Shown here: positions 1 to 64,000 of the stretch, piece after piece | Layout: each line of letters starts with the position of its first letter | Numbering within the stretch: the first letter of the stretch is position 1 | Assembly: GCA_046292445.1 (NCBI GenBank) | Contig: JBKBQT010000004.1 | Location: 19,206 to 83,205, forward strand | Length of the DNA: 64,000 nucleotides | Direction: 5' to 3' | From: Gemmobacter sp. | GTDB lineage: Bacteria > Pseudomonadota > Alphaproteobacteria > Rhodobacterales > Rhodobacteraceae | Position numbers and translations under genes: made by a program | Notes under the pieces: generated by a model | Told to the model about the DNA's origin: nothing | The model's input: the letters and a program-made list of their open reading frames with translations, nothing else | Databases searched by the model: none

Positions 1-4133
<4,133 letters not shown>

Positions 4134-4135
4134 AG

Positions 4136-4206
4136 CCAAGAATTTTCGCACGAAAATTCTTGGGCGACGAAGGTCGCGCGAAAAACCTTCGAACGAAGGT
4201 TTTTCG
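4136..4206. repeat. Bipartite palindromic hairpin element, copy 1 (a-hairpin 4136-4163, b-hairpin 4179-4206)
   Basis: 4136-4163 is CCAAGAATTTTCG-ca-CGAAAATTCTTGG (13-bp arms). 4179-4206 is CGAAAAACCTTCG-aa-CGAAGGTTTTTCG (13-bp arms). I checked both base by base. It starts 3 nt after the rpoB stop and shares its architecture with the copies at 38226-38301 and 60695-60765. Confidence 0.85.
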
Positions 4207-4250
4207 TCCCCCCGCCAAAACCGCCGCCACTTTTCGGACAGGATCAGGAC

Positions 4251-8495
<4,245 letters not shown>

Positions 8496-8518
8496 CCCGA
8501 GCCTTGCGCGACCGAACG

Positions 8519-8550
8519 GGGCCCCCGCATCGACGGGGGCCCTTTTCCTT
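8519..8550 (+). terminator. Intrinsic terminator downstream of rpoC
   Basis: GGGCCCCCG (8519-8527), 6-nt loop, CGGGGGCCC (8534-8542), followed by TTTTCCTTT. It begins 24 nt after the rpoC stop. Confidence 0.7.
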
Positions 8551-8589
8551 TCCGGATCGGCCGTTTACCGGTGACGCCCGGAGGGCACG

Positions 8590-9471
8590 ATGCCACTTGC
8601 CGACAATACCCGCGGGGCGGTCCTGATGATGGCGGCGATGGCCGGCTTCACGGTCAACGACGCCTTCATGAAATCGCTGTCGGGCGAGGTGCCGCTGTTC
8701 CAGGGGATTTTCCTGCGCGGGGCGCTGGCGACGCTGTGCCTCGGCCTTGCTGCAGCGGCCAGCGGTGCGCTGCGCGCGCGCATCGACCGCGGCGACATGC
8801 TGCGGGTCGGTGTCCGCGGCGTGGCCGAAATCCTCGCAGCCTGGTTCTTCATCCTTGCGCTTTTCAACCTGCCGCTGGCCAATGTCACGGCCGTGCTGCA
8901 GGCCCTGCCGCTGACCGTCACCCTCGCCGCCGCGCTGTTCATGGGCGAGCCGGTCGGCTGGCGGCGGTTCACGGCGATCGGGGTCGGGTTCTGCGGCGTG
9001 ATCCTGATCGTGCGGCCGGGGCCGGAGGGGTTCAATCTCTACGCCTTCGCCGCCCTCGCCGCCGTCGCCTGCGTGACGGTGCGCGACCTTGTGACACGGC
9101 GCCTCACGCCGGCGATGCCATCGCTTCTGGTGGCGGCAGCGGTGTCGGGGATGGTGACGGTCTTTGCCGGGCTCGCCAGCCTGACCGAAACCTGGGCGCC
9201 GCTCGGGGCGGGCACGGTGCTGCGCATCGCCGGTGCGGGGGCTTTCGTCATCCTCGGCTACATCGCTTCGGTCGGCGCGATGCGGGTGGGCGAGATCGGG
9301 GCGGTTGCGCCGTTCCGCTACACCAGCCTGCTGTGGGCGCTGATCCTCGGGCTGGCGGTGTTCGGCGAATGGCCCGATCCGCTCACGCTGGCCGGGGCGG
9401 GGATCGTGGCGGCGACCGGCCTCTACACCCTCTACCGCGAACAGCGCCTGCGCCGACGCGCCCGGCCCTGA
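8590..9471 (+). CDS. DMT superfamily (EamA-like) transporter
   Basis: 293 aa, hydrophobic throughout with about 10 TM-like segments in two similar halves. The N-terminus MAAMAGFTVNDAFMK is typical of EamA/RhaT-type permeases. Confidence 0.8.
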   Translation: MPLADNTRGAVLMMAAMAGFTVNDAFMKSLSGEVPLFQGIFLRGALATLCLGLAAAASGALRARIDRGDMLRVGVRGVAEILAAWFFILALFNLPLANVTAVLQALPLTVTLAAALFMGEPVGWRRFTAIGVGFCGVILIVRPGPEGFNLYAFAALAAVACVTVRDLVTRRLTPAMPSLLVAAAVSGMVTVFAGLASLTETWAPLGAGTVLRIAGAGAFVILGYIASVGAMRVGEIGAVAPFRYTSLLWALILGLAVFGEWPDPLTLAGAGIVAATGLYTLYREQRLRRRARP

Positions 9472-9536
9472 GCTGTCACGACGGTGTCATCGCAAGCTGG
9501 CAGAGGGCGCGCAGACACTTCCGCGTGAGGATACGC

Positions 9537-11708
9537 ATGACCGTCCGCCTGCTCGGGTTCACATCCGCCCTCGCCATCGCCGCTGCCGCCCCCGCGATGG
9601 CGGAAAAGCATTTCAACCGCATTGCGACCTTTCCCGTCATCGCCAACATGGCGGCCGGCGAGGACACGGGCCGCGAATCCTCGGCCGAGATCGTCTCGGC
9701 GTCTGAGGACGGGATGACGCTCGTCTATTCCGACAGCCCGCTGGGGGTGATCGGGCTGATCGACATCACCGATCCGCGGGCGCCGCGACCGCTGGGCAAT
9801 ATCGACATGGGCGGCGAGCCGACGACGGCGGTGTTCATCGGGAACCGGATCTTCGCCGGCGTGAACACGTCGGAAAGCTTCGTCAATCCCTCGGGCAAGC
9901 TGGTGACGGTCGATGCCGCGACACGGTCGATCCTTGCCGAATGCGACCTCGGCGGCCAGCCCGACGCGGTCGCCAAGGCGCCCGACGGCAGCTTCATCGC
10001 GGTCGCCATCGAGAACGAGCGGGACGAGGGCCTCAACAAGGGCGACATGCCGCAGCTTCCCGCCGGGTTCGTGGTCAAGCTGCCGGTGAGCGACGGGACG
10101 GTCGATTGTGCGGCCAAGCAGGTGATCGACCTGACCGGCCTCGCCGAGGTCGTCCCCGAGGATCCCGAGCCGGAATATGTCGATGTGAATGCGGCCGGCG
10201 AGATCGTCGTGACGCTGCAGGAAAACAACCACATCGTCATCATCGGTGCCGATGGCGCGGTGACCGCGCATTTCTCGGCCGGTGCGGTCGAGATGGACGG
10301 GATCGACATCCGCCGGAACGGCGCGCTGGAATTCACCGGCAAGAAGGGCCCGACCCCGCGCGAGCCCGATGCGGTCAAGTGGCTGGACAACGACCACATC
10401 GTCATGGCCAACGAAGGCGACTGGAAGGGCGGCAGCCGCAGCTGGTCGATCTTCCGCAAGGACGGCACGCTGGTCTTCGACAGCGGCGCGTCCTTCGAAC
10501 ATGCGCTGATCGAGATCGGCCATTACCCCGAGCACCGCAGCCACACCAAGGGGATCGAGCCCGAGGGTGTCGAGGTTGCGGCCTTCGACGGCATCCCGAT
10601 GGCCTTCATCGCGTCCGAACGGGGCTCGGCGATCGGCGTCTATGACCTGACCGATCCGGCCGCGCCGCGCCTGCACCAGATCCTCCCCTCGGGGATCAGC
10701 CCCGAAGGGATGGTCGCGATCCCGTCGCGCAACCTGCTCGCCTCGGCGAACGAATACGATGCGCGCAAGGGTGGCGGCGCCGGCAGCCATGTGATGATCT
10801 ACGAATGGGCCGAAGGCCCGGCCGCCTATCCGACGATCACCTCGGCCGGCGCCGAGACGCTGATCGGCTGGGGCGCGCTGTCGGGCCTCGTGGCCGATGC
10901 CGAAAAGCCCGGTATCCTCTATGCGGTCTCGGACAGCGTCTTTGCGATGCAGCCCGCGATCTACACCATCGACGCAACGCAGACCCCCGCCCGCATCACC
11001 GCCAAGACGGTCGTCACGCGGTTCGGGGCGCCGGCGCAGAAGCTCGACCTCGAAGGGATCGCGCTCGCCGCCGATGGCGGGTTCTGGCTCGCGTCCGAAG
11101 GGCGGACCGACCGGCTGACGCCGCATGCCATCATCCGCACCGATGCCAAGGGCGAGATCCGCGAAGAGATCGGGCTGCCGCCGGAATTGCTGAATTACGA
11201 GACCCGCTTCGGCTTCGAAGGCATCTCGGTCCTCGGCGACGTGCTCTGGCTCGCGGTGCAGCGCGAATGGAAGGACGATCCCAAGGGCATGGTCAAGCTG
11301 GTGGCCTATGACACCAAGGCCAAGACCTGGGGCGCGGTGCATTACCCGCTCGACGCGCCCCCCGCAGACGGCTGGATGGGCCTGTCCGAAATCACGATCC
11401 GCGGCGACTGGGCCTATGTGATCGAGCGCGACAACCAGATCGGCGCGGAGGCGCAGACCAAGCGCCTCTACCGCGTGCCGGTGGCGCAGCTCGCGGCGGC
11501 ACCGCTCGGCGGCACGTTGCCCGTGGTCACCAAGGAGCTCGTGCGCGACTTCATCCCCGACCTGCAGGCGCTGAACGGCTATGTGCAGGACAAGGTCGAA
11601 GGCTTTGCCATCGACGCGGCCGGCGCTGCCTTTGTCGTGACGGACAACGACGGGGTCCAGGATGCCTCGGGCGAGACGCTGTTCTGGTCGATCGGCACAG
11701 TCGAGTGA
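9537..11708 (+). CDS. Secreted beta-propeller protein with a phytase-like (esterase-like activity of phytase) C-terminal region
   Basis: I chose the ATG at 9537 inside the longer track ORF because it gives a clean signal peptide (MTVRLLGFTSALAIAAAAPAMA/EK). The 723-aa protein resembles the choice-of-anchor-I plus phytase-like architecture, assigned from memory. Confidence 0.6.
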   Translation: MTVRLLGFTSALAIAAAAPAMAEKHFNRIATFPVIANMAAGEDTGRESSAEIVSASEDGMTLVYSDSPLGVIGLIDITDPRAPRPLGNIDMGGEPTTAVFIGNRIFAGVNTSESFVNPSGKLVTVDAATRSILAECDLGGQPDAVAKAPDGSFIAVAIENERDEGLNKGDMPQLPAGFVVKLPVSDGTVDCAAKQVIDLTGLAEVVPEDPEPEYVDVNAAGEIVVTLQENNHIVIIGADGAVTAHFSAGAVEMDGIDIRRNGALEFTGKKGPTPREPDAVKWLDNDHIVMANEGDWKGGSRSWSIFRKDGTLVFDSGASFEHALIEIGHYPEHRSHTKGIEPEGVEVAAFDGIPMAFIASERGSAIGVYDLTDPAAPRLHQILPSGISPEGMVAIPSRNLLASANEYDARKGGGAGSHVMIYEWAEGPAAYPTITSAGAETLIGWGALSGLVADAEKPGILYAVSDSVFAMQPAIYTIDATQTPARITAKTVVTRFGAPAQKLDLEGIALAADGGFWLASEGRTDRLTPHAIIRTDAKGEIREEIGLPPELLNYETRFGFEGISVLGDVLWLAVQREWKDDPKGMVKLVAYDTKAKTWGAVHYPLDAPPADGWMGLSEITIRGDWAYVIERDNQIGAEAQTKRLYRVPVAQLAAAPLGGTLPVVTKELVRDFIPDLQALNGYVQDKVEGFAIDAAGAAFVVTDNDGVQDASGETLFWSIGTVE

Positions 11709-11715
11709 CGCATCG

Positions 11716-11739
11716 GGTGGCCCTGTTTGCAGGGCCACC
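11716..11739. terminator. GC-rich stem-loop between convergent genes (possible terminator)
   Basis: GGTGGCCCTG-tttg-CAGGGCCACC, a 10-bp perfect stem. No clear U-tract on either side, hence the low confidence. Confidence 0.35.
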
Positions 11740-11822
11740 GCCGCAGCCCGGGTCGCCGGGCAAGGGTTTGTTCGAAGTCATTAGGCGGTAAGGGCCTCGG
11801 CAGCGATGCCGGGGCCCGTTTT

Positions 11823-12164
11823 TCACGTGCGGATGACGTAATCCTTGCGCGTCGTCTCCACCACTTCCCAGGTGCCGCGAAACCCCGGGCGGATCACGGC
11901 GCGGTCTCCGGCGCGCAGGTGCTGCACGCTGCCGTCCTCGCCCGTCAGGATCGAATGCCCTGCGAGAATGCGGACATATTCCCATTCCGTATAGTCCACC
12001 CGCCACTTGCCGGGGGTCGACTCCCAGGTGCCGGCGCAGATGCCCGCGAAATCCTCGTGGTTCCATGTGCGCCGCTGCGGATTGCCGGCGATCAGCCGGT
12101 CGGGGGCCGGGGTATCGTGATCCGGGGTCAGCGCCCGGTCGTCGAGGCGCAGGAAGAGGGGCAT
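11823..12164 (-). CDS. Cupin domain protein (small single-domain, EutQ/DUF861-like)
   Basis: 113 aa starting at the ATG at 12164 (MPLFLRLDD...). The WEYVRILAGHSILTGEDGSVQHLRAGDRAVIRPG region looks like a cupin beta-barrel. The upstream part of the 250-aa track ORF is Arg/Gly-rich junk. Confidence 0.65.
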   Translation of the reverse strand: MPLFLRLDDRALTPDHDTPAPDRLIAGNPQRRTWNHEDFAGICAGTWESTPGKWRVDYTEWEYVRILAGHSILTGEDGSVQHLRAGDRAVIRPGFRGTWEVVETTRKDYVIRT

Positions 12165-12229
12165 TGCATCGCTCCATGACAACGGCCCCCGCCGGGTCAG
12201 GCAGGGGCCGGATGGCGCAGCGCGCCGGG

Positions 12230-13699
12230 TCAGTTCGTCCAGCGCACGCCGGTCAGGTCGATGGCAGGTGCCGGCGAGTTCGGCCAGAGCCCTTCGATCC
12301 GCGCGTTCGACACGCCGGTCTTGGCAAGCTGGAACAGAAAGCCGTTGACGTGATCCTCCGCGATCATCGTCTGCGCTGCCTTGAGCAGGGCCGACCGTTT
12401 TCCTTCGTCGGCCGTCACCGCAAGCTCGTCCATGATGGCGATGAACTCGGGCTTGCCATACTGGAAATAGTAGTCGGGCCGGGCGTAGATCCCGATATCC
12501 ATCGGCTCGACATGGCTGACGATGGTCAGGTCGAAATCCTTGCCGCGGAACACCTGTTCGAGCCACTGCGCCCATTCGACATTGGTGATCTCGGTCTCGA
12601 TCCCCACGCCGCGCAGCTGCGCCGCGATGATCTCGCCCCCGCGGCGGGCATAGCTCGGCGGCGGCAGGTGCATGCGCAGCTTGAGGCCCGTCACCCCGGC
12701 CTCGGCGAGCAGCGCCCGGGCCCTTTCGGGGTCATGGGCCGAAAGCGCGGTCAGATCGACGTAATCCGGGTGGTGCGGCGCGAAATGGGTGCCGATGGGC
12801 GTGCCATAGCCGAACATCGCCCCATCGATGATCGCCTGCCGGTCGATCGCATGGGCGATAGCGGCGCGGACCTTGGGGTTGTCGAGCGGCGGCTGGCGGT
12901 TGTTCATCGCGAGGATCGTCTCGCCCTCGGTCGAGCCGACGATGACGCTGAACCGCGGATCGGCCTCGAACTGCACCAGCGTCTCGGGCGCGGGAAAGAC
13001 CGGGAAGGCATCGACATCCTCGGCCATCATCGCGGCAAAGGCCGCCGTCGGGTCGGAGATGAACTTGAACGTCGCCCCCTTGAGCGCCGGCGCCTCGCCC
13101 CAGTAACTCTCGTTCGCCACAATCTCGATCCGGTCGCCCTGCACCCAGTTGGCAAAGCGGAACGGGCCGGTGCCGACCGGGTTCGTGGCGTTGGTGGCGA
13201 CCGATTCCGGCGCCATGATGACGGCATCGCCCCAGGCCATGTTCCAGGGGAAGTTGCCGTTGGGCGCGCTCAGCGTGACCTTGACGGTGGTCGCGTCCAC
13301 CGCCTCGACGGTCTCGATCCCGGCGAAAAGCTGTTTCTGCGCATTGGTCGAATCCGCCGCGCGGGCGCGGTCGAGCGTGAAGACCACGTCGTCGGCCGTC
13401 ATGTCGGTGCCGTCGTGGAACTTGACCCCGGACCGCAGGGTGAATGTCCAGACCTTCCCGCCCTCCGCCGGCTCCCAGGCCGAGGCCAGCGCCGGCTGGA
13501 CAGAGCCGTCCGGCCCGAACCGCGTCAGGCCTTCGTAGATGTTGGCATAGGTCACCTCGCGGATCGCCGCCGCCGCCCCGCTGGTGGGGTCGAGGTTCGG
13601 CGGCTCGAGCTGCATGCCGATGGTGATCGTGTCCTTCGCCGCGGCCGCTCCGGCCATCAGCGCGAGTGCCGCGGCACCCGCCAGCAGATGTCTGAACAT
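12230..13699 (-). CDS. ABC transporter substrate-binding protein, peptide/nickel family (family 5)
   Basis: Start is the ATG at 13699 (MFRHLLAGAAALALMAGAAAAKD, a signal peptide), preceded by GGGAAGGGAG. It has DppA/OppA-like sequence throughout (TIGMQLEPPNLDP..., NESYWG). Confidence 0.85.
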   Translation of the reverse strand: MFRHLLAGAAALALMAGAAAAKDTITIGMQLEPPNLDPTSGAAAAIREVTYANIYEGLTRFGPDGSVQPALASAWEPAEGGKVWTFTLRSGVKFHDGTDMTADDVVFTLDRARAADSTNAQKQLFAGIETVEAVDATTVKVTLSAPNGNFPWNMAWGDAVIMAPESVATNATNPVGTGPFRFANWVQGDRIEIVANESYWGEAPALKGATFKFISDPTAAFAAMMAEDVDAFPVFPAPETLVQFEADPRFSVIVGSTEGETILAMNNRQPPLDNPKVRAAIAHAIDRQAIIDGAMFGYGTPIGTHFAPHHPDYVDLTALSAHDPERARALLAEAGVTGLKLRMHLPPPSYARRGGEIIAAQLRGVGIETEITNVEWAQWLEQVFRGKDFDLTIVSHVEPMDIGIYARPDYYFQYGKPEFIAIMDELAVTADEGKRSALLKAAQTMIAEDHVNGFLFQLAKTGVSNARIEGLWPNSPAPAIDLTGVRWTN

Positions 13700-13747
13700 G
13701 GGGCTCCCTTCCCTGTTGTGCTTTGGCGCCATTCCGCCACGGCGCCC

Positions 13748-15019
13748 TTACAAAAGCAACTGCTCCAGCGAGAGGGCCATCACGGCGGCGCTGTCGAGCA
13801 TGTCCTGCACGCCCACCCATTCGTCGGGCTGGTGCGCAAGGTGCAGAAGGCCCGGGCCATAGGCGATGCAGTTCCTCAGCCGTCCGATCCGGTCGATATG
13901 CTTCTGGTCGTAGGTGCCGGGCGACACGACATAGTCGGCCTCGGTCCCCAGAACCGCGCGGATCGCCCCCGCCACCGTCCGCACCACCGGCGCCTCGCGG
14001 TCGGTCATCGTCGGCTGCACCTCGAAGAGATCGCGCACCGCGTAGTCGAAGGTCGGCCGCACAGCCTTGACCCGCTCCAGCAGCGCCGTCACCTCGCGCT
14101 TGACCTCGGCCAGATCCTCCTCGATCAGGAACCGCCGGTCGAGGATGATGCGGCAGCGGTCGGCGACGTTGGGCGCGGGAAGGCCGGTATAGCCCGGTTC
14201 GGGCTCCGGCTCGCCGCCGTGGATCGAGTTGATGTTGAGCGTCGATTGCCGCGCGCCTTCCGGCACCACCGGCATCGCGGTCGTCTTGCCGGCGAGGAGC
14301 GGGTAGAGCGCGGTTTCAATCTCGTGCAGCACCGCGCCCATGTGGCGGATCGCGCTGTCCCCGAGGAACGGCATCGACCCGTGGGCGATGCGGCCCTTCG
14401 TCTCGACCTCGGCCCACCAGACACCCCGGTGCCCGAGGCAGATGCGATCCTTGTGGAGGGGCTCGGGGATGATGACATGCTGCACGCGGCCCGGCGCGAA
14501 ATACCCCCGCTCGGCCATCCAGGCGACGCCGCCGTAGCCGCCCGATTCCTCGTCGGCGGTTGCGCTGATCTCGATCGCGCCGCGATAGCCGGGGTGGCAG
14601 GCGATGAACGCCTCGGCGGCGATGATGCTCGCGGCAAGGCCGCCCTTCATGTCGCAGGCGCCGCGGCCGTAGATCCGATCACCCTCGAGCGCGCCGCCGA
14701 ACGGATCGCGCGTCCAGCCGTGGCCGACCTCGACCACATCGTGGTGGCTGTTGAAATGCACGCAGTCGCCAGGCCCCGCGCCCTCGCGCCGCGCCAGAAG
14801 GTTCCAGCGCGGCCAGGCATCGCTGTCGCCCGGCGCGCCGACGGCGCGCAGGAATTCGACGGCGAACCCCTGCGGCGCCAGCCGGGCCGCCAGAAGTTCG
14901 CAGATGTCGCGGTAATGGCGCCCCGGCGGATTGAGCGTCGGAATGCGGATCAGGGCCTGGGTCAGCGCGATCAGGTCGTCGCGCCGGTCGGCGATGGCGG
15001 CGATAAGGCGGTCTGTCAT
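13748..15019 (-). CDS. M20 family metallopeptidase (ArgE/DapE/ACY1-like)
   Basis: About 423 aa from the ATG at 15019 (MTDRLIAAIADRRDDLIALTQALIRIPT). It carries metal-ligand contexts typical of M20 (HFNSHHDVV, GRGACDMKGG, ATADEESGG). Confidence 0.85.
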   Translation of the reverse strand: MTDRLIAAIADRRDDLIALTQALIRIPTLNPPGRHYRDICELLAARLAPQGFAVEFLRAVGAPGDSDAWPRWNLLARREGAGPGDCVHFNSHHDVVEVGHGWTRDPFGGALEGDRIYGRGACDMKGGLAASIIAAEAFIACHPGYRGAIEISATADEESGGYGGVAWMAERGYFAPGRVQHVIIPEPLHKDRICLGHRGVWWAEVETKGRIAHGSMPFLGDSAIRHMGAVLHEIETALYPLLAGKTTAMPVVPEGARQSTLNINSIHGGEPEPEPGYTGLPAPNVADRCRIILDRRFLIEEDLAEVKREVTALLERVKAVRPTFDYAVRDLFEVQPTMTDREAPVVRTVAGAIRAVLGTEADYVVSPGTYDQKHIDRIGRLRNCIAYGPGLLHLAHQPDEWVGVQDMLDSAAVMALSLEQLLL

Positions 15020-15046
15020 GGGCGCCACACTGCCCTGCCCCGATGC

Positions 15047-15074
15047 TTGCGTCCATGCCGAATTCCGCTATGAC
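15047..15074 (+). promoter_or_regulatory. Candidate sigma70-type promoter for the 15136 operon
   Basis: TTGCGT (15047-15052), 16-nt spacer, TATGAC (15069-15074), about 60 nt upstream of the ATG at 15136 (RBS GGAGGG at 15125-15130). Pattern match only. Confidence 0.25.
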
Positions 15075-15135
15075 GCTTGATGTAATCTGCCATAACATCC
15101 CCATCTGACGCGAAGATATTCCACCGGAGGGCAGC

Positions 15136-16212
15136 ATGGCCAATTTCGAGGCGCAGATCCGCAAGAGCGAGGCCGAGGTGACGGCCGCGCAGGCCAAGAT
15201 CACCGCGGTCACGGCGCAGGTCGAAGCCGCCCGCGCCCGGATCGACAGCGGCGAGCCCGAGATCGACATCGAAACCGCGACGCTTCAGGACGTGCATCAG
15301 CACACCGAACTGATGAACGCCAATATCGCGGAACTCATCATGGGCCTTGATGACGTGACGGCAGCGTTCTCGAAGGATTTCGACGCGATGCGGTCCAAGA
15401 CGGGGTGGGAATCCTTTGTCGGGGTCTTCAGCCGCGGCAAGTCCGAATCGCTCCGCCAGGAACGGCTGCGCACGGCGAGCATCGACGACAAGCTGCAGGA
15501 TCTCATTGCAAAGTCGGACGTGATCGTCCGCCTCTTGCAGGGGCAGCTCGAGCTTCTGAACCAGCAGAAGGCCAAGGTCGAGGCGAACCTCGGCGAAACG
15601 CTCGCCGAGCGCGAGGCGACCGTCGCCGCACTCGAGGCCGTGCGGGCCGAGGTCGCGGCGCTCGATCCGCAGATCATCGATCTGGAAAACCGCATCAGCG
15701 TCGAACAGGACGCTGCCGCGCGCACCCGGCTCGAGACCGAACTGGCCGCGATCAACGCCCGGCACAATGCGCTGGTGCAGGACGAACAGGTCAAGCTCGC
15801 CAAGTCCCAGACGCTCGAGCGCTACATCGAAAAGGGCAAGACCTGGGTGGACAGCCTGCAGAACCAGGCCGCGACCCAGATGGTGCTCATCAACAAGCTG
15901 CAGACGGACACCAAGCAGCGCGTGGTGCTCTACGATGCGCTGACCAAGTCGCTCAAGACCGCACAGCAGCAGGACGTGGCCCACCGGATCAACGAGATCG
16001 GCGTCAAGACGGACCAGGAGGCGCAGGCGGCCATGGCCGCCATCGGCACCGCGACGAACCAGCGGATGGCCGACATGCTCGAGGCGCACGAGGATCACAT
16101 GGTGTTCGCCCGCAAGGTTCTCGAGGCCAAAGCCAAGGCCGACGAGCGCTTTGCCCGCCGATTCGCCAAGATCGTCGAGAAACACGACAAGAACATCTAC
16201 GGGCAGGAATGA
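15136..16212 (+). CDS. Soluble coiled-coil protein, TelA-like (tentative)
   Basis: 358 aa, almost entirely heptad-like Ala/Glu/Gln/Lys/Leu sequence with no TM segment. The layout (GWESFVGVFSRGKSESL...SIDDKLQDLI...LLQGQLELL) resembles toxic-anion-resistance TelA proteins as I remember them. High GC3 in frame. The stop overlaps the next start (ATGA). Confidence 0.6.
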   Translation: MANFEAQIRKSEAEVTAAQAKITAVTAQVEAARARIDSGEPEIDIETATLQDVHQHTELMNANIAELIMGLDDVTAAFSKDFDAMRSKTGWESFVGVFSRGKSESLRQERLRTASIDDKLQDLIAKSDVIVRLLQGQLELLNQQKAKVEANLGETLAEREATVAALEAVRAEVAALDPQIIDLENRISVEQDAAARTRLETELAAINARHNALVQDEQVKLAKSQTLERYIEKGKTWVDSLQNQAATQMVLINKLQTDTKQRVVLYDALTKSLKTAQQQDVAHRINEIGVKTDQEAQAAMAAIGTATNQRMADMLEAHEDHMVFARKVLEAKAKADERFARRFAKIVEKHDKNIYGQE

Positions 16213-17330
16213 CCGCCCGGACCGTGCCGCAGGACCACGCGCCCATCCCCGATGCGCTGGTGGCGCGGCGCTATTTCGCCAAGTTCGACCGTATCGTGGG
16301 ATATCTGCCGCGCGTTGCGGCCGAACTGGAGGCCGACGGGCGGCTGACGCGGCCCGAGGTCCGCGCGACGGGGGGCTATGTCGAGGGCCTCGCGCGGACG
16401 TTCCGGGCGCTGTCGTTCAAGTACCTCATGACCGGCCGGCCCGGTGCGACCGGCAGCCTGACCTTCGACCGCCACGAAAGCGGCTTTCCGGTGGCGCAGG
16501 AACTGATGTTCATGGCCAACGATGCCGCGCAGGCCTACCGGCACCTGCACGGGATGCCGTCCGAGGACGAGATCAAGGATCGCATGATCCGCCAGATCGT
16601 GGGCGACCTGACCATACCGACGGCGCTGCAGTTCACGCTGTCGCAGCGGCTCTACTATACCGCGGTGACCGCAGGGGGCCTGTTCTGGGCCCGCAACGAC
16701 CCCGAGGCGCAATGGCTGTCGGAAACCGGCGGGCGGCGGCGCTGGTTGATCCACTGGGCGGTCTATGACAGCCTCGTGAACCTGCCGGTGGTCTACCTGC
16801 TCGAATGCGACGACAGCGGCCGCGAGCCCCTGCCCAAGGACGACCGCCGCTGGCCGCAGGTGCAGGCGCATCTGATGGCGCAGGCGATCAACGGGCTCAA
16901 GCTCCTGACGATCGCCACCGGTTTCGACAAGGATTTCGACGACCTCCACCCCCGGCGCCTGCGCCGGCTGCACCTCGGGCCGATGTATTCCTCGACCTTC
17001 ACGCTGCAATCGGGCCCGATCGGCGAGGTGCTGGCCGAGGCCGTGGCACCCGAGGGACAGGACTGGGCGCTGGTCTGGACGCTGGAGGAACTCGAGGCCT
17101 CGGGGGCAATGCGCGAACGCCAGGGCTGGTTCGGCACCGTGGAGCGGCAGCTTTTCGCGCTCGATCCCTTTTCGGGCCGGGGCGCGGAAACCGGCGCGAG
17201 CCGCACCGACCGCTATGTGATCCTGCCCGAGCGGCCGTATCAGGTCCTGGCCGAACGCGAGCCCCCGGGGTTCCGCAGCGTCGGGCGGTTCGTGGTCGGC
17301 GCGGGCGGGCGCGTGATGCGGGCGCGATGA
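16209..17330 (+). CDS. Hypothetical protein, no recognisable domain
   Basis: 373 aa from the ATG at 16209, which overlaps the upstream TGA (16210-16212). Amino-acid composition is coherent. The 15405 start in the track lies inside the preceding gene. Confidence 0.75.
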   Translation: MTARTVPQDHAPIPDALVARRYFAKFDRIVGYLPRVAAELEADGRLTRPEVRATGGYVEGLARTFRALSFKYLMTGRPGATGSLTFDRHESGFPVAQELMFMANDAAQAYRHLHGMPSEDEIKDRMIRQIVGDLTIPTALQFTLSQRLYYTAVTAGGLFWARNDPEAQWLSETGGRRRWLIHWAVYDSLVNLPVVYLLECDDSGREPLPKDDRRWPQVQAHLMAQAINGLKLLTIATGFDKDFDDLHPRRLRRLHLGPMYSSTFTLQSGPIGEVLAEAVAPEGQDWALVWTLEELEASGAMRERQGWFGTVERQLFALDPFSGRGAETGASRTDRYVILPERPYQVLAEREPPGFRSVGRFVVGAGGRVMRAR

Positions 17331-17435
17331 CGATGCGAGGGCGCCCGCGCCGAGCCGCCCCTGCCCCCGCCCCTCCCAGAAAGCGGGCGGGGCGTCATCC
17401 TACGCCGGCGCATCGCAGCACGGAAAGGTCGTCCC

Positions 17436-19406
17436 ATGCAGCCGCGTGACACCATGGAACTGCGCGAAGAGGATATTCGCGCCCACTACCCCGCCGCGCT
17501 GGCGCTGCTCGACGGGTTCGACCATGCCCCGCGTCTGGCCAGGCCGCGCGAGGCGGCGGCGGCACCGGCCGGCGAACGCTCGCCCGGCATTCCGGCCGCC
17601 CGGCCCCGGTTCCGCCCGACCACCCCCGGCCTCGTCACGCGGCCGGTGGAGCGTGCCGGGTCGGTCCGCCTTCTCGACCGCATCGGGGCCGTGGCCGAGG
17701 ACGGCCTGCCCACACCGCTCGCCGCCGCCACGGTCCAGACGCTGCGCCGGTCGCTGGCGATCGCGCTGGCGATGGGGGCGAGCTTTGCGGGCCAGATGGG
17801 GCTGGCCGAGCTCAAGAAGGCCAATCTCGAGAACCGCCTGCCCGATGCCCGGCGGGCCGAGTTCGCCGAATTGCTGGCGGCCGAGGCACTCGTCACGCTC
17901 CATGCCTTCGCCAATGCCGCCGCCTACCTCATCGCCCCGCATCTGACCGAGGCCACCGTGGACGTCGGCGGCGTGGAGGAGGTTCTGACCGACAACGCCC
18001 CCCTCGCCCTGCACGGCGCGCTGTGGGAGCTTGACCAGGACATCGCCGCCTTTGCCGCGGACGACGCCCGCCTTGCCGCCACGCTCGCGGCCTTTGCCGA
18101 GGGGCTGATGGCCAGGGCCGCCGCACGGGCCGAGGCCATGCCCCGCGCTGCCGCCTATGCGGCCGGCTCCTGGCGGATCGAAGCGGACGGGCTGACCCTC
18201 GCCGGCTTCACCCCCGCGCGCAAGGCGCGCGGCACGGCGCTGACGATGGCGTTCAAGAAGCCGACCGATGTGGTCGGCAACCACATCGCCAAGCATCAGG
18301 CGATGAAGCTTGCCAAGATGCTGATGGCCTATGACTTCACCCGCAGGCTCAACCCCTTTGCCGAACTGGGCGGGTTCATCTTCACCTTCATGGGCGACGG
18401 CGCGCCGGGCACCGGCAAGACGACGCTGATCCAGATGATGGCGGGGCTGATCCACGATTACTGCGCCGTGGCGGGCTATCCCTTCCGCTATGCCAATTTC
18501 TCGATCGACCAGATCGACAGCTATCAGGGCAAGTCGGGGCAGAACGCCAAGGCCTTCATCGACCAGATCCTCGACCCCGCCGTGATCGGCTTTGGCACCA
18601 TCGACGACATCGACCAGGTCGCGGGCAAGCGCGGCGACCGGCAATCCTCGGCGGGCCAGCAGGAGGTGACGGCGGTGTTCATGCAGGCCTTTGCCGGGGC
18701 CAATACCGTCGTGCGCGGCAACTGCACCTTCGGCATGTTCTCGAACTACCCCGAGAATGTGGACGACGCGCTGCGCCAGCGGGCCGCGGCGCGGTTCCTC
18801 GTGGACGGGCCGCAGAGCCGCGCCGACTACATCGACATCCTCGCGCTGCTTCTGGGGCGCAACCATGCGATCCCGCTGGGCGACCACACGCTGATGGCGG
18901 CACAGGAAATCCGCCGCGCCGTCGCGCAGAGCTACGAGGGGCACAACCGCCCGCAGGAGGCCGGGCTGGTCGCGGTCTGGCAGGCAGTCGAGGCGGCGGT
19001 CGGCCCGCTCGACACGCTGGCCAAGCTCGGCACCTACCTCAAGGCGATCCACGAGGCCGATCCGCGCTTCACCGGCCGCGCGATCAAGAACATCACCGAC
19101 GCGGTGAAGGTCCGCGCGATGGATGTGGAATTGCCCGACGCATGGATGGAAAACCCCGAGCTGTTCCTGTTCCAGCCCTACGACGCCAAGATGGCCATGC
19201 TGCGCGAGATGCTCGTGCCGATCACGCCGGCGATGGTCGTGCAGGAGATCAACCGCTATGCCGACTCCGAGTTCCGCTACGCCGACAATTCGGACGAGCG
19301 GGCGGTGGACGCGATGGTGCGCGAGATGGGCCGGGCAGAAGAGGCGCGGCGGCGGTATCAGGGGGGGCGGGCGGCAACGGGCGGTTTGCAGCGAGGTTCC
19401 CAATGA
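17436..19406 (+). CDS. AAA family ATPase (classical AAA module with about 290-aa N-terminal extension)
   Basis: Walker A GDGAPGTGKTT, Walker B VIGFGTIDDID, and sensor-1/second region of homology FSNYPENVDDALRQRAAARF. RBS GGAAAGG lies 8 nt upstream of the ATG at 17436. Confidence 0.85.
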   Translation: MQPRDTMELREEDIRAHYPAALALLDGFDHAPRLARPREAAAAPAGERSPGIPAARPRFRPTTPGLVTRPVERAGSVRLLDRIGAVAEDGLPTPLAAATVQTLRRSLAIALAMGASFAGQMGLAELKKANLENRLPDARRAEFAELLAAEALVTLHAFANAAAYLIAPHLTEATVDVGGVEEVLTDNAPLALHGALWELDQDIAAFAADDARLAATLAAFAEGLMARAAARAEAMPRAAAYAAGSWRIEADGLTLAGFTPARKARGTALTMAFKKPTDVVGNHIAKHQAMKLAKMLMAYDFTRRLNPFAELGGFIFTFMGDGAPGTGKTTLIQMMAGLIHDYCAVAGYPFRYANFSIDQIDSYQGKSGQNAKAFIDQILDPAVIGFGTIDDIDQVAGKRGDRQSSAGQQEVTAVFMQAFAGANTVVRGNCTFGMFSNYPENVDDALRQRAAARFLVDGPQSRADYIDILALLLGRNHAIPLGDHTLMAAQEIRRAVAQSYEGHNRPQEAGLVAVWQAVEAAVGPLDTLAKLGTYLKAIHEADPRFTGRAIKNITDAVKVRAMDVELPDAWMENPELFLFQPYDAKMAMLREMLVPITPAMVVQEINRYADSEFRYADNSDERAVDAMVREMGRAEEARRRYQGGRAATGGLQRGSQ

Positions 19407-20812
19407 CACCCCTCATCACCCGCGGCCTGATGTTCGGGAACCTGATCCCGGTCGAATCCCCCGCCCTTGTCGAGCGCTACAACCGCGCGCTCAAACACCT
19501 CACGGGGAAAACCACCGCCCTGCCCGACTTCCACATCGACATCTCGGGCTATTCGCCCGAGATCGGCGACGAGCTGGACGATACCCGCTACCTCAACCCC
19601 GATGGCGCCAACCGCAGGTTCATCCTGCTGACCACGGAACAGAAGCGCGCGCCGCTGCTCGAGGCGGATTTTTCCACCTCGCGCGGGATCCTGCGGCAGT
19701 TCATCGACGCCAACGAGGCGCAGCTTTTCGCGCTGACCGCCCGCGATGCGGTGGCGGGGGAGCTGTCGAATACCGTCTATGACCTCGGCACCCCCGCCCG
19801 CCTTTTCGACATCCGCCGCGTGACGGTCGAGGCGGACACGATCGGCGGGCATGTGGCCGATGCGGCGAAACTCGCGGCCCTGATCGAGCGGTTCCGCAAG
19901 GAACCCGACGGCTGGCGCGACGACGTGCTGATCGCCGAGATGATCGGCCTGGCGAAACGGACCGGCGATGTCACCCGCGTGCCGATCGCGCTGCCGCAGA
20001 TGACCTTCGAGCAGCCGAATTTCTGGACGAGCCATTTCGGCGGCCTCTACATCTTTCGCGGGGTGAAGTTTCCGGCGGCGATCACCGTGCGCCCGCGCGC
20101 CGAGATCGGCCGGCTGCCGGTGCCGCAGGTGATGGATCTGGACGACCGCAACGCCATTGCCGACTGGCTCGACCGCAACGCGCTGGTCGAGCCCATCGTC
20201 GTTGCCCGCGATCTCGACACCGCCGCCCTTCTGCGGCAGAAGCTCGACTTTGTCCTTGTCGCGGCGGCCGAGACACTCGGCGTGATGGACGCCAAGGCGA
20301 CGCGCGCCGACCTGCGCGGCATCGCCCGCAAGCTCGGCGCCGCGCTGCCCGAGGCCTTCAAGGGCCTGGCCGACCTTCTGCGCTGGGTCGAGACGGGCGG
20401 GGAATGGCCGCGCATCACATCCGAGCATCCGGCCTATTTCTACACGCTGCGCGCCGCGCGCGGACCGGACCGCGACCTTGTAAACCAGCTTCTGTCCGAA
20501 CTGTCGCCGCTGGACGTGCGGCAGATGTTCATCTGCCACAAGGCGCGGTTCTACCGCGACTATGCCGGATGGTCGGCGGCCAAGCGCGAATGGGTGGCCG
20601 AGTTCCTCGCCCGCGAATATGCGGTGGACAAGGCCGGGGCGCGTGCGGCACTCTTCGGACCAGAGCCGGGCATGGACGAGGCGCCGCGCCCGCCGCCCGC
20701 ACCGCCGCCGCGGGTCGATATCGTCGGGCCCTGGGGTGCTGTCGCGCGCGCGGCCGCGGCCCGGGCGGGGTCTGGCTCGGGCGATGACCGCAAGGGGAGA
20801 ACGCGCCGATGA
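19403..20812 (+). CDS. Hypothetical protein, no recognisable domain
   Basis: 469 aa from the ATG at 19403, overlapping the upstream TGA (19404-19406). Globular-looking body followed by a Pro/Ala/Arg-rich tail. I vaguely recall homologs annotated only as a DUF in Rhodobacterales. Confidence 0.75.
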   Translation: MTPLITRGLMFGNLIPVESPALVERYNRALKHLTGKTTALPDFHIDISGYSPEIGDELDDTRYLNPDGANRRFILLTTEQKRAPLLEADFSTSRGILRQFIDANEAQLFALTARDAVAGELSNTVYDLGTPARLFDIRRVTVEADTIGGHVADAAKLAALIERFRKEPDGWRDDVLIAEMIGLAKRTGDVTRVPIALPQMTFEQPNFWTSHFGGLYIFRGVKFPAAITVRPRAEIGRLPVPQVMDLDDRNAIADWLDRNALVEPIVVARDLDTAALLRQKLDFVLVAAAETLGVMDAKATRADLRGIARKLGAALPEAFKGLADLLRWVETGGEWPRITSEHPAYFYTLRAARGPDRDLVNQLLSELSPLDVRQMFICHKARFYRDYAGWSAAKREWVAEFLAREYAVDKAGARAALFGPEPGMDEAPRPPPAPPPRVDIVGPWGAVARAAAARAGSGSGDDRKGRTRR

Positions 20813-21075
20813 TCCCCCTGCTGCGCGGCCTTGTCTTCGCGCTTGCCGTGCTGACGGTGATTTATGTCGCGGTGTCGCTCTATTCCGCCTCGCTGCGCCG
20901 CGAGCGGCTCGAGAAACAGTGGGAGGCCGAGGGGCGCCCGGGCACACGCGACGATTATGTCGCGGCAGGCATGGCAATCTACCGCAAGTCCTTTCGCCGG
21001 CGCATGCTGATCCTCATCTATATCCTGCCGCTGAGCGGCATGGCGATTCTCGTCTATCTGCTGAACTACGCCTGA
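20809..21075 (+). CDS. Small membrane protein with two TM helices
   Basis: 88 aa. The ATG at 20809 overlaps the upstream TGA. Two hydrophobic helices (LLRGLVFALAVLTVIYVAVSLY and MLILIYILPLSGMAILVYLL) flank a charged loop. Confidence 0.6.
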   Translation: MIPLLRGLVFALAVLTVIYVAVSLYSASLRRERLEKQWEAEGRPGTRDDYVAAGMAIYRKSFRRRMLILIYILPLSGMAILVYLLNYA

Positions 21076-21087
21076 AGGGGGCCAAGC

Positions 21088-21768
21088 ATGCTGCGCTGGA
21101 TCAAGTGGACGGTGATCGCGGTGTTCGCCCTGCTCGTCGCTTCGGTGCTGCACTACACGCTGCCGCAGCGCGACATCGTGCGGATCGTGGGCGTGAACAC
21201 GCAGCGCATGGATCTGGGCGAGAATGCGTTCTTCTTTTCCGGCCCTGCGGTCGGCGCGGGCACCGCGGCAGACGGGACGCGCGACATCCTGTTCATCAAC
21301 ACGATCCGGCCGAACGGCCGCCCCATGGTCTATCGCAACGAGGATACCGGCTGGATCTGGCCGCCCTATTTCAAGATCAACAGCTTCAGCCTGCAGGCGC
21401 GGGCATCCGACCTGGTATCGACCGAGGCGAACCCGCGCTGGGTCGCGGTGACGCATTACGGCTGGCGAAACGAGTTCTTTACCATCTTCCCCAATGCGAT
21501 CCGGCTGACCGAGGTCGAGGGGCCGGATGTCACGCTCATCCCCTGGCTCAACATCGTGATCCTGACGCTGCTGGCAGTCGCTTCGCTGACGGTCTGGCGC
21601 ATGCTGGCGCAGTTCCGCGAACGCACGATCGACCCGCTGCTCGACGCGGCGGGGGATGCCATCGACCGCGGGCAGGCGCGGGCGGAGGCGGCGCGTCGCG
21701 AGGCGCGCACGATGCGCGGGCGGTTGATGGCCTGGCTCGACAGCTGGCGGGGCAAGCCGCGGCGGTGA
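21088..21768 (+). CDS. Membrane protein with N- and C-terminal TM helices (DUF1523-like, tentative)
   Basis: 226 aa, 12 nt after the preceding stop, with RBS GAAGGGGG. N-terminal anchor WIKWTVIAVFALLVASVL, a central soluble domain, a second TM LNIVILTLLAVASLTVW, and a basic tail. Confidence 0.6.
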   Translation: MLRWIKWTVIAVFALLVASVLHYTLPQRDIVRIVGVNTQRMDLGENAFFFSGPAVGAGTAADGTRDILFINTIRPNGRPMVYRNEDTGWIWPPYFKINSFSLQARASDLVSTEANPRWVAVTHYGWRNEFFTIFPNAIRLTEVEGPDVTLIPWLNIVILTLLAVASLTVWRMLAQFRERTIDPLLDAAGDAIDRGQARAEAARREARTMRGRLMAWLDSWRGKPRR

Positions 21769-21843
21769 TGCCGCGGCGCAGCATCAGGGCTTGACCAACC
21801 CGGCCCCCGCGGTAGGGTGCAGGCGATTCGAGCGGAGGCCCCC

Positions 21844-22089
21844 ATGACCCAGCGCCTGCACCTCGTCTTCGGCGGCGAGCTTGTGGACCCGTCGTCCACG
21901 ACCTTCCGCGACCCGGATGCGATCCATGTCGTGGGGATGTTCCCCGATTACGCCAGTGCCTACCGCGCCTGGAAGGCCGAGGCGCAGCGCACGGTGGACA
22001 ATGCCCACACGCGGTATTTCATCGCCCATATCCACCGCTTGCGCGACGAGGAGCAGCCGGCATCGGCAACCGAGGAGCTTGGCCGCTGA
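21844..22089 (+). CDS. Small conserved soluble protein (DUF4170-like, tentative)
   Basis: 81 aa from the ATG at 21844 (GGAGG 7 nt upstream): MTQRLHLVFGGELVDP... From memory, a protein of this type sits upstream of waaA in many alphaproteobacteria. Confidence 0.55.
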   Translation: MTQRLHLVFGGELVDPSSTTFRDPDAIHVVGMFPDYASAYRAWKAEAQRTVDNAHTRYFIAHIHRLRDEEQPASATEELGR

Positions 22090-22115
22090 GCCGACTGCCC
22101 CTGTCGCTCTATGCG

Positions 22116-23303
22116 ATGCGCGCACGGTCGCGCGCACGCCGGGCCGGCGTTGCAGACCTTCCGCTACAGCCGCCGCGGGCCGACGGGCCGGTGATCTGGC
22201 TCGACGCCGCCGATGCTGCCGCCGTGCCGCGCATCGCCGCCCTTGCGCGGCAGCTGCGGCGCGACCGGCCCCGGCTCACGGTGGTGCTGACCGGGCCGGG
22301 CCAGCCTTCGGCACAGGCAGGCGTGGTCATGCTCCCGCCGCTGGTCGATACGCCCGAGGTCAACGCCGCCTTCCTCGCGCATTGGCAACCGCTTGTTGCC
22401 GTGCTCGCCGGCGGGCCGGTGCGCCCCGCGCTGGCCGAGGCTGCCGCATCGGCGGCCGTGCCGCTGATCTGGCTCGAGGCGCCGGAACCCGAGATCGCAG
22501 GGGGCGGCCGCTGGCCGCGCCTGATGCGGCGCACGCTGTTGCGGATGCAGGCGATCCACAGTCGCGACGAGGCCGCGCTGGCCGCACTGCGGCGGGCCGG
22601 GGCGCCGACCGACCGGCTGGAACTGACCGGCCTGCTCGAGCTTCCGGCAACACCGCCCGCCGCGAACGAACCCGAACGCGCGGCACTGTCGCGCGCGATC
22701 GGGACGCGTCCGGTCTGGCTCGCCGCAGCGGTCACGCTGGCCGAACTCGACGCCGTCGCCGCGGCGCAGCTCGAGGCGATGCGATCGGCGCACCGGCTTT
22801 TGCTCATTGCCGTGCCCGAGCCGGTGACCGCTGCGGCGGCGCTCGCCGACCGGCTCCAGTCCGTGCATGGCCTGACCGTCGGCCGCCGGTCGGCCGAGGC
22901 CGAGATCGACGACGACCTGCAGGTCTATATCGCCGATACCGAGGGCGAATATGGCCTGTGGTATCGTCTGGCACCCGTCGCCTACCTCGGCGGAACGCTG
23001 ACCCCGACCGGCAGTCTCCGGCATCCGTTCGAGGCTGCGACGCTCGGGACGGCGATCATCCACGGCCCGGCCGGGGGCGAGGCGGCCGGGGTGTTGGACA
23101 TGCTGATACAGGCGCGCGCCACCCGCCCCATCGCCAGCGGCGCGGAACTGGGCACCGCGGTCGGCGACCTGCTCGCCCCCGACCGCGCGGCGCTGCTTGC
23201 GCAGGCGGGCTGGATGCAGGCGACGGCCGGGGCGGCGGCGACGGCGCGTGCAGTGCATGCCATCCTGCCGATCATCGACGCTGCGGCGGGCACGCGGCCG
23301 TGA
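22116..23303 (+). CDS. waaA: 3-deoxy-D-manno-octulosonic acid transferase homolog with degenerate catalytic motifs
   Basis: Collinear with E. coli WaaA, with scaffold matches such as DTEGEYGLWYRLAPVAYLGG versus GDTMGEL...FVGGS. The signature motifs are replaced (see findings). The true start may be an upstream non-ATG codon, since the frame is open back to about 22086 (LSRLPLSLYA). Confidence 0.7.
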   Translation: MRARSRARRAGVADLPLQPPRADGPVIWLDAADAAAVPRIAALARQLRRDRPRLTVVLTGPGQPSAQAGVVMLPPLVDTPEVNAAFLAHWQPLVAVLAGGPVRPALAEAAASAAVPLIWLEAPEPEIAGGGRWPRLMRRTLLRMQAIHSRDEAALAALRRAGAPTDRLELTGLLELPATPPAANEPERAALSRAIGTRPVWLAAAVTLAELDAVAAAQLEAMRSAHRLLLIAVPEPVTAAAALADRLQSVHGLTVGRRSAEAEIDDDLQVYIADTEGEYGLWYRLAPVAYLGGTLTPTGSLRHPFEAATLGTAIIHGPAGGEAAGVLDMLIQARATRPIASGAELGTAVGDLLAPDRAALLAQAGWMQATAGAAATARAVHAILPIIDAAAGTRP

Positions 23304-24121
23304 CGGTCGTCATCGCCCTGCGTCCGGCCTATCGCGCGGCGGACGGGCTCGTGCCGGCCCTCGCCGCGCTGGCCGCGCATCTGGCCGCCCGCGGACGGCG
23401 GGTTCACCTGGCGCTGGCGGCGCCCGGCCCGGCGGGGCGGATCGCCCTCGATGCGGCCGCAGCCGACCCGATGCTGGCGCTGCTGGCGGCGCATGCACCG
23501 CTCTGGACGGCAGAGGCGCTGCCCGCGGCCGTGGCCGCGGCTTCGGGGGCGGATGGGGGAGCGGATGCGGTTCTGGCGGGCGGCGCCCTGCCGGGGGCCG
23601 CGCTGCGCCTGCTGCTGGCCAGCGCCCGCGTTGGCCTCGGTCGCGCATGGCCGCTGGGGCCGCTTGCCGCGCCGCGCGGGAAGCTCCTGCGCGCGGCCGA
23701 TCTGTCGATCGTCATTGGCACGCGGGCCGAGATCGCCCATGCCCGCACGCGCGACCCTGCCTTGCAGGCAGGGATCGCCGCGGTGCCGGCCCTTCTTGCA
23801 ACGGGGATGGACTGGGCGGGCGAGCGTCTGTTGCTCGCTGCGCCCGCGCCGGACCTTCCGGGGCTCGCCGCACTCCTGACCGCGGCGGGCGCGAGCGTCG
23901 CCGCGACGGCGCCGCTCGATCCGGCCGGCCTGCTGGCGCCGGCGCTGCGCAGCCGCCTGATGGCCGAGGCGCGGGCCCGTCGTGCGCGGATCGTTGCCCC
24001 CGAGGCCGAGGCAGCGCGGATGCCCGCCGCCTTCCGGCGCGAGGTTCTGGCACTGCCGGTCCGCCTGACCTTCCCCCAGCCTGCGCCGCTCGATGCCGCC
24101 CTTGCGCAGATCGGCCTCTAG
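23300..24121 (+). CDS. lpxK: Tetraacyldisaccharide 4'-kinase homolog lacking the P-loop and other motifs
   Basis: 273 aa from the GTG at 23300, overlapping the waaA TGA (23301-23303). The C-terminal half is collinear with LpxK (LATGMDW..., MPAAFRREVLALPVRL). There is no GxxGKT anywhere in the frame. About 31% Ala by my hand count. Confidence 0.65.
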   Translation: MTVVIALRPAYRAADGLVPALAALAAHLAARGRRVHLALAAPGPAGRIALDAAAADPMLALLAAHAPLWTAEALPAAVAAASGADGGADAVLAGGALPGAALRLLLASARVGLGRAWPLGPLAAPRGKLLRAADLSIVIGTRAEIAHARTRDPALQAGIAAVPALLATGMDWAGERLLLAAPAPDLPGLAALLTAAGASVAATAPLDPAGLLAPALRSRLMAEARARRARIVAPEAEAARMPAAFRREVLALPVRLTFPQPAPLDAALAQIGL

Positions 24122-24122
24122 G

Positions 24123-25826
24123 TCAGTTCCAGCACGATACCTGCACCGCCAGCGCCCGGCCGATCGCGGTCACATCCTCGGGCGCCATCGCACCACTGCG
24201 CACCGCCGTCGGCACAGCGATGCCCCCGGCCTCCAGCACGGGCGCCACGACCGCGACCGGTGCGAAATATGCAACATCTTCCGGGAGTATCCGGCGGCCG
24301 TTTCCCCCCTGCGGCAGCAGAATCCCGACAACAGCACCCGCCGCGTCGAGCACAGGGCCACCGATATCGCCGGGCAGTGCGGCCAGCCGCGCCCGCGCGA
24401 CCCCGGCCTCGCCTGCAAGCCCGCCCTCGGCCGCGAATGTCCCGAAGGTGAGCACCGGCACCGCAAGCGCTGCGCCGAACGGGAACCCGGCCACCGCCAC
24501 CTCTGCCCCCGGACGCGGCAGCGCCCCCGCCCCGGCGAGGCGCGCCGGGGCAAGCGGCACGCGCGGGCGGAGCACGGCGATCCCCGCGGCCTCGTCGCGC
24601 AGGACGACATCCGCCGCGACCCCACCCTCGACTGTCACCGACCCGCAACCCGCCACCGCCTCGGCCGCCGTCAGAACCGTGCCGCGCGCATCGACAAAGG
24701 CGCCCGACCGCTCGCGCGCCGGGCGGCGCGGCTCCAGCCCCGTCATCATGCCGGCCTTCACCGCCGGATCGAGCGGTTCCAGCGCGGGGTCCAGCGCCCG
24801 GTCCCCGATGGCGCGAAAGCTCCCCCGCATCGCCGCCAGAACCCGCCCCATGCGCACCGCATCGGGCGTGCGCCAGGACAACAGATACCCTTTGATAAGG
24901 CCGCCGGTCAGTTCCGCATAGGCATAGGTCTCGACCATCGCGTTGCTGCCGCGGATCTCGAACGACCGCGCCCGGCGCTCGCGGGGGCCGTCGGGGGGCA
25001 CCATCTCGGCCGCCTGCAGAAGATCATAGAGGGCGAACAGCGCGCCCTGGTCACCCGGCTGGCTGATGAGAACCACCCGCACGCCGCTGTCGCCGCGGGG
25101 CGTATACTGCACGAAGGGCGGCTCGTAGCCGGCGAAGGCGACGAGACCGAGCGGCAGGTCGATCTCGATCCCCGCCTCGGCCTCGGTCACCCGTGTCAGG
25201 CCTAGCTCCGCCACACCCGCCCGCCAGGCCGCGATCAGCGCGGTCCGCTGACGGGCCGTCAGGACGCCGGTCGCCTCGGCACCCTCGGCTGCCTGCCATG
25301 CGCCGATCGCCGCGCGCGTCCCCGGCCCGAAGGCCCCGTCGATGGCCGCGGCATAATGCCCGAACCAGGCGAGTGCGGTCTGGATCTCTTCGCGCGCGGG
25401 CCGGTCCAGCGCGGCCTCGTCCCGGCGGGCATCGGCGAGAGTCTCGCCCTCGGTCACAACGGTCGGTGCGGGGGCCGGCGGCGCAGGCGTATCCGATTGC
25501 GGACCGATCCGGGCGCGGAAATTCCGCCCGTCGGCGAGGAAACTGTCGCCCGGGATCAGCCGGTCGTCGCGCAGCAGGCCAAGCCGCAAAGCCGCGTCGT
25601 CGGCCGCATAGGGCCCCAGCACGATCCCGAACCACCCGGTCGTGAGCGCATAGGCCGACACATCGGGGAAGGCGCCCGCCCAGGCTTGCAACCGCGCGAG
25701 CGCCTCGCGTTCGGAGGGCTGCGCCTCGATCTGGATCCAGCGCGTCTGCGCCGCCGCGCCCTGCGCGACCAGCATCAAGCCCACCGCAAACACCGCCGCG
25801 GCAAACCGCAATCCCAACCGCATCAT
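24123..25826 (-). CDS. Secreted protein: SPOR-like N-domain, peptidoglycan-binding domain, trypsin-like domain with a substituted catalytic triad
   Basis: Signal peptide MMRLGLRFAAAVFAVGLMLVAQGAAAQ. PG_binding_1-like IQTALAWFGHYAAAIDGAFGPGTRAAIGAWQ. C-terminal chymotrypsin-fold sequence, but with TAAEAV, AGIAVL and GDIGGP at the His, Asp and Ser positions. Confidence 0.7.
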   Translation of the reverse strand: MMRLGLRFAAAVFAVGLMLVAQGAAAQTRWIQIEAQPSEREALARLQAWAGAFPDVSAYALTTGWFGIVLGPYAADDAALRLGLLRDDRLIPGDSFLADGRNFRARIGPQSDTPAPPAPAPTVVTEGETLADARRDEAALDRPAREEIQTALAWFGHYAAAIDGAFGPGTRAAIGAWQAAEGAEATGVLTARQRTALIAAWRAGVAELGLTRVTEAEAGIEIDLPLGLVAFAGYEPPFVQYTPRGDSGVRVVLISQPGDQGALFALYDLLQAAEMVPPDGPRERRARSFEIRGSNAMVETYAYAELTGGLIKGYLLSWRTPDAVRMGRVLAAMRGSFRAIGDRALDPALEPLDPAVKAGMMTGLEPRRPARERSGAFVDARGTVLTAAEAVAGCGSVTVEGGVAADVVLRDEAAGIAVLRPRVPLAPARLAGAGALPRPGAEVAVAGFPFGAALAVPVLTFGTFAAEGGLAGEAGVARARLAALPGDIGGPVLDAAGAVVGILLPQGGNGRRILPEDVAYFAPVAVVAPVLEAGGIAVPTAVRSGAMAPEDVTAIGRALAVQVSCWN

Positions 25827-25970
25827 GCCCCTGCCCGCTCCGCCCCGACAACAACCGGGCGCGACCCTAGCAGAGCGATCCGCGCGCGGCCACCCCGCCC
25901 CGCCGCCGATTGACCGCCGCCACGCGACCCACTAGGACGGGCGCGCATCCCGCGCCAAAGGACGTTTCCC

Positions 25971-26903
25971 GTGCCGCAAACGCATGCCCCGCGCAGCTTT
26001 CAGGAGGTGATCCTTCGGCTTCAGGCCTATTGGGCCGGCCAGGGCTGCGCGATCCTGCAACCCTACGACATGGAGGTGGGGGCGGGCACGTTTCACCCGG
26101 CGACGACGCTGCGCGCCCTCGGCCCGCGGCCCTGGGCGGCGGCCTATGTGCAACCCTCGCGACGGCCGACCGACGGACGGTATGGGGAAAACCCGAACCG
26201 TCTCCAGCATTATTACCAGTATCAGGTCATCATCAAACCCTCGCCGCCGGACCTTCAGGATCTTTACCTCGGCAGCCTTGCCGCCATTGGCCTTGACCCG
26301 CTGATGCACGACATCCGCTTTGTCGAGGACGACTGGGAAAGCCCGACGCTCGGCGCATGGGGCCTCGGCTGGGAGGTGTGGTGCGACGGGATGGAGGTGT
26401 CGCAATACACCTATTTCCAGCAGGTCGGCGGGCATGACTGTCGCCCGGTGTCGGGCGAACTGACCTATGGCCTCGAACGCCTCGCGATGTATGTCCTCGG
26501 TGCCGATCACGTCATGGACATGCCGTTCAACGACCCGTCCGCGCCGATCCCGCTGACCTATGGCGACATCTTCCGCCAGACCGAGCGCGAATACAGCCGC
26601 CACAACTTCGACGCTGCCGATACCGCGATGCTGCTGGCCCATTTTGCCGATGCCGAGACCGAATGCGCGCGCCTCCTGGGCTTCGACCCGGTCGATCCCA
26701 AGGCCGGGAACCGCCCGAATGTCATGGCCCATCCGGCCTATGACCAGTGCATCAAGGCCAGCCATCTCTTCAACCTGCTCGATGCGCGGGGCGTGATCTC
26801 GGTCACCGAGCGGCAAGCGTATATCGGCCGCGTGCGGGCGCTCGCCAAGGCCTGCGCCGATGCCTATGTCGCGACCGAGGCCGGGGGCGGGGCTGCGGCG
26901 TGA
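25971..26903 (+). CDS. glyQ: Glycine--tRNA ligase alpha subunit
   Basis: 310 aa with a GTG start. [44 protein letters not shown] is canonical GlyQ. Confidence 0.97.
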
Positions 26904-27373
26904 CCGGGCGCATCGCGGTCGGATTCATCGTGGTGGCGGCGCTGATTGCCGGCGCGGCACTCTGGTGGTTGCAGGAATATGCGTTCTACGACCGCGTCGC
27001 CTTCGCGGCCGGCGCCGAGATCCTGCTGACCCCCGCCGCGGGCGGCCCGCCCGAGCCGATCCCGGTGGAGGGCGTCACGGGCATCGATGCCACCAGCTCG
27101 CCCATCCGCTTCCGCGCCTGCTTCCGCACATCCCTGCCGCTCGCGGTCCTGTCCGAAACCTATGCCCCCTATCCCGCGGCGGTCCCGCTTGTGGCGCCCC
27201 GCTGGTTTGCGTGCTTCGACGCGGCGATGATCGGCGCCGCGCTGGAGCGGGGCGAGGCGCGCGCCTTTCTGTCCGAGGCGCAGGCACGCCGCGACGTGGA
27301 CCGCGTCGTTGCCGTTTTCCCCGACGGGCGCGGCTTTGCCTGGACCCAGCTTGCACCCGGGGCGGCGCGATGA
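26900..27373 (+). CDS. Hypothetical membrane-anchored protein
   Basis: 157 aa from the GTG at 26900, overlapping the glyQ TGA. One N-terminal TM ([20 protein letters not shown]). The stop overlaps the gltS ATG. Confidence 0.55.
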
Positions 27374-28590
27374 CCGCCGACGGCCTTGCGCTCGACAGTT
27401 TCGAGACGGCAACGCTAGCATTTCTCGCATATCTCGCCGGTGCTCATATCACCCGTCAGGTGGCTTTCCTGCGGAATTTCAACATTCCTGAACCAGTGAC
27501 GGGTGGGCTGATCGCCGCCTTCGCAGTTCTGGGTTTCCAGCTTGCCGGGGGGCCGGCGGTGACGTTTGACCTTGCGCTGCGCGATTATCTCCTGGTGGTT
27601 TTCTTCGCCGGGATCGGCCTCAACGCGCGTCTCGGCGATCTGGCGCGCGGCGGACGCCCGCTGCTGATCCTCGTGATCCTCACGGTCGCGCTGATCCTGG
27701 CGCAGAACATCGGCGGCACGCTCACGGCCGTGGTCTTCGGCCTGCCGGCGGCATCCGGTGTCCTGCTCGGATCGGCCAGCCTGACCGGAGGCCACGGAAC
27801 GACCATCGCATGGGCACCCGAGATCGCGGCGGCAACCGGGCGCGCGGGGCTGATGGAGCTTGGCATCGCCTCGGCAACGCTGGGCCTGATCGTCGCGGCG
27901 CTGATCGGCGGGCCGCTGGCCAAGGCGCTGATTACCCGGCACCGCATCGCCCCGCCCGATCCGGGCGAGGAACAATCCGTGGGCCTCGGCTGGGCCGACG
28001 AGGCGCGGGCCGGCATCACGCCCGTCACGCTGGTGCATGCGCTGTTCGTTCTGCACCTCGTGATCGTCGCGGGCATGGCCGTGCATGGGGCGATCCTCTG
28101 GGCCGGGCTCAAGCTGCCGCTGTTCGTGCCCTGCATGCTGGTCGCGATCCTCGCCGCGAACCTCTACCCGGTCCTTCTGCCTCGCGCCCCGCGCATCGCG
28201 CGCAGCCCGACGCTCGCGCTCGTCACCGATTTCGCGCTCGGCGTGTTCCTCGCGATGTCGCTGATGGCGATGAACCTCGCGGCGCTGGCCGATATCGGCG
28301 CGGTCGTCGCAGCGTCGCTGATGGTCCAGACGGCGCTCGCGCTGGTCTTCATCGCGGCGCTGGTGTTCCCGTTGATGGGGCGCGGGCATGAGGCCGCGGT
28401 GCTGTCGGCCGGCTTTGCCGGCTTTGCGCTCGGCGCGACGCCGACCGCCATCGCCAACATGACGGCGGTGACCAAGCGCCATGGCCCCGCGCCCGTCGCC
28501 TTCGTCATCCTGCCGCTCGTCTCCGCGTTCTTCGTCGATCTCGCCAATGCGACGATCATCCAAGGTTTCCTTGCAGTGCTAGGCCCCTGA
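27370..28590 (+). CDS. gltS: Sodium/glutamate symporter
   Basis: 406 aa, collinear with E. coli GltS (FNIPEPVTGGLIAA, FFAGIGLNARL, LTGGHGT, GFALGATPTAIANM). The ATG at 27370 overlaps the upstream TGA. Confidence 0.9.
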   Translation: MTADGLALDSFETATLAFLAYLAGAHITRQVAFLRNFNIPEPVTGGLIAAFAVLGFQLAGGPAVTFDLALRDYLLVVFFAGIGLNARLGDLARGGRPLLILVILTVALILAQNIGGTLTAVVFGLPAASGVLLGSASLTGGHGTTIAWAPEIAAATGRAGLMELGIASATLGLIVAALIGGPLAKALITRHRIAPPDPGEEQSVGLGWADEARAGITPVTLVHALFVLHLVIVAGMAVHGAILWAGLKLPLFVPCMLVAILAANLYPVLLPRAPRIARSPTLALVTDFALGVFLAMSLMAMNLAALADIGAVVAASLMVQTALALVFIAALVFPLMGRGHEAAVLSAGFAGFALGATPTAIANMTAVTKRHGPAPVAFVILPLVSAFFVDLANATIIQGFLAVLGP

Positions 28591-30665
28591 TGCCCGACCT
28601 TCTGATCGAACTCTTCTCCGAGGAAATCCCCGCCCGGATGCAGCCACGCGCGCGCGACGACCTGCGGCGCCTGATGACCGAGGGGCTGGTGCAAGCGGGG
28701 CTGACCTATGCCGCCGCCGGTGCGCTTTCGACGCCGAGGCGCCTTGCGCTCCATATCGAGGGGCTCGCCGCCGCCTCGCCCCGCACGATCGAAGAGCGCA
28801 AGGGGCCGCGCACCGATGCGCCGCAGGCGGCCATCGACGGGTTCCTGCGGGCCACGGGCCTGCCGCTCGAGGCGCTCGAGCGGCGCGCTGACAAGAAGGG
28901 CGAGGTCTATTTCGCCCGGATCGAGCGCCCCGGCCGCCCGGCTGCCGAGATCGTCGCCGAGGTGCTCGAGGCGACCATCCGCAACTTCCCCTGGCCGCGG
29001 TCGATGCGCTGGGGCCTTGCATCGGCCGGCGAGACCGCATTGCGCTGGGTGCGCCCGCTGCAATCCATCCTCTGCATCCTGACGACCGAGGCAGGGGCCG
29101 AGATCGTGCCGCTGGCGCTCGACGGGATGACCGCCGGCAACACCACCCGCGGCCATCGGTTCCATGCACCCGAACCCTTTGCCGTAGCGTCGTTCGACGA
29201 CTATGCCGCAAAACTGCGCGCCGCGCGTGTCATCCTCGACCCGGCCGAGCGGGCTGCGGCGATCTGGCACGAGGCCACGACGCTCGCTTTCGCGCGGGGC
29301 CTCGAGGTCGTCCCGGATCCCGCGCTGCTCGAGGAGGTAGCGGGTCTGGTCGAATGGCCGGTCGTCCTGATGGGGCCGATCGGCGCGGCGTTCCTGCACC
29401 TGCCGCCCGAAGTGCTGCAAACGGCGATGCGCACGCATCAGAAGTTCTTTTCTGTCAGGAATCCGGCCTCGGGGCGGATCGAGGGCTTCATCACGGTTGC
29501 AAATGTGCAAGCGGCCGATGGCGGCGCGGCGATCCTGAACGGCAATTCCCGCGTCCTCGCCGCCCGCCTGTCGGATGCCCGGTTCTTCTGGGACAACGAT
29601 CTGCGCGTGGTGGAGGCCGAGGGCCTCGAGGGGATGGCAGCCGGCCTGTCGGCCGTCACCTTCCACAACCGCCTCGGGTCGCAAGCCGACCGCGTGGCCC
29701 GCATCGTGGCGCTGGCGCGCGACATCGCGCCGCGCGTCGGCGCCGATCCAGCGCTGGCCGAACTGGCCGCCCGGATCGCGAAGGCCGATCTGCAATCGGC
29801 GATGGTCGGCGAGTTTCCCGAACTGCAGGGGACCATGGGCCGCTACTACGCCCTGCATGCCGGCCTGCCGGCGGCCGTGGCCGACGCGGCCCGCGACCAC
29901 TATTCGCCGCTCGGCCCCTCCGACGCGGTGCCGACCGAACCCGTCTCGGTCGCCGTGGCGCTGGCAGACAAGATCGACACGCTGACGGGGTTCTGGGCCA
30001 TCGACGAAAAGCCCACGGGGTCCAAGGACCCGTTCGCGCTGCGGCGGGCGGGGCTCGGGGTGATCCGGCTGGTGCTGGCGAATGGCCTGCGCCTCGGGCT
30101 GCTGGACACCGCGGCGGCCGCACCGCACGCGGCCGATGCCGCCGATCTCTTGGCCTTCCTGCACGACCGCCTCAAGGTCCACCTGCGCGAACAGGGCATC
30201 CGCCACGATGTGATCGACGCCTGCCTCGCGATGCCGGGCAGCGACGACATCGCCCTGCTGGTCAAGCGCGCCGAGGCGCTTGCCGCCTTCCTGCGGACCG
30301 AGGACGGCGAGAACCTCCTGCAGGGTTTCCGCCGGGCGAGCAACATCCTCGCCCAGGCCGAGGCGAAGGACGGCGTCGAATATTCCTTCGGCGCCGACCC
30401 GAAATTCGCCGACGGGCCGGAGGAGGCCGCGCTCTTCGCTGCGCTCGACGCCGCCGAGGCGGCGATAGATCCCGCGCTGGCCGCCGAGGATTTCGCCGCC
30501 GCCATGCGTGCGATGGCCGCGCTGCGGACCCCCATCGACGCATTCTTCACGGCAGTGCAGGTCAACGCCGACAATCCGATCATCCGGCGCAACCGGCTCA
30601 ACCTGCTGCACCGTATCCGGGCGCTCTGCAGCCGCGCGGCGGCGCTGTCGCGGCTCGAAGGGTAG
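28590..30665 (+). CDS. glyS: Glycine--tRNA ligase beta subunit
   Basis: 691 aa. MPDLLIELFSEEIPARMQ is a canonical GlyS N-terminus. The start overlaps the gltS stop (TGATG at 28588-28592). Confidence 0.97.
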   Translation: MPDLLIELFSEEIPARMQPRARDDLRRLMTEGLVQAGLTYAAAGALSTPRRLALHIEGLAAASPRTIEERKGPRTDAPQAAIDGFLRATGLPLEALERRADKKGEVYFARIERPGRPAAEIVAEVLEATIRNFPWPRSMRWGLASAGETALRWVRPLQSILCILTTEAGAEIVPLALDGMTAGNTTRGHRFHAPEPFAVASFDDYAAKLRAARVILDPAERAAAIWHEATTLAFARGLEVVPDPALLEEVAGLVEWPVVLMGPIGAAFLHLPPEVLQTAMRTHQKFFSVRNPASGRIEGFITVANVQAADGGAAILNGNSRVLAARLSDARFFWDNDLRVVEAEGLEGMAAGLSAVTFHNRLGSQADRVARIVALARDIAPRVGADPALAELAARIAKADLQSAMVGEFPELQGTMGRYYALHAGLPAAVADAARDHYSPLGPSDAVPTEPVSVAVALADKIDTLTGFWAIDEKPTGSKDPFALRRAGLGVIRLVLANGLRLGLLDTAAAAPHAADAADLLAFLHDRLKVHLREQGIRHDVIDACLAMPGSDDIALLVKRAEALAAFLRTEDGENLLQGFRRASNILAQAEAKDGVEYSFGADPKFADGPEEAALFAALDAAEAAIDPALAAEDFAAAMRAMAALRTPIDAFFTAVQVNADNPIIRRNRLNLLHRIRALCSRAAALSRLEG

Positions 30666-30817
30666 CACGGGGCACTTGCCCAAAAGCCCCACGCCCGCGA
30701 AGGCGCAAGGCGGCGCAGCCTCCACCCCTGCGGGGAAAGGGAAGTGCGGATGCGTTCCGCGGCCCGGGTCGCGGCATGGCCGGCCGGAACGCGACATCCA
30801 TGCGACGATTGTCAGAC

Positions 30818-30845
30818 TTGCGTGACAGTCCATCCCGCGTATGCT
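30818..30845 (+). promoter_or_regulatory. Candidate sigma70-type promoter for the ppdK-like gene
   Basis: TTGCGT (30818-30823), 16-nt spacer, TATGCT (30840-30845), about 27 nt upstream of the GTG at 30872, with AAAGGA RBS in between. Pattern match only. Confidence 0.3.
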
Positions 30846-30871
30846 GCGCCGACGGTCGAAAGGATGCCGCA

Positions 30872-33442
30872 GTGCAGAGAACAGCCGATTCCCGCGACTT
30901 CGCGGTCCTTTCACCCTCGGCCGGCGTTGCCGCGGCGACCCATGGCTGGCGGGCCAAGTGCCTGCAAAGGCTGATCCGGCTCGATCTGCCGGTGCCGCGG
31001 TCGGTCGCGCTGTCCTTCGCGGCCGTGCGCGCCATTGCGGCCGGACACCCGCCCGAGGTCGCAGCGATTCTCGACGCATTCGGCGCGGCGCCGCTCGTCT
31101 CGGTGCGGCCGAGCCCCGAAAACCCCGAATGGGGCGGACCCGGCACGATCCTCAACATCGGGATGAACGACGCCCGCCATGCTGCGCTGAGCGAAACGCA
31201 GGGGCCCGAGGCGGCGACCGCGCTCTACCTGCGCTTCGTGCAGACCTATGCGGTGCATGTCGCGCGGCTCGACCCCGACCGGTTCGATGCCGCCCCCTCG
31301 GCCAAGGCGCTGCGCGATGCGCTGGCCGCCTATGAGGACGAGACGGACGAGCCCTTTCCCCAGGACCCCGCCCGGCAACTGGCCGAGGCGCTGCGCTCCA
31401 TGGCGCGGGCGTGGGAGGGAACGACGGCGCGCCTGCTCCGGCAGGCCAAGGGCGCCCCGGCCGAGGCCGGGCTGGGCCTTATCGTGCAGGCGATGGCACT
31501 CGGCCTTGGCCATGGGGTGTCGGGATCGGGCGTCATCCAGTTCGTCGATCCGGTGACGGGCACGGCGCAGATCACCGGGCGCTATCTCGGCCAGAGCCTC
31601 GGGCGCGATGCGCTGGCGCGTCAGGCCGACGGGGCGATCTACCTCACGCGCGATCCGCGCGGACCGTCGCTTGAAGATCTCGCACCCGGCATCTTCGATG
31701 CGTTGCTGCGCCACGGTGCCGCCTGTCGCGCGCGCCTGCGCGAAGAGATGCAGATCGAATTCACGGTGGAGAACGGCACGCTCCACGTCCTCGACGCGGT
31801 GAAGGCGCCGCGGTCGGCGCGCGCCGGGCTGCGCATCGCCGTCGCGCTCGCCGATGACGGGATCATCGGCCAGGACGAGGCGGTGCTGCGGGTCGAGCCG
31901 AGCGCGCTCAACGCCCTGCTCCACCCGCAGGTCGATCCGCGCAGCCCGCGCGACGTGATCGCCCGCGGCATCGCGGCGAGCCCCGGCGCGGCGACCGGCC
32001 GGCTTGTGTTCAGTGCCAATGCGGCGCAGGCGATGGCGGCCAAGGGCGAGGCCTGCATCCTCGTGCGGCGGGAAACAGCGCCCGAGGACATCCGCGGCAT
32101 GCACGCCGCGCGGGGCGTGCTGACCGAACGCGGCGGGATGACCAGCCATGCGGCGGTGATCGCCCGCGGCTTCGGCCTGCCCTGCGTCGTGGGGGCTGCG
32201 GGCATCCGGCTTGACGGGCGCGACAAGCGGATGGTGACCGCCGACGGGCGGGTCTTCCGCGAGGGCGACCTCATCACGCTCGACGGCACGGCGGGCGAGG
32301 CGCTGGCAGGGGAAACCGCGATGCTGGCGCCCGCGCTCGGCGGCGATTTCCGCAAGCTGCTGGCCTGGGCCGACGAGTTCCGCGACATCGGCGTGCGGGC
32401 CAATGCCGACACGCCGGCCGATGCGCAGACGGCGCGCGATTTCGAGGCTGAGGGGATCGGCCTTTGCCGGACCGAGCACATGTTCTTCGACGAGGACCGG
32501 CTGATCGTCATGCGCGAGATGATCTTTGCCGACACGGCCGCGGATCGCGCCTCGGCGCTCGAACGCCTGCTGCCGATGCAGCGCGAGGATTTCATCCATC
32601 TCTTCAGCATCATGAAGGACCGTCCGGTCTGCATACGGCTGTTCGACCCGCCGCTCCACGAATTCCTGCCGCAGACGCGCGAGGGGCTGCGCGCGCTGGC
32701 CGAGGCGCTCGACAAGCCGCTGAGCGACATCACCCGCCGCGCCGAGGCGCTCAGCGAGGTCAACCCGATGCTCGGCATGCGCGGGGTGCGGCTGGGCGTG
32801 GTGCTGCCGGAAATCTACGAAATGCAGGTGCGCGCGATCTTCGAGGCGACGATCGCCGTCGGGCGGCGCGGCGTGTCGATGGTGCCCGAGATCATGATCC
32901 CCCTTGTGTCCGCGATGCGCGAGGTCGAGCTCGTCAAGACTCGGATCGAGGCGGTCGCGGCCCAGGTGCGCACACGGCGCGGCGTGCCCTTCGACTACAA
33001 GCTGGGCGTGATGGTCGAAACCCCGCGCGCCGCGCTACGCGCCGGCGACATCGCCAGCCATGTGTCGTTCCTGTCCTTCGGCACGAACGATCTGACGCAG
33101 ATGACCTATGGCCTGTCGCGCGACGATGCGGGGCGGTTCATGTCGGCATATGTCCAGCAGGGCGTGTTCCCCGAGGATCCCTTCCACATGCTCGACGTCG
33201 AGGGGGTGGGCGAGCTCCTGCTGATCGGGGCGCAGCGGGGGCGGAAGGCGCGGCCGGGGCTCACCCTGTCGGTCTGCGGCGAACACGGCGGCAACCCGGA
33301 ATCGATCGCCTTCTGCCGCAAGGCAGGGTTCGATTATGTCTCCTGCTCGCCGTTCCGGGTGCCGCTCGCGCGGCTGGCGGCGGCGCATCTGGCACTGGCC
33401 GACCGGCGCATCGGCGCTCGCACCTCCGAGGCGGCGGAATAG
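30872..33442 (+). CDS. Pyruvate, phosphate dikinase homolog (PEP-utilising enzyme) with a divergent nucleotide-binding domain
   Basis: 856 aa from the GTG at 30872; the upstream part of the track ORF is antisense junk over glyS. The phosphohistidine motif GGMTSHAAVIARG and the PEP/pyruvate motifs FLSFGTNDLTQMTYGLSRDD and VCGEHGGNPESI are intact. Confidence 0.85.
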   Translation: MQRTADSRDFAVLSPSAGVAAATHGWRAKCLQRLIRLDLPVPRSVALSFAAVRAIAAGHPPEVAAILDAFGAAPLVSVRPSPENPEWGGPGTILNIGMNDARHAALSETQGPEAATALYLRFVQTYAVHVARLDPDRFDAAPSAKALRDALAAYEDETDEPFPQDPARQLAEALRSMARAWEGTTARLLRQAKGAPAEAGLGLIVQAMALGLGHGVSGSGVIQFVDPVTGTAQITGRYLGQSLGRDALARQADGAIYLTRDPRGPSLEDLAPGIFDALLRHGAACRARLREEMQIEFTVENGTLHVLDAVKAPRSARAGLRIAVALADDGIIGQDEAVLRVEPSALNALLHPQVDPRSPRDVIARGIAASPGAATGRLVFSANAAQAMAAKGEACILVRRETAPEDIRGMHAARGVLTERGGMTSHAAVIARGFGLPCVVGAAGIRLDGRDKRMVTADGRVFREGDLITLDGTAGEALAGETAMLAPALGGDFRKLLAWADEFRDIGVRANADTPADAQTARDFEAEGIGLCRTEHMFFDEDRLIVMREMIFADTAADRASALERLLPMQREDFIHLFSIMKDRPVCIRLFDPPLHEFLPQTREGLRALAEALDKPLSDITRRAEALSEVNPMLGMRGVRLGVVLPEIYEMQVRAIFEATIAVGRRGVSMVPEIMIPLVSAMREVELVKTRIEAVAAQVRTRRGVPFDYKLGVMVETPRAALRAGDIASHVSFLSFGTNDLTQMTYGLSRDDAGRFMSAYVQQGVFPEDPFHMLDVEGVGELLLIGAQRGRKARPGLTLSVCGEHGGNPESIAFCRKAGFDYVSCSPFRVPLARLAAAHLALADRRIGARTSEAAE

Positions 33443-33491
33443 ACGGACGGCCGCGCTTGCGCGGTTGGCCGGCCTCGCCTATTGCCCGGCC

Positions 33492-34367
33492 ATGACAGCC
33501 CTGCATCCTGCCTCCTGCGCGCCCGCCCTGCCCGGCCTGCCGCCCGACAGGCCCGCGATCATGGGCATCCTCAACGTCACCCCCGACAGCTTTTCCGACG
33601 GCGGCGCCTACCTTTCGCCTGCCGCCGCCGTGGCCCATGGCCGGGCGATGCTCGAGGCGGGCGCCGATATCATCGATGTCGGCGGCGAATCGACCCGACC
33701 CTTCGCCGCCCCCGTCGAGGCGGGCGAGGAAATCGCCCGCACGGCCTTTGTCATCGCCGCGCTGCGGGCCAGCGGCGTGACTGCGCCGATCTCGATCGAT
33801 ACGCGCAAGGCCGCCGTCGCCGAAGCTGCGTTCGAGGCCGGGGCGAGCATCCTCAACGACGTTACCGCCCTGACCCACGATCCGGCGATGGCCTCGCTGG
33901 CCGCCCGGCGCGGCGTGCCGGTCATCCTGATGCACGCGCAGGGCACGCCCGAAACGATGCAGATCGCGCCCCACTACAGCGACGTCGTGGCCGAGGTCGC
34001 CGCCTATCTGGCCGCGCGCATCGCCGCCGCCACCGCCGCAGGGATCGACCCCGCGCGCATCGCCATCGACCCCGGCATCGGTTTCGGCAAGACCGCTGCG
34101 CACAACCTCGCCCTCCTGCGGGCGATCCCTACGTTCGCCGCGCTCGGCCATCCGGTGCTGATCGGCGCATCGCGCAAGGGTTTTGTCGGCGCGATCGGCG
34201 GGTTCCCGGGCCAGCCGGTCCCCGGCGGCAAGGCGCGGATGCCCGGATCGGTCGCGGTCGCACTGCACGCGGCGCGGGCGGGCGCGCGGATCCTGCGCGT
34301 CCACGACGTCGCCGAAACCGTCCAGGCCCTGCGCCTGCAATCCGCGATCGAGAGGGGAGCCCCATGA
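33492..34367 (+). CDS. folP: Dihydropteroate synthase
   Basis: From the ATG at 33492: [36 protein letters not shown]. Confidence 0.93.
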
Positions 34368-35710
34368 CCCGCAAGCTTTTCGGCACCGACGGTGTGCGTG
34401 GCACCGCCAACACCCACCCGATGACCGCCGGCATGGCGCTGCGCCTCGGCGCCGCGGCAGGCCAGTTCTTCCGCCGCGAGGGCAACCGCGAACATCGCGC
34501 GGTCATCGGCAAGGATACGCGGCTTTCGGGCTACATGCTCGAAAACGCCCTGACGGCGGGCCTGACATCCTCGGGCATGTCGGTGCTGCTGCTCGGCCCG
34601 GTGCCCACCCCGGCGGTCGGCTATCTGACGCGCAGCCTGCGGGCCGATCTTGGCGTGATGATCTCGGCGAGCCACAACCCCGCGCCCGACAACGGCATCA
34701 AGTTCTTCGGCCCCGACGGGTTCAAGCTGTCGGACGAGGCCGAGATCGAGATCGAGTCCCTTGTGGGCGAGCCGGTCGAGCCCTGCCCGGCCGACGAGAT
34801 CGGCCGCGCCAAGCGGATCGAGGACGGTCGCGGGCGCTATGTCGAATATGCCAAGACGACCTTCCCCGGACGCGGCCGGCTGAACGGGCTCAAGGTGGTG
34901 ATCGACTGCGCCAATGGTGCGGCCTACCGCGCCGCACCCGAGGTTCTGTGGGAACTGGGCGCCGAGGTGATCCCCATCGGCACCGCGCCGAACGGGCGCA
35001 ACATCAACCACCTGTGCGGGTCCACGCACACCCGGACGGCGGCCGAGGCGGTGGTGGCCCATGGCGCCGACGTGGGGATCGCGCTCGACGGCGATGCCGA
35101 CCGGGTGATGATCATCGACGAGACGGGGCATGTGGCCGACGGCGACCAGATCATGGCCCTGCTCGCCGCCCGCTGGGCGGACGAGGGGCGGCTCCTGGGC
35201 GGCACGCTGGTGGCCACCGTCATGTCGAACCTCGGGCTGGAGCGGTTTCTGGCGGCGCGCGGCCTGCACCTGCACCGTACCCCCGTCGGCGACCGCTACG
35301 TGGTCGAGGCGATGCGCCGCGGCGGCTGGAACCTCGGGGGCGAACAGTCGGGGCACATCGTGATGACCGACTATGCCACCACCGGCGACGGGTTGATCGC
35401 GGGGTTGCAGTTCCTCGCCGAGATGCTGCGGACCGGTCGCCCGGCCTCGGCGCTGATCCACAGCTTTGTCACCGTGCCGCAGGTGTTGCGAAACGTGCGC
35501 TATGCCGCCGGGCAGGAGCCGCTGCACGCCCCCGCCGTGCGCGCCGCCATCGCCGAGGCCGAGGCGCGGCTGAACGGCACCGGGCGCCTTCTGATCCGCA
35601 AGTCGGGAACCGAACCCCTGATCCGCGTGATGGCGGAGTGCGAGGACGAGGCGCTCATGGCCGAGATCCTGGCCGGGATCGTCGGGGCGGTCGAGGTGGC
35701 GACGGCCTGA
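34364..35710 (+). CDS. glmM: Phosphoglucosamine mutase
   Basis: 448 aa. [13 protein letters not shown], active-site SASHNP, and GEQSGH. The ATG overlaps the folP TGA. Confidence 0.96.
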
Positions 35711-36157
35711 CATTTCCCCGCAGCATCAACCCCATGCCCGCGGCGTCCTGCGCGTGGGGGGGCCAAGCGGCCACCGCCAGGGCCGGCGCGGCAGGGCGGT
35801 GCGGCACGCGGCGGTAAACCCGTGGTCCGTGACCAGCCGTGTGCAATGAAAGCCCCGCCGCGGCACCGGCCTGACCGCCAGCCTTACCCTCGGCGCGGTC
35901 GTGGTGGCGGCAGCGCGGAGATCGGGGGAATGTGCCTCGGCGGGTTTCCTGCCGCCCTGTTCGGGCGGCCGGGGCCACCGCTATTTCGCCGTCGTCAAGG
36001 CGCTGGACCGCGCCGACAAGGTTCTGGGGACCGCGCGCGTGGAGATGTGGCGCCAGTGATGCGTCACGGACGGTTTCCGAGGGATTGCCGCCGGTTGCAA
36101 CCCCTCGGAATCGGCTGACGGGGAACGTGTCCACGTGTGGGCACGCCCCGGACAGCC

Positions 36158-37306
<1,149 letters not shown>

Positions 37307-37308
37307 TC

Positions 37309-37764
37309 ATGATCGACGACATCGACCGGCGCCTGATGCGCCACTACCTCGCCGAGCCCGAGGCGCCGACGACGGCGCTGGCGGCCCGCGCCGGCCTGTC
37401 CCCGGCAACCGCGTGGCGCCGCCTCGAACGGCTGCGCGAAGCCGGCGTGATCCGCGGCGTTCATGCCGGGGTCAATTGGCGTGCCCTCGGCTGGGAGGTG
37501 GAGGTGAGCCTGCGCGTGACGCTCGACAAGACCAACCCGCGGGCCTTCGACGAATTCATTGCCGCGGCGCGGACGGTTCCCGAAGTGATCGCGATCGAGA
37601 CGTTCCTCGGCCGCGTGGATGTGCGGCTCAACGTGATCGCCCGTGACATGGGGCATTATACCGAGGTGTACCGGGCGCGCGTTCTGACCCTGCCGCATAT
37701 CGCCGACCTCGAGTCGCTGATGCTGGTCGCCACGATCAAGGACACAGCGGGGCTGCCGTTATGA
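37309..37764 (+). CDS. Lrp/AsnC family transcriptional regulator
   Basis: 151 aa. N-terminal HTH (IDRRLMRHYLAEPEAPTTALAARAGLSPATAWRRLERLREAGVI) plus a RAM/ACT-like C-domain. Divergent from ilvC. Confidence 0.85.
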   Translation: MIDDIDRRLMRHYLAEPEAPTTALAARAGLSPATAWRRLERLREAGVIRGVHAGVNWRALGWEVEVSLRVTLDKTNPRAFDEFIAAARTVPEVIAIETFLGRVDVRLNVIARDMGHYTEVYRARVLTLPHIADLESLMLVATIKDTAGLPL

Positions 37765-38219
37765 AGGCGCTCGACGACACGGACCGGGCGATCCTGCGCG
37801 CGCTTTCGGCCGACGGCACGCAAGGCGCCGGGGCCGTCGCGCGGCGGCTGGACCTTACGCAGCCGGCTGTCTGGCGGCGGATGGACCGGCTCAGGCGGGC
37901 GGGCATCCTCGGCGGGCTGCGTGTCGATGTCGATCGGGCCGCCCTCGGATTTGGCGTGACCGTGTTCCTCGGGATCAAGCTGGCGGCGAAGGGGCGGGTG
38001 GGCCTCGAGGATTTCGAAAGGGCGGCGACGGCTATCCCCGAGGTTCAGGTCGTGCAGCATGTGCTGGGCCTCTTCGACTACCGGCTGCGGGTGGTCGCCC
38101 GCGACATCGCCGACTTCGAGCGCATCCTGCGGCGCCGGATCATGACCCTGCCGGGTGTCGGTCAGGTCGAGGCGAATGTGCTCCTGACCGAGGAGAGGCG
38201 GCCCGGACCGATCGGGTGA
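37761..38219 (+). CDS. Lrp/AsnC family transcriptional regulator
   Basis: 152 aa (LDDTDRAILRALSADG...RRMDRLRRAGIL). The ATG overlaps the stop of the preceding Lrp gene. Confidence 0.85.
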   Translation: MKALDDTDRAILRALSADGTQGAGAVARRLDLTQPAVWRRMDRLRRAGILGGLRVDVDRAALGFGVTVFLGIKLAAKGRVGLEDFERAATAIPEVQVVQHVLGLFDYRLRVVARDIADFERILRRRIMTLPGVGQVEANVLLTEERRPGPIG

Positions 38220-38225
38220 GGAACG

Positions 38226-38301
38226 AAGACCTTTCGTACGAAAGGTCTTTTTCCGGCCACGGCCTCCCGGGGACGAAAAGTCTTCGTACGAAGACTTTTC
38301 G
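38226..38301. repeat. Bipartite palindromic hairpin element, copy 2 (a-hairpin 38226-38249, b-hairpin 38274-38301)
   Basis: AAGACCTTTCGTACGAAAGGTCTT is a perfect 24-nt palindrome. CGAAAAGTCTTCGTACGAAGACTTTTCG is a perfect 28-nt palindrome. The element fills the gap between convergent stops at 38219 and 38304. Confidence 0.85.
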
Positions 38302-38303
38302 GG

Positions 38304-38624
38304 TCAGCCCCGCCCCTCGAGTGCCTCGCGCAGCCGCTCGATCTCGCCGCGCGCGGTGCGCAGCCCGTCCATCGCCGCGCGCAGTTCGGCCTCGGTCTGC
38401 GCGATCTGGTTGGTCAGTTCGGCCTCGCGATGCTCCATCCAAGCCAACGCCTGGTCGCGCATGTCCTCGGCCTCGTGCAATTCCTGCGCCATCCGGTCGA
38501 TTTCGGCGATATCGGCGCCCGCAACACGCGTGAAGCGATGAACCAGCCAGTAGGCGAACCAGCCAAGCGCGAAGGCCACGAAAAGGATGATCGCCGTGGC
38601 GATCACGAATTCGGTCCGGTTCAT
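38304..38624 (-). CDS. Small membrane-anchored coiled-coil protein
   Basis: 106 aa. One N-terminal TM (FVIATAIILFVAFALGWFAYWLV) followed by a coiled coil. The start overlaps the stop of the upstream OmpA-family gene. Confidence 0.65.
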   Translation of the reverse strand: MNRTEFVIATAIILFVAFALGWFAYWLVHRFTRVAGADIAEIDRMAQELHEAEDMRDQALAWMEHREAELTNQIAQTEAELRAAMDGLRTARGEIERLREALEGRG

Positions 38625-40765
38625 GGCGCGGTCCTGTCGGCGGGTCGGCGCTGGGGGCGCAGGGTGGCGGCCTGCGGGGCAAAGGAGGCTGCGGCGGGAT
38701 CTGCGCCGACCGCGGCAGCATCCTGCGCCGCGCCCGCTTCCCCTGCGGGCGTGGCGAGAACACCGGCGATGATCGGCGCTGCCGCCGGCGCTCCAGCGCC
38801 TGCGGCGGGATCCGCGTCCGTGTCCTCTGCCGCAACTGGGTCGCTGTCTGCGTCATCCGCGCCTGCGGGTCTGAAGGCACCCGCGCCCGCCGGATCGTCA
38901 GCGGCAGAGAGGCTTGCTGGCCCGTCCGCGACCGCGTCCGCGTCCGGGACCAGCAGGCGGAAGGCGATGCGGCGGTTGGTCTCGCGCCCGTCTTCGGTTG
39001 CGTTGTCGGCGATCGGTTCCTCTGCGCCGTAGCCCCGCGCGGTGATTGACGCCACCGGCACGCGCAGCGCCCGGAGCGCATTGCGCACCGCCTCGGCCCT
39101 GCGTTCGCTGAGGGCGAGGTTGGTTTCGGCGCGGCCCTGCGAATCGGTATGGCCGCCGATCTCGATCGGCGCATCGGGGCAGGATTGCAGGACGCGGGCG
39201 AGATCCTCGAGGGTGCGCCGGGCCGATCCGTCGATCTCGGCCGACCCCGGCGCGAAGGTGATCTTCCCCGCCGCAAGCACCGCATTCGCCGCCGCGACGC
39301 AGGCCTCGGGCGCCGGGCGGCCGGCGGCGGGATCGAGCGTTGCGTCATAGGTGACATCGACGCTGTATTGCGCGCCCTGGCCAAGCTGGTCGGCGAGCAC
39401 CCGCGCAATCTCGGCCGTCGCGCCCCGCATGCCGGTCCGGCCCTGCACCTGCACGCTGTCGGCCTCGACCAGCACCGAGCCCTCGTGGAGGACAGCGAGC
39501 GCGGCCAGCCCCGCGAGCACCCGGAGCGACCAGCCCGGCGGCAGGCCGTCGGGATCGACTCGCAGCGCTGTCGTCACCGCATCCGCCCCGAACCGGGCGC
39601 GAGCATAGGCGTCGGTGACGGCCTGCAGCCGTTCGTCCGCGATCCGGCCGCGCAAGGCGACCGTGCCGTCGGGCCCGCGCACCGCCGTGAACTGCGCCGC
39701 GGGGGCTTCGCGCGCCGCCTGCGGCGGCTCCAGCCGCGTCGCCTTGAGCGAGAAGACATCGGGGAGCGCCGCGCCAAGATCCCCCACCGCCCGGTCGAAG
39801 GCCGCAGCCGTGACCGTATGGGCCGCGATCAGCGTCACATCCGTGTCCGACAGCGTGACCGATCCAGCGCCGAGCCTTGCCAGCGCGGAAATCGCCGCCT
39901 CCGCCCCTTCGGCCCAGCGCGGCGAGGGGGCACCGAGGCCGAGGGCGCAGTCGATCTTGCCCGACACGCCTGCCGCAACCGCCGCCGCGACGATGCGCGC
40001 CCGGCCGCGCTCGCTGACTGCAGCGCAGGCGTCGAAGCGTGCGCCGGCCTCGTCCATCACGAAGCGCAAGGTAAAGGGCGTGATGACTGGCCGGGGCGCG
40101 GCGATGTCGATCCGCAGCGCAAGCGCCGCATCGCCGCGCGGTGCGGCCCGGGCAAGCGCCGTCTCGAACTGCCGCTGTTCTGCGACGGACTCGGCGATCG
40201 CCGTCACGGTGACCGCACCGGGGCGAATCGAGATCTTGGACCGCGGCAACAGCGCCAGCGCGTCGAGGCCGAAGCGCACCGCCTCGTCCCAGTGCCGCGG
40301 CACCGGATGGGTGGTGGTCTGGAGCATGTCGGCCACCGGCGCGTCGGCAGCGGCCCTTCCAGCCGCCGCGCGCAGCGCCGCGGCATCCCAGTCGCCCGGG
40401 ACGAGGCCGATCAGGGAAACGCCGTCGTCGTTGCGCAGAAGCTCGAGCAGGAATGCCGGCGGCGCGTTCGATGCCGCCGGCGTCACCTCGAGCGCGTCGA
40501 TCACCCGGTCGCCCCCGACCACCGTTCCGGCCAGGCTGACCGCGCGGAAGCGCAGCGCCTCGGTCGGGGCCGTTCCCGTCAGCGTCAGGGTCAGGCCATC
40601 GGCGCGCGCCTGCGCCCAGGGGAGGCCCTGCGCCGCCAGCAGCCGCTCGGTCAGGCGGACGGCGCGCGTCTCGATGGCGCCGGCGGCAAGGCTTGCGGTC
40701 ATCACCGCAAGGACAGCAGCCGCGCCAAAGGCGGCAAGCGCGATGAAGGTGGCGGTCAGGCGCAT
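38621..40765 (-). CDS. OmpA family protein (large periplasmic protein with OmpA-like peptidoglycan-binding domain and acidic low-complexity tail)
   Basis: 714 aa. N-terminal signal/anchor, OmpA_C motif IEIGGHTDSQGRAETNLALSERRAEAVRNAL...NRRIAF, then about 110 aa of Asp/Ala/Pro/Gly-rich tail. Confidence 0.85.
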   Translation of the reverse strand: MRLTATFIALAAFGAAAVLAVMTASLAAGAIETRAVRLTERLLAAQGLPWAQARADGLTLTLTGTAPTEALRFRAVSLAGTVVGGDRVIDALEVTPAASNAPPAFLLELLRNDDGVSLIGLVPGDWDAAALRAAAGRAAADAPVADMLQTTTHPVPRHWDEAVRFGLDALALLPRSKISIRPGAVTVTAIAESVAEQRQFETALARAAPRGDAALALRIDIAAPRPVITPFTLRFVMDEAGARFDACAAVSERGRARIVAAAVAAGVSGKIDCALGLGAPSPRWAEGAEAAISALARLGAGSVTLSDTDVTLIAAHTVTAAAFDRAVGDLGAALPDVFSLKATRLEPPQAAREAPAAQFTAVRGPDGTVALRGRIADERLQAVTDAYARARFGADAVTTALRVDPDGLPPGWSLRVLAGLAALAVLHEGSVLVEADSVQVQGRTGMRGATAEIARVLADQLGQGAQYSVDVTYDATLDPAAGRPAPEACVAAANAVLAAGKITFAPGSAEIDGSARRTLEDLARVLQSCPDAPIEIGGHTDSQGRAETNLALSERRAEAVRNALRALRVPVASITARGYGAEEPIADNATEDGRETNRRIAFRLLVPDADAVADGPASLSAADDPAGAGAFRPAGADDADSDPVAAEDTDADPAAGAGAPAAAPIIAGVLATPAGEAGAAQDAAAVGADPAAASFAPQAATLRPQRRPADRTAP

Positions 40766-40822
40766 GGGCTCTGCCTCGTCCTCGGGCCTTCGGTGGTAGC
40801 GCCGGCGGCCACTGTCATCAAC

Positions 40823-41803
40823 CTAGGCCAGCGCCGCGGCGGCGAGAAACAGCGCAAGGATCAGCCCCGCATCCCGGTTCGAGCGGAACAGCGTCAGGCA
40901 CAGCGCCCCATCGTCGATGTCGAGCCGCGCCAGTTGCCAGCCCAGATGCGCCCCGAACCCCCAGATCCCGGCAAGCGCGAGCACCACCGCACCCCAGCCG
41001 GCGTCGGCGGCAAGCAACGCCGGCAGGACGGCGGCCGTGGCCAGCAGCACCGCCGCCGCCAGAAACCCCCGCAGCCAGAGCCGCGTCTGCGCGCCGAACA
41101 GGCGCGCGGTGGACCGCACGCCGATCAGCGCGTCATCCTCGCGGTCCTGATGGGCATAGATCGTGTCGTAGAACAGCGTCCAGGCGATGCCGGCCAGCCA
41201 CAGCAGCACCGCCGGCAGCCCGATCGCACCGGCATGCGCGGCGTAGGCCAGCAGCGCGCCCCAGTTGAACGCGAGCCCGAGGAACAGTTGCGGCCACCAG
41301 GTGAAGCGCTTGGCAAAGGGATAGACGGCGACCAGCGCCAGCGACCCGACCCCGAGCGCGACGGCCACCGGATGGAAGGTGAACAGGATCGCCGCCGCCG
41401 CCAGCGCCTGCGCCACCATCCACACCGCCGCCTGCCGCACCGTGACCTGCCCCGAGGGAATCGGACGCGACCGGGTGCGCGCCACGCGCCCGTCGAAATC
41501 GCGGTCGGTGATGTCGTTCCAGGTGCAGCCCGCACCGCGCATCAGGAACGCGCCGATGCCGCATCCGGCCACGATCCACAGATCGCCGGGCCGAAAACCG
41601 CCGCCCGCCGCGGCGGCGAGCGCGAGCCCCCAGAGGCAGGGAATGAACAGCAGCCAGGTCCCGATCGGCCGGTCGGCGCGGCTCAGCCGCAGATAGGGCC
41701 GGGCCCGGGGCGGGGCATGCCGGTCAACCCAGTTGCCCGGCACGGCATCGGCGACGCGGCCGGGTTCGGCTGCGGCCTCTGGCGCGCGGGACGGGTCGGG
41801 CAT
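40823..41803 (-). CDS. ubiA: 4-hydroxybenzoate polyprenyltransferase
   Basis: YLRLSRADRPIGTWLL and NDITDRDFDGRVARTRSRPIPSG are the UbiA signature. The start is uncertain: only 11 bp separate it from the divergent rsmE start, and internal GTG codons exist. Confidence 0.9.
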   Translation of the reverse strand: MPDPSRAPEAAAEPGRVADAVPGNWVDRHAPPRARPYLRLSRADRPIGTWLLFIPCLWGLALAAAAGGGFRPGDLWIVAGCGIGAFLMRGAGCTWNDITDRDFDGRVARTRSRPIPSGQVTVRQAAVWMVAQALAAAAILFTFHPVAVALGVGSLALVAVYPFAKRFTWWPQLFLGLAFNWGALLAYAAHAGAIGLPAVLLWLAGIAWTLFYDTIYAHQDREDDALIGVRSTARLFGAQTRLWLRGFLAAAVLLATAAVLPALLAADAGWGAVVLALAGIWGFGAHLGWQLARLDIDDGALCLTLFRSNRDAGLILALFLAAAALA

Positions 41804-41814
41804 AGCATCGCCTC

Positions 41815-42537
41815 ATGCAGGATGCGCGGGTCAGGCTTCATGTAGATCAGCCGCTGGCGGCGGGGCAACCCGTGCCGCTGTCGCGCGATCAGGCGCATTA
41901 TCTTTTCACCGTGATGCGCCTCGGGCCCGGCGATGCCGTGGCGGTGTTCAACGGGCGCGACGGCGAATGGCGCGCGGCCGTCACCGATGCGGGCCGTCGC
42001 GGCGGCACGCTCGTGGCCGAGGCGGCGCTGCGACCGGCAGAGCCGCCGCCCGACCTGTGGCTCCTGTTCGCCCCGCTCAAGAAGGCACGGACCGATTTCG
42101 TCGTCGAAAAGGCGGTAGAGCTTGGCGCGGCGCGCATCCTGCCGGTGCAGACCGCTTTTACCAATGCCGAACGGCTGCGCGAGGATCGGCTGCGCGCCCA
42201 CGCCGTCGAGGCGGCCGAGCAATGCGGCGCGGTCTTCGTGCCCGAGGTCGCACCGCTCGCGCCCTTGACGCAGGTTCTGGCGGGTTGGGATGCCGCGCGC
42301 CGCCTGTGGTGGTGCGACGAGGCGCTCGCGCGCGAAAGCGGCCCGCCCGCCTTCGGCCCCGGCCCCGCCGCCATCCTGATCGGGCCGGAAGGCGGCCTCG
42401 CCCCGCCCGAGCGCGCGCGGCTCGCCGCGCTGCCCTTTGCCCGCGCGGTCCGTCTCGGCCCGCGCATCCTGCGGGCCGAGACGGCGGCGCTTGCCGCAAT
42501 GACGCTCTGGCAGGCGGCGGCGGGGGACTGGCGATGA
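41815..42537 (+). CDS. rsmE: 16S rRNA (uracil1498-N3)-methyltransferase
   Basis: 240 aa. RLHVDQPL...HYLFTVMRLGPGDAVAVFNGRDGEW, C-terminal IGPEGGL and LGPRILRAETAA. Confidence 0.9.
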   Translation: MQDARVRLHVDQPLAAGQPVPLSRDQAHYLFTVMRLGPGDAVAVFNGRDGEWRAAVTDAGRRGGTLVAEAALRPAEPPPDLWLLFAPLKKARTDFVVEKAVELGAARILPVQTAFTNAERLREDRLRAHAVEAAEQCGAVFVPEVAPLAPLTQVLAGWDAARRLWWCDEALARESGPPAFGPGPAAILIGPEGGLAPPERARLAALPFARAVRLGPRILRAETAALAAMTLWQAAAGDWR

Positions 42538-43064
42538 GCTTCTTTCGCCCCGAGGCGATGGCCGCGCTGCACCGATGGCGCGAGGTGATTGCGGCGGGCG
42601 GGATGGCGACCTTCGGGCTGTGGCTGATCGCGCTCGGCGGGCTCATCCTGACTGCGCTCGGCGCGGCGGCGGTGGCGGCGTCGCTAAGCCTCGGGCTGAC
42701 TGCGCTGCGGCGGATGCGCTTTGCCCGCCGGCCGGAGGGGCCCGGCGTGGTCGAGATCGTCGAGGGGCAGATCGCCTGGTATGGGCCGGGCATCGGCGGC
42801 TTCGTGGCGCTCGACGATTTGCGCGCGCTCTCGCTGGTGACGGCGGCGGGGATGCGGTGCTGGCGGCTCGACCAGGCGGACGGGGCGCATCTGCTGATCC
42901 CCGTCGGGGCCGCGGGGGCCGAGCGGCTGTTCGACGCCTTCGCCGCCCTGCCCGGGCTCGACGCCGCCGACCTGCCCCGCGCGCTCGAAGCGGGGGGGAC
43001 CGGCGCGCGGATGGTATGGCAGCGGCGGGCGGCGCCCGTGCTGGCGGGGCCGAGCCCGCGCTGA
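42534..43064 (+). CDS. Hypothetical membrane protein
   Basis: 176 aa from the ATG at 42534, overlapping the rsmE TGA. Two TM-like segments, then a soluble domain. No motif recognised. Confidence 0.55.
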   Translation: MSFFRPEAMAALHRWREVIAAGGMATFGLWLIALGGLILTALGAAAVAASLSLGLTALRRMRFARRPEGPGVVEIVEGQIAWYGPGIGGFVALDDLRALSLVTAAGMRCWRLDQADGAHLLIPVGAAGAERLFDAFAALPGLDAADLPRALEAGGTGARMVWQRRAAPVLAGPSPR

Positions 43065-43201
43065 CGGGTTTTCCCGCATCGTCAATCAGATGCGCAGATG
43101 CATGGCGGCCCGTGCGGGCGCGCGCATCAGGCTCCCTTGACTTGTCCGGCGCGGCGGGACAGGTCTTGCCACCGGAAAAACCGAGATAACAGGCGCGCCC
43201 C

Positions 43202-44536
43202 ATGTCCATCCCCCAGTCCGGCGGCGGGCCGATCGAGCGGTTCGAGCAACTGGCCGAATACATCGCCAGCGGCTGCAAACCGGCGCAGGACTGGCGCATC
43301 GGCACCGAGCACGAGAAGTTCGGTTATCTGACCGACACGCTGGCGCCCCTGCCCTACGACGGCCCGCGCTCGGTGCGCGCCGTGCTCGAGGGTCTGCGCG
43401 ACCGGTTCGGCTGGACGCCGGTGCATGAAGGCGAGGCGATCATCGGGCTGACACGCGACGGGGCGAACGTCAGCCTCGAGCCGGGCGGACAGCTCGAACT
43501 CTCCGGCGCGCTCCTTGTGTCGGTGCACGATACGGCGGCAGAAACCGCCCGACACCTCGCCGAGGTGCGCGCGGTGGCCGAGCCGCTGGGGGTGCGGTTC
43601 CTCGGCCTCGGCGCCGCCCCGGTCTGGCGGCACGAGGACATGCCGCGCATGCCCAAGGGGCGATACCGGCTGATGACCGACTACATGAAGACGGTCGGCA
43701 CCCATGGGCTCGAGATGATGTATCGCACCTGCACGGTGCAGGTGAACCTCGACTTCGCCTCCGAGGCCGACATGGTCAGGAAGCTGCGCGTCGCGCTGGC
43801 GCTCCAGCCGGTGGCGACGGCGCTGTTCGCCTCTTCGCCGTTCTTCGAGGGGGCGCCGAACGGGCATCGCAGCTGGCGCTCGCGCATCTGGCGGGGCCTC
43901 GACGACAGCCGCACGGGGATGCTGCCTTTCGCCTTCGAGGAGGGGTTCGGGTTCCAGCGCTATGTGGATTGGGTCCTCGATGTGCCGATGTATTTCGTCT
44001 ATCGCGAGGGGCGATACATCAACGCGCTCGGCCAGTCGTTCCGCGATTTCATGGCCGGCCGCCTGCCCGCCCTGCCCGGGGCGGTGCCCACCCTGTCGGA
44101 CTGGGCCGACCACCTGACGACCGTGTTCCCCGAGGCGCGGATCAAGCGATACATCGAAATGCGGGGAGCCGATGCCGGGGACGAGGCGCATCTGGCCGCG
44201 CTGCCCGCGTTCTGGACCGGGCTGATGTATGATGTCGGCGCGCTCGACGCCGCGTGGGACCTTGTCCGGGGCTGGGATGCAGCAACCCGCGAAGGGCTGC
44301 GCGTGGCGGCATCGGAACGCGCGCTGGCCGGCGAGGCGGGGGGCGTTCGGCTGCTCGATGTGGCGCGCGCGGCGGTGGCGCTGGCCGAGGCCGGCCTGCG
44401 GGCGCGTGGACTGGGGGAGGAGCGGTTCCTCGCCCCGCTCGCTGCGCATGTCGCGACCGGGCGGGTGCAGGCCGACGATCTGCTCGACCGCTACGCCGGC
44501 GATCTTCGCGGCCTCTACACCGCGTGCAACCTTTGA
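43202..44536 (+). CDS. gshA: Glutamate--cysteine ligase (plant/alphaproteobacterial GCS2 type)
   Basis: 444 aa. RIGTEHEKFGY, GANVSLEPGGQLELSG and CTVQVNLDF are typical of the group-3 enzyme. Confidence 0.9.
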   Translation: MSIPQSGGGPIERFEQLAEYIASGCKPAQDWRIGTEHEKFGYLTDTLAPLPYDGPRSVRAVLEGLRDRFGWTPVHEGEAIIGLTRDGANVSLEPGGQLELSGALLVSVHDTAAETARHLAEVRAVAEPLGVRFLGLGAAPVWRHEDMPRMPKGRYRLMTDYMKTVGTHGLEMMYRTCTVQVNLDFASEADMVRKLRVALALQPVATALFASSPFFEGAPNGHRSWRSRIWRGLDDSRTGMLPFAFEEGFGFQRYVDWVLDVPMYFVYREGRYINALGQSFRDFMAGRLPALPGAVPTLSDWADHLTTVFPEARIKRYIEMRGADAGDEAHLAALPAFWTGLMYDVGALDAAWDLVRGWDAATREGLRVAASERALAGEAGGVRLLDVARAAVALAEAGLRARGLGEERFLAPLAAHVATGRVQADDLLDRYAGDLRGLYTACNL

Positions 44537-44599
44537 CCCGGACGGGCGGCCCCGCGTGAAGGGCCACCCGATGCTGCGCGGTCGGTTGCCGGGCCGGGA

Positions 44600-45322
44600 T
44601 CAGACGAAGAACTGCCCGCCGTTCGCGGAAATCGTCGAGCCGGTGATGAAGCCCGCATCCTCGGACGCAAGGAACGCCACGCAGCGCGCGATCTCTTCCG
44701 GTGTGCCGAGCCGGCCGACCGGGATCTGCGCGATGATCGATTCCCGCACCTTTTCCGGCACGGCCATCACCATGTCCGTCCCGATGTAGCCCGGGCAGAC
44801 GGCATTGGCGGTGATGCCGACCTTGGCGCCTTCCTGGGCAAGGCTCTTGATGATGCCCAGATCGCCCGCCTTGGTCGCGGCATAGTTGACCTGGCCGAAC
44901 TGCCCCTTCTGCCCGTTGATCGAGGAAATCACGATCACCCGCCCGAACTTGCGTTCGCGCATGCCGTTCCAGATCGGATGGATCGTGTTGAACACGCCCG
45001 TGAGGTTGGTGTCGATCACCTGGTGCCACTGCTCGCGCGTCATGCGGTGGAACGGGGCGTCGCGGGTGATGCCGGCATTGGCGACGACGACGCCGATCGG
45101 CCCGTGCTCGGCCTCGATCCGCGCCGCGCCGGCGGCGCAGGCGTCATAGTCGGTGACCGACCATTTGTAGGCGGGAATGCCGGTCTCGGCGGTGAAGGCG
45201 GCCGCAGCCTCGTCATTACCGGCGTAGTTCGCAGCGACGGTATATCCTGCGGCCTTGAGCGCCACCGAGATCGCGGCCCCGATGCCGCGCGATCCCCCGG
45301 TGACAAGTGCGACTTTCGACAT
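44600..45322 (-). CDS. phaB: Acetoacetyl-CoA reductase
   Basis: 240 aa SDR. MSKVALVTGGSRGIG, NYAATKAG, and a C-terminal FITGSTISANGGQF typical of PhaB/PhbB. Confidence 0.92.
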   Translation of the reverse strand: MSKVALVTGGSRGIGAAISVALKAAGYTVAANYAGNDEAAAAFTAETGIPAYKWSVTDYDACAAGAARIEAEHGPIGVVVANAGITRDAPFHRMTREQWHQVIDTNLTGVFNTIHPIWNGMRERKFGRVIVISSINGQKGQFGQVNYAATKAGDLGIIKSLAQEGAKVGITANAVCPGYIGTDMVMAVPEKVRESIIAQIPVGRLGTPEEIARCVAFLASEDAGFITGSTISANGGQFFV

Positions 45323-45409
45323 GATTCCCCCCTCTGGGCAAGACTGCTGGCAAGCCTGTTACCCGGCAGGCGCGCCGCGCGCAAGATTATTGCGCAAGGC
45401 GCCGTGCCG

Positions 45410-46585
45410 TCAGGCGCGTTCGAGGCACATGGCCACGCCCATGCCGCCGCCGATGCAGAGCGTGGCAAGGCCCTTCTTCGCGCCGCGCCGGCCCATCTCG
45501 AAGAGCAGCGTATTGAGGATGCGGGCACCCGAGGCGCCGATCGGATGGCCGATGGCGATCGCGCCGCCGTTCACGTTCACCACCGCCGGATCCCAGCCCA
45601 TGTCCTTGTTCACGGCGCAGGCCTGCGCCGCAAAAGCCTCGTTCGCCTCGACAAGATCGAGGTCCTCGACCTTCCAGCCCGCCTTGGCGAGCGCCTTGCG
45701 GCTGGCGAAGATCGGCCCGACGCCCATGATCGAGGGATCGAGGCCCGCCGTCGCATAGGAGGCGATCCGGGCGAGCGGGGTCAGGCCCCGCCGCTCGGCC
45801 TCGTCGGCCGACATCAGAAGGACCGCCGCCGCGCCGTCGTTCAGGCCCGAGGCATTGGCGGCCGTGACCGAGCCGTCCTTGGTGAACGCCGGGCGCAGCT
45901 TCTGCATCGCCTCGAGCGTCGCGCCGTGGCGGATGTATTCGTCCTGGTCCACCGTCACATCGCCCTTGCGGGTCTTGACGGTGACGGGGACGATCTCGTC
46001 GGCGAATTTCCCGGCTTTCTGCGCCGCCTCGGCCTTGTTCTGGCTGGCGACGGCGAACCGGTCCTGCTCGTCGCGGCTGATCTGCCACTGCTGGGCGACG
46101 TTCTCGGCCGTCTGGCCCATGTGATAGCCGTTGAACGCATCCCACAGACCGTCGCGGATCATCGAATCGACGAAGTTCAGATCGCCCATCTTCTGGCCGG
46201 CGCGCAGATGCGCGACATGGGTGGACAGGCTCATGGATTCCTGTCCGCCCGCCGCCACGATGGCCGCATCGCCAAGCTGGATGTGCTGCGCGCCGAGCGC
46301 CACCGCCCGCAGGCCCGATCCGCAGACCTGGTTGATGCCCCAGGCCGCCGCCTCGATCGGATAGCCGGCCTTGACATGGGCCTGGCGGGCGGGGTTCTGG
46401 CCCTGGCCGGCGGTGAGGACCTGGCCGAGGATGGTCTCGGAGATTTCGCCCTTGTCCACGCCCGCGCGCTCGGCCACGGCCGCGAGGACGGCGGCGCCCA
46501 GATCATGTGCGGGGGTGTTGGCGAAGGCGCCGTTGAAGCTTCCGACAGCCGTGCGGGCCGCCGAGACGATCACGACATTGGTCAT
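45410..46585 (-). CDS. phaA: Acetyl-CoA acetyltransferase (beta-ketothiolase)
   Basis: 391 aa from the ATG at 46585 ([19 protein letters not shown]). Active-site contexts [25 protein letters not shown] and CIGGGMG. Confidence 0.93.
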
Positions 46586-46707
46586 GGGCTGTCTCCCTGA
46601 TGCGCAGGCGGGGGGCAGCCCCGCCCGGTTCCGCCTTTTGGGTAAGCGGCGGCGGCGAAAAGCGCAAGGATTGCCGCGCCTGCCGATTGACGCAGGCGCC
46701 CGGCGCG

Positions 46708-47538
46708 CTAGGCGCGCCGCCGCGCACCCGGCGCCCAGGCCGGGTTCACGGTGGGCGCGCCGAAGAGATAGCCCTGCATCGCGTCGATCCCCGCAGCCCT
46801 CAGCCATTCCGCCTCGGCCTGCGTTTCGACCGATTCGGCGATCGTGACCATGTCGAAATGCTTGCCGATCGAGATCAGCGCCGCGGCGAGCACCTGATTG
46901 TCGGGATCGCCGGGGATGCCGCGGATGAACTGGCCGTCGATCTTGACGATGTCGAAAAAGAAGTCGCGCAGATAGCGAAAGGCGGTGAAACCCGCCCCGA
47001 AATCGTCGAGCGCAAAGGCGATGCCCTGGCGTTGCAGGTCGTCCATGAAGGCGGTGACGATTTCCGGCATCAGCATGGCCGAGGATTCGGTGATCTCGAG
47101 GATAAGCCGCTCGCCGATGGTCGGCCCGGCGGCAAGCCCGTCACGCAGCACCTTGACCCAGCGCGGATAGCCGATCGAGCGGGCCGACATGTTCACCGAC
47201 AGCCGCAGATCCGGCACCTCGGCCAGCGCGCGCAGGCCCATGTCGAGCGCCGCGCAGTCGATCAGCCGCCCGATGTCGCGGGTTTCGACCGCCCCCATGA
47301 AGTCGCGCGCGGGGATGGGACGCCCCGAGGGGTCCATCACCCGGATCAGCCCTTCATGAAACGCGATGCGGGCCGGGTCGGCGGCAAGCACGACGGGCTG
47401 GTAGGCAAGCGCGAGCCGCCCGGTTTTCAGCGCCTCGCGCACCATCGCGAGTGTGGCGCGGTCGCGTTCGGTCACGGCCGCCGAAAGGGGATCGCCCGCC
47501 CCCTCGACGATCCCGATCATCGCCCCGAGTTCATCCAT
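46708..47538 (-). CDS. Stand-alone EAL domain protein (putative c-di-GMP phosphodiesterase)
   Basis: 276 aa from the ATG at 47538 (GGAGGGG RBS). Motifs [33 protein letters not shown] and QGYLF. No sensor or GGDEF domain. Confidence 0.85.
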
Positions 47539-47651
47539 CCGTGCCCCTCCGCGACCCGCCACAAGATGTCGCCACAGGCGTGAAGATCGGGTAAACATTC
47601 CCGGTTCGTTCGAATTTTCGGCAACTGCCCCGGTATCGTGGAGGATCGCGC

Positions 47652-48212
47652 GTGGATGGCCGCTGCCCCTGGTGCGGGACCGACCCGCTCTATGTCGCCT
47701 ATCACGACACCGAATGGGGCGTGCCTGAACGCCGGCCCCGTGCGCTCTGGGAAGCACTCGTGCTGGAGGGCTTTCAGTCGGGCCTGTCTTGGATCACCAT
47801 CCTGCGCAAGCGCGCGGCGTTCCGCCGGGCCTTCGCGGGTTTCGACCCCGAACGCGTCGCCCGCTGGGGCGAGGCCGACATTGCCCGTGCGCTGGCCGAT
47901 TCCGGCATCGTGCGGCATCAGGGCAAGATCGCGGCGACCATCGGCAGCGCACAGGCCTATCTGCGCATCGCCGGGCGGCAGGGCTTCGATGCCTTCCTGT
48001 GGGACTTCGTGGACGGCAGGCCGATCGTCAACCGCCCGGCCACGCTGGCAGAGGTGCCGGCGCAAACCGCGCTGTCGCAGCGGATGGCGAAGGCGCTTGC
48101 GGCCGAGGGGTTCCGCTTTGTCGGGCCGACGACGGCCTATGCGTTCATGCAGGCGGCAGGACTGGTGAACGATCACCTCGTGACCTGCCCGCGCCACGCC
48201 GCGCTGGCCTGA
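47652..48212 (+). CDS. tag: DNA-3-methyladenine glycosylase I
   Basis: 186 aa. CPWCGTDPLYVAYHDTEWGVP and EGFQSGLSWITILRKR. Confidence 0.93.
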   Translation: MDGRCPWCGTDPLYVAYHDTEWGVPERRPRALWEALVLEGFQSGLSWITILRKRAAFRRAFAGFDPERVARWGEADIARALADSGIVRHQGKIAATIGSAQAYLRIAGRQGFDAFLWDFVDGRPIVNRPATLAEVPAQTALSQRMAKALAAEGFRFVGPTTAYAFMQAAGLVNDHLVTCPRHAALA

Positions 48213-48292
48213 AGCCGGCGCATGCCGGCGGCGGTCCCCTGCCCCCCGAGCGGGGCGGCACAGCAGGCCCGGGCCGCGGGTTACACGGCGGG

Positions 48293-49450
48293 CTAGAGCC
48301 GGATCACCGTCACCGCCTGTCCCATCGCGGACAAAGCGATCTCGCCCGAACACAGGCGCAACGCATCCTCGCCAAAGACCTCGCGGCGCCAGCCGTGCAG
48401 CGCCGGCACGTCGCGCTCGCCCGCCGCGATGGCATCGAGATCGGCGGCCGACGCGATCAGCCGCGCGGCCACGCCCGATTCCTCGGCCTTGGCCTTGAGC
48501 AGAACCCGCAGAAGGTCGGCCAGCGCGGGATTGACCGCGACCTGATCGCGGCTGGTATCGACGCGCGGCATCTCTTCGGGCTTGAGGGCCAGCGCGGCCT
48601 TGACGGCGGCAAGGATGCCGTCGGCCACCTCGCCCTTGCGCGCCTCGCGCATCAGCAGCCGCGCCCGGCCAAGGTCGTCATGGGTCAGCGGCTTGAGCGA
48701 GGCGAGTTCGAGAAGCGCATCGTCCTTGATGACGCGGGTGCGGGGGATGTTGCGCGTCTGCGCATAGGCCTCGCGGAACCGCGCAAGCTCGCGCACGACG
48801 GCAAGAAACTGGCGCGAGGTGGTGCGGGTCTTGATCCGCTCCCACGCTTCTTCGGGCCGGGTGATGTAGGTTTCCGGGCTGGTGAGCGTTGCGAGTTCCT
48901 CTTCCACCCAGTGCTGCCGCCTTGCGCGGGCGATCTGCGCCGCGAGGGTCTCGTAGATCACCCGCAGGTGGGTCACGTCGGCCAGCGCATAATCCATCTG
49001 CGCCTCGGAGAGCGGGCGGCGCGACCAGTCCGTGAAGCGGCTGGTCTTGTCGAGATCGGCCCGCGCGATCTTGCGCACCAGCGTCTCGTAGCCGACCTGC
49101 TCGCCGAAACCGCAGACCATCGCCGCCACCTGGGTGTCGAACAGCGGCTTGGGGAACACGCCGCCCTCGACGAAGAAGATCTCCAGATCCTGCCGGGCGG
49201 CATGAAACACCTTCACTGTCGCCTCGTGACGCATCAGGTCGTAGAGCGGCTCGAGCGACATGCCCGATCCGGCGATCGGATCGACGAGGGCGGCCGGGCC
49301 GTCCCGGCCCGGCAGGGCCATCTGCACGAGGCAGAGCTTGGACCAGTAGGTGCGCTCGCGCAGGAACTCGGTATCGAGGGTCACATAGGGGGCTTCCCGC
49401 GCCTCGGCGCAAAAGCGGGCGAGGTCGTCGGTCGTGGTGATGGTCAGCAT
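48293..49450 (-). CDS. rnd: Ribonuclease D
   Basis: 385 aa from the ATG at 49450 (MLTITTTDDL...). DEDD exonuclease motifs VTLDTEF and YALADVTHL, with an HRDC region downstream. Confidence 0.9.
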   Translation of the reverse strand: MLTITTTDDLARFCAEAREAPYVTLDTEFLRERTYWSKLCLVQMALPGRDGPAALVDPIAGSGMSLEPLYDLMRHEATVKVFHAARQDLEIFFVEGGVFPKPLFDTQVAAMVCGFGEQVGYETLVRKIARADLDKTSRFTDWSRRPLSEAQMDYALADVTHLRVIYETLAAQIARARRQHWVEEELATLTSPETYITRPEEAWERIKTRTTSRQFLAVVRELARFREAYAQTRNIPRTRVIKDDALLELASLKPLTHDDLGRARLLMREARKGEVADGILAAVKAALALKPEEMPRVDTSRDQVAVNPALADLLRVLLKAKAEESGVAARLIASAADLDAIAAGERDVPALHGWRREVFGEDALRLCSGEIALSAMGQAVTVIRL

Positions 49451-49672
49451 GCGGTGGCCTTGAAGGGGGACGGGGGCCTTGCGCGGGGGCATCCCGCAGC
49501 TTCGGTTTAGGGGTGCGGCGCGATGAAGGAAAGCGCGTTGTCATGCCCGTGCAACGACGGCTGGCGCGGCGCGACGGCCGGAATGGCCGGGTGTCGCGCC
49601 GCCGCTTTCCTTCGCCGGCCCCTTGCGTTAAGTCCGCCCGCGACGCGCGCGGCGCGCGGACGGGAGGCAGGC

Positions 49673-52090
49673 ATGAAGTTCACCCTCGGCTGGCTGAAGG
49701 ATCACCTCGAGACCGAGGCCGACCTCGCCACCATCGCCGCCGCGCTGACCGATCTCGGGCTCGAGGTCGAGGGGATCGCCGATCCGGCCGAGACGCTCGG
49801 CGCATTCCGCATCGCCCGCGTGATCGAGGCGGCACAGCATCCGAATGCCGACCGGCTGCGGGTCTGCCGGGTCGAGACCCGGCCGGGCGGGCCGGGAACG
49901 ACACCGGTCGAGGTGCAGGTCGTCTGCGGCGCGCCGAACGCGCGCACCGGCCTTGTCGGCGTCTTTGCGCCGCCCGGCACCCATGTGCCGGGGACGGGCG
50001 TCGATCTCAAGCCGGGGGTGATCCGGGGGGTCCAGTCCAACGGCATGCTCTGCTCGGAACGCGAACTAATGCTGTCCGAGGATCACGACGGCATCATCGA
50101 GCTGCCGCAGGACGCCCCGCTGGGTGCACGGTTCATCGACTGGAAGGGCCTCGCCGATCCGGTGATCCACATCAAGATCACACCCAACCGGCCGGATGCG
50201 CTCGGGGTGCGCGGCGTGGCGCGCGATCTGGCGGCGCGGGGCCTCGGCCGGCTGAAGCCGCTCGACATTGCCCCGATACCAGGGGCGGCCCCCTGCCCCG
50301 TCACCGTGCGGATCGACGCCGACCTGAAGACCCGGGGCTGTCCGCACTTCGCGGGGCGGCTGATCCGCGGCGTGACCAACGGGCCCTCGCCCGACTGGCT
50401 GCAACAGCGGCTGCGGGCGGTCGGGCTGCGGCCGATCTCGGCGCTGGTCGATGTCACGAACTATTTCACCATCGGGCTCAACCGGCCGCTGCATGTGTTC
50501 GACGCGGGCAAGCTGCGGGGCGGGCTGCGGATCCATCCGGCGGCGGGCGGTGAAGCGGTCCCGGCACTCGACGGTCGGACCTACCACCTCGCGCCGGGGA
50601 TGATGGCGATCTCGGACGACGACGGGGTCCAGAGCATCGCCGGCATCATGGGCGGCGCGCCCTCCGGCGTGACCGAAGCGACGACGGACGTGTTCCTCGA
50701 AAGCGCCTGGTGGGATCCGATCACCATCGCCGCGACGGGGCGCGCGCTCAAGATCAACTCGGATGCGCGCTACCGGTTCGAGAGGGGGATCGATCCGGCC
50801 TTCACCCTGCCGGGGCTGGAGCTTGCGACACGGATGATCCTCGATCTTTGTGGCGGAACGGCGTCGGATATCGCCGAAGACGGCGCGCCGCGCCTGAGCC
50901 CGCGCGCCTACCGGCTCGATCCGGCGCGGGTTGAGCGGCTGGTGGGCATGGCGATCCCCGCCGAGGCGCAGCGCGAGACGCTCGCCGCGCTCGGTTTCGC
51001 GCTCGACGGCGACATGGCCGCGCCGCCGAGCTGGCGGCCCGACGTGCAGGGCGAGGCCGACCTTGTCGAGGAAGTCGCGCGCATCGCCTCGCTCTCCGGG
51101 CTCGAGGGGCGACCGCTCGCGCGTCCCGCCCCTGGCGTGCCCGCGCCGGTGCTGACCCTCGGCCAGATGCGCGAGCGCAGCGCCCGCCGCACGCTCGCCG
51201 CGCTCGGCTACAACGAATGCGTCACCTACAGCTTCATCGACGCAGGCGCCGCAGCCCTGTTCGGCGGCGGGACCGAGGCGGTGCGGCTCGAAAACCCGAT
51301 CTCGTCGGAAATGACGCATCTGCGCCCCGACCTGCTGCCCGGCCTCTTGCGCGCCGCAGCGCGCAACCAGGCTCGCGGGACAATGGATCTGGCGCTGTTC
51401 GAGGTCGGCCCGGCCTTCTCGGGCGGCGAGCCGGGGGAAGAGGCGGTGCACGTGACCGGCCTGCTCGTCGGTCACACCGGGCCTCGTGATCCGCATGCCG
51501 CGCGCCGGCGGGTCGATGTGTTCGACGCCCGGGCGGATGTCGAGGCGGTGCTGGGTGCACTGGGCGCACCCGCCCGGCTCCAGACGCAGCGCCGCGCGCC
51601 GGCCTGGTGGCATCCGGGCCGCGCCGCCGTGCTCTCGCTCGGCCCGGCGGCGCTCGCGACCTTTGGCGAGATCCATCCGCGTATCCTGCGGGCCCTCGAC
51701 GTGAAGGGGCCGGCAGTCGCGTTCACCGTCCTGCCCGGCGCGCTGCCGGCGCCGAAGGCGCGCGGCGCGGCGCGGCCCGCGCTGACGCTGTCCGACCTGC
51801 AGGCGGTCGAGCGCGATTTCGCCTTCGTGGTCGAGGCCCGGGTCGAGGCGGCAAGACTCGTCGCGGCCGTGCAGGGCGCCGACAAGGCGCTGATCGAGAG
51901 CGTGCAGGTGTTCGACGAATTCGCCGGCCCGCGCGCTGCAGCCCAGATAGGCGACGGCCGCAAATCGGTCGCCCTGACCGTCCGCCTGCAGCCGCGCGAG
52001 CGCACGCTGACCGAGGCCGAGATCGAGGCGGTATCGGCCCGCGTCGTGGCGGCCGTTGAAAAGGCGACGGGCGGCGTTCTGCGCGCCTGA
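49673..52090 (+). CDS. pheT: Phenylalanine--tRNA ligase beta subunit
   Basis: 805 aa from the ATG at 49673 (GGGAGG RBS). MKFTLGWLKDHLET is a canonical PheT N-terminus, and tRNA-binding, B3/4 and B5 regions are recognisable. Confidence 0.96.
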   Translation: MKFTLGWLKDHLETEADLATIAAALTDLGLEVEGIADPAETLGAFRIARVIEAAQHPNADRLRVCRVETRPGGPGTTPVEVQVVCGAPNARTGLVGVFAPPGTHVPGTGVDLKPGVIRGVQSNGMLCSERELMLSEDHDGIIELPQDAPLGARFIDWKGLADPVIHIKITPNRPDALGVRGVARDLAARGLGRLKPLDIAPIPGAAPCPVTVRIDADLKTRGCPHFAGRLIRGVTNGPSPDWLQQRLRAVGLRPISALVDVTNYFTIGLNRPLHVFDAGKLRGGLRIHPAAGGEAVPALDGRTYHLAPGMMAISDDDGVQSIAGIMGGAPSGVTEATTDVFLESAWWDPITIAATGRALKINSDARYRFERGIDPAFTLPGLELATRMILDLCGGTASDIAEDGAPRLSPRAYRLDPARVERLVGMAIPAEAQRETLAALGFALDGDMAAPPSWRPDVQGEADLVEEVARIASLSGLEGRPLARPAPGVPAPVLTLGQMRERSARRTLAALGYNECVTYSFIDAGAAALFGGGTEAVRLENPISSEMTHLRPDLLPGLLRAAARNQARGTMDLALFEVGPAFSGGEPGEEAVHVTGLLVGHTGPRDPHAARRRVDVFDARADVEAVLGALGAPARLQTQRRAPAWWHPGRAAVLSLGPAALATFGEIHPRILRALDVKGPAVAFTVLPGALPAPKARGAARPALTLSDLQAVERDFAFVVEARVEAARLVAAVQGADKALIESVQVFDEFAGPRAAAQIGDGRKSVALTVRLQPRERTLTEAEIEAVSARVVAAVEKATGGVLRA

Positions 52091-52132
52091 GCCCCAGCGG
52101 GAACGCGGGGCGGGACCGTGCGCCTCCGGCGG

Positions 52133-52193
52133 GGATATTTGGGCCAGCCTGAAGGAGGCGCGCGAATGCGGCTTCAGGCTGGCAGAAATATCC
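52133..52193. repeat. Long imperfect inverted repeat (22-nt arms, 17-nt spacer)
   Basis: Left arm GGATATTTGGGCCAGCCTGAAG (52133-52154) pairs with CTTCAGGCTGGCAGAAATATCC (52172-52193) at 20 of 22 positions. It is intergenic, between pheT and the convergent oxidoreductase gene. Confidence 0.6.
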
Positions 52194-52219
52194 TCGGGGG
52201 GTGAGCCGCGCAGCGGCGA

Positions 52220-52241
52220 GGGGGGCGGAAGGCCCCCCTTT
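52220..52241 (+). terminator. Intrinsic terminator downstream of pheT
   Basis: GGGGGGC-ggaag-GCCCCCC followed by TTT. Confidence 0.55.
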
Positions 52242-52275
52242 CCGGGCACCCGCGACTCGACCGGGGTCCGGTGGA

Positions 52276-53277
52276 TCAGCCCACGGCCAGCACGATCTTG
52301 CCGATATGGGCAGAGCTTTCCATGCGGGCATGGGCGGCGGCGGCCTCCGCCAGCGGGAAGGTCTGGTCGAGCACGGGGGCGATGCGGCCGGCGGCGAGGA
52401 GCGGCCAGACCTCGGCCTCGAGCGCGGCGGCGATGCGGGCCTTGGCGGCATCGGACTGCGGGCGCAGGGTCGAGCCGGTGATCGTCAGGCGGCGCATCAT
52501 CACCTCGGCGATGTTGAACTCCACCCTGGCGCCGCCGAGGACGGCGATCTGCACCAGCCGCCCGTCGTCGGCGAGGGCGCGCAGGTTCCGCGGGGTATAG
52601 GGGCCGCCAACCATGTCGAGGATCAGGTCGGCGCCGCCGGACGCGCGCAGTACCGCCGCGAAATCCTCGGTCTTGTAGTCGATGGCGCGTTCGGCGCCGA
52701 GGCGGGTGCAGGCCGCGCATTTTTCCGCCGACCCGGCGGTAGCAAAGACGCGGGCGCCGCGGGCGGCGGCGAGCTGGATCGCCGTGGTGCCGATGCCCGA
52801 GGTGCCGCCATGGACAAGGAACCGCTCGCCGGCCTTCAGGCCGCCGCGCTCGACCACGTTGTGCCAGACGGTGAAGAAGGTCTCGGGCAGGCAGGCGGCT
52901 GAGCGCAGGTCCATCCCCTCGGGCACCGGCAAGGCATGGTCGGCGCGGGTCACGGCGTATTCGGCATAGCCGCCGCCGGGCAGGAGGGCGCAGACCGGCT
53001 CACCCGGGCGCCATCGGTCCACGCCCGGGCCGACCGCCGCTACCGTTCCGGCCGCCTCGAGCCCGGGCAGGGGCGAGGCGCCGGGCGGGGGCGCGTAGGT
53101 TCCCTGACGCTGGGCCACGTCGGGGCGGTTCACGCCGGCATAGGCGATGCGGATTAGGATCTGCCCGTGACCGGGCACCGGCACCGGCGCATCGGCGAGT
53201 TCCAGCACCGCGGGGCCGCCGGGGGCGGTGATGACGACGGCGCGCATGGCTTCGGGCGGGGTCGCGGGCGGCATCAT
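52276..53277 (-). CDS. NAD(P)H:quinone oxidoreductase (zinc-independent MDR, PIG3/Qor-like)
   Basis: 333 aa. MRAVVITAPGGPAVLEL, VHGGTSGIGTTAIQLA and a C-terminal HIGKIVL. The ATG at 53277 overlaps the upstream gene's stop. Confidence 0.85.
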   Translation of the reverse strand: MMPPATPPEAMRAVVITAPGGPAVLELADAPVPVPGHGQILIRIAYAGVNRPDVAQRQGTYAPPPGASPLPGLEAAGTVAAVGPGVDRWRPGEPVCALLPGGGYAEYAVTRADHALPVPEGMDLRSAACLPETFFTVWHNVVERGGLKAGERFLVHGGTSGIGTTAIQLAAARGARVFATAGSAEKCAACTRLGAERAIDYKTEDFAAVLRASGGADLILDMVGGPYTPRNLRALADDGRLVQIAVLGGARVEFNIAEVMMRRLTITGSTLRPQSDAAKARIAAALEAEVWPLLAAGRIAPVLDQTFPLAEAAAAHARMESSAHIGKIVLAVG

Positions 53278-53993
53278 TCGGGGCGCGCCGTCCCGCCGGG
53301 TGCTGCGCCCGACGCTGCGAAGGCGCCGAGGTTGCCCGGCAGGTCGTCGAGGCGCGGCGGCCGACGCACCTGCCGGAACAGCCAGTCCTGCATCTGCATC
53401 GCCGGCCGGGTCAGCGGGTTGTCGCGCAGTCTGGCCTTGGTCGCCTCGATCTGCATCACGCCGGCGATGCGGCGATCGAGGAATTCCCAGGTCGCCTGGG
53501 CTTCGGGGCTCTCGTCGCCCAGCCAGTAAAGCACTGTCGCCGCGTAGACCCCCGCGAGGGTCGCCCGTTTGGTATACCAGTTGAGATCGTCGGCGGTATC
53601 GCCGAGCTCGGTCCAGATGCGGTCCGCGGTGCCCCAGAGCAGGCGCGCGCCGTCGCCGGCGTGCATCGGCAGCGCAAACAGAGTGGTGCCGCGGCGCACG
53701 GCCTCCTTCTCGGCGGCTTCGAGGCGGAAGCGCACGGCGGCCGCGATCCGGTCGCGAAAGCGCATAGCACCCGTCTCGGTGGCCCGCAGGCGCGCGACCA
53801 TCGCATCATCGCCCGCGCGGTGATAGGCGATGGCGAGGTCCACCGCGCCCTTCGGGCAATGCGCCCGCGCCAGGGCCGGGTCGATGCCGGCATCGCGCGC
53901 GGCGGCGCGGAAGGTGGCGTCGGACCAGCCGTCGAAAGGCACATGCGGCAGGGCGGCCTGCATCAGGCGGGTCTTGATGTCGGTGTCGTCCAT
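53274..53993 (-). CDS. COQ9 family protein (rpsU-divergently transcribed protein)
   Basis: 239 aa. Its position divergent from rpsU and its N-terminus RLMQAALPHVPFDGWSDATFRAAARDAGIDP match the alphaproteobacterial COQ9-like family as I remember it. Confidence 0.75.
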   Translation of the reverse strand: MDDTDIKTRLMQAALPHVPFDGWSDATFRAAARDAGIDPALARAHCPKGAVDLAIAYHRAGDDAMVARLRATETGAMRFRDRIAAAVRFRLEAAEKEAVRRGTTLFALPMHAGDGARLLWGTADRIWTELGDTADDLNWYTKRATLAGVYAATVLYWLGDESPEAQATWEFLDRRIAGVMQIEATKARLRDNPLTRPAMQMQDWLFRQVRRPPRLDDLPGNLGAFAASGAAPGGTARPE

Positions 53994-54105
53994 GGCGTTC
54001 TCCTCGGCGTGCCGTGATCCTAGACAATAGGGCGGGGCTTTGCTATGTCCCGCGCGCCTGCACGGTTCCCGTGCAACTCTAGCTTAGGAAGGTGGTGAAA
54101 ACCGT

Positions 54106-54312
54106 ATGCAGGTCAGCGTTCGCGACAACAACGTCGATCAGGCGCTCCGCGCCCTGAAGAAGAAGCTCCAGCGCGAGGGCGTGTTTCGGGAAATGAAGCT
54201 CAAGCAGCATTTCGAGAAACCGTCTGTCAAGAAGGCGCGCGAGCGGGCAGAGGCGATCCGCCGTGCCCGGAAACTCGCCCGCAAGAAGGCCCAGCGCGAA
54301 GGCGCGCTCTAG
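54106..54312 (+). CDS. rpsU: 30S ribosomal protein S21
   Basis: 68 aa. [31 protein letters not shown]. Confidence 0.97.
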
Positions 54313-54402
54313 GGTTTTTCGCGTCGGCGCTAACGCGGGTCAGTGCAAGCGGCCCGTTCGGCGTTCATGGCGACACTGGGCGGAGAGATCCGCCATCCGA
54401 TG

Positions 54403-54432
54403 AACCCCCGCGGCGGTTGCCCGGGGGTTTTT
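54403..54432 (+). terminator. Probable intrinsic terminator downstream of rpsU
   Basis: AACCCCCG (54403-54410), 11-nt loop, CGGGGGTT (54422-54429), followed by TTT. Confidence 0.5.
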
Positions 54433-54467
54433 CACTTGAGCGGCGGCCGGGCCGCAAAGGGGGCTGT

Positions 54468-55277
54468 ATGCTGATCCGTTTCGGATACGACATCGCGATC
54501 GAGGTGGCGCAGGTCACGCCGGTGGTCTGCCTGCTGTCGATCCGGCCCGAGCGGCTGGACGACATCGAACGGCAGACCGCGGTGACGACGAACCCGGTCG
54601 TGCCGACGCATCTTTATCGCGACATGTTCGGCAACGCCTGCCGCCGGTTCATGGCGCCGCCGGGGCTCTTCTCGATCCGGTCGGACAGCACGATCCGCGA
54701 TGACGGGCGCCCGGACCCGGTGGTGCGCGAGGCGCGCGAGGTGCCGGTGGGCGATCTGCCGGACGACTGCCTCGCCTACCTGCTCGGCAGCCGCTACTGC
54801 GAGACCGACCGGCTGAGCCAGACGGCCTGGGACATGTTCGGCGGCATCCAGCCCGGCTGGACGCGCGTCCAGGCGATCTGCGACACCGTGAACCGGCATA
54901 TCCGGTTCGACTACCAGCAGGCCCGCGCCACCCGCACGGCGCACGAGGCCTGGCAGGAACGGGTCGGCGTGTGCCGGGATTTCGCGCATCTGGCCATCGC
55001 CTTTTGCCGCTGCATGAACATCCCGGCGCGCTATGTGAACGGCTATCTGGGCGACATCGGTGTGCCGATCGCCGGGCCGATGGATTTCGCGGCCTGGATG
55101 GAGGTTTTCCTCGACGGGCGCTGGTATACGTTCGACCCGCGCAACAACGCCGCCCGGATCGGGCGGATCGTGGTGGCCTACGGGCGCGATGCGGCCGACG
55201 TGCCCTTGTTGCACACGTTCGGGCCGCATGTGCTGCGCAGGTTCGAGGTCTGGACCGACGCGGTCGCGGCCGACTGA
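54468..55277 (+). CDS. Transglutaminase-like family protein
   Basis: 269 aa from the ATG at 54468 (MLIRFGYDIAIEV). Catalytic Cys context GVCRDFAHL, then YVNGYLGD and the F/D region downstream. The upstream 17 codons of the track ORF overlap the rpsU terminator hairpin. Confidence 0.85.
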   Translation: MLIRFGYDIAIEVAQVTPVVCLLSIRPERLDDIERQTAVTTNPVVPTHLYRDMFGNACRRFMAPPGLFSIRSDSTIRDDGRPDPVVREAREVPVGDLPDDCLAYLLGSRYCETDRLSQTAWDMFGGIQPGWTRVQAICDTVNRHIRFDYQQARATRTAHEAWQERVGVCRDFAHLAIAFCRCMNIPARYVNGYLGDIGVPIAGPMDFAAWMEVFLDGRWYTFDPRNNAARIGRIVVAYGRDAADVPLLHTFGPHVLRRFEVWTDAVAAD

Positions 55278-55284
55278 CGCGCGG

Positions 55285-56409
55285 TCAGAGAAACGCGATC
55301 TGGTCGGCAAGCTGGTCGAGGTCGGTCATGCCGGCAAACGTGAGCCTTTCGCCGCCGTCGAACTCGAGGACGACGGCCCGGCGCTCGACCGTGCCGAAGG
55401 TCGCCACCACCTCCGCCGCCGTCAGCCCGCCGTCCCACAGCGCCTCGTCCAGCAGCACGGTATCGCGGTCGTCGAAACCCTCGACCCGGTCGCGCCCGCC
55501 GCCCTCGCGGAAGATGATCGTGTCGGCGCCGGGACCGGGGCGCAAAGTGTCGTTGCCCGGCCCGCCGTCGAGCGTGTCGTCGCCCGCGCCGCCGATCAGC
55601 AGATCGCGCCCCCGGCCGCCGAACAACCGGTCGTTCCCGCCGCCGCCCTCGAGCGTGTCGTCGCCGCCGCCGCCGAACAGACGGTCGCGCCCGCCCTCGC
55701 CCAGCAGGTGATCGGCGCCGGTTCCGCCAAACAGACGGTCATTCCCGTCGCCGCCGCGCAGGGTGTCGTTCCCGGCCGCGCCCTCGATCGTGTCGTTCCC
55801 GCCGAGGCCGTGGATCTCATCGGCGAACCGCGTGCCGGCGATCGCCTCGCCGGTATCGGTGCCACGGATCTCGGGCGGGCCGGACGGGTCGGCGGCGGCC
55901 CCGAACCAGACGTGGTAGATCCGCCCGCCGAACGGCCCGACGCCCGGCGTCCCGATCTCGACCCCGATCCCGATCGACGACCAGGCGAGCGATGCCCAGG
56001 GGCCCTGGTTCAGGATGACGCTGTTGTGCCCGGGCGAGGCTTTCCACCCCTCGAGCGCGGCCGCGACATTCGTCTGGCCGGCGGCCGAGATCTCGAACCC
56101 GTTCGCGGTATAGCCGGTGCCAAGCCGGTCGGGCGCCTTCCACATCACGGACGGGGCGCGGTGGTCGCTGTAGTAGAACGCATCCGACCAGCTGTGCAGG
56201 TTCGCGCCGGCGGGCAGCGTGAGGCCCGCCGCCCAGATGTTCTCATAGGTGTCGATCGCGTGCCGCCCGGCAGTCGTCGTCAGCGCGCGCGACAGCGGGA
56301 TCGCGGCAAGGCCGCTCGCCGCCCGGTAGTCCATGATGAGATTGTAGAGTTTGAGCTCGTTCAGCGACAGCGAATCCGCCGCCGTCGGCGTGTAGATGTC
56401 GATGGCCAT
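55285..56409 (-). CDS. CAP/SCP (PR-1-like) domain protein fused to RTX calcium-binding repeats
   Basis: 374 aa with no signal peptide. The N-terminal half is CAP-like (HRAPSVMW..., GWKASPGHNSVIL). The C-terminal half carries about 9 GGxGxD nonapeptide repeats (GGNDTIEGAAGNDTLRGGDGNDRLFGG...), then a non-repeat tail. Confidence 0.8.
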   Translation of the reverse strand: MAIDIYTPTAADSLSLNELKLYNLIMDYRAASGLAAIPLSRALTTTAGRHAIDTYENIWAAGLTLPAGANLHSWSDAFYYSDHRAPSVMWKAPDRLGTGYTANGFEISAAGQTNVAAALEGWKASPGHNSVILNQGPWASLAWSSIGIGVEIGTPGVGPFGGRIYHVWFGAAADPSGPPEIRGTDTGEAIAGTRFADEIHGLGGNDTIEGAAGNDTLRGGDGNDRLFGGTGADHLLGEGGRDRLFGGGGDDTLEGGGGNDRLFGGRGRDLLIGGAGDDTLDGGPGNDTLRPGPGADTIIFREGGGRDRVEGFDDRDTVLLDEALWDGGLTAAEVVATFGTVERRAVVLEFDGGERLTFAGMTDLDQLADQIAFL

Positions 56410-56542
56410 GCGCGCCCCTCCTGATAAGTTGGCTCTGGTTCACCCGGCTCTGTGGCAATTTGGCGGCGCGCATCGGCCGGTCCGATGAAACCGGCGCCGC
56501 GCCCCAGCGTCACGGGGGCGGCGTGGCAGAGGGGGGACAGGC

Positions 56543-58141
56543 GTGGAATACGACTATGTCATTTGCGGCGGCGGGTCCGCGGGCGCGACACTCGCCGCAC
56601 GGCTCAGCGAGGACGGGCGGCACCGGGTCTGCCTGATCGAGGCCGGGGGGCGCGGCGACAGCCTCATGATCCGGGCGCCCGCGCTGGTCGCCGGGATGGT
56701 CTCGGGCCGCCCGCCGATCCACAACTGGGCCTTTCGAACATTGCCACAGGCGGGGCTGAACGGGCGGCGGGGGTTCCAGCCGCGGGGCAAGGCGCTCGGC
56801 GGATCGTCGGCGATCAATGCGATGCTCTATGTGCGCGGGCACGCCTCCGACTATGACGGCTGGGCGGCGGCCGGGGCGACCGGCTGGGGCTGGGACGATG
56901 TGCTGCCCTACTTCCGGCGGGCCGAGCACAACGCCCGCGGCGCAGATGCGCTGCACGGCGATGCCGGCCCGCTCCAGGTCGGGGACCAGAGCGCACCGGC
57001 GCCGATCACCCATGCCTTTCTCGACGCCTGCGCGGCGCTTCAGATCCCGCGCAACGACGATTTCAACGGGCCGCAGCAGGACGGCGCCGGTCTATACCAG
57101 GTGACGCAGTTCCACGACGGTGCGCGCAAGGGCGAGCGGTGCTCGGCCGCCGCCGGGTATCTCTTTCCGGCGATGGGGCGGGCGAACCTTCGTGTGATCA
57201 CGCACGCGCATGCGACGCGCGTGATTCTCGACGGCGCGCGGGCGGTCGGGGTGGAATATCGCGGGCGCGGGGGCGTGCAGGTCGCGCGGGCGCGGGGCGA
57301 GGTGATCCTCGCCGCCGGCGCCTTCGGCTCGCCCCAGCTTCTGATGCTGTCGGGGATCGGGCCGGGCGCGCATCTTCAGGCGATGGGCATCGCGGTGCGG
57401 GCCGACCGCGCCGGGGTGGGCGCGAACCTGCAGGATCACCTCGACTACATCATCGGCTATACCTCGCCGCGGCCCGATGTGGTCGGTCTGAACCCGGCGG
57501 GGCTGGTGCGGCTGATCCGGGCGGGGCTGGCCTGGCGGCGGACGGGGACGGGCCTCTTCGCCTCGCCGATGGCCGAGGGGGGCGCGTTCCTGACCGTGGG
57601 TGCAGGCGATCGGCCGGATGTGCAGCTGCATTTCGTGATCGGCATCGTGGACGAGCACATGCGGAAAATCCACCTTGCCGACGGCTGGTCCTGCCATGTC
57701 TGCCTCTTGCGCCCCGCCTCGCGCGGGACGGTGCGCCTTGCCGCGCCCGATCCGCGCCGGGCCCCGGCCATCGACCCCGCCTACCTGTCCGATCCCGCCG
57801 ATCTGCCCGCGCTGATGGCCGGCGCGCGCATGATGGAGCGCATCCTTGCCGCCCCGCCGCTCGCACCGTGGCGGGGCCGCAGGCTCTACCCGCATGACGG
57901 GTCGGACGCGGCGCTGGAAGCCGACATCCGGGCGCGGGCCGACACGATCTATCACCCCGTGGGCACCTGCCGGATGGGGTCGGACCCGGATGCCGTCGTG
58001 GACCCCGCGCTGCGGGTGCGCGGGGTCGAGGGGCTGCGCGTCGTGGACGCAAGCGTGATGCCGACGCTGGTCGGCGGCAACACGAATGCGCCGACGATCA
58101 TGATCGCGGAACGGGCGGCCGACCTGATCGGCGCGGGCTAG
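56543..58141 (+). CDS. GMC family oxidoreductase (choline dehydrogenase-like)
   Basis: 532 aa with a GTG start. YDYVICGGGSAGATLAARLSED FAD fold, GKALGGSSAINAM, and a C-terminal HPVGTCRMG. Confidence 0.9.
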   Translation: MEYDYVICGGGSAGATLAARLSEDGRHRVCLIEAGGRGDSLMIRAPALVAGMVSGRPPIHNWAFRTLPQAGLNGRRGFQPRGKALGGSSAINAMLYVRGHASDYDGWAAAGATGWGWDDVLPYFRRAEHNARGADALHGDAGPLQVGDQSAPAPITHAFLDACAALQIPRNDDFNGPQQDGAGLYQVTQFHDGARKGERCSAAAGYLFPAMGRANLRVITHAHATRVILDGARAVGVEYRGRGGVQVARARGEVILAAGAFGSPQLLMLSGIGPGAHLQAMGIAVRADRAGVGANLQDHLDYIIGYTSPRPDVVGLNPAGLVRLIRAGLAWRRTGTGLFASPMAEGGAFLTVGAGDRPDVQLHFVIGIVDEHMRKIHLADGWSCHVCLLRPASRGTVRLAAPDPRRAPAIDPAYLSDPADLPALMAGARMMERILAAPPLAPWRGRRLYPHDGSDAALEADIRARADTIYHPVGTCRMGSDPDAVVDPALRVRGVEGLRVVDASVMPTLVGGNTNAPTIMIAERAADLIGAG

Positions 58142-58181
58142 CGGCGGACAGTAGCCGCCCTGCCCCCCGGGCGGCTCGACC

Positions 58182-58876
58182 CTAGCACAGTCGAGTGCAA
58201 CGGTAACCGCCGCTGTCGTTCGGGCTGCAGCGCTCATAGACGTTCAGGCGCGTCCAGCCTTCGCCGTCGCGCGCGACATGTCCCCAGACCGGGGAGACAA
58301 GCGCGTCCACGTCGAGCTGAAGTGCGATGATCGGGTTCGACCGGTCGCCAGCGGGCAGCGTGCCCTTGTAACGGGCCAAGAAGCGCGGATCGTCAAACCG
58401 GGTGACCACGTCGCCGGCACGCGCCGGGGCTGGGTCGCATGCGCATGCACAAGCTGGATCGACAGGTCCGGGGCCTCTCCCGCTTCCGCGCGCAGCCGAT
58501 CCCACGTATGGCCGCCGTCGAACAGCACGGCCGTGACCTCGATCATCCCGTCGCCGGCGCAGCGCGCGGTGAAGGCCTGTTGCCATCCATGGTTCCCGAG
58601 GTTGCGCCGGTCGTGCGCGAATGCCGGCAGGCCCTCGACCGAAACGAGGGTCAGTGCATTCGCGTAGAAGTCGCGGCTGCCGTCGCCGGGGACGGCGGGT
58701 CTCGATGCGGCATGGGCCGCGATGCGCGGAACGTTACCGACCTGCGCGAGATCGGCGAGACGCTCCGGTTCGGCAAAATCTTTCAGCGCCGCGCCGGGCT
58801 ACGGCAGGTCGGCCGCGACGGGGACGGCGAACTGCAGCCCGCAAGCGACCACAATGGGTGCCAGCAGTCGTTTCAT
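58182..58876 (-). pseudogene. Disrupted lipoprotein/secreted protein gene (in-frame TAG plus a 1-nt frameshift)
   Basis: The ATG at 58876 gives MKRLLAPIVVACGLQFAVPVAADLP (a lipobox-like VVAC), then a TAG at 58799-58801. The same frame continues with high GC3 to about 58430. Coding signal then moves to the adjacent frame (...GDVVTRFDDPRFLARYKG...RLC, stop at 58182). I verified this by hand translation. Confidence 0.65.
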
Positions 58877-58984
58877 GACAAATGCCTCAAAACATCAACT
58901 ATCCGCCCCAGAGTTTCGCGCGCTTACGCAGAGCAATCAACTTTTCAGGAGACATCTCGCAAATTCGCACACAAGCAAACGGGA

Positions 58985-59443
58985 TCACACCGGCAGGGCC
59001 GTCGTCTTGAACACGGTCCGCAGCGCGAAGGACGAATGCATCTGCGCCACCCCCGGCAGACGCGCGAGATGCTGGCGGTGGATGCGGGCGAAATCCTCGG
59101 TGTCCTGCGCGACGACCTTGAGCAGATAGTCGGCCGTTCCCGCCATCAGGTGGCATTCGAGAATGTCCGGCACCCGCTGAACCGCCCGCTCGAAGGCCTC
59201 GAGCACCTCGTCGGCCTGCCCCTGCAGCGTGATCTCGACGAAGACCGTCGTCGGCCGTCCCAGCTTTCGCGCATCGACCAGGGCGACATAGCCCGCGATC
59301 CAGCCCTCGGCCTCGAGCCGCTGCACCCGCCGGTGGCAGGCGGAAGCGGACAGGTTCACCCGATCCGACAGATCGGCATTGGTGATGCGGCCTTCCTTCT
59401 GCAACACGGTCAGTATGCGGCGGTCAGTCGCGTCGAGGTCCAT
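58985..59443 (-). CDS. Lrp/AsnC family transcriptional regulator (AldR-like by position)
   Basis: 152 aa. [47 protein letters not shown]. Divergent from ald. Confidence 0.88.
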
Positions 59444-59576
59444 GGATGCACAATCTCCTGCGGTATTTCGGCCTGATCGTCGAAGAACCTACGGCGCAGG
59501 CCTGTCCTTGTCCTGCCCGAATTCAAAGCATTGCCAGCCGATATGCCGCAAGATGCGGCAACAAGGGGAGGATGCC

Positions 59577-60695
59577 ATGCAGATCGGATGCCCGAAGGAA
59601 ATCAAGCCGCAGGAGTTTCGTGTCGGCATGACGCCCGGCGCGGTGCGCGAGGCGGTGGCCCATGGCCACAGCGTGATCGTCGAGGCCGGGGCCGGGGCCG
59701 GCGCGGGCTTTCCCGACGCCGACTATGTCGCGGCCGGGGCACGGATGGCGGACACGGCCGAAGAGGTCTTCGCGGCGGCCGAGCTGATCGTCAAGGTCAA
59801 GGAGCCCCAGCCGACCGAGCGCGCCCGCCTGCGCGCGGGCCAGGTGCTGTTCACCTACCTGCACCTTGCGCCCGACCCGGACCAGACGCGCGACCTGCTC
59901 GCATCGGGCGTCACCGCAATCGCCTACGAAACCGTCACCGACGACCGCGGCGGGCTGCCCCTGCTTGCGCCGATGTCCGAGGTGGCCGGCAAACTCGCAC
60001 CCCAGGTCGGCGCCTGGACCTTGCAGAAGGCGAACGGCGGGCGCGGCGTCCTGATGGGCGGGGTGCCGGGCGTGCTGCCGGCAAGGGTCGCGGTGATCGG
60101 CGGCGGCGTCGTGGGCACGCATGCCGCGCGGGTCGCGGCCGGGATGGGGGCCGAGGTCGTGGTGCTCGACCGGTCGCTGCCACGCCTGCGCCAGCTCGAC
60201 GAGGCATTCGGCGCCACATTCCGCACGGCCTTTGCCAGCCGCGAGGCGACGGCGGCGGCGGTGGCCGAGGCCGACATGGTCATCGGCGCCGTCCTGATCC
60301 CCGGCGCGGCGGCGCCCAAGCTGGTCAGCCGCGCACAGCTTGCGACGATGAAGCCGGGTGCGGCCATCGTCGATGTCGCCATCGACCAGGGCGGCTGTTT
60401 CGAGACATCGCGCGCCACGACCCACCAGGACCCGATCTATGCCGTGGACGGGATCATGCACTACTGCGTCGCCAACATGCCAGGGGCGGTCGCGCGCACG
60501 GCGACCCAGGCGCTCGGCAATGCGACGCTGCCGTTCCTGCTCGCACTCGCCGACAAGGGCTGGCGGCACGCCTGCGAGGAGGATCCGCATCTTCTCGCGG
60601 GGCTGAACACCCACGCCGGGCACCTGACCTATTTCGCGGTCGGCAAGGCGCTGGGGATCGACGTGCTCTCGCCCGCGCTCGCGCTCAAGCGCTAG
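59577..60695 (+). CDS. ald: Alanine dehydrogenase
   Basis: 372 aa from the ATG at 59577 (GGGGAGG RBS). [27 protein letters not shown] and [12 protein letters not shown]. Confidence 0.95.
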
Positions 60696-60765
60696 ACGAT
60701 CTTTCGGCGAAAGATCGTCGTCGCCGGGACCGTATCCGAAAATCCTTCGTACGAAGGATTTTCGG
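60695..60765. repeat. Bipartite palindromic hairpin element, copy 3 (a-hairpin 60695-60719, b-hairpin 60736-60765)
   Basis: GACGATCTTTCG-g-CGAAAGATCGTC has 12-bp arms, and its first base is the G of the ald TAG. CCGAAAATCCTTCGTACGAAGGATTTTCGG is a perfect 30-nt palindrome. The element lies between the convergent ald and mscL stops. Confidence 0.85.
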
Positions 60766-60773
60766 GCGCGCGT

Positions 60774-61208
60774 TCAGGTCTGGCGCGTCTTGAGCAGATC
60801 GCGGATCTCGGCGAGCAGATCCGCCTCGCTCGGCCCGGCCGGCGGGGCCTCGGCCGCTTCCTTCCGGACGACGGCGTCCCGCGCCCGGTTCACCGCCTTG
60901 ACCAGCAGGAACACCACCCAGGCGACAATGAGAAAATTGATCACCGCCATCAGGAACGCCCCGATCGCAAAGACCGCCGCGCCGGAATCGCGCGCCGCCT
61001 GCAGGCTCGCCCCGTCCGGGACATTGCCCGACAGAACGATGTAGATGTTGGAAAAATCGATCCCGCCGATGATCAGACCGATGATCGGGTTGATCAGGTC
61101 GGTGACGATCGAATTGACGATGGCCGTGAAAGCGGCCCCGATGATGATCCCGACCGCCAGGTCGAGCACATTGCCGCGCGCGATGAATGTCCGAAATTCC
61201 TGCAACAT
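60774..61208 (-). CDS. mscL: Large-conductance mechanosensitive channel
   Basis: 144 aa from the ATG at 61208. [41 protein letters not shown]. Confidence 0.95.
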
Positions 61209-61332
61209 GACCGTTTCCCTCGTTGTCCCAGCAAACGCGCACGACAAACGCGGCGAGGCCGCGCAGGACGGCGCGTTGTGGCCGCAGCGGATTTGTGCCC
61301 TTCTTGATGCCTGACCGCAACAGGAGGCTTGC

Positions 61333-62031
61333 ATGACGACCCTCGCCGATTTCGCGATCACCGGCCGTTGGCCTGCCCGCAACCCGAATGCGATCCAGCT
61401 CTATTCCCTCGCGACGCCGAACGGGCAGAAGGTGGCCATCGCGCTCGAGGAACTCGGGCTCGCCTATGATGCGCATCGCGTGAACATCCTCGAAGGCGAC
61501 CAGTTCGACCCCGGGTTCCTCGCCATCAGCCCGAACAACAAGATCCCCGCCATCATCGACCCGGACGGGCCGGGCGGCGCGCCGCTGGCGTTGTTCGAAT
61601 CCGGCGCGATCTTGATCTATCTTGCGGACAAGTCCGGGCGGCTGCTGCCGCAGGGCGCGGGCCGCTACCGGGTGCTGCAATGGCTGATGTTCCAGATGGG
61701 CGGCATCGGCCCGATGTTCGGGCAGCTGGGGTATTTCAACAATTTCGCGGGCCGGGAGATCGAGGATCCCCGCCCGAGGGAGCGGTATCGCGCCGAGGCG
61801 GCGCGTCTGCTCAAGGTGCTCGACACCGCGCTGGCCGGGCAGGACTGGATCGCCGGCGACTATTCCATCGCCGATATCGCCATCGCGCCATGGCTCTATT
61901 GCCTGCGGGATTTCTACCAGGCGGGGGAGATCACGGGATGGAATGATCTTGCGAACGTCCCGGCCTATCTTAATCGCTTCCTTGCCCGCCCTGCGGTGCA
62001 GCGGGGGCTCGACGTGCCGCCGCGGGGGTGA
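61333..62031 (+). CDS. Glutathione S-transferase family protein (Nu-class, YfcG/YghU-like)
   Basis: 232 aa. [33 protein letters not shown] and [11 protein letters not shown]. Confidence 0.85.
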
Positions 62032-62186
62032 AGGGTCACGCGCTAGCCTGACGGGCGCGCACTGATCGGCGCGTTCCGGCAGGCCCATGGCGCGCGCAGG
62101 CTATCGGCCGACCGTCGCCCGGCGCCTGCCGCCTCGCGGCACGGCGGAAGGGCTTTGCCGTATCGTCGCCGGGGTTGCGGCGCAGC

Positions 62187-63830
62187 TCACACCAGCCGCG
62201 CCCCCTCCACCGCCGCCCGCACGAAATCGGCGAAGAGCGGGTGCGGGGCGAAGGGTTTAGATTTCAGTTCCGGATGGAACTGGACGCCGATGAACCACGG
62301 GTGGCCCTTGACCTCGACAATTTCGGGGAGGCGGCCGTCCGGCGACATGCCGGAAAACCACAGCCCGCAGGCCTCGAGCCGCGCGCGGTAGTCGATATCC
62401 ACCTCGTAGCGGTGCCGGTGGCGTTCCTCGATCTCGAGCGTGCCATAGACCTCGGCCGCCTTCGAGCCCGGTGCAAGGCGCGCGGTATAGGCGCCGAGCC
62501 GCATCGTGCCGCCCTTGTCGTCCCCCGGGCGGCGGGCGACGACGTGATTGCCCTGCACCCATTCCTTGAGGTGATAGACGACCGGCGTGAACCGGCGCGC
62601 GCCGGCCTCGTGATCGAACTCCTCCGACCCGGCATCGGCGACCCCGGCGAGGTTGCGCGCCGCCTCGATCACCGCCATCTGCATGCCAAGACAGATGCCG
62701 AGATAGGGCACCCCCTTCTCGCGCGCGAATTGTGCGGCCTTGATCTTGCCCTCCGTCCCCCGTTCGCCAAAGCCGCCGGGCACGAGGATCGCGTGAAACC
62801 CCTCGAGCCATGGCCCCGGATCCTCGCGCTCGAAGATCTCGGCGTCGATCCATTCCGCCTTGACGCGCACCCGGTTGGCGATGCCGCCATGGGTCAGCGC
62901 CTCGGCGATGGATTTGTAGGCATCCTCGAGCTGGGTATACTTGCCGACCACTGCGACGCGCACGGTGCCCTCGGCATTCTCGAGCCGGTCCATCACGTCT
63001 TCCCAGCGCGCGAGGTTGGGCCGCGGCGCGGGCGCGATCCCGAAGGCATCGAGCACCGCCTGATCGAGGCCCGCGCGATGATAGGCCATCGGCGCCTCGT
63101 AGATTGAGCGGAGGTCATAGGCCGGGATCACCGCCGCCTCGCGCACGTTGCAAAAGAGCGCGATCTTGGCCCGCTCGCGGTCGGGGATGGGATGCTCGCT
63201 GCGGCACACGAGGATGTCGGGGGCGATGCCGATCGCGCGCAGTTCCTTGACCGAATGCTGCGTCGGCTTGGTCTTGAGCTCGCCCGAGGCCGCCAGATAG
63301 GGCAGCAGCGTCAGATGCATGAAGATGCACTGTCCGCGCGGGCGTTCTTGCGCGAACTGGCGGATTGCCTCGAAGAACGGCAGGCCCTCGATATCGCCGA
63401 CCGTGCCGCCGATCTCGCAGAGCATGAAATCCACCCCGTCCTCGCCGATGGCGAGGAAGTCCTTGATCTCGTTGGTGACATGCGGGATCACCTGGATCGT
63501 CTTGCCGAGGTAGTCGCCCCGCCGCTCCTTCTCGAGGACGGTGGAATAGATCCGCCCCGACGAGACCGAATCCGTCTTGCGCGCCGCAACCCCCGTGAAG
63601 CGTTCGTAATGCCCGAGGTCGAGGTCGGTTTCCGCGCCGTCGTCGGTGACGAAAACCTCGCCATGCTCGAACGGGCTCATCGTGCCGGGATCGACATTGA
63701 GATAGGGGTCGAGCTTGCGCAGCCGCACCGTGTAGCCGCGCGCCTGCAGCAGCGCCCCGAGCGCGGCAGAGGCGAGCCCCTTGCCGAGCGAGGACACGAC
63801 GCCGCCAGTGATGAAGATGTAGCGCGCCAT
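62187..63830 (-). CDS. pyrG: CTP synthase
   Basis: 547 aa from the ATG at 63830 ([18 protein letters not shown]). Glutaminase motifs GICLGMQ and HRHRYE. Confidence 0.97.
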
Positions 63831-64000
63831 GAGGCCCCCCGCGATCTGGACGACCCACGCGGGAATCGCGGGATCACGGGGTTTGAGATATAGACCCATC
63901 ACCCGCTACGCGCAACGCAACATCCAGCCCCGTGGCCCGACGCAGCGTCAAGCGCTTGTGGCGTCAGTCTGCGCGCGGCGGCGTCAGCGGCGCGGCCGGC

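Follow-up and report, generated by a model that had tools for sequence, protein, structure and literature searches.

Six co-directional genes (hereinafter A to F) on the + strand of a 64-kb stretch of DNA from Gemmobacter sp. (the window; positions 15136–21768, with the coordinates of the open reading frames read from the sequence) are best explained as one functional module across Alphaproteobacteria, as indicated by the conserved gene order and by the modular variants of the cluster. The cluster combines an ordinary AAA motor with three protein families unlike anything known and an exchangeable partner in the inner membrane; neither protein A nor protein B matches a family, nor do the two terminal domains of protein C. 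The literature search yielded no phenotype, localization or functional data, and the orthologs are not listed in two S. meliloti Tn-seq supplements. The initial annotation was right that no characterized system has this composition: surveys of PSP and ESCRT partners in the literature include nothing like it, PADLOC recognizes no system in the cluster, and no papers were found on DUF6638, the family of protein D.

The gene cluster and its variants

All six genes are on the + strand: A (15136–16212, 358 aa), B (16209–17330, 373 aa), C (17436–19406, 656 aa), D (19403–20812, 469 aa), E (20809–21075, 88 aa), and F (21088–21768, 226 aa). It follows from these coordinates that ATGA overlaps connect A with B (16209–16212), C with D (19403–19406) and D with E (20809–20812), whereas E and F are separated by 12 nt. 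The frames, overlaps and spacers all lie where they had been placed originally, and the NCBI calls agree: by exact-sequence look-up, A, B, C and E are found among the PGAP calls from a Gemmobacter sp. MAG (MFN3642013-17), a 469-aa NCBI protein matches D with 100% identity, and the 226-aa F is matched exactly in a Logan assembly only, its NCBI version (MFN3642018, same cluster) being 225 aa long. Given that each gene has thousands of homologs (e.g., 3043 for D and 3058 for B) and that their order is kept in related genomes, the six are genuine genes and not fortuitous reading frames. The G+C-rich B/C spacer (17331–17435, + strand, 105 nt) contains no element recognizable from its sequence, RNA folding or an Rfam search, which gave no match; its predicted fold is no better than those of shuffled sequences (z -0.31), and in relatives the gap ranges from 5 to 505 nt.

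At least 573 GTDB species genomes match the cluster, and 80 loci were kept for the comparison of gene order. The order A-B-C-D-E-F is found in every sufficiently long locus among these 80 Paracoccaceae genomes and also in marine metagenome loci, with A identity of 42–48%. In Ahrensia, Devosiaceae, Hyphomicrobiales MAGs and Sinorhizobium meliloti (SMc02735-33), genes A to D are joined by a DUF2333 gene; Vibrio megaplasmids carry A-B-C-D with no adjacent membrane partner; and one contig (L082) encodes A-E-F, with B-C-D missing. Either E and F or DUF2333, all with TM segments, are always located at the 3' end of the cluster. Taken together, these architectures suggest a cytoplasmic A-D core with an interchangeable inner-membrane partner, E+F in Rhodobacterales and DUF2333 in Hyphomicrobiales, and the L082 locus ties A to the E/F pair. 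The cluster is single-copy and syntenic. Both its assignment to the core genome and the expected co-occurrence of its genes hold in Paracoccaceae, where it is chromosomal and its order is fixed; the co-occurrence extends to Hyphomicrobiales and the marine metagenome loci.

The overlaps had been taken to imply stoichiometric co-expression, a claim that is not supported by the comparison with relatives, in which the overlaps are not kept. The C/D junction, an insertion hot spot, measures between 3 bp and 2.9 kb and often contains a DUF559 gene with REP-like repeats, but also IS elements, REP arrays and genes unrelated to the cluster; because it tolerates kilobase-scale insertions, strict co-expression is not required. 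This variability, together with the S. meliloti RNA-seq operon that stops at SMc02732, before D (PMC3616915 supplement), could be accommodated if A-B-C and D-E-F were two unrelated neighboring operons, their adjacency and overlap in Gemmobacter being incidental. Such an arrangement is highly improbable, given that no architecture or lineage examined departs from the order C-D, even in Hyphomicrobiales and Vibrio, which either have replaced E/F or lack them, that A is linked to E-F even without B-C-D, and that the C/D overlap recurs in another locus (L088).

Upstream of A, the palindrome GATGTAATCTGCCATAACATC (15079..15099, + strand, consensus GATGTAA-N7-TTACATC) is located 37 nt 5' of the ATG, flanked by a -35-like CTTGAT (15076–15081) and a -10-like CCCCATCT (15099–15106). 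It is unique within the window at 1 mismatch (chance expectation 0.04), and in 24 related loci an alignment and a scan detect a single occurrence of the exact ATGTAA-N7-TTACAT, upstream of A only. By its sequence, the palindrome marks a putative dedicated operator at the promoter of A. The CtrA box, TTAA-N7-TTAA, has a different pattern, and identification of the palindrome as such a box was rejected. As for the plausible promoter proposed for this region, a simple sigma-70 consensus scan finds none, but the conserved palindrome with its -10-like element is present. The S. meliloti ortholog of A has a mapped promoter, CTTGTC-N19-TTATAT, and RNA-seq shows A-B-C to be co-transcribed in this bacterium, with D outside the operon (PMC3616915 supplement).

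Protein A and the AAA ATPase

HMM and profile searches name part of the set, C as an AAA protein, D as DUF6638 and F as DUF1523, and assign A and B to no family. Protein A is an all-helical, coiled-coil-rich, cytoplasmic protein, in agreement with its original description as a coiled coil, and represents an orphan family. An exhaustive search identifies 284 relatives of about 350 aa, down to 25% identity, none of which belongs to a Pfam family, and A itself has no match in Pfam, NCBIfam or PHROG; a PDB profile search retrieves only generic coiled coils, including keratin, tropomyosin and ZapB-type proteins. The suggested resemblance to TelA or PspA was not confirmed: the TelA, PspA_IM30 and Snf7 HMMs detect nothing in 29 A orthologs at E<=10 or in 10 distant relatives at E<=0.1, and hhalign aligns the A-family profile with E. 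coli PspA with the probability of 0.6%. Membership of A in these families is not supported. Among Paracoccaceae genera, no other product of the cluster is as conserved as A (77–88% identity, compared to 59–82% for B, C and D). Its C-terminal half is near-invariant and carries the motif AD(E)xFxRRF; F339, in the C-terminal helix, is one of only 11 positions conserved at >=90% family-wide. Such conservation is unusual for a coiled coil and, along with the near-invariant half, argues for A being a constrained assembly.

These features, the core-genome status and the dedicated operator-like element would also be compatible with a filament-forming role of A in division, polar growth or chromosome organization, analogous to crescentin, DivIVA or PopZ, with C turning A over. 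The coiled-coil PDB matches point in the same direction, as does the name "chromosome segregation ATPase" given to A by JGI pipelines. This name, however, is a generic coiled-coil/COG artifact and was discarded, given that A lacks an ATPase motif. Furthermore, the palindrome is not a CtrA box, no CtrA motif is listed for SMc02735 in the searched S. meliloti tables (PMC3616915 supplement), and membrane partners with a periplasmic domain and a location on Vibrio megaplasmids fit a core cell cycle function poorly, which makes this role of A quite unlikely.

Protein C is a single-module classic-clade AAA ATPase (PF00004, E 7e-13) that consists of an orphan N-domain of about 275 aa, the AAA core (~280–470) and a conserved orphan C-terminal domain (~530–625). 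The classical AAA module and the nameless N-domain were thus recognized correctly at the outset; neither terminal domain has a Pfam match at E<=10. The ortholog from Hyphomicrobiales is 49% identical over the full length, and across 12 divergent orthologs from different orders the motifs are invariant: Walker A GDGAPGTGKT, Walker B IDDID, pore-loop-1 YQG, and the SRH SNYPENVDDALRQRAAARF with its arginines. The Walker A of C is intact, its pore loop is aromatic and its SRH carries arginines; these hallmarks of substrate-threading classic AAA proteins are counted in favor of a threading motor. In every one of the 12 orthologs examined, Asp replaces the catalytic Glu of Walker B, and accordingly C may hydrolyze ATP slowly or serve as a switch instead of acting as a processive unfoldase. 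The nearest solved relatives of the AAA module in a phmmer search of PDB are Yme1 (E 3e-6), followed by fidgetin-like, katanin, Vps4 and EccA1. The specific likeness to Vps4/spastin was not upheld: no MIT, Vps4_C or lid-domain match was detected in C, which fails as a Vps4 family member.

Given that Yme1 is a membrane-protein quality-control protease, C could instead be a dedicated assembly or quality-control chaperone comparable to Bcs1, Msp1, FtsH-type or CbbX-type AAA proteins that, with B and D as cofactors, matures, inserts or extracts an envelope or respiratory complex; A would then act as an adaptor or holdase instead of polymerizing, with E/F providing the docking site at the membrane. 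The housekeeping behavior of the cluster (single-copy, syntenic, strongly conserved), the membrane partners at its 3' end and the conserved Walker B variant, which suits a specialized, regulated ATPase, are all compatible with this possibility. Nevertheless, it appears unlikely: there is no conserved neighboring client gene, the flanks being different in Gemmobacter, Ahrensia, S. meliloti and Vibrio; C contains neither a protease domain nor a TM anchor; and the extreme conservation of A together with the A-E-F-only locus argues against A serving C merely as an adaptor.

Proteins B and D and the membrane partners

Protein B is an orphan that was rightly described as having no nameable motif: none of its 3058 homologs has a Pfam domain. 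Its AlphaFold2 model (pLDDT 85.8, pTM 0.86) is alpha+beta, with an N-terminal five-helix bundle (residues 16–155) and, after it, helices packed on a long antiparallel beta-sheet (162–372). The best Foldseek matches (E 0.11 in PDB; E 4e-4 with TM 0.10 in BFVD) indicate that there is no credible structural neighbor. Orthologs are detectable in Hyphomicrobiales (29% identity, E 4e-24) and, by hhalign (99.9%), in Vibrio.

The top PDB match of B is a gasdermin pore, not significant (E 0.11, probability 0.03), which would suit a conflict system (anti-phage, abortive infection or addiction) in which the AAA protein senses or activates and B or the small membrane proteins are membrane-disrupting effectors. 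One Hyphomicrobiales-type locus (L083) is indeed surrounded by DpdA, Eco57I and DotM_C genes, A-D are carried by Vibrio megaplasmids, the gene with the DUF559 endonuclease fold is repeatedly found within the cluster, and C weakly matches the PADLOC TRIP13 model (1.5e-5). However, the presence of the cluster in at least 573 species genomes, with fixed order and ~60–88% identity in the 80 kept loci, runs directly counter to the patchy distribution and fast evolution of defense islands. The TRIP13 identity of C was rejected as generic AAA similarity, with no PADLOC system matched; the PHROG/phage search finds nothing beyond generic AAA similarity for C; A to F contain no nuclease, protease, NADase or other effector domain; and the DUF559 gene, flanked by REP-like repeats and absent here, looks like a passenger. 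A role in conflict is, accordingly, very unlikely.

Protein D, originally considered nameless, belongs to DUF6638 (PF20343, E 7e-211) and is a cytoplasmic protein with the Pro/Ala/Arg-rich tail noted previously. Its AlphaFold2 model (pLDDT 65.7) is confident at ~200–410 only; Foldseek finds nothing better than E 0.7 in PDB, and a PDB profile search gives no match. The Hyphomicrobiales ortholog is 32% identical, and homologs are present also in Sinorhizobium, Shinella and Rhizobium and on Vibrio megaplasmids.

Protein E is an inner-membrane hairpin, as initially proposed, with two hydrophobic helices, read from the sequence, around a basic ~40-aa loop that, by the positive-inside rule, is probably cytoplasmic. 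It is kept directly before F in 80/80 Paracoccaceae loci (37–53% identity), and a clear homolog precedes DUF1523 in L082. Protein F, the sixth product, which the earlier reader left unnamed, is DUF1523 (PF07509, E 4e-72); as judged from its sequence, two TM helices, the first of them N-terminal, enclose a ~130-aa domain that is probably periplasmic, and the basic helical tail at the C-terminus is probably cytoplasmic. F follows E in 80/80 loci (43–63% identity), and the L082 copy, which follows A and E, is 47% identical.

A putative scaffold at the inner membrane

We tentatively favor the possibility that A is a conserved helical scaffold that E/F keep at the inner membrane and a hexamer of C remodels, with B and D as adaptors. 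Under this scenario, A would assemble into a higher-order helical structure on the cytoplasmic face of the membrane, where the E loop and the F tail would recruit it, while the periplasmic domain of F might report on the envelope and provide a link to envelope stress. The C hexamer would bind A, or an A-bound client, via its private N-domain and thread the substrate through the Tyr-bearing pore loop, resulting in disassembly, recycling or extraction; B and D could be adaptor or regulatory subunits. The proposed analogy with PspA-PspBC and ESCRT-III/Vps4 would be functional, the folds being unrelated, and is a reasonable lead; the negative TelA, PspA and Snf7 searches, the hhalign result and the lack of an MIT match in C all argue against homology. 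The lack of an obvious amphipathic membrane-binding N-terminus in A, judged by reading its sequence, argues against membrane remodeling, and the Vibrio copy without an adjacent membrane partner argues against a membrane-held scaffold.

The envelope context put forward in the initial annotation is present here, with waaA adjoining the cluster, but waaA is downstream of the cluster in 0/80 related loci. In S. meliloti, a binding fragment of the envelope two-component regulator ChvI came from within SMc02733, the C ortholog (PMC3687685), which lends weak support to envelope-linked regulation.

Composition and conservation of the cluster

The cluster consists of six co-directional genes on the + strand (15136-21768), denoted A to F: A (15136-16212, 358 aa), an orphan coiled-coil-rich protein; B (16209-17330, 373 aa), an orphan alpha+beta protein; C (17436-19406, 656 aa), an AAA ATPase; D (19403-20812, 469 aa), a DUF6638 protein; E (20809-21075, 88 aa), a predicted two-TM hairpin; and F (21088-21768, 226 aa), a DUF1523 membrane protein. 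The ORF table and the sequence bear out the initial annotation with regard to the three ATGA overlaps, the 12-nt spacer between E and F and the 105-nt gap between B and C. In an exact-sequence look-up, A, B, C and E correspond to proteins that PGAP called in a Gemmobacter sp. MAG and labelled "hypothetical" or "ATP-binding protein"; D is identical to a 469-aa NCBI "DUF6638 family protein", and F is 225 aa long in NCBI, the 226-aa form being found only in a Logan assembly. Open reading frames of 389-669 aa shadow A, C and D on the - strand (15016-16185, 17400-19409 and 19358-20977, respectively) and were rejected as genes, being the usual artefact of high G+C content.

The window is ordinary high-G+C chromosome, with rpoB and rpoC at 66-8495. 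Upstream of the cluster, the opposite strand encodes a peptide-binding protein and an M20 peptidase; downstream, there is a DUF4170 gene with a Kdo-transferase (waaA-type) gene (21817-23303). This pair follows the cluster in none of 80 related loci; the envelope-gene neighborhood noted in the initial annotation is a local rearrangement. The M20 peptidase neighbor is kept in about one third of these loci. An Rfam search yields no match, the predicted RNA fold of the B/C spacer is no better than those of shuffled sequences, and the six terminator-like matches all lie within coding sequence (shuffle mean 3.1, so there is little excess).

A genome scan with D identifies at least 573 species genomes, the best 80 of which were examined and all belong to Paracoccaceae; among these 80, tblastn reveals the order A-B-C-D-E-F in every locus long enough to show it. 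Identity to the window proteins is highest for A (77-88%), followed by C (70-82%), D (68-74%), B (59-71%), F (43-63%) and E (37-53%). A metagenome scan with mid-distance relatives of A adds at least 554 loci, in which the back-translated P-loop of C, sought as a degenerate DNA motif, is located 3-4 kb downstream of A on every contig that extends far enough; two seeming exceptions prove on inspection to be A-B-C-D-E-F as well.

Further afield, the synteny is that of an A-B-C-D core. In Hyphomicrobiales (Ahrensia marina, Devosiaceae and others), the arrangement is A-B-C-D-DUF2333, with 49% identity to the window protein for C (over its full length), 32% for D and 29% for B. A tblastn search of plasmid records with D retrieves loci from Sinorhizobium, Shinella and Rhizobium and from Vibrio megaplasmids of about 0.9 Mb. 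In Sinorhizobium meliloti, the order is tdk-A-B-C-DUF559-IS-D-DUF2333, and A is 43% identical to its window counterpart. The Vibrio replicons (e.g., V. parahaemolyticus NZ_CP062152.1, 141278-146827, and three similar ones) carry A-B-C-D followed by mfd; D is 25% identical to the window protein, and the identity of A and B is confirmed by hhalign with probabilities of 100% and 99.9%. The Vibrio loci imply lateral transfer of the four-gene core beyond Alphaproteobacteria. The PLSDB entry CP090106.1, "S. meliloti plasmid pSymB", is 3.7 Mb long and contains the chromosomal genes tdk, fhs, trpE, shmR and choX. This entry is probably a chromosome under a wrong label, and the "plasmid" matches in Sinorhizobium and Shinella hence do not show mobility.

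Taken together, the Paracoccaceae, Hyphomicrobiales and Vibrio architectures identify A-B-C-D as the invariant unit, which is combined with a terminal membrane partner, either E+DUF1523 or DUF2333. The A gene is also tied to E-F on its own: on one contig (L082, 4440-8353), a distant relative of A (28% identity) precedes two small membrane ORFs, the first of 87 aa and the second a clear homolog of E, and then a DUF1523 gene and fliG, and there is no B-C-D on this contig. That A-B-C and D-E-F are two unrelated neighboring operons is scarcely credible given that D comes after C in every lineage. A conflict system is also very improbable, considering the broad presence, the fixed synteny and the high identity of the cluster.

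The AAA ATPase and its orphan partners

The C protein matches the AAA family (PF00004) with 49.6 bits (gathering cut-off 21.2, E 7e-13, residues 322-455) and, by this family match, is a single-module ATPase of the classic AAA clade. A PDB search identifies Yme1 as its nearest solved relative (3e-6), followed by fidgetin-like 1 (FIGL1), katanin, Vps4 and EccA1; a search started with a profile of 12 orthologs detects no PDB chain at E<=1e-3. The E-values against AAA subfamilies are all weak (1e-6 to 1e-2) and therefore C belongs to no named AAA subfamily. Several motifs are invariant in the 12 orthologs, which come from two orders: an intact Walker A (GAPGTGKT); a Walker B, GTIDDID, in which Asp occupies the position of the catalytic Glu (IDDID, 18591-18611, C residues about 386-392, in all orthologs in the alignment); a pore-loop-1 with an aromatic Tyr (SYQGKSG, containing YQG); the second region of homology (SRH), which reads SNYPENVDDALRQRA and includes arginines (ALRQR, SNYPENVDDALRQRAAARF); and a lid-like FTGRAIKN helix. 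The pore-loop and SRH labels follow the usual motifs of the family, and these two segments align with the corresponding ones of Yme1 in the PDB search. The invariant Walker B aspartate suggests that ATP hydrolysis might be slow or regulated.

The architecture of C, a private N-domain (about 275 aa), the AAA module and a C-terminal extension (about 120 aa), is shared with the classic AAA ATPases (FtsH/Yme1 and the "meiotic" group of Vps4, katanin, spastin and fidgetin), as are the Walker A, the aromatic pore-loop-1, the SRH arginines and the lid-like helix. Unlike these enzymes, C has a DD rather than a DE Walker B and lacks the MIT, protease, TM and Vps4_C domains. Specifically, no MIT match is detected at E<=10 in the N-domains of five divergent orthologs, nor a Vps4_C (PF09336) match at E<=10 in five of the C-domains; no protease or TM domain is found in C, and both its N-domain and its conserved C-domain match no family. 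The earlier comparison of C with Vps4 and spastin finds no support, given that no MIT, Vps4_C or Snf7 partner was detected. Against the PADLOC-DB 2.0 models, only C and A show similarity, and it is weak: C resembles TRIP13 across its AAA module (1.5e-5) as well as IetA models (E 4e-3 and 0.03), and A resembles LmuB and NsnC (both at E about 3e-3). No model is matched by B, D, E or F, and the cluster corresponds to no defined defence system. A defence or phage origin of the cluster was rejected on the negative outcome of the PADLOC, PHROGs and tblastn (against phages) searches.

The A protein is all-helical, and a PDB profile search started with it identifies generic coiled coils only. An exhaustive phmmer search yields 284 relatives, with identity down to 25%, all about 350 aa long and sharing motifs that include a C-terminal ADxxFxRRF. 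In Pfam, NCBIfam and PHROGs, there is no significant match for A, B or E. The resemblance of A to TelA or PspA perceived by eye in the initial annotation finds no support in profile comparisons. Like the TelA proteins of toxic-anion resistance and envelope stress (PF05816, about 360-400 aa), A is all-helical and lacks TM segments, and the two are similar in length, but the TelA HMM matches neither the window protein (E<=0.1) nor 29 orthologs (E<=10) nor 10 distant relatives (E<=0.1). Likewise, PspA (PF04012) and Snf7 have no match in the 29 orthologs (E<=10) or the 10 distant relatives (E<=0.1), and hhalign assigns a probability of 0.6% to the similarity between a 41-sequence A profile and E. 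coli PspA. Membership of A in the TelA, PspA or Snf7 families was rejected on the basis of the HMM scans, the hhalign comparison with E. coli PspA and the PDB profile search. Snf7 and PspA matches are absent also in B, D, E and F.

The B protein yields a confident AlphaFold2 model (pLDDT 85.8, pTM 0.86), in which a bundle of five helices leads into a long antiparallel sheet; a Foldseek search of the PDB identifies no credible neighbor for it (best E 0.11). Maturation proteins of ssRNA phages, retrieved from the viral models of BFVD with a TM-score of about 0.1, were dismissed as noise. The D protein matches DUF6638 (PF20343) over the full length of the profile (701 bits, E 7e-211, positions 1-439 of 439); its AlphaFold2 model is of moderate quality (pLDDT 65.7) and has no Foldseek neighbor in the PDB. 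The most conserved DUF6638 stretch, YLNP.G.NR.FILLT..Q...PLL...FSTSRG...QF...N..QLFALTARDAVAGEL (19583-19850, N-terminal residues 61-150 of D), is the least confident part of the model (pLDDT 32-48), and it may fold only within a complex. Searches of the PDB with sequence profiles of B, C and D recognize nothing. The F protein matches DUF1523 (PF07509) over the full profile (241.8 bits, E 4e-72, positions 1-176 of 176). From their sequences, E is predicted to form a two-TM hairpin whose basic loop spans about 40 aa, and F to possess two TM helices on either side of a domain of about 130 aa and to end in a basic C-terminal tail.

DUF6638, DUF1523 and DUF2333 are catalogued only as domains of unknown function, and A and B are uncatalogued. 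A literature search finds no paper on DUF6638 or PF20343, mentions in passing of DUF1523 and DUF2333, and no description that links the three DUFs with A, B and C in one module.

Possible role at the inner membrane

The sequence comparisons establish a conserved module with an AAA motor that looks competent for threading, three orphan families, an interchangeable membrane partner and an apparently dedicated promoter element. The AAA motor being the sole recognizable part, ATP-driven remodelling of something is implied, and the A-E-F and DUF2333 variants place this activity at the inner membrane. Under a tentative model, which we consider possible though less than probable, A would form a constrained assembly at the inner membrane via E/F or DUF2333, C would remodel or extract A, B and D would serve as adaptors, and the overall role would be membrane or envelope maintenance, analogous to that of PspA-PspBC or ESCRT-III/Vps4. 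This scaffold model is favored by the exceptional conservation of A, the A-E-F linkage, the membrane genes at the 3' end and the AAA motifs; it is weakened by the DD Walker B and the Vibrio locus without an adjacent membrane partner, and by the fact that no homology connects the cluster with any family of remodelling proteins. Other ways of using the motor include a dedicated assembly or quality-control chaperone, which appears unlikely, and a cytoskeletal or cell-cycle scaffold, which we regard as decidedly improbable.

The phage-shock system PspA-PspB-PspC (and LiaH-LiaI), which is part of the ESCRT-III superfamily, resembles the cluster by analogy only: in each case, the locus combines a soluble helical protein, here A, with small proteins of the inner membrane and with an ATPase of the AAA type. 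In contrast to PspA (about 220 aa), A is 358 aa long and not a member of the PspA/IM30 or Snf7 families by HMM and hhalign comparison; E and F are neither PspB nor PspC, and PspF is an NtrC-type enhancer-binding protein whereas C is a classic AAA ATPase. A published survey of PSP partners reports no context with this composition (PMC11237479). In the ESCRT-III/Vps4 (CdvB/CdvC) membrane-scission machinery, as in the cluster, a helical protein is accompanied by an AAA ATPase of the classic clade. Furthermore, the conserved C-terminal helix of A, D-E-R-F-A-R-R-F-A-x-I, looks similar in sequence to the MIM1 pattern, (D/E)xxLxxRLxxL(K/R). However, C lacks MIT, A has no Snf7 match, and none of the proteins B, D, E and F has a counterpart in ESCRT systems; a survey of ESCRT systems reports them in archaea and eukaryotes, not in bacteria (PMC11188069). 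In our assessment, the module fits none of the kinds of system described so far, although a remote structural link is possible, above all in the case of A.

A more specific proposal, which we consider doubtful, is that the cluster encodes a previously unrecognized membrane-remodelling or repair machine of Alphaproteobacteria, similar to ESCRT-III/Vps4 or PspA in its working and built from unrelated folds. In such a machine, A would polymerize on the inner membrane, a C hexamer would recognize the MIM-like C-terminal helix of A and disassemble the polymer, B and DUF6638, as two new folds, would be nucleator and adaptor, and E+DUF1523 or DUF2333 would be swappable transmembrane sensors linking the machine to the periplasm. 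Alphaproteobacteria are the lineage that gave rise to mitochondria, and if the analogy with PspA or ESCRT-III/Vps4 is true, AAA-driven membrane maintenance would have been invented independently in the mitochondrial sister lineage. Should the analogy fail, the cluster nonetheless yields three new protein families, among them one whose confidently predicted fold has no significant PDB neighbor.

In either case, about 1,900 strongly conserved residues (A, B, D and F together with the domains of C on either side of its AAA module) have no known function, in a locus present in at least 573 species genomes and in Rhizobiaceae. The module is large, deeply conserved in Alphaproteobacteria and tractable: S. 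meliloti 1021 encodes the orthologs SMc02735 (A), SMc02734 (B) and SMc02733 (C), with the D and DUF2333 genes just downstream, and orthologs are present also in the marine Rhodobacterales represented by the metagenome loci.

The promoter of gene A and the C/D junction

A palindrome with one mismatch, GATGTAA-N7-TTACATC, is located upstream of A (15079-15099) and is the only one in the 64-kb window, with 0.04 expected by chance. In each of 24 related loci (e.g., L013, 2743-2761, and L056, 4892-4910, along with 22 others), the exact core is present a single time, 30-70 nt upstream of A and nowhere else. Hexamers resembling -35 and -10 elements flank and overlap the palindrome (15076-15106), which looks like an operator site of a dedicated regulator. 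Its spacing presumably does not fit CtrA, PpsR, CRP/FNR/NtcA or NsrR sites. The conserved putative operator offers a handle on the regulator of the cluster. The CTTGAT-N17-CCCCATCT element that precedes A resembles the sigma-32 consensus; a sigma-32 promoter was rejected because the -35 hexamer is not conserved in relatives and the promoter of the S. meliloti ortholog is sigma-70-like.

According to the supplement of Schlueter et al. 2013 (PMC3616915), the S. meliloti 1021 genes SMc02736-SMc02732 (tdk, A, B, C and DUF559) form one experimental RNA-seq operon; the same supplement lists four transcription start sites before A and a sigma-70-like promoter, CTTGTC-N19-TTATAT. In a genomic gel-shift screen, a fragment bound by ChvI, an envelope-stress response regulator, maps inside the C ortholog SMc02733 (chromosome 2587012-2587177, intragenic; PMC3687685). 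The S. meliloti cluster genes were not found in the two Tn-seq supplements searched, and a search for their locus tags retrieves the main text of a single paper.

The ATGA overlaps, read in the initial annotation as a sign of tight coupling, are particular to the window genome. In relatives, the junctions differ: the A/B gap is mostly near 30 nt or about 250-440 nt, and the C/D junction can be as short as 3 bp or as long as 2.9 kb. The C/D inserts inspected (L061, L013, L014 and S. meliloti SMc02732) comprise arrays of REP-like repeats, small genes of no relation to the cluster, an IS element and a recurrent gene of DUF559 (Vsr-like endonuclease fold), which is present at this junction in Rhodobacterales and Rhizobiaceae (L014, 9243-10004; L061, 9096-10004; L167, 6060-6464, S. 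meliloti SMc02732) and absent from the window. A degenerate DNA search for the VLRFWN motif detects it in the C/D gap, just upstream of D, in 15 Paracoccaceae loci, two marine loci and S. meliloti. The DUF559 gene invariably has the same orientation as the cluster, and REP-like repeats, which read "...PLPTRGRGG.../...GEGWGGG...", often lie on either side of it. Either the gene is a selfish element that prefers to insert at this site, or it might serve as an optional seventh member of the cluster; both readings are possible. In L061 (7400-9700), the 2.9-kb C/D spacer contains many tandem or inverted copies of a repeat, which give rise to spurious overlapping ORFs on both strands.

Follow-up and report, generated by a model that had tools for sequence, protein, structure and literature searches.

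A WaaA-like gene of Gemmobacter sp. lacking the E. coli signature motifs: a probable live member of a Rhodobacterales-type family beside a motif-stripped LpxK homolog

The locus described here raises the question of whether a homolog of the Kdo transferase WaaA in which the E. coli signature motifs are replaced is a dead gene or a working enzyme. The ORF (22116..23303, forward strand, 395 aa) lies in a stretch of 64,000 nucleotides, hereafter the window; its first canonical start is ATG 22116 and its stop is TGA 23301-23303. A match to the Pfam model of the Kdo transferase N-domain (PF04413; E=1.6e-11; score 44.5 bits, cutoff 23.9) bears out the preliminary description of the ORF as a WaaA homolog with an open frame. 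The five curated NCBIfam WaaA equivalogs (NF004385-NF004389) did not accept it; its scores were 26-106 bits where 363-617 are required, and the highest, 106.5 bits, was obtained with a model whose cutoff is 617. The GC content of the ORF is 0.75 versus 0.69 in the window, alanine accounts for 22.8% of the residues and G, A, R and P together for 48.6%, and this DNA carries further long ORFs in alternative frames and on the complementary strand. Features of the locus are listed in Table 1.

Table 1. Features of the waaA-lpxK locus in the window.
Feature	Position	Strand	Basis or remark
WaaA-like, GT30, Rhodobacterales type	22086..23303	+	Pfam/NCBIfam, family alignment, dN/dS, AlphaFold, Foldseek
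waaA start-codon region	22086..22118	+	CTG 22086 overlaps DUF4170 stop TGA 22087-22089 (C-TGA)
LpxK-like, putative pseudokinase, 273 aa	23300..24121	+	GTG 23300 overlaps waaA stop (GTGA)
DUF4170 gene, conserved upstream partner of waaA	21844..22089	+	PF13773 at 2.7e-25; omega 0.02 vs L074
DUF1523 gene	21088..21768	+	PF07509 at 3.9e-72; omega 0.095

The E. coli motifs listed in the preliminary description were all found literally in E. coli K-12 WaaA (L001:2541-3815). Their positions in the window protein were mapped with MAFFT on 15 sequences, with MAFFT on 263 sequences and with hhalign, in which a family profile was aligned to the E. coli and Aquifex proteins. The three independent alignments gave the same mapping (hhalign, 99.8% probability over 361 columns): HSVSVGE is replaced by DAADAAA, ETELWPN by GGPVRPA, GSLKFD by GLLELP, STHEGEE by AVTLAEL, VPRHPER by VPEPVTA and GGHNPLE by SLRHPFE. 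The profile alignment thus shows that the signature residues of the E. coli and Aquifex enzymes are truly lost, as had been listed from the sequence, and the hydrophobic scaffold (RPVWLA, LLLIAVP, DTEGEYGLWYRLAP..GG) is retained as had also been noticed.

Comparison with relatives revealed that replacement of the E. coli motifs is the norm in several hundred Rhodobacterales WaaA clusters, and the cultured genera with the same replacements include Paracoccus, Rhodovulum, Haematobacter, Gemmobacter and Cypionkella. The WaaA proteins of Cypionkella, Paracoccus yeei, Rhodovulum, Haematobacter and Ruixingdingia score 114-179 bits with the NCBIfam equivalogs, against the same cutoffs that the window protein fails. 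Conserved residues specific to this family (window numbering) are RPVWLA, E210, H226-R227-LLLI-x-VP, R258, D274-x3-E278, GLWYRLAP, GG, R302-x-P304-x-E306, HGP and W366, and the window WaaA keeps this set. It also keeps 66 of the 76 columns conserved at 80% or more in the family (87%) and all 27 invariant columns; retention averages 91% (SD 6) across the family, where the window protein ranks 49th of 254, and its identity to the family averages 0.403 versus 0.413 (SD 0.041), in a family sample that was picked by similarity to the window protein and so favours its looking average. On these comparisons the window WaaA appears to be an ordinary member of the Rhodobacterales family, with no sign of rate acceleration. 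The clade of the window has lost some residues that E. coli shares with the majority of family members, namely H54 (to D), P107, P297, R361 and the arginine of HPER. For annotation, the order has its own conserved residue set, missed by the curated equivalog models, and a Rhodobacterales WaaA judged by E. coli motifs will always resemble a dead enzyme.

Rhodobacterales carrying the divergent waaA locus are known for Kdo-containing LPS. We infer that Kdo transfer in these bacteria is carried out by this family, since its members are the GT30 homologs at the ancestral waaA position and, in about 58 genomes, have a canonical lpxK next to them. A literature search on Rhodobacter and Rhodobacterales kdtA/waaA found no relevant paper.

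Analysis of the coding DNA revealed that the WaaA-like gene is under purifying selection. Against its closest relative (L074; dS 0.21) omega is 0.156; nonsynonymous differences number 26 and synonymous ones 60, where about 61:25 would be expected under neutrality. Omega is 0.19 for the pair L006-L008, 0.31-0.41 for deeper pairs and 0.19-0.38 against deeper relatives. Reading this DNA out of frame gives 1.3-3.9, and the third codon position has 2-3.5 times as many differences as positions 1 and 2. An unbroken ORF is present in seven lineages of the clade (dS >0.7), with no stops or frame-breaking differences and with all gaps of the protein alignment in-frame. Antisense ORFs were considered as the source of this selection and rejected: those in the wobble-aligned frame (22109-22807 and 23404-23748) cover only parts of the two genes and therefore do not explain selection over their full length. 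The preliminary description had proposed a dead enzyme or cryptic pseudogene, kept open by the rarity of stop codons, and had named dN/dS against close relatives as a check; that proposal fails because orthologs carry the same substitutions under purifying selection. The gene is accordingly taken here, on homology and conservation, to be the organism's ortholog of the Rhodobacterales-type WaaA, a putative GT-B glycosyltransferase of family GT30 and a live gene.

The predicted structure is in line with this assignment. The AlphaFold model of the WaaA-like protein has a pLDDT of 94.7 and a pTM of 0.88, its top PDB match in Foldseek is A. aeolicus WaaA (2xci; E=6e-17; TM 0.65/0.71), and its C-domain is matched by the C-domain of 4bfc at a TM of 0.85. 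The protein is therefore confidently predicted to fold like WaaA.

WaaA catalysis has been deduced from one structure, that of A. aeolicus. Schmidt and colleagues are said to have found, in 2012, that G30/E31, S54, E98/E100, K162, R212, N273 and E276 are functionally important in that enzyme. When these positions were mapped through the 2xci alignment, the window residues were A/A, a gap, G/P, E, E, H and E, so that among these residues only E276 (window E306) is retained and K162 and R212 are both charge-reversed to glutamic acid. We take K162 and R212 to be the basic residues at the CMP phosphate, and E306 presumably occupies the position of the ribose-binding glutamic acid. The same substitutions are found widely in the family. 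At K162, which is K208 in E. coli, glutamic acid occurs in 161 of 262 homologs and lysine is outside the seven commonest residues; R212 is mostly replaced by D, E, A or Q. The E. coli position R269 is represented by D (80), E (52), A (42), Q (35) and R (20), and E130 by G (131), E (46) and D (44). The WaaA-like protein thus probably binds CMP-Kdo with a rewired pocket, in which the ribose-binding E306 would be kept, R302 would stand in place of the histidine of GGHN, and acidic residues would stand in place of K162 and R212. A large natural family without K162, R212, E98 and E31 questions which WaaA residues are truly essential, and it offers a ready set of natural variants for testing.

Compared with WaaA/KdtA (CAZy GT30; E. 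coli b3633; A. aeolicus 2XCI/2XCU), the WaaA-like protein shares about 360 homologous columns, the GT-B two-domain fold (as predicted) and the position upstream of lpxK. It keeps, in E. coli numbering, R232, E244, R291, D307, E311, GG325-326, P336, E338 and G349-P350. It differs in having about 25% identity, in the replacement of SVGE, ETELWP, GSLKF, VPRHPER and GGHN, in scoring one-sixth to one-quarter of the equivalog cutoffs and, throughout its clade, in the absence of a canonical start. The WaaA proteins of Cypionkella sinensis, Gemmobacter megaterium, Tabrizicola and Paracoccus yeei are closer (40-50% identity) and agree with the window in family-specific residues, in synteny and in the absence of the E. 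coli motifs. However, their genes have an ATG or GTG start and are followed by a canonical LpxK, whereas the window clade has the CTG/stop overlap and a seemingly dead LpxK, and its WaaA is without the equivalents of H54, D-P-x-R after VP, P107, P297 and R361.

The coding frame of the WaaA-like gene most likely starts at CTG 22086, 30 nt upstream of ATG 22116. The peptide LSRLPLSLYA, read from 22086, corresponds to the N-terminal hydrophobic segment of the family, and ATG 22116 is internal. Loss of this segment from the protein was considered and ruled out, since it is encoded in-frame upstream of that ATG. No in-frame ATG, GTG or TTG occurs upstream of 22116. The extension to 22086 is kept in-frame in all seven clade lineages, none of which has a canonical in-frame start before the hydrophobic segment; the C-TGA junction and the peptide L-S/T-R-L/F-x-x-x-L-Y/W/F were also found in L074, L004, L006, L008, L080 and L081, and L080 and L081 lack any canonical start ahead of strand beta-1. 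Outside the clade, relatives have an ATG or GTG 10-30 nt past the DUF4170 stop. The clade has lost the waaA ATG, through what comparison with L007 suggests was an 18-nt in-frame deletion, and translation would now begin at the CTG that overlaps the upstream stop. Expression of waaA is therefore presumably coupled to translation of DUF4170 and low, and loss of the canonical start suggests that it has been reduced. The conserved overlap would be a small but clear-cut example of coupled initiation at a non-canonical start, retained throughout the clade.

The ORF downstream of waaA occupies the place of lpxK. The order DUF4170-waaA-lpxK was seen in Cypionkella and in the other loci with gene tables read, and is the same in L007 and about 58 other loci; the lpxK slot of the window holds a degenerate homolog. 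No Pfam or NCBIfam model matched this ORF even at E<=10. Alignment to canonical Rhodobacterales LpxK gives 32-40% identity (34% over 304 columns in tblastn, E=3e-31; 38% to Amaricoccus LpxK), and the ORF is a positional ortholog of LpxK (PF02606; A. aeolicus 4EHX/4ITN) aligned over residues ~46-318. The first ~45 residues and the N-terminal membrane helix are absent, as are GGTGKTP (the Walker A P-loop), SRGHGG, DEP, DDGFQ, PAGPLRE, AGIGRPEKFF, DH and TEKD. Without the P-loop and the kinase motifs, the LpxK-like protein cannot be a P-loop kinase. Its alanine content is 31%.

The six clade lineages in which the LpxK-like gene persists have all lost the catalytic motifs and the membrane helix. 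Only this small clade of uncultured bacteria has the stripped form, and canonical LpxK is present at about 58 other Rhodobacterales loci; identity among LpxK proteins is 32-34% for the clade versus 57-69% in other genomes. A metagenome scan with the LpxK-like alignment found only three loci, all distant. Omega is nevertheless 0.20 against L074 (30 nonsynonymous and 58 synonymous differences) and 0.29 for the pair L006-L008, and gaps in the clade protein alignment imply about 10 in-frame indels. The AlphaFold model has a pLDDT of 87.7, and the LpxK structures 4itn and 4ehx were among the top Foldseek matches (TMq 0.60), with canonical LpxK sequences included in the model's input alignment; the predicted two-domain fold and a C-terminal LALPVRL..APLDAAL segment are kept. 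We read the LpxK-like protein of the clade as catalytically dead yet still selected, and the 4'-kinase function of the operon has most likely been lost or moved elsewhere. In fold retention, absence of motifs, omega of 0.2-0.3 and in-frame-only indels it is similar to pseudoenzymes such as pseudokinases acting as scaffolds or regulators, but differs in that one lineage dispenses with the gene: in L080 the LpxK-like gene is deleted and WaaA is retained, and the two are therefore no obligate pair. In L006 the LpxK-like frame seemed to extend further upstream, but this was rejected as a low-complexity alignment without homology. The picture of a motif-stripped enzyme fits this downstream gene, which the preliminary description overlooked.

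In E. coli, 4'-phosphorylated lipid IVA is the substrate of WaaA (PMC4402001). The normal acceptor of WaaA may be absent in the clade because the adjacent 4'-kinase appears to be dead.

Overall, the reading that we favour, with reasonable but far from full confidence, is that of a live Rhodobacterales-type WaaA which still works as a transferase in an operon whose 4'-kinase function was lost or moved elsewhere. Speaking against it are the retention of E276 alone among the A. aeolicus residues, the two charge reversals, the possible lack of the usual acceptor and the lost start codon. A more specific scenario is put forward only tentatively. An uncultured Paracoccaceae clade may have dismantled the 4'-kinase step, with LpxK turned into a selected pseudoenzyme and later deleted in one lineage, may keep a start-codon-less, translationally coupled WaaA, and may produce either lipid A that at no point receives a 4'-phosphate or no LPS at all; in addition, WaaA throughout the Rhodobacterales would function with a rewired active site, acidic residues taking the place of the two phosphate-binding basic residues of canonical WaaA. 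If true, donor binding would be metal-assisted or otherwise different. We know of neither non-canonical lipid A nor LPS loss in Rhodobacterales, and a lineage whose LpxK is a conserved pseudoenzyme that one member can do without is a candidate for either.

As a possible but rather doubtful alternative, close to the repurposing that the preliminary description named as its second option, the clade gave up canonical lipid A 4'-phosphorylation or LPS, and the WaaA-like protein and the dead LpxK persist as proteins other than Kdo transferases, either as a pseudoenzyme or scaffold pair or as a glycosyltransferase with a new acceptor. An LpxK-like protein selected in six lineages without any catalytic motif or membrane helix, its deletion in one lineage, the loss of the waaA ATG and of the conserved WaaA residues named above, and the unusual alanine and GC richness of both genes would all be accommodated. 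However, the WaaA-like protein keeps the invariant charged residues of its family without rate acceleration, it is retained where its partner was deleted, and to our knowledge no LPS-free Rhodobacterales exist. It is less probable still, and in our view unlikely, that a functional waaA and/or lpxK lies elsewhere and that the window copies, as paralogs under relaxed constraint, are on their way to a side role. Strong acceleration of the LpxK-like protein and its loss in one lineage fit the pattern typical after another gene takes over a function, but the WaaA-like protein shows no relaxation relative to its family, and no second waaA or lpxK was found in the window or in the parts of the gene tables read for the clade loci L004 and L075. 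A neutral pseudogene, its frame surviving only through the scarcity of stop codons at 75% GC, is extremely improbable: long ORFs in alternative frames and on the complementary strand, raised GC and alanine and the lost start would suit it, but omega of 0.16-0.38 in the annotated frame versus 1.3-3.9 in shifted frames, an ORF intact across seven lineages at dS >0.7, the 87% retention of family-conserved columns and a confident predicted fold all speak against it.

Pfam scans of 37 window ORFs, lying outside stretches that include 26.9-28.4, 30.7-33.2, 34.4-36.2 and 52.1-53.3 kb, found no other LPS genes. A kdsA after pyrG was seen neither in the clade MAG nor in Albidovulum, which has canonical LpxK, so this adjacency is uninformative about a loss of Kdo synthesis. 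The block upstream of waaA is conserved and consists of DUF6638, a small ORF, DUF1523 and DUF4170, with DUF1523 syntenic in L004, L008, L074 and L080.

Profile analysis of the WaaA-like protein of the window revealed a match to the Kdo-transferase N-domain PF04413 (E=1.6e-11, 44.5 bits, cutoff 23.9), and five NCBIfam WaaA equivalogs matched it over its whole length at 26-106 bits (best 106.5) against cutoffs of 363-617. The six E. coli motif strings that the preliminary description had given were all found in E. coli K-12 WaaA, and the motif correspondence drawn there was recovered from three alignments: MAFFT of 15 sequences, MAFFT of 263 sequences, and hhalign of the 65-sequence family profile, which matched E. 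coli and A. aeolicus WaaA with 99.8% probability over 361 columns. Six sites of A. aeolicus WaaA (G30/E31, E98/E100, K162, R212, N273 and E276) are said to be functionally important, in work attributed to Schmidt et al. in 2012; they were placed on the window protein through the sequence alignment with structure 2xci. The loss of the E. coli and A. aeolicus signature residues is confirmed as real.

State of the functional sites in the window protein and among 262 family homologs aligned with E. coli WaaA
A. aeolicus	E. coli motif	E. coli residue	Window	Family
G30/E31	SVGE	E60 (=E31)	A/A	A, D or S (E31)
E98/E100	ETELWP	E130 (=E98)	G/P	G131, E46, D44 (E98)
K162	GSLKF	K208	E	E in 161; K outside the seven commonest residues
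R212	VPRH	R269	E	D80, E52, A42, Q35, R20
N273	GGHN		H	
E276	PLE		E, kept	

Homologs with E<=1e-3 numbered 374 in 90%-identity clusters (among the candidates scored) and 4862 in 50%-identity representatives, 496 of the latter with E<=1e-30. The named members are Rhodobacterales/Paracoccaceae (Gemmobacter, Tabrizicola, Cypionkella, Fertoebacter, Acidimangrovimonas), and a genome scan added Ruixingdingia, Albidovulum, Haematobacter, Paracoccus yeei, Rhodovulum, Roseinatronobacter and others. Judged from these alignments, the replaced motifs are a trait of the whole family. The WaaA proteins of cultured and named species (Cypionkella, Paracoccus yeei, Rhodovulum, Haematobacter, Ruixingdingia) scored 114-179 bits against the NCBIfam equivalogs, similarly far below cutoff. 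Of 76 columns with >=80% conservation among 254 other members, the window protein retains 66 (family mean 91.4%, SD 5.8; rank 49 of 254), and on average it shows an identity of 0.403 to the family, against 0.413 (SD 0.041; rank 117 of 254); by these measures it is an average member, in a sample picked by similarity to the window. It belongs to an already annotated, uncharacterised family, and a literature search for Rhodobacterales WaaA found no publication.

A conserved residue set of its own marks the family, here numbered as in the window protein: R198-P-V-W, E210, H226-R227-L-L-L-I-x-V-P234, R258, D274...E278, G-L-W-Y-R284-L-A-P, G292-G293, R302-x-P304-x-E306, H-G317-P318 and W366. E. coli WaaA shares R198, E210, R258, D274, E278, GG, P304, E306 and GP. 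At window E175 and E235, the counterparts of A. aeolicus K162 and R212, most of some 260 Rhodobacterales WaaA homologs carry acidic residues, and new invariant basic residues occur in the HR before the LLLI strand (R227), in WYRLAP (R284) and in place of the GGHN histidine (R302). This acidic switch and these basic residues hint at a rewired donor site. The family-wide loss and charge reversal of canonical WaaA phosphate-binding residues appears to be undescribed in the literature searched.

Orthologous DNA was compared from six further lineages of the immediate clade to which the window belongs, namely the 'Gemmobacter sp.' MAG GCA_046313215.1 (L074), MAG CALIZF01 (L004/L005/L009), L006 and L008 (JGI 3300044941), L080 (JGI 3300045482, contig Ga0484004_008249) and L081 (Logan SRR35364708). 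In comparison with the close relative L074, for which dS along the locus is 0.16-0.31, the WaaA-like gene gave a dN/dS (omega, Nei-Gojobori) of 0.156, with 26 nonsynonymous and 60 synonymous differences against a neutral expectation of about 61:25; shifted frames gave 3.0 and 3.9, and seven neighbouring genes 0.00-0.10. Omega was 0.19 for L006-L008 and 0.31-0.41 for deeper pairs (shifted frames 1.3-3.1), values similar to those of the adjacent protease gene (0.24-0.33). Differences were 2-3.5 times as frequent at third codon positions as at positions 1 and 2, the ORF was intact in all seven lineages and every gap in the protein alignment was in-frame. An AlphaFold2 model from a 65-sequence alignment reached pLDDT 94.7 and pTM 0.88; its best PDB match was 2xci, A. 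aeolicus WaaA (E=6e-17, TM 0.65/0.71), and it matched 4bfc, the C-terminal CMP-Kdo-binding domain of A. baumannii WaaA, at TM 0.85 and rmsd 1.9. The earlier reading of a dead enzyme or cryptic pseudogene fails on this low omega, the frame intact in seven lineages and the confident predicted fold: close relatives reveal purifying selection, not decay, and neutral decay is excluded. Nor is the frame open only through rare stops, as had been proposed; high GC opens other frames, yet is not the cause of this one. Those other frames include a 746-aa ORF covering both the waaA-like and lpxK-like genes; the long alternative and antisense ORFs arise from the 75-78% GC and are not genes. Local GC peaks here at 0.76 (about 0.69 for the window), and waaA and lpxK exceed their neighbours in GC and Ala in relatives too (Cypionkella waaA 0.70, locus 0.61).

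Features of the window and their positions
Feature	Position	Strand	Remark
Phytase-like frame	8496-11708	+	stop-to-stop, ~1070 codons; phytase-like esterase and choice-of-anchor I domains
Upstream block	17436-22089	+	AAA ATPase, DUF6638, 88-aa ORF, DUF1523, DUF4170
Alternative ORF	21881-24121	+	
GC peak	22001-24000		
CTG/DUF4170 stop overlap	22086-22089	+	C-TGA; within the start-codon region 22086-22118
Antisense ORF	22109-22807	-	
WaaA-like ORF	22116-23303	+	395 aa
Antisense ORF	22164-23258	-	
LpxK-like ORF	23300-24121	+	positional ortholog of lpxK
Protease gene	24123-25826	-	567 aa; SPOR-like N-terminus, PG_binding_1 and trypsin-like domains
pyrG	62187-63905	-	

Analysis of the start of the WaaA-like gene revealed that in seven of seven clade lineages the frame stays open and conserved as far upstream as a CTG that overlaps the stop of DUF4170. 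The residues read from this CTG, L-S/T-R-L/F-x-x-x-L-Y/W/F, correspond to the family N-terminal hydrophobic segment (MxxSLGLxLYxLxxRR) and are preserved through synonymous changes; the WLDA/WFDA motif of strand beta-1 lies 36-41 codons from the CTG, in-frame every time, and a linker of about 30 residues behind the hydrophobic segment is weakly constrained (pN/pS about 0.6-1.3). No in-frame ATG, GTG or TTG precedes the segment in any of the seven lineages. No canonical start lies ahead of beta-1 in L080 and L081, in L004 and L008 the sole canonical start lies at beta-1, and the window, L074 and L006 carry an internal ATG right behind the segment. In relatives outside the clade waaA starts with ATG or GTG 10-30 nt past the DUF4170 stop; comparison with one of them, L007, suggests that the ATG was lost by an 18-nt in-frame deletion. 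We infer initiation at the near-cognate CTG, probably coupled to DUF4170 termination. A clade-wide start of this kind appears to be undescribed in the literature searched.

Members of the family share the gene order DUF4170-waaA-lpxK. A tblastn survey of all fetched loci with Cypionkella LpxK found canonical LpxK directly after waaA in about 58 loci (57-69% identity, with Walker A, DDGFQ and TEKD), whereas the homolog of the window and its clade (246-274 aa, 32-34% identity) is without these motifs and gave no match in a Pfam search. The window protein lacks the first ~45 residues (membrane helix), SRGHGG and the motifs AGIGRPEKFF and DH; GGTGKTP reads AYRAADGLVP, DEP reads ADP, DDGFQ reads AGGALP, PAGPLRE reads PLGPLAA and TEKD reads PEAE. 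Because the P-loop, the catalytic element of LpxK (PMC4402001), is absent, this protein cannot be the 4'-kinase. Its evolution is not neutral and indicates purifying selection at the codon level: omega was 0.199 against L074 (30N:58S, one 4-aa in-frame indel), 0.29 for L006-L008 and 0.38-0.64 for deeper pairs, shifted frames gave 1.1-2.6, and gaps in the clade protein alignment imply roughly ten indels, all in-frame. The protein is 31% Ala and 57% G+A+R+P; its AlphaFold model (pLDDT 87.7, canonical LpxK in the input alignment) matched LpxK 4itn and 4ehx at TMq 0.60. In L080 the gene is absent and a convergent gene for a PG-binding/trypsin-like protease lies 50 nt past the waaA-like stop (L080:3045-3096); the WaaA-like gene there is intact, with omega 0.34-0.39 against other lineages. 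A conserved, selected LpxK pseudoenzyme of one clade, deleted in one member, appears to be undescribed in the literature searched.

Rhodobacter LPS contains Kdo, and the Rhodobacterales-type WaaA would be the Kdo transferase of these bacteria. Lipid A from Rhodobacter is a classic research subject (PMC4402001). The WaaA-like protein is shown to be a selected, typical member of this family at the ancestral waaA locus, with a predicted WaaA fold. In the family the donor pocket has probably been rewired, with E306 as the putative ribose-binding glutamate, R302 taking the place of the GGHN histidine, H226/R227 and R284 as new invariants and acidic residues at the former K162 and R212 sites; in the window's clade the operon has been remodelled, with loss of the start codon and a dead LpxK. 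On balance, the WaaA-like protein is probably still a working transferase, the 4'-kinase function of the locus being lost or supplied elsewhere. The main rival, that the LPS pathway is broken in the clade and both proteins are repurposed, seems rather unlikely. No second waaA or lpxK copy was found in the 64-kb window, and Pfam found no other LPS genes in 37 window ORFs, all outside stretches such as 26.9-28.4, 30.7-33.2, 34.4-36.2 and 52.1-53.3 kb. Adjacency of pyrG and kdsA as a proxy for Kdo synthesis was dropped: in the window, its clade (L075) and Albidovulum sediminis (L076) the genes behind pyrG are of GST and mscL type, not kdsA, and pyrG synteny is therefore uninformative on Kdo synthesis.

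Among the neighbouring genes, those of the conserved block upstream of waaA have no assigned function and are strongly constrained (omega 0.00-0.10 against L074), the 88-aa product being identical in the window and L074. The protease gene, convergent with the lpxK-like gene, is the downstream neighbour in all clade loci examined and not in two loci from outside the clade, Cypionkella (L002) and L007. The phytase-like frame sits directly behind rpoB-rpoC.

Follow-up and report, generated by a model that had tools for sequence, protein, structure and literature searches.

The 64,000-nucleotide stretch of Gemmobacter DNA analyzed here (the window) carries, at 23300..24121 on the + strand, an lpxK-like open reading frame of 273 amino acids that probably encodes a catalytically dead pseudo-kinase. 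This ortholog of the ancestral lpxK has kept its fold, is under selection and is coupled to a waaA-like gene, and its product may serve as a non-catalytic partner. In lipid A synthesis, LpxK is taken to carry out the final indispensable step, and it counts among the candidate drug targets. A selected LpxK descendant that lacks nearly all kinase residues implies that the lineage has a kinase elsewhere or a different outer membrane. Pseudoenzymes were defined operationally as homologues of an enzyme that have lost its catalytic residues and are under purifying selection, and all three properties were found for the lpxK-like ORF.

The GTG start codon of the ORF at position 23300 overlaps the TGA stop codon of the waaA-like ORF (GTGA, 23300..23303, + strand), which points to translational coupling. 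Equivalent stop/start overlaps (ATGA or TGATG) occur at the related loci L001, L002, L003 and L029 as well as in the canonical relatives, and the same arrangement was recovered in independent assemblies from NCBI, JGI, ENA and Logan. The waaA-like gene (22116..23303, + strand, 395 aa) encodes a GT30 glycosyltransferase and is preceded by a DUF4170 gene (21844..22089, + strand, 81 aa; PF13773 at E 2.7e-25), the first member of the DUF4170-waaA-lpxK trio of Paracoccaceae. No other LPS, Kdo or Lpt gene emerged when most of the window's called genes were annotated with Pfam. The lpxK-like gene has a GC content of 78.3%, compared with about 68-70% in its flanks. Its product contains exactly 84 alanines among 273 residues (30.7%) and has a predicted pI of about 11-12; with such a composition, about 30% alanine at this pI, the pseudo-kinase could be only marginally constrained.

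The ORF is a true, orthologous descendant of LpxK in the ancestral DUF4170-waaA-lpxK slot. In a database of 5.8 billion sequences it matched the LpxK of Amaricoccus solimangrovi (E 1e-21), with 38% of residues identical across 99% of the query length. The profile of the clade to which the window belongs was aligned by hhalign with 17 canonical Paracoccaceae LpxKs at a probability of 99.9% (E 1.7e-32, 242 columns). The AF2 model of the protein (pLDDT 87.6, pTM 0.85) matched the Aquifex LpxK structures 4itn, 4ehx and 4lkv in Foldseek (E 1e-7 to 3e-6, TM 0.58-0.62), and the predicted structure retains the two-domain LpxK fold. An initial sequence-only reading of this DNA had described an ORF of 273 amino acids with about 84 alanines and a GTGA overlap with waaA, and had proposed homology to LpxK from collinearity in the C-terminal half. 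The length, the alanine count and the overlap were all confirmed, and the database match, the profile alignment, the fold and the locus position bear out the homology. The alignment to PF02606 proposed in the same reading left the ORF undetected by Pfam at E <= 1, and the NCBIfam scan returned neither an LpxK model nor anything else relevant. A search of PDB sequences with the clade profile found nothing; a plain sequence search against PDB gave only designed armadillo-repeat proteins, which were rejected as spurious products of the Ala/Leu-rich composition.

Compared with canonical LpxK (PF02606, EC 2.7.1.130; Aquifex aeolicus 4EHX, 4ITN and 4LKV), with which it shares common descent, the two-domain fold and the position right behind waaA, where the stop and start codons overlap, the lpxK-like protein is about 55 residues shorter, consists of 31% Ala, has a pI of about 11 and lacks nearly all kinase motifs. 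About 47 residues of the canonical N-terminus, including the amphipathic membrane helix, are missing from all clade members. The segment corresponding to GNLxxGGxGKTP reads LRPAYRAADGLVP; the Walker A motif GxxxxGGxGK[TS]P (K51 and T52 in Aquifex) is absent, with RPAYRAADGLVP in its place, and this former P-loop varies within the clade (RPAYRAADGLVP, VPAARDPRDTEL or TPPGAAP). SRGxGG (SRGYGG, with the lipid-phosphate ligand R72) is replaced by LAAPGP. The Walker B motif DDGxQ (D138 and D139; DDGFQ in the canonical alignment) is replaced by GGALP, and the columns of the canonical D142/D143 are occupied by G/L and G in 7/7 clade members. GFGNG is reduced to GL-G, FAGIGxPEKFF corresponds to AAPAPDLPGLA, DDH to DPA and TTEKDAVR to APEAEAAR. 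The histidine of the DH motif (H261 equivalent) is exchanged for Ala, Val, Glu or Gln across the clade, and the glutamate of the GDE pair (D99, E100) for Pro or Ala. The aspartate of this pair is kept as D56 and is the sole catalytic residue retained. D56 and several arginine residues are invariant in the clade and leave a small chance of some other chemistry.

The losses are distributed unevenly along the protein. In 19 canonical LpxKs, 107 alignment columns reach a conservation of at least 90%; of these, 0 of 11 are retained in the N-terminal 45 residues and 23% in the P-loop segment, compared to 67% in the last 60 residues. The C-terminal motifs TGMDW, RLP...RR..LALPVRL and PAPLDAAL are conserved in canonical family members too, the elements TGMDW, RLP, LPVRL and PLDAAL being common to Paracoccaceae LpxKs. 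A Walker A motif hidden in another frame or behind another start was not found: the LpxK-specific pattern G[NG]x2-4GGxGK[ST] had zero matches in six frames of the whole window, and the upstream in-frame sequence, which overlaps waaA, contains no P-loop and no N-terminal helix segment when read directly. Two looser Walker A patterns were discounted, as even a canonical LpxK would escape them. According to mutagenesis work on LpxK (PMC6286764), activity depends on each of K51, T52, D99, E100, D138, D139 and H261 and on the N-terminal helix. Because the P-loop and almost all of these mutagenesis-defined catalytic residues are lost, the 4'-kinase activity at this locus is very probably gone. The motif replacements and the absence of roughly 50 N-terminal residues noted in the sequence-only reading hold in these alignments, and its claim that this LpxK does not function as a kinase is very probably correct.

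The locus itself is well conserved. A DUF4170 gene lies upstream of waaA in 25 of 29 loci; three short contigs end earlier and locus L025 carries a different gene at this position. Among loci of other lineages, waaA is directly followed by lpxK, either canonical or P-loop-less, in 22/22 cases and preceded by DUF4170 in 19/22, the remainder being two short contigs that end earlier and again L025. In the WaaA tree the window's clade is nested within the Rhodobacter/Gemmobacter group, and its nearest relatives, Gemmobacter megaterium and a sister metagenome contig (L027, WaaA 55% identical), carry canonical LpxK. This comparison with related loci, which had been suggested as a means to date the change, indicates that the clade lost its kinase motifs recently, inside the Gemmobacter/Rhodobacter group. 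A scan of GTDB species representatives with the clade alignment revealed no eroded form, as 17/17 matches were canonical LpxKs with 32-38% identity. Likewise, a profile built from 32 eroded LpxKs retrieved, among the 120 matches listed, full-length PF02606-positive LpxKs of named Paracoccaceae throughout, except for one member of the query.

P-loop-less LpxKs are also present in the cultured species Roseovarius autotrophicus (WP_210879336) and Anianabacter salinae (WP_267139903), in Roseovarius sp. MBR-6 and MBR-79 and in many metagenome sequences, where they are annotated as tetraacyldisaccharide 4'-kinase. They share with the window's clade the loss of GK[ST], DDGFQ and DH, and like it they have kept the gene in its DUF4170-waaA-lpxK context. 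Most of them keep GFGNG, PAGPL, TTExDA and recognition by PF02606, and often the N-terminal PxFW helix, whereas erosion has gone furthest in the window's clade. To judge from the WaaA tree and the canonical LpxKs of sister lineages, at least two lineages underwent this loss independently, each at the ancestral locus, with the Roseovarius autotrophicus form having arisen separately. A neighbor-joining tree of LpxK placed the eroded forms on long basal branches; the single origin that this would imply was rejected, as long-branch attraction is likely.

The waaA-like neighbor is itself divergent. Its product matches PF04413 (Glycos_transf_N; E 1.6e-11, 44.5 bits vs a cut-off of 23.9), and its best NCBIfam model, NF004387, scores 106.5 bits, below the cut-off of 617. 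The AF2 model (pLDDT 90.8) has the GT-B fold of WaaA (Foldseek 2xci, E 4.6e-17, TM 0.64-0.70). SVGE is changed to DAAA, ESELW to GGPVR, PR(H) to PE and GGHN to SLRH, and the protein lacks the set of residues known to be important in Aquifex WaaA (G30, E31, E98, K162 and R212) together with the CMP ligand N273. The losses of SVGE, PRHP and GGHN are common to the WaaA proteins of Rhodobacter ruber, Gemmobacter megaterium, Tabrizicola, Cypionkella and Paracoccus, and the adjacent LpxK is canonical wherever it was read (R. ruber, G. megaterium and two Paracoccus species). Particular to the clade are the loss of the N-terminal hydrophobic segment and a few further substitutions. Since relatives with canonical LpxK have most of the same changes, the missing residues are no proof of lost function, and the earlier inference that waaA is non-functional as well is unsafe.

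The lpxK-like gene had been read as decaying. As a pseudogene, it would be left over from an LPS pathway that the lineage has lost, and its frame would persist only through the scarcity of stop codons in DNA of 78% GC. The raised GC and alanine content, the many spurious long ORFs that overlap the region, including one of 746 aa in the same frame, and a protein no longer recognized by Pfam are in line with such a relic. The gene is also the fastest-evolving one of its neighborhood, with 58% identity compared to 71-93% for its neighbors at equal divergence. However, the pattern of substitution argues for purifying selection on a translated protein. NG86 dN/dS, which is approximate in genes of 78% GC and saturated in deep comparisons (dS about 1), was 0.20 between the window and L001 (dS 0.28) and 0.28 between L002 and L003 (dS 0.49), both at unsaturated divergence. 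Substitutions at codon positions 1/2/3 numbered 18/14/56 (p about 1e-8) and 36/27/92 (p about 4e-11) in these two pairs, so that in this very frame third positions show changes in 3- to 4-fold excess. The indels in the close pairs, 12 nt in one and 3, 3 and 12 nt in the other, are all multiples of 3, and in 5/5 clade loci examined as DNA the start codon still overlaps the stop of waaA. Canonical LpxK pairs of the family, with omega values of 0.2-0.4 at dS about 1, are under no stronger constraint; the neighbors gave dN/dS values of 0.16-0.37 (waaA-like gene) and 0.02-0.14 (DUF4170 gene). The confident AF2 model likewise speaks against a relic. Raised GC was rejected as a sign of decay, since canonical lpxK genes, too, exceed the GC content of their own loci by about 5 points. 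The reading as a decaying pseudogene is thus largely refuted by these comparisons and must be considered very unlikely.

A selected protein might still be an active 4'-kinase or another phosphotransferase that binds its nucleotide at a non-canonical site. The retained fold, the Asp99 equivalent and the invariant arginines would allow for this, but other residues stand in for the Lys and Thr of Walker A, the two Asp of Walker B, Glu100 and His261, and each single mutation at these positions was reported to reduce kcat of Aquifex LpxK 850- to 8100-fold (PMC6286764). As the required N-terminal helix is deleted in addition and the former P-loop is inconsistent even among clade members, continued activity is extremely improbable. 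It is conceivable, though somewhat doubtful, that a second, canonical lpxK elsewhere in the genome carries out 4'-phosphorylation, so that LPS is ordinary and the ancestral copy was free to diverge or neofunctionalize. LPS-producing proteobacteria normally cannot do without LpxK (PMC6286764), a complete loss of the step would be recent and drastic given that sister lineages have a normal LpxK, and the window, which is part of one contig, holds no contrary sign. On the other hand, it contains neither a second lpxK nor an LpxK-type P-loop, the 10 kb around the locus hold none in any of the carriers, and independent loss in at least two lineages would require repeated replacement.

A dead LpxK could also belong to a lineage without any 4'-kinase. 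In this rather unlikely case, a genus-level clade of the Gemmobacter/Rhodobacter group would either form its lipid A without ever adding a 4'-phosphate or have no lipid A at all, and the protein would serve a re-tooled WaaA-like transferase as a non-catalytic subunit; the same might hold for Roseovarius autotrophicus and Anianabacter salinae. Other bacteria with 4'-dephospho lipid A are known to take the phosphate off after LpxK has acted. A chemical, not genetic, precedent for dispensing with the 4'-phosphate may be seen in the same broad family group in the roseobacter Loktanella rosea, whose lipooligosaccharide contains Kdo and has a lipid A devoid of both the 4' and the 1 phosphate (Ierano et al. 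2010, in PMC3210612); its authors state that phosphate-free lipid A implies profound biosynthetic differences (PMC3210612).

For the pseudo-kinase favored here, the following route is proposed. With its membrane-binding N-terminal helix, ATP-binding P-loop and Walker B gone, along with the GDE glutamate and the DH histidine, the protein would no longer phosphorylate the lipid A disaccharide at the 4' position. The gene would still be translated, in coupling with that of a WaaA-like GT-B glycosyltransferase whose own N-terminal membrane segment is lost as well. The retained role is most likely non-catalytic; the protein would be a partner of the WaaA-like protein translated along with it, in a structural, regulatory or substrate-holding function that is probably based on the conserved C-terminal part. 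This partnership is a guess from the coupling and the pattern of conservation. Pseudokinases and the degenerate LytM factors EnvC and NlpD, which activate amidases, are pseudoenzymes kept as regulators or scaffolds. The lpxK-like protein resembles them in combining an enzyme fold and lost catalytic residues with apparent purifying selection, an analogy of function that implies no sequence relationship.

A conserved LpxK without ATP-binding machinery would be either a recycled pseudoenzyme of the Raetz pathway, a class for which no description was found in the literature on that pathway, or a sign of an outer membrane without 4'-phosphorylation. If a 4'-kinase is indeed missing, this would be a natural and recurrent bypass of a Raetz-pathway step held to be obligatory. 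The erosion in several Paracoccaceae lineages makes either reading more notable, and the question is testable in the cultured Roseovarius autotrophicus and Anianabacter salinae, which carry the milder erosion. Automated pipelines label these milder forms as tetraacyldisaccharide 4'-kinase, so that pathway reconstructions would wrongly score the step as present.

The lpxK-like ORF (window 23300..24121, + strand, 273 aa) follows an ORF of 395 aa for a WaaA-type glycosyltransferase (22116..23303, +). As noted in the sequence-only reading, the two are coupled by a GTGA overlap, in which the GTG start at 23300 shares bases with the TGA stop of the waaA-like ORF, and the protein is rich in alanine (84 of 273 residues, 30.7%). 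It is identical to an NCBI entry from a metagenome-assembled genome (MAG), "hypothetical protein ACK4TB_03750 [Gemmobacter sp.]". The GC content of the gene is 78.3% (0.87, 0.63 and 0.85 by codon position) in flanks of 66-70%. Upstream of the waaA-like ORF lie genes for DUF4170 (21844..22089, +), DUF1523, an 88-aa ORF, DUF6638 and an AAA ATPase; on the other side a PG-binding trypsin-like peptidase and then glyQ follow on the minus strand. The block from the AAA ATPase to DUF1523 (17331-21768, +), directly 5' of DUF4170-waaA-lpxK, is kept in the related loci L001 and L029 and, up to the contig ends, in L002, L003 and L005, but no copy was seen in the 10 kb around the locus in relatives with canonical LpxK. 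From 20000 to 26000, both strands carry numerous overlapping ORFs of 100-570 aa, and a 746-aa ORF (21881-24121, +) continues the lpxK-like frame through waaA in another frame. The overlapping ORFs are artefacts of the scarcity of stop codons at 73-78% GC, and therefore open frames alone have little meaning at this locus.

The proposed homology to LpxK was corroborated. Curated Pfam and NCBIfam models do not recognise the protein as LpxK; it matches the LpxK of Amaricoccus solimangrovi (E 1e-21, 38% identity, 99% of the query). An hhalign comparison of a four-sequence profile of the clade, i.e. the window and close relatives with the same eroded gene, with 17 canonical Paracoccaceae LpxKs finds LpxK with a probability of 99.9% (E 1.7e-32). 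The AlphaFold2 model (pLDDT 87.6, pTM 0.85) has as PDB neighbours at E <= 0.001 the LpxK of Aquifex aeolicus (4itn, 4ehx and 4lkv, TM 0.58-0.62) and cyclic diphosphoglycerate synthetase (8oru/8ork). The archaeal cyclic 2,3-diphosphoglycerate synthetase 8oru (E 3.8e-9) narrowly outranks Aquifex LpxK as top Foldseek match of this model (m9cb5f668ca98). In all 22 loci fetched from outside the clade waaA is directly followed by lpxK, usually with a stop/start overlap, and DUF4170 is located upstream of waaA in 19; two of the other three are short contigs that stop before this position, and L025 harbors another gene there. Homology, fold and position therefore identify the ORF as the lpxK ortholog in its ancestral slot and not as a stray paralogue.

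Nineteen canonical LpxKs were aligned with seven clade members, and retention was scored over the 107 columns in which conservation among the canonical proteins reaches 90% or more. With respect to Rhodobacter ruber LpxK, the clade retains none of the 11 conserved columns of residues 1-45, which are deleted as the sequence-only reading had stated, 23% of the 10 columns in the P-loop segment (46-65) and 67% of the 21 columns in the last 60 residues (271-329). All motif replacements listed in that reading were likewise borne out by alignments of the clade with canonical LpxKs. Mutation of K51 and T52 (Walker A) in Aquifex LpxK lowers kcat 3000-fold, and that of D138 and D139 (Walker B) 4700- and 8100-fold (review PMC6286764); the equivalents of all four residues are lost in the clade. 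Activity is reported to need both D99, the catalytic Asp of GDE, and E100, its Glu (PMC6286764). The former is kept as D56, and the latter is Pro or Ala. At the position of H261 (His of DH), mutation of which lowers kcat 850-fold (PMC6286764), Ala, Val, Glu or Gln occurs, and the amphipathic helix at the N-terminus, which serves membrane association and is required for activity (PMC6286764), is deleted. The former P-loop stretch varies even among clade members (RPAYRAADGLVP, VPAARDPRDTEL, TPPGAAP). A Walker A hidden in another frame or behind another start was looked for; the LpxK-type P-loop pattern has no match in any frame of the window, and the in-frame sequence 5' of the start contains no P-loop. 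These differences strongly suggest that kinase activity has been lost. Descent from LpxK is clear, yet by function the ORF does not count as an LpxK: of the features that define LpxK, several were checked and are absent. It fits an operational definition of a pseudoenzyme.

The sequence-only reading took this state for decay of the locus. Four other clade members were available as DNA (L001, GCA_046313215.1; L002 and L003, JGI metagenomes; L029, a 66.8-kb ENA contig), all with the gene order of the window. The dN/dS ratio (Nei-Gojobori) of the lpxK-like gene is 0.20 between window and L001 (dS 0.28), 0.28 between L002 and L003 (dS 0.49) and about 0.4 in deep, saturated pairs (dS about 1). These values lie within the range of neighbouring genes (DUF1523 0.11-0.46, peptidase 0.25) and match those of canonical LpxK pairs of comparable depth (0.2-0.4). 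The two close pairs differ at 18/14/56 (chi-square p about 1e-8) and 36/27/92 (p about 4e-11) sites when counted by codon position, their indels measure 12 nt and 3, 3 and 12 nt, and all five clade loci preserve the overlap of the start codon with the waaA stop, as GTGA, ATGA or TGATG. Together, these features indicate purifying selection on the frame as a protein and contradict decay. High GC as a sign of decay was also rejected, since canonical lpxK genes are likewise richer in GC than their loci, by about 5 points; the lpxK genes of L007, L009, L023, L025, L027, L028 and L030, canonical or eroded, exceed their surrounding 20-kb loci by about 5-9 points.

Eroded LpxKs are not confined to the clade. 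A HMMER search with the clade profile against 1.84 billion representatives yielded 271 matches. About 30 of some 95 long matches inspected lack the P-loop GK[ST], and usually DDGFQ and DH as well. In many of them GFGNG, PAGPL, TTExDA and the PxFW segment at the N-terminus persist; erosion is therefore graded. Carriers include Roseovarius autotrophicus (WP_210879336) and Anianabacter salinae (WP_267139903), both with the eroded gene in the DUF4170-waaA-lpxK slot, Roseovarius sp. MBR-6 (P0175) and MBR-79 (P0178), and a Paracoccaceae MAG. The genes of the cultured R. autotrophicus (GCA_018069895.1, L023 10001-10969) and A. salinae (GCA_019061145.1, L030 10001-10840) encode proteins that, like those of the likewise cultured MBR-6 and MBR-79, are labelled tetraacyldisaccharide 4'-kinase in databases. 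No GTDB species representative carries the form of the clade. The nearest named relatives of its WaaA-like protein are from Gemmobacter megaterium, Tabrizicola, Cypionkella and Fertoebacter (42-49% identity). LpxK is fully canonical in G. megaterium and in the closer sister metagenome contig L027 (WaaA 55% identical), a comparison that dates the loss in the clade after its split from these relatives. In the WaaA tree the clade is nested inside the Rhodobacter/Gemmobacter group, and R. autotrophicus groups apart from it with an ENA contig carrying protein P0013; its loss appears independent of that in the clade. Canonical sisters and tree placements thus indicate that the kinase motifs were lost at least twice independently.

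The waaA-like ORF matches PF04413 (E 1.6e-11) and scores 106 bits against the NCBIfam equivalog (cut-off 617). Its AlphaFold model (pLDDT 90.8) matches Aquifex WaaA 2xci (E 4.6e-17), and its dN/dS is 0.16-0.37. Equivalents of G30/E31, E98, R212 and N273 are absent. Loss of SVGE, PRHP and GGHN is, however, common to the WaaAs of R. ruber, G. megaterium, Tabrizicola, Cypionkella, Fertoebacter, Paracoccus aerius, P. indicus, Actibacterium and Profundibacterium; the adjacent LpxK is canonical where read (R. ruber, G. megaterium, both Paracoccus species, Actibacterium and Profundibacterium). Textbook motifs are kept only in Amaricoccus, a Rhodovulum MAG and one other MAG. Thus the claim that both lipid A/Kdo steps are dead is supported only in part: the lpxK-like protein very probably has no kinase activity and its gene is not decaying, whereas loss of WaaA function does not follow from the motif losses. 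Peculiar to the clade is that the hydrophobic "SLGLTLYNL" segment at the N-terminus is lost, the His of WLHAP is Asp, and VPEPV stands in place of VPxDPxR. The membrane-proximal N-terminus has thus disappeared jointly from both proteins of the pair. WaaAs without SVGE (G30/E31), PRH (R212) and GGHN (N273), motifs shown to be important in Aquifex WaaA, span the Rhodobacter, Gemmobacter, Tabrizicola, Cypionkella and Paracoccus group (L007 8631-9824, L028 7465-8574, L013, L019, L020 and L022; proteins P0333, P0370, P0381, P0408 and P0427). Either these residues are dispensable in this family or the true Kdo transferase is encoded elsewhere.

The locus encodes a selected LpxK-fold protein without kinase machinery that is co-translated with a WaaA-fold protein. 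The former would no longer phosphorylate lipid A precursors, and its retained function might reside in features that canonical members also conserve, TGMDW, RLPxxxRRxxLALPVRL and PAPLDAAL, which lie mostly in the C-terminal third. In the simplest model, a non-catalytic role already present in canonical LpxK would have outlived catalysis; speculatively, it could be to hold the transferase next door or the lipid substrate of that enzyme, or to regulate them. For the envelope, a second lpxK may be present elsewhere in the genome, which limits the weight of the finding, lipid A may never be 4'-phosphorylated, or there may be no lipid A. With regard to the second of these, the 4'-phosphate is required by E. 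coli WaaA, but Aquifex WaaA can to some degree do without it (PMC6286764). A chemical parallel to lipid A without 4'-phosphate is the Kdo-bearing lipid A of the roseobacter Loktanella rosea, which lacks the 4' and 1 phosphates (as summarised in PMC3210612).

No published account of a P-loop-less LpxK was found, including in full text for LpxK and pseudokinase, and such a protein goes unmentioned in a survey of how the Kdo2-lipid A pathway evolved. As an evolutionary pattern the erosion is solid and comes as something of a surprise, and it can be tested directly in the cultured strains. Pfam annotation of most of the called genes revealed no other LPS gene in the 64-kb window. Three envelope or secreted-type proteins encoded there, none of them for LPS biosynthesis, are a phytase-like protein of about 1070 aa with a choice-of-anchor I domain (8496-11708, +), an OmpA/BON protein of about 730 aa (38621-40822, -) and an RTX-repeat protein (55285-56439, -).
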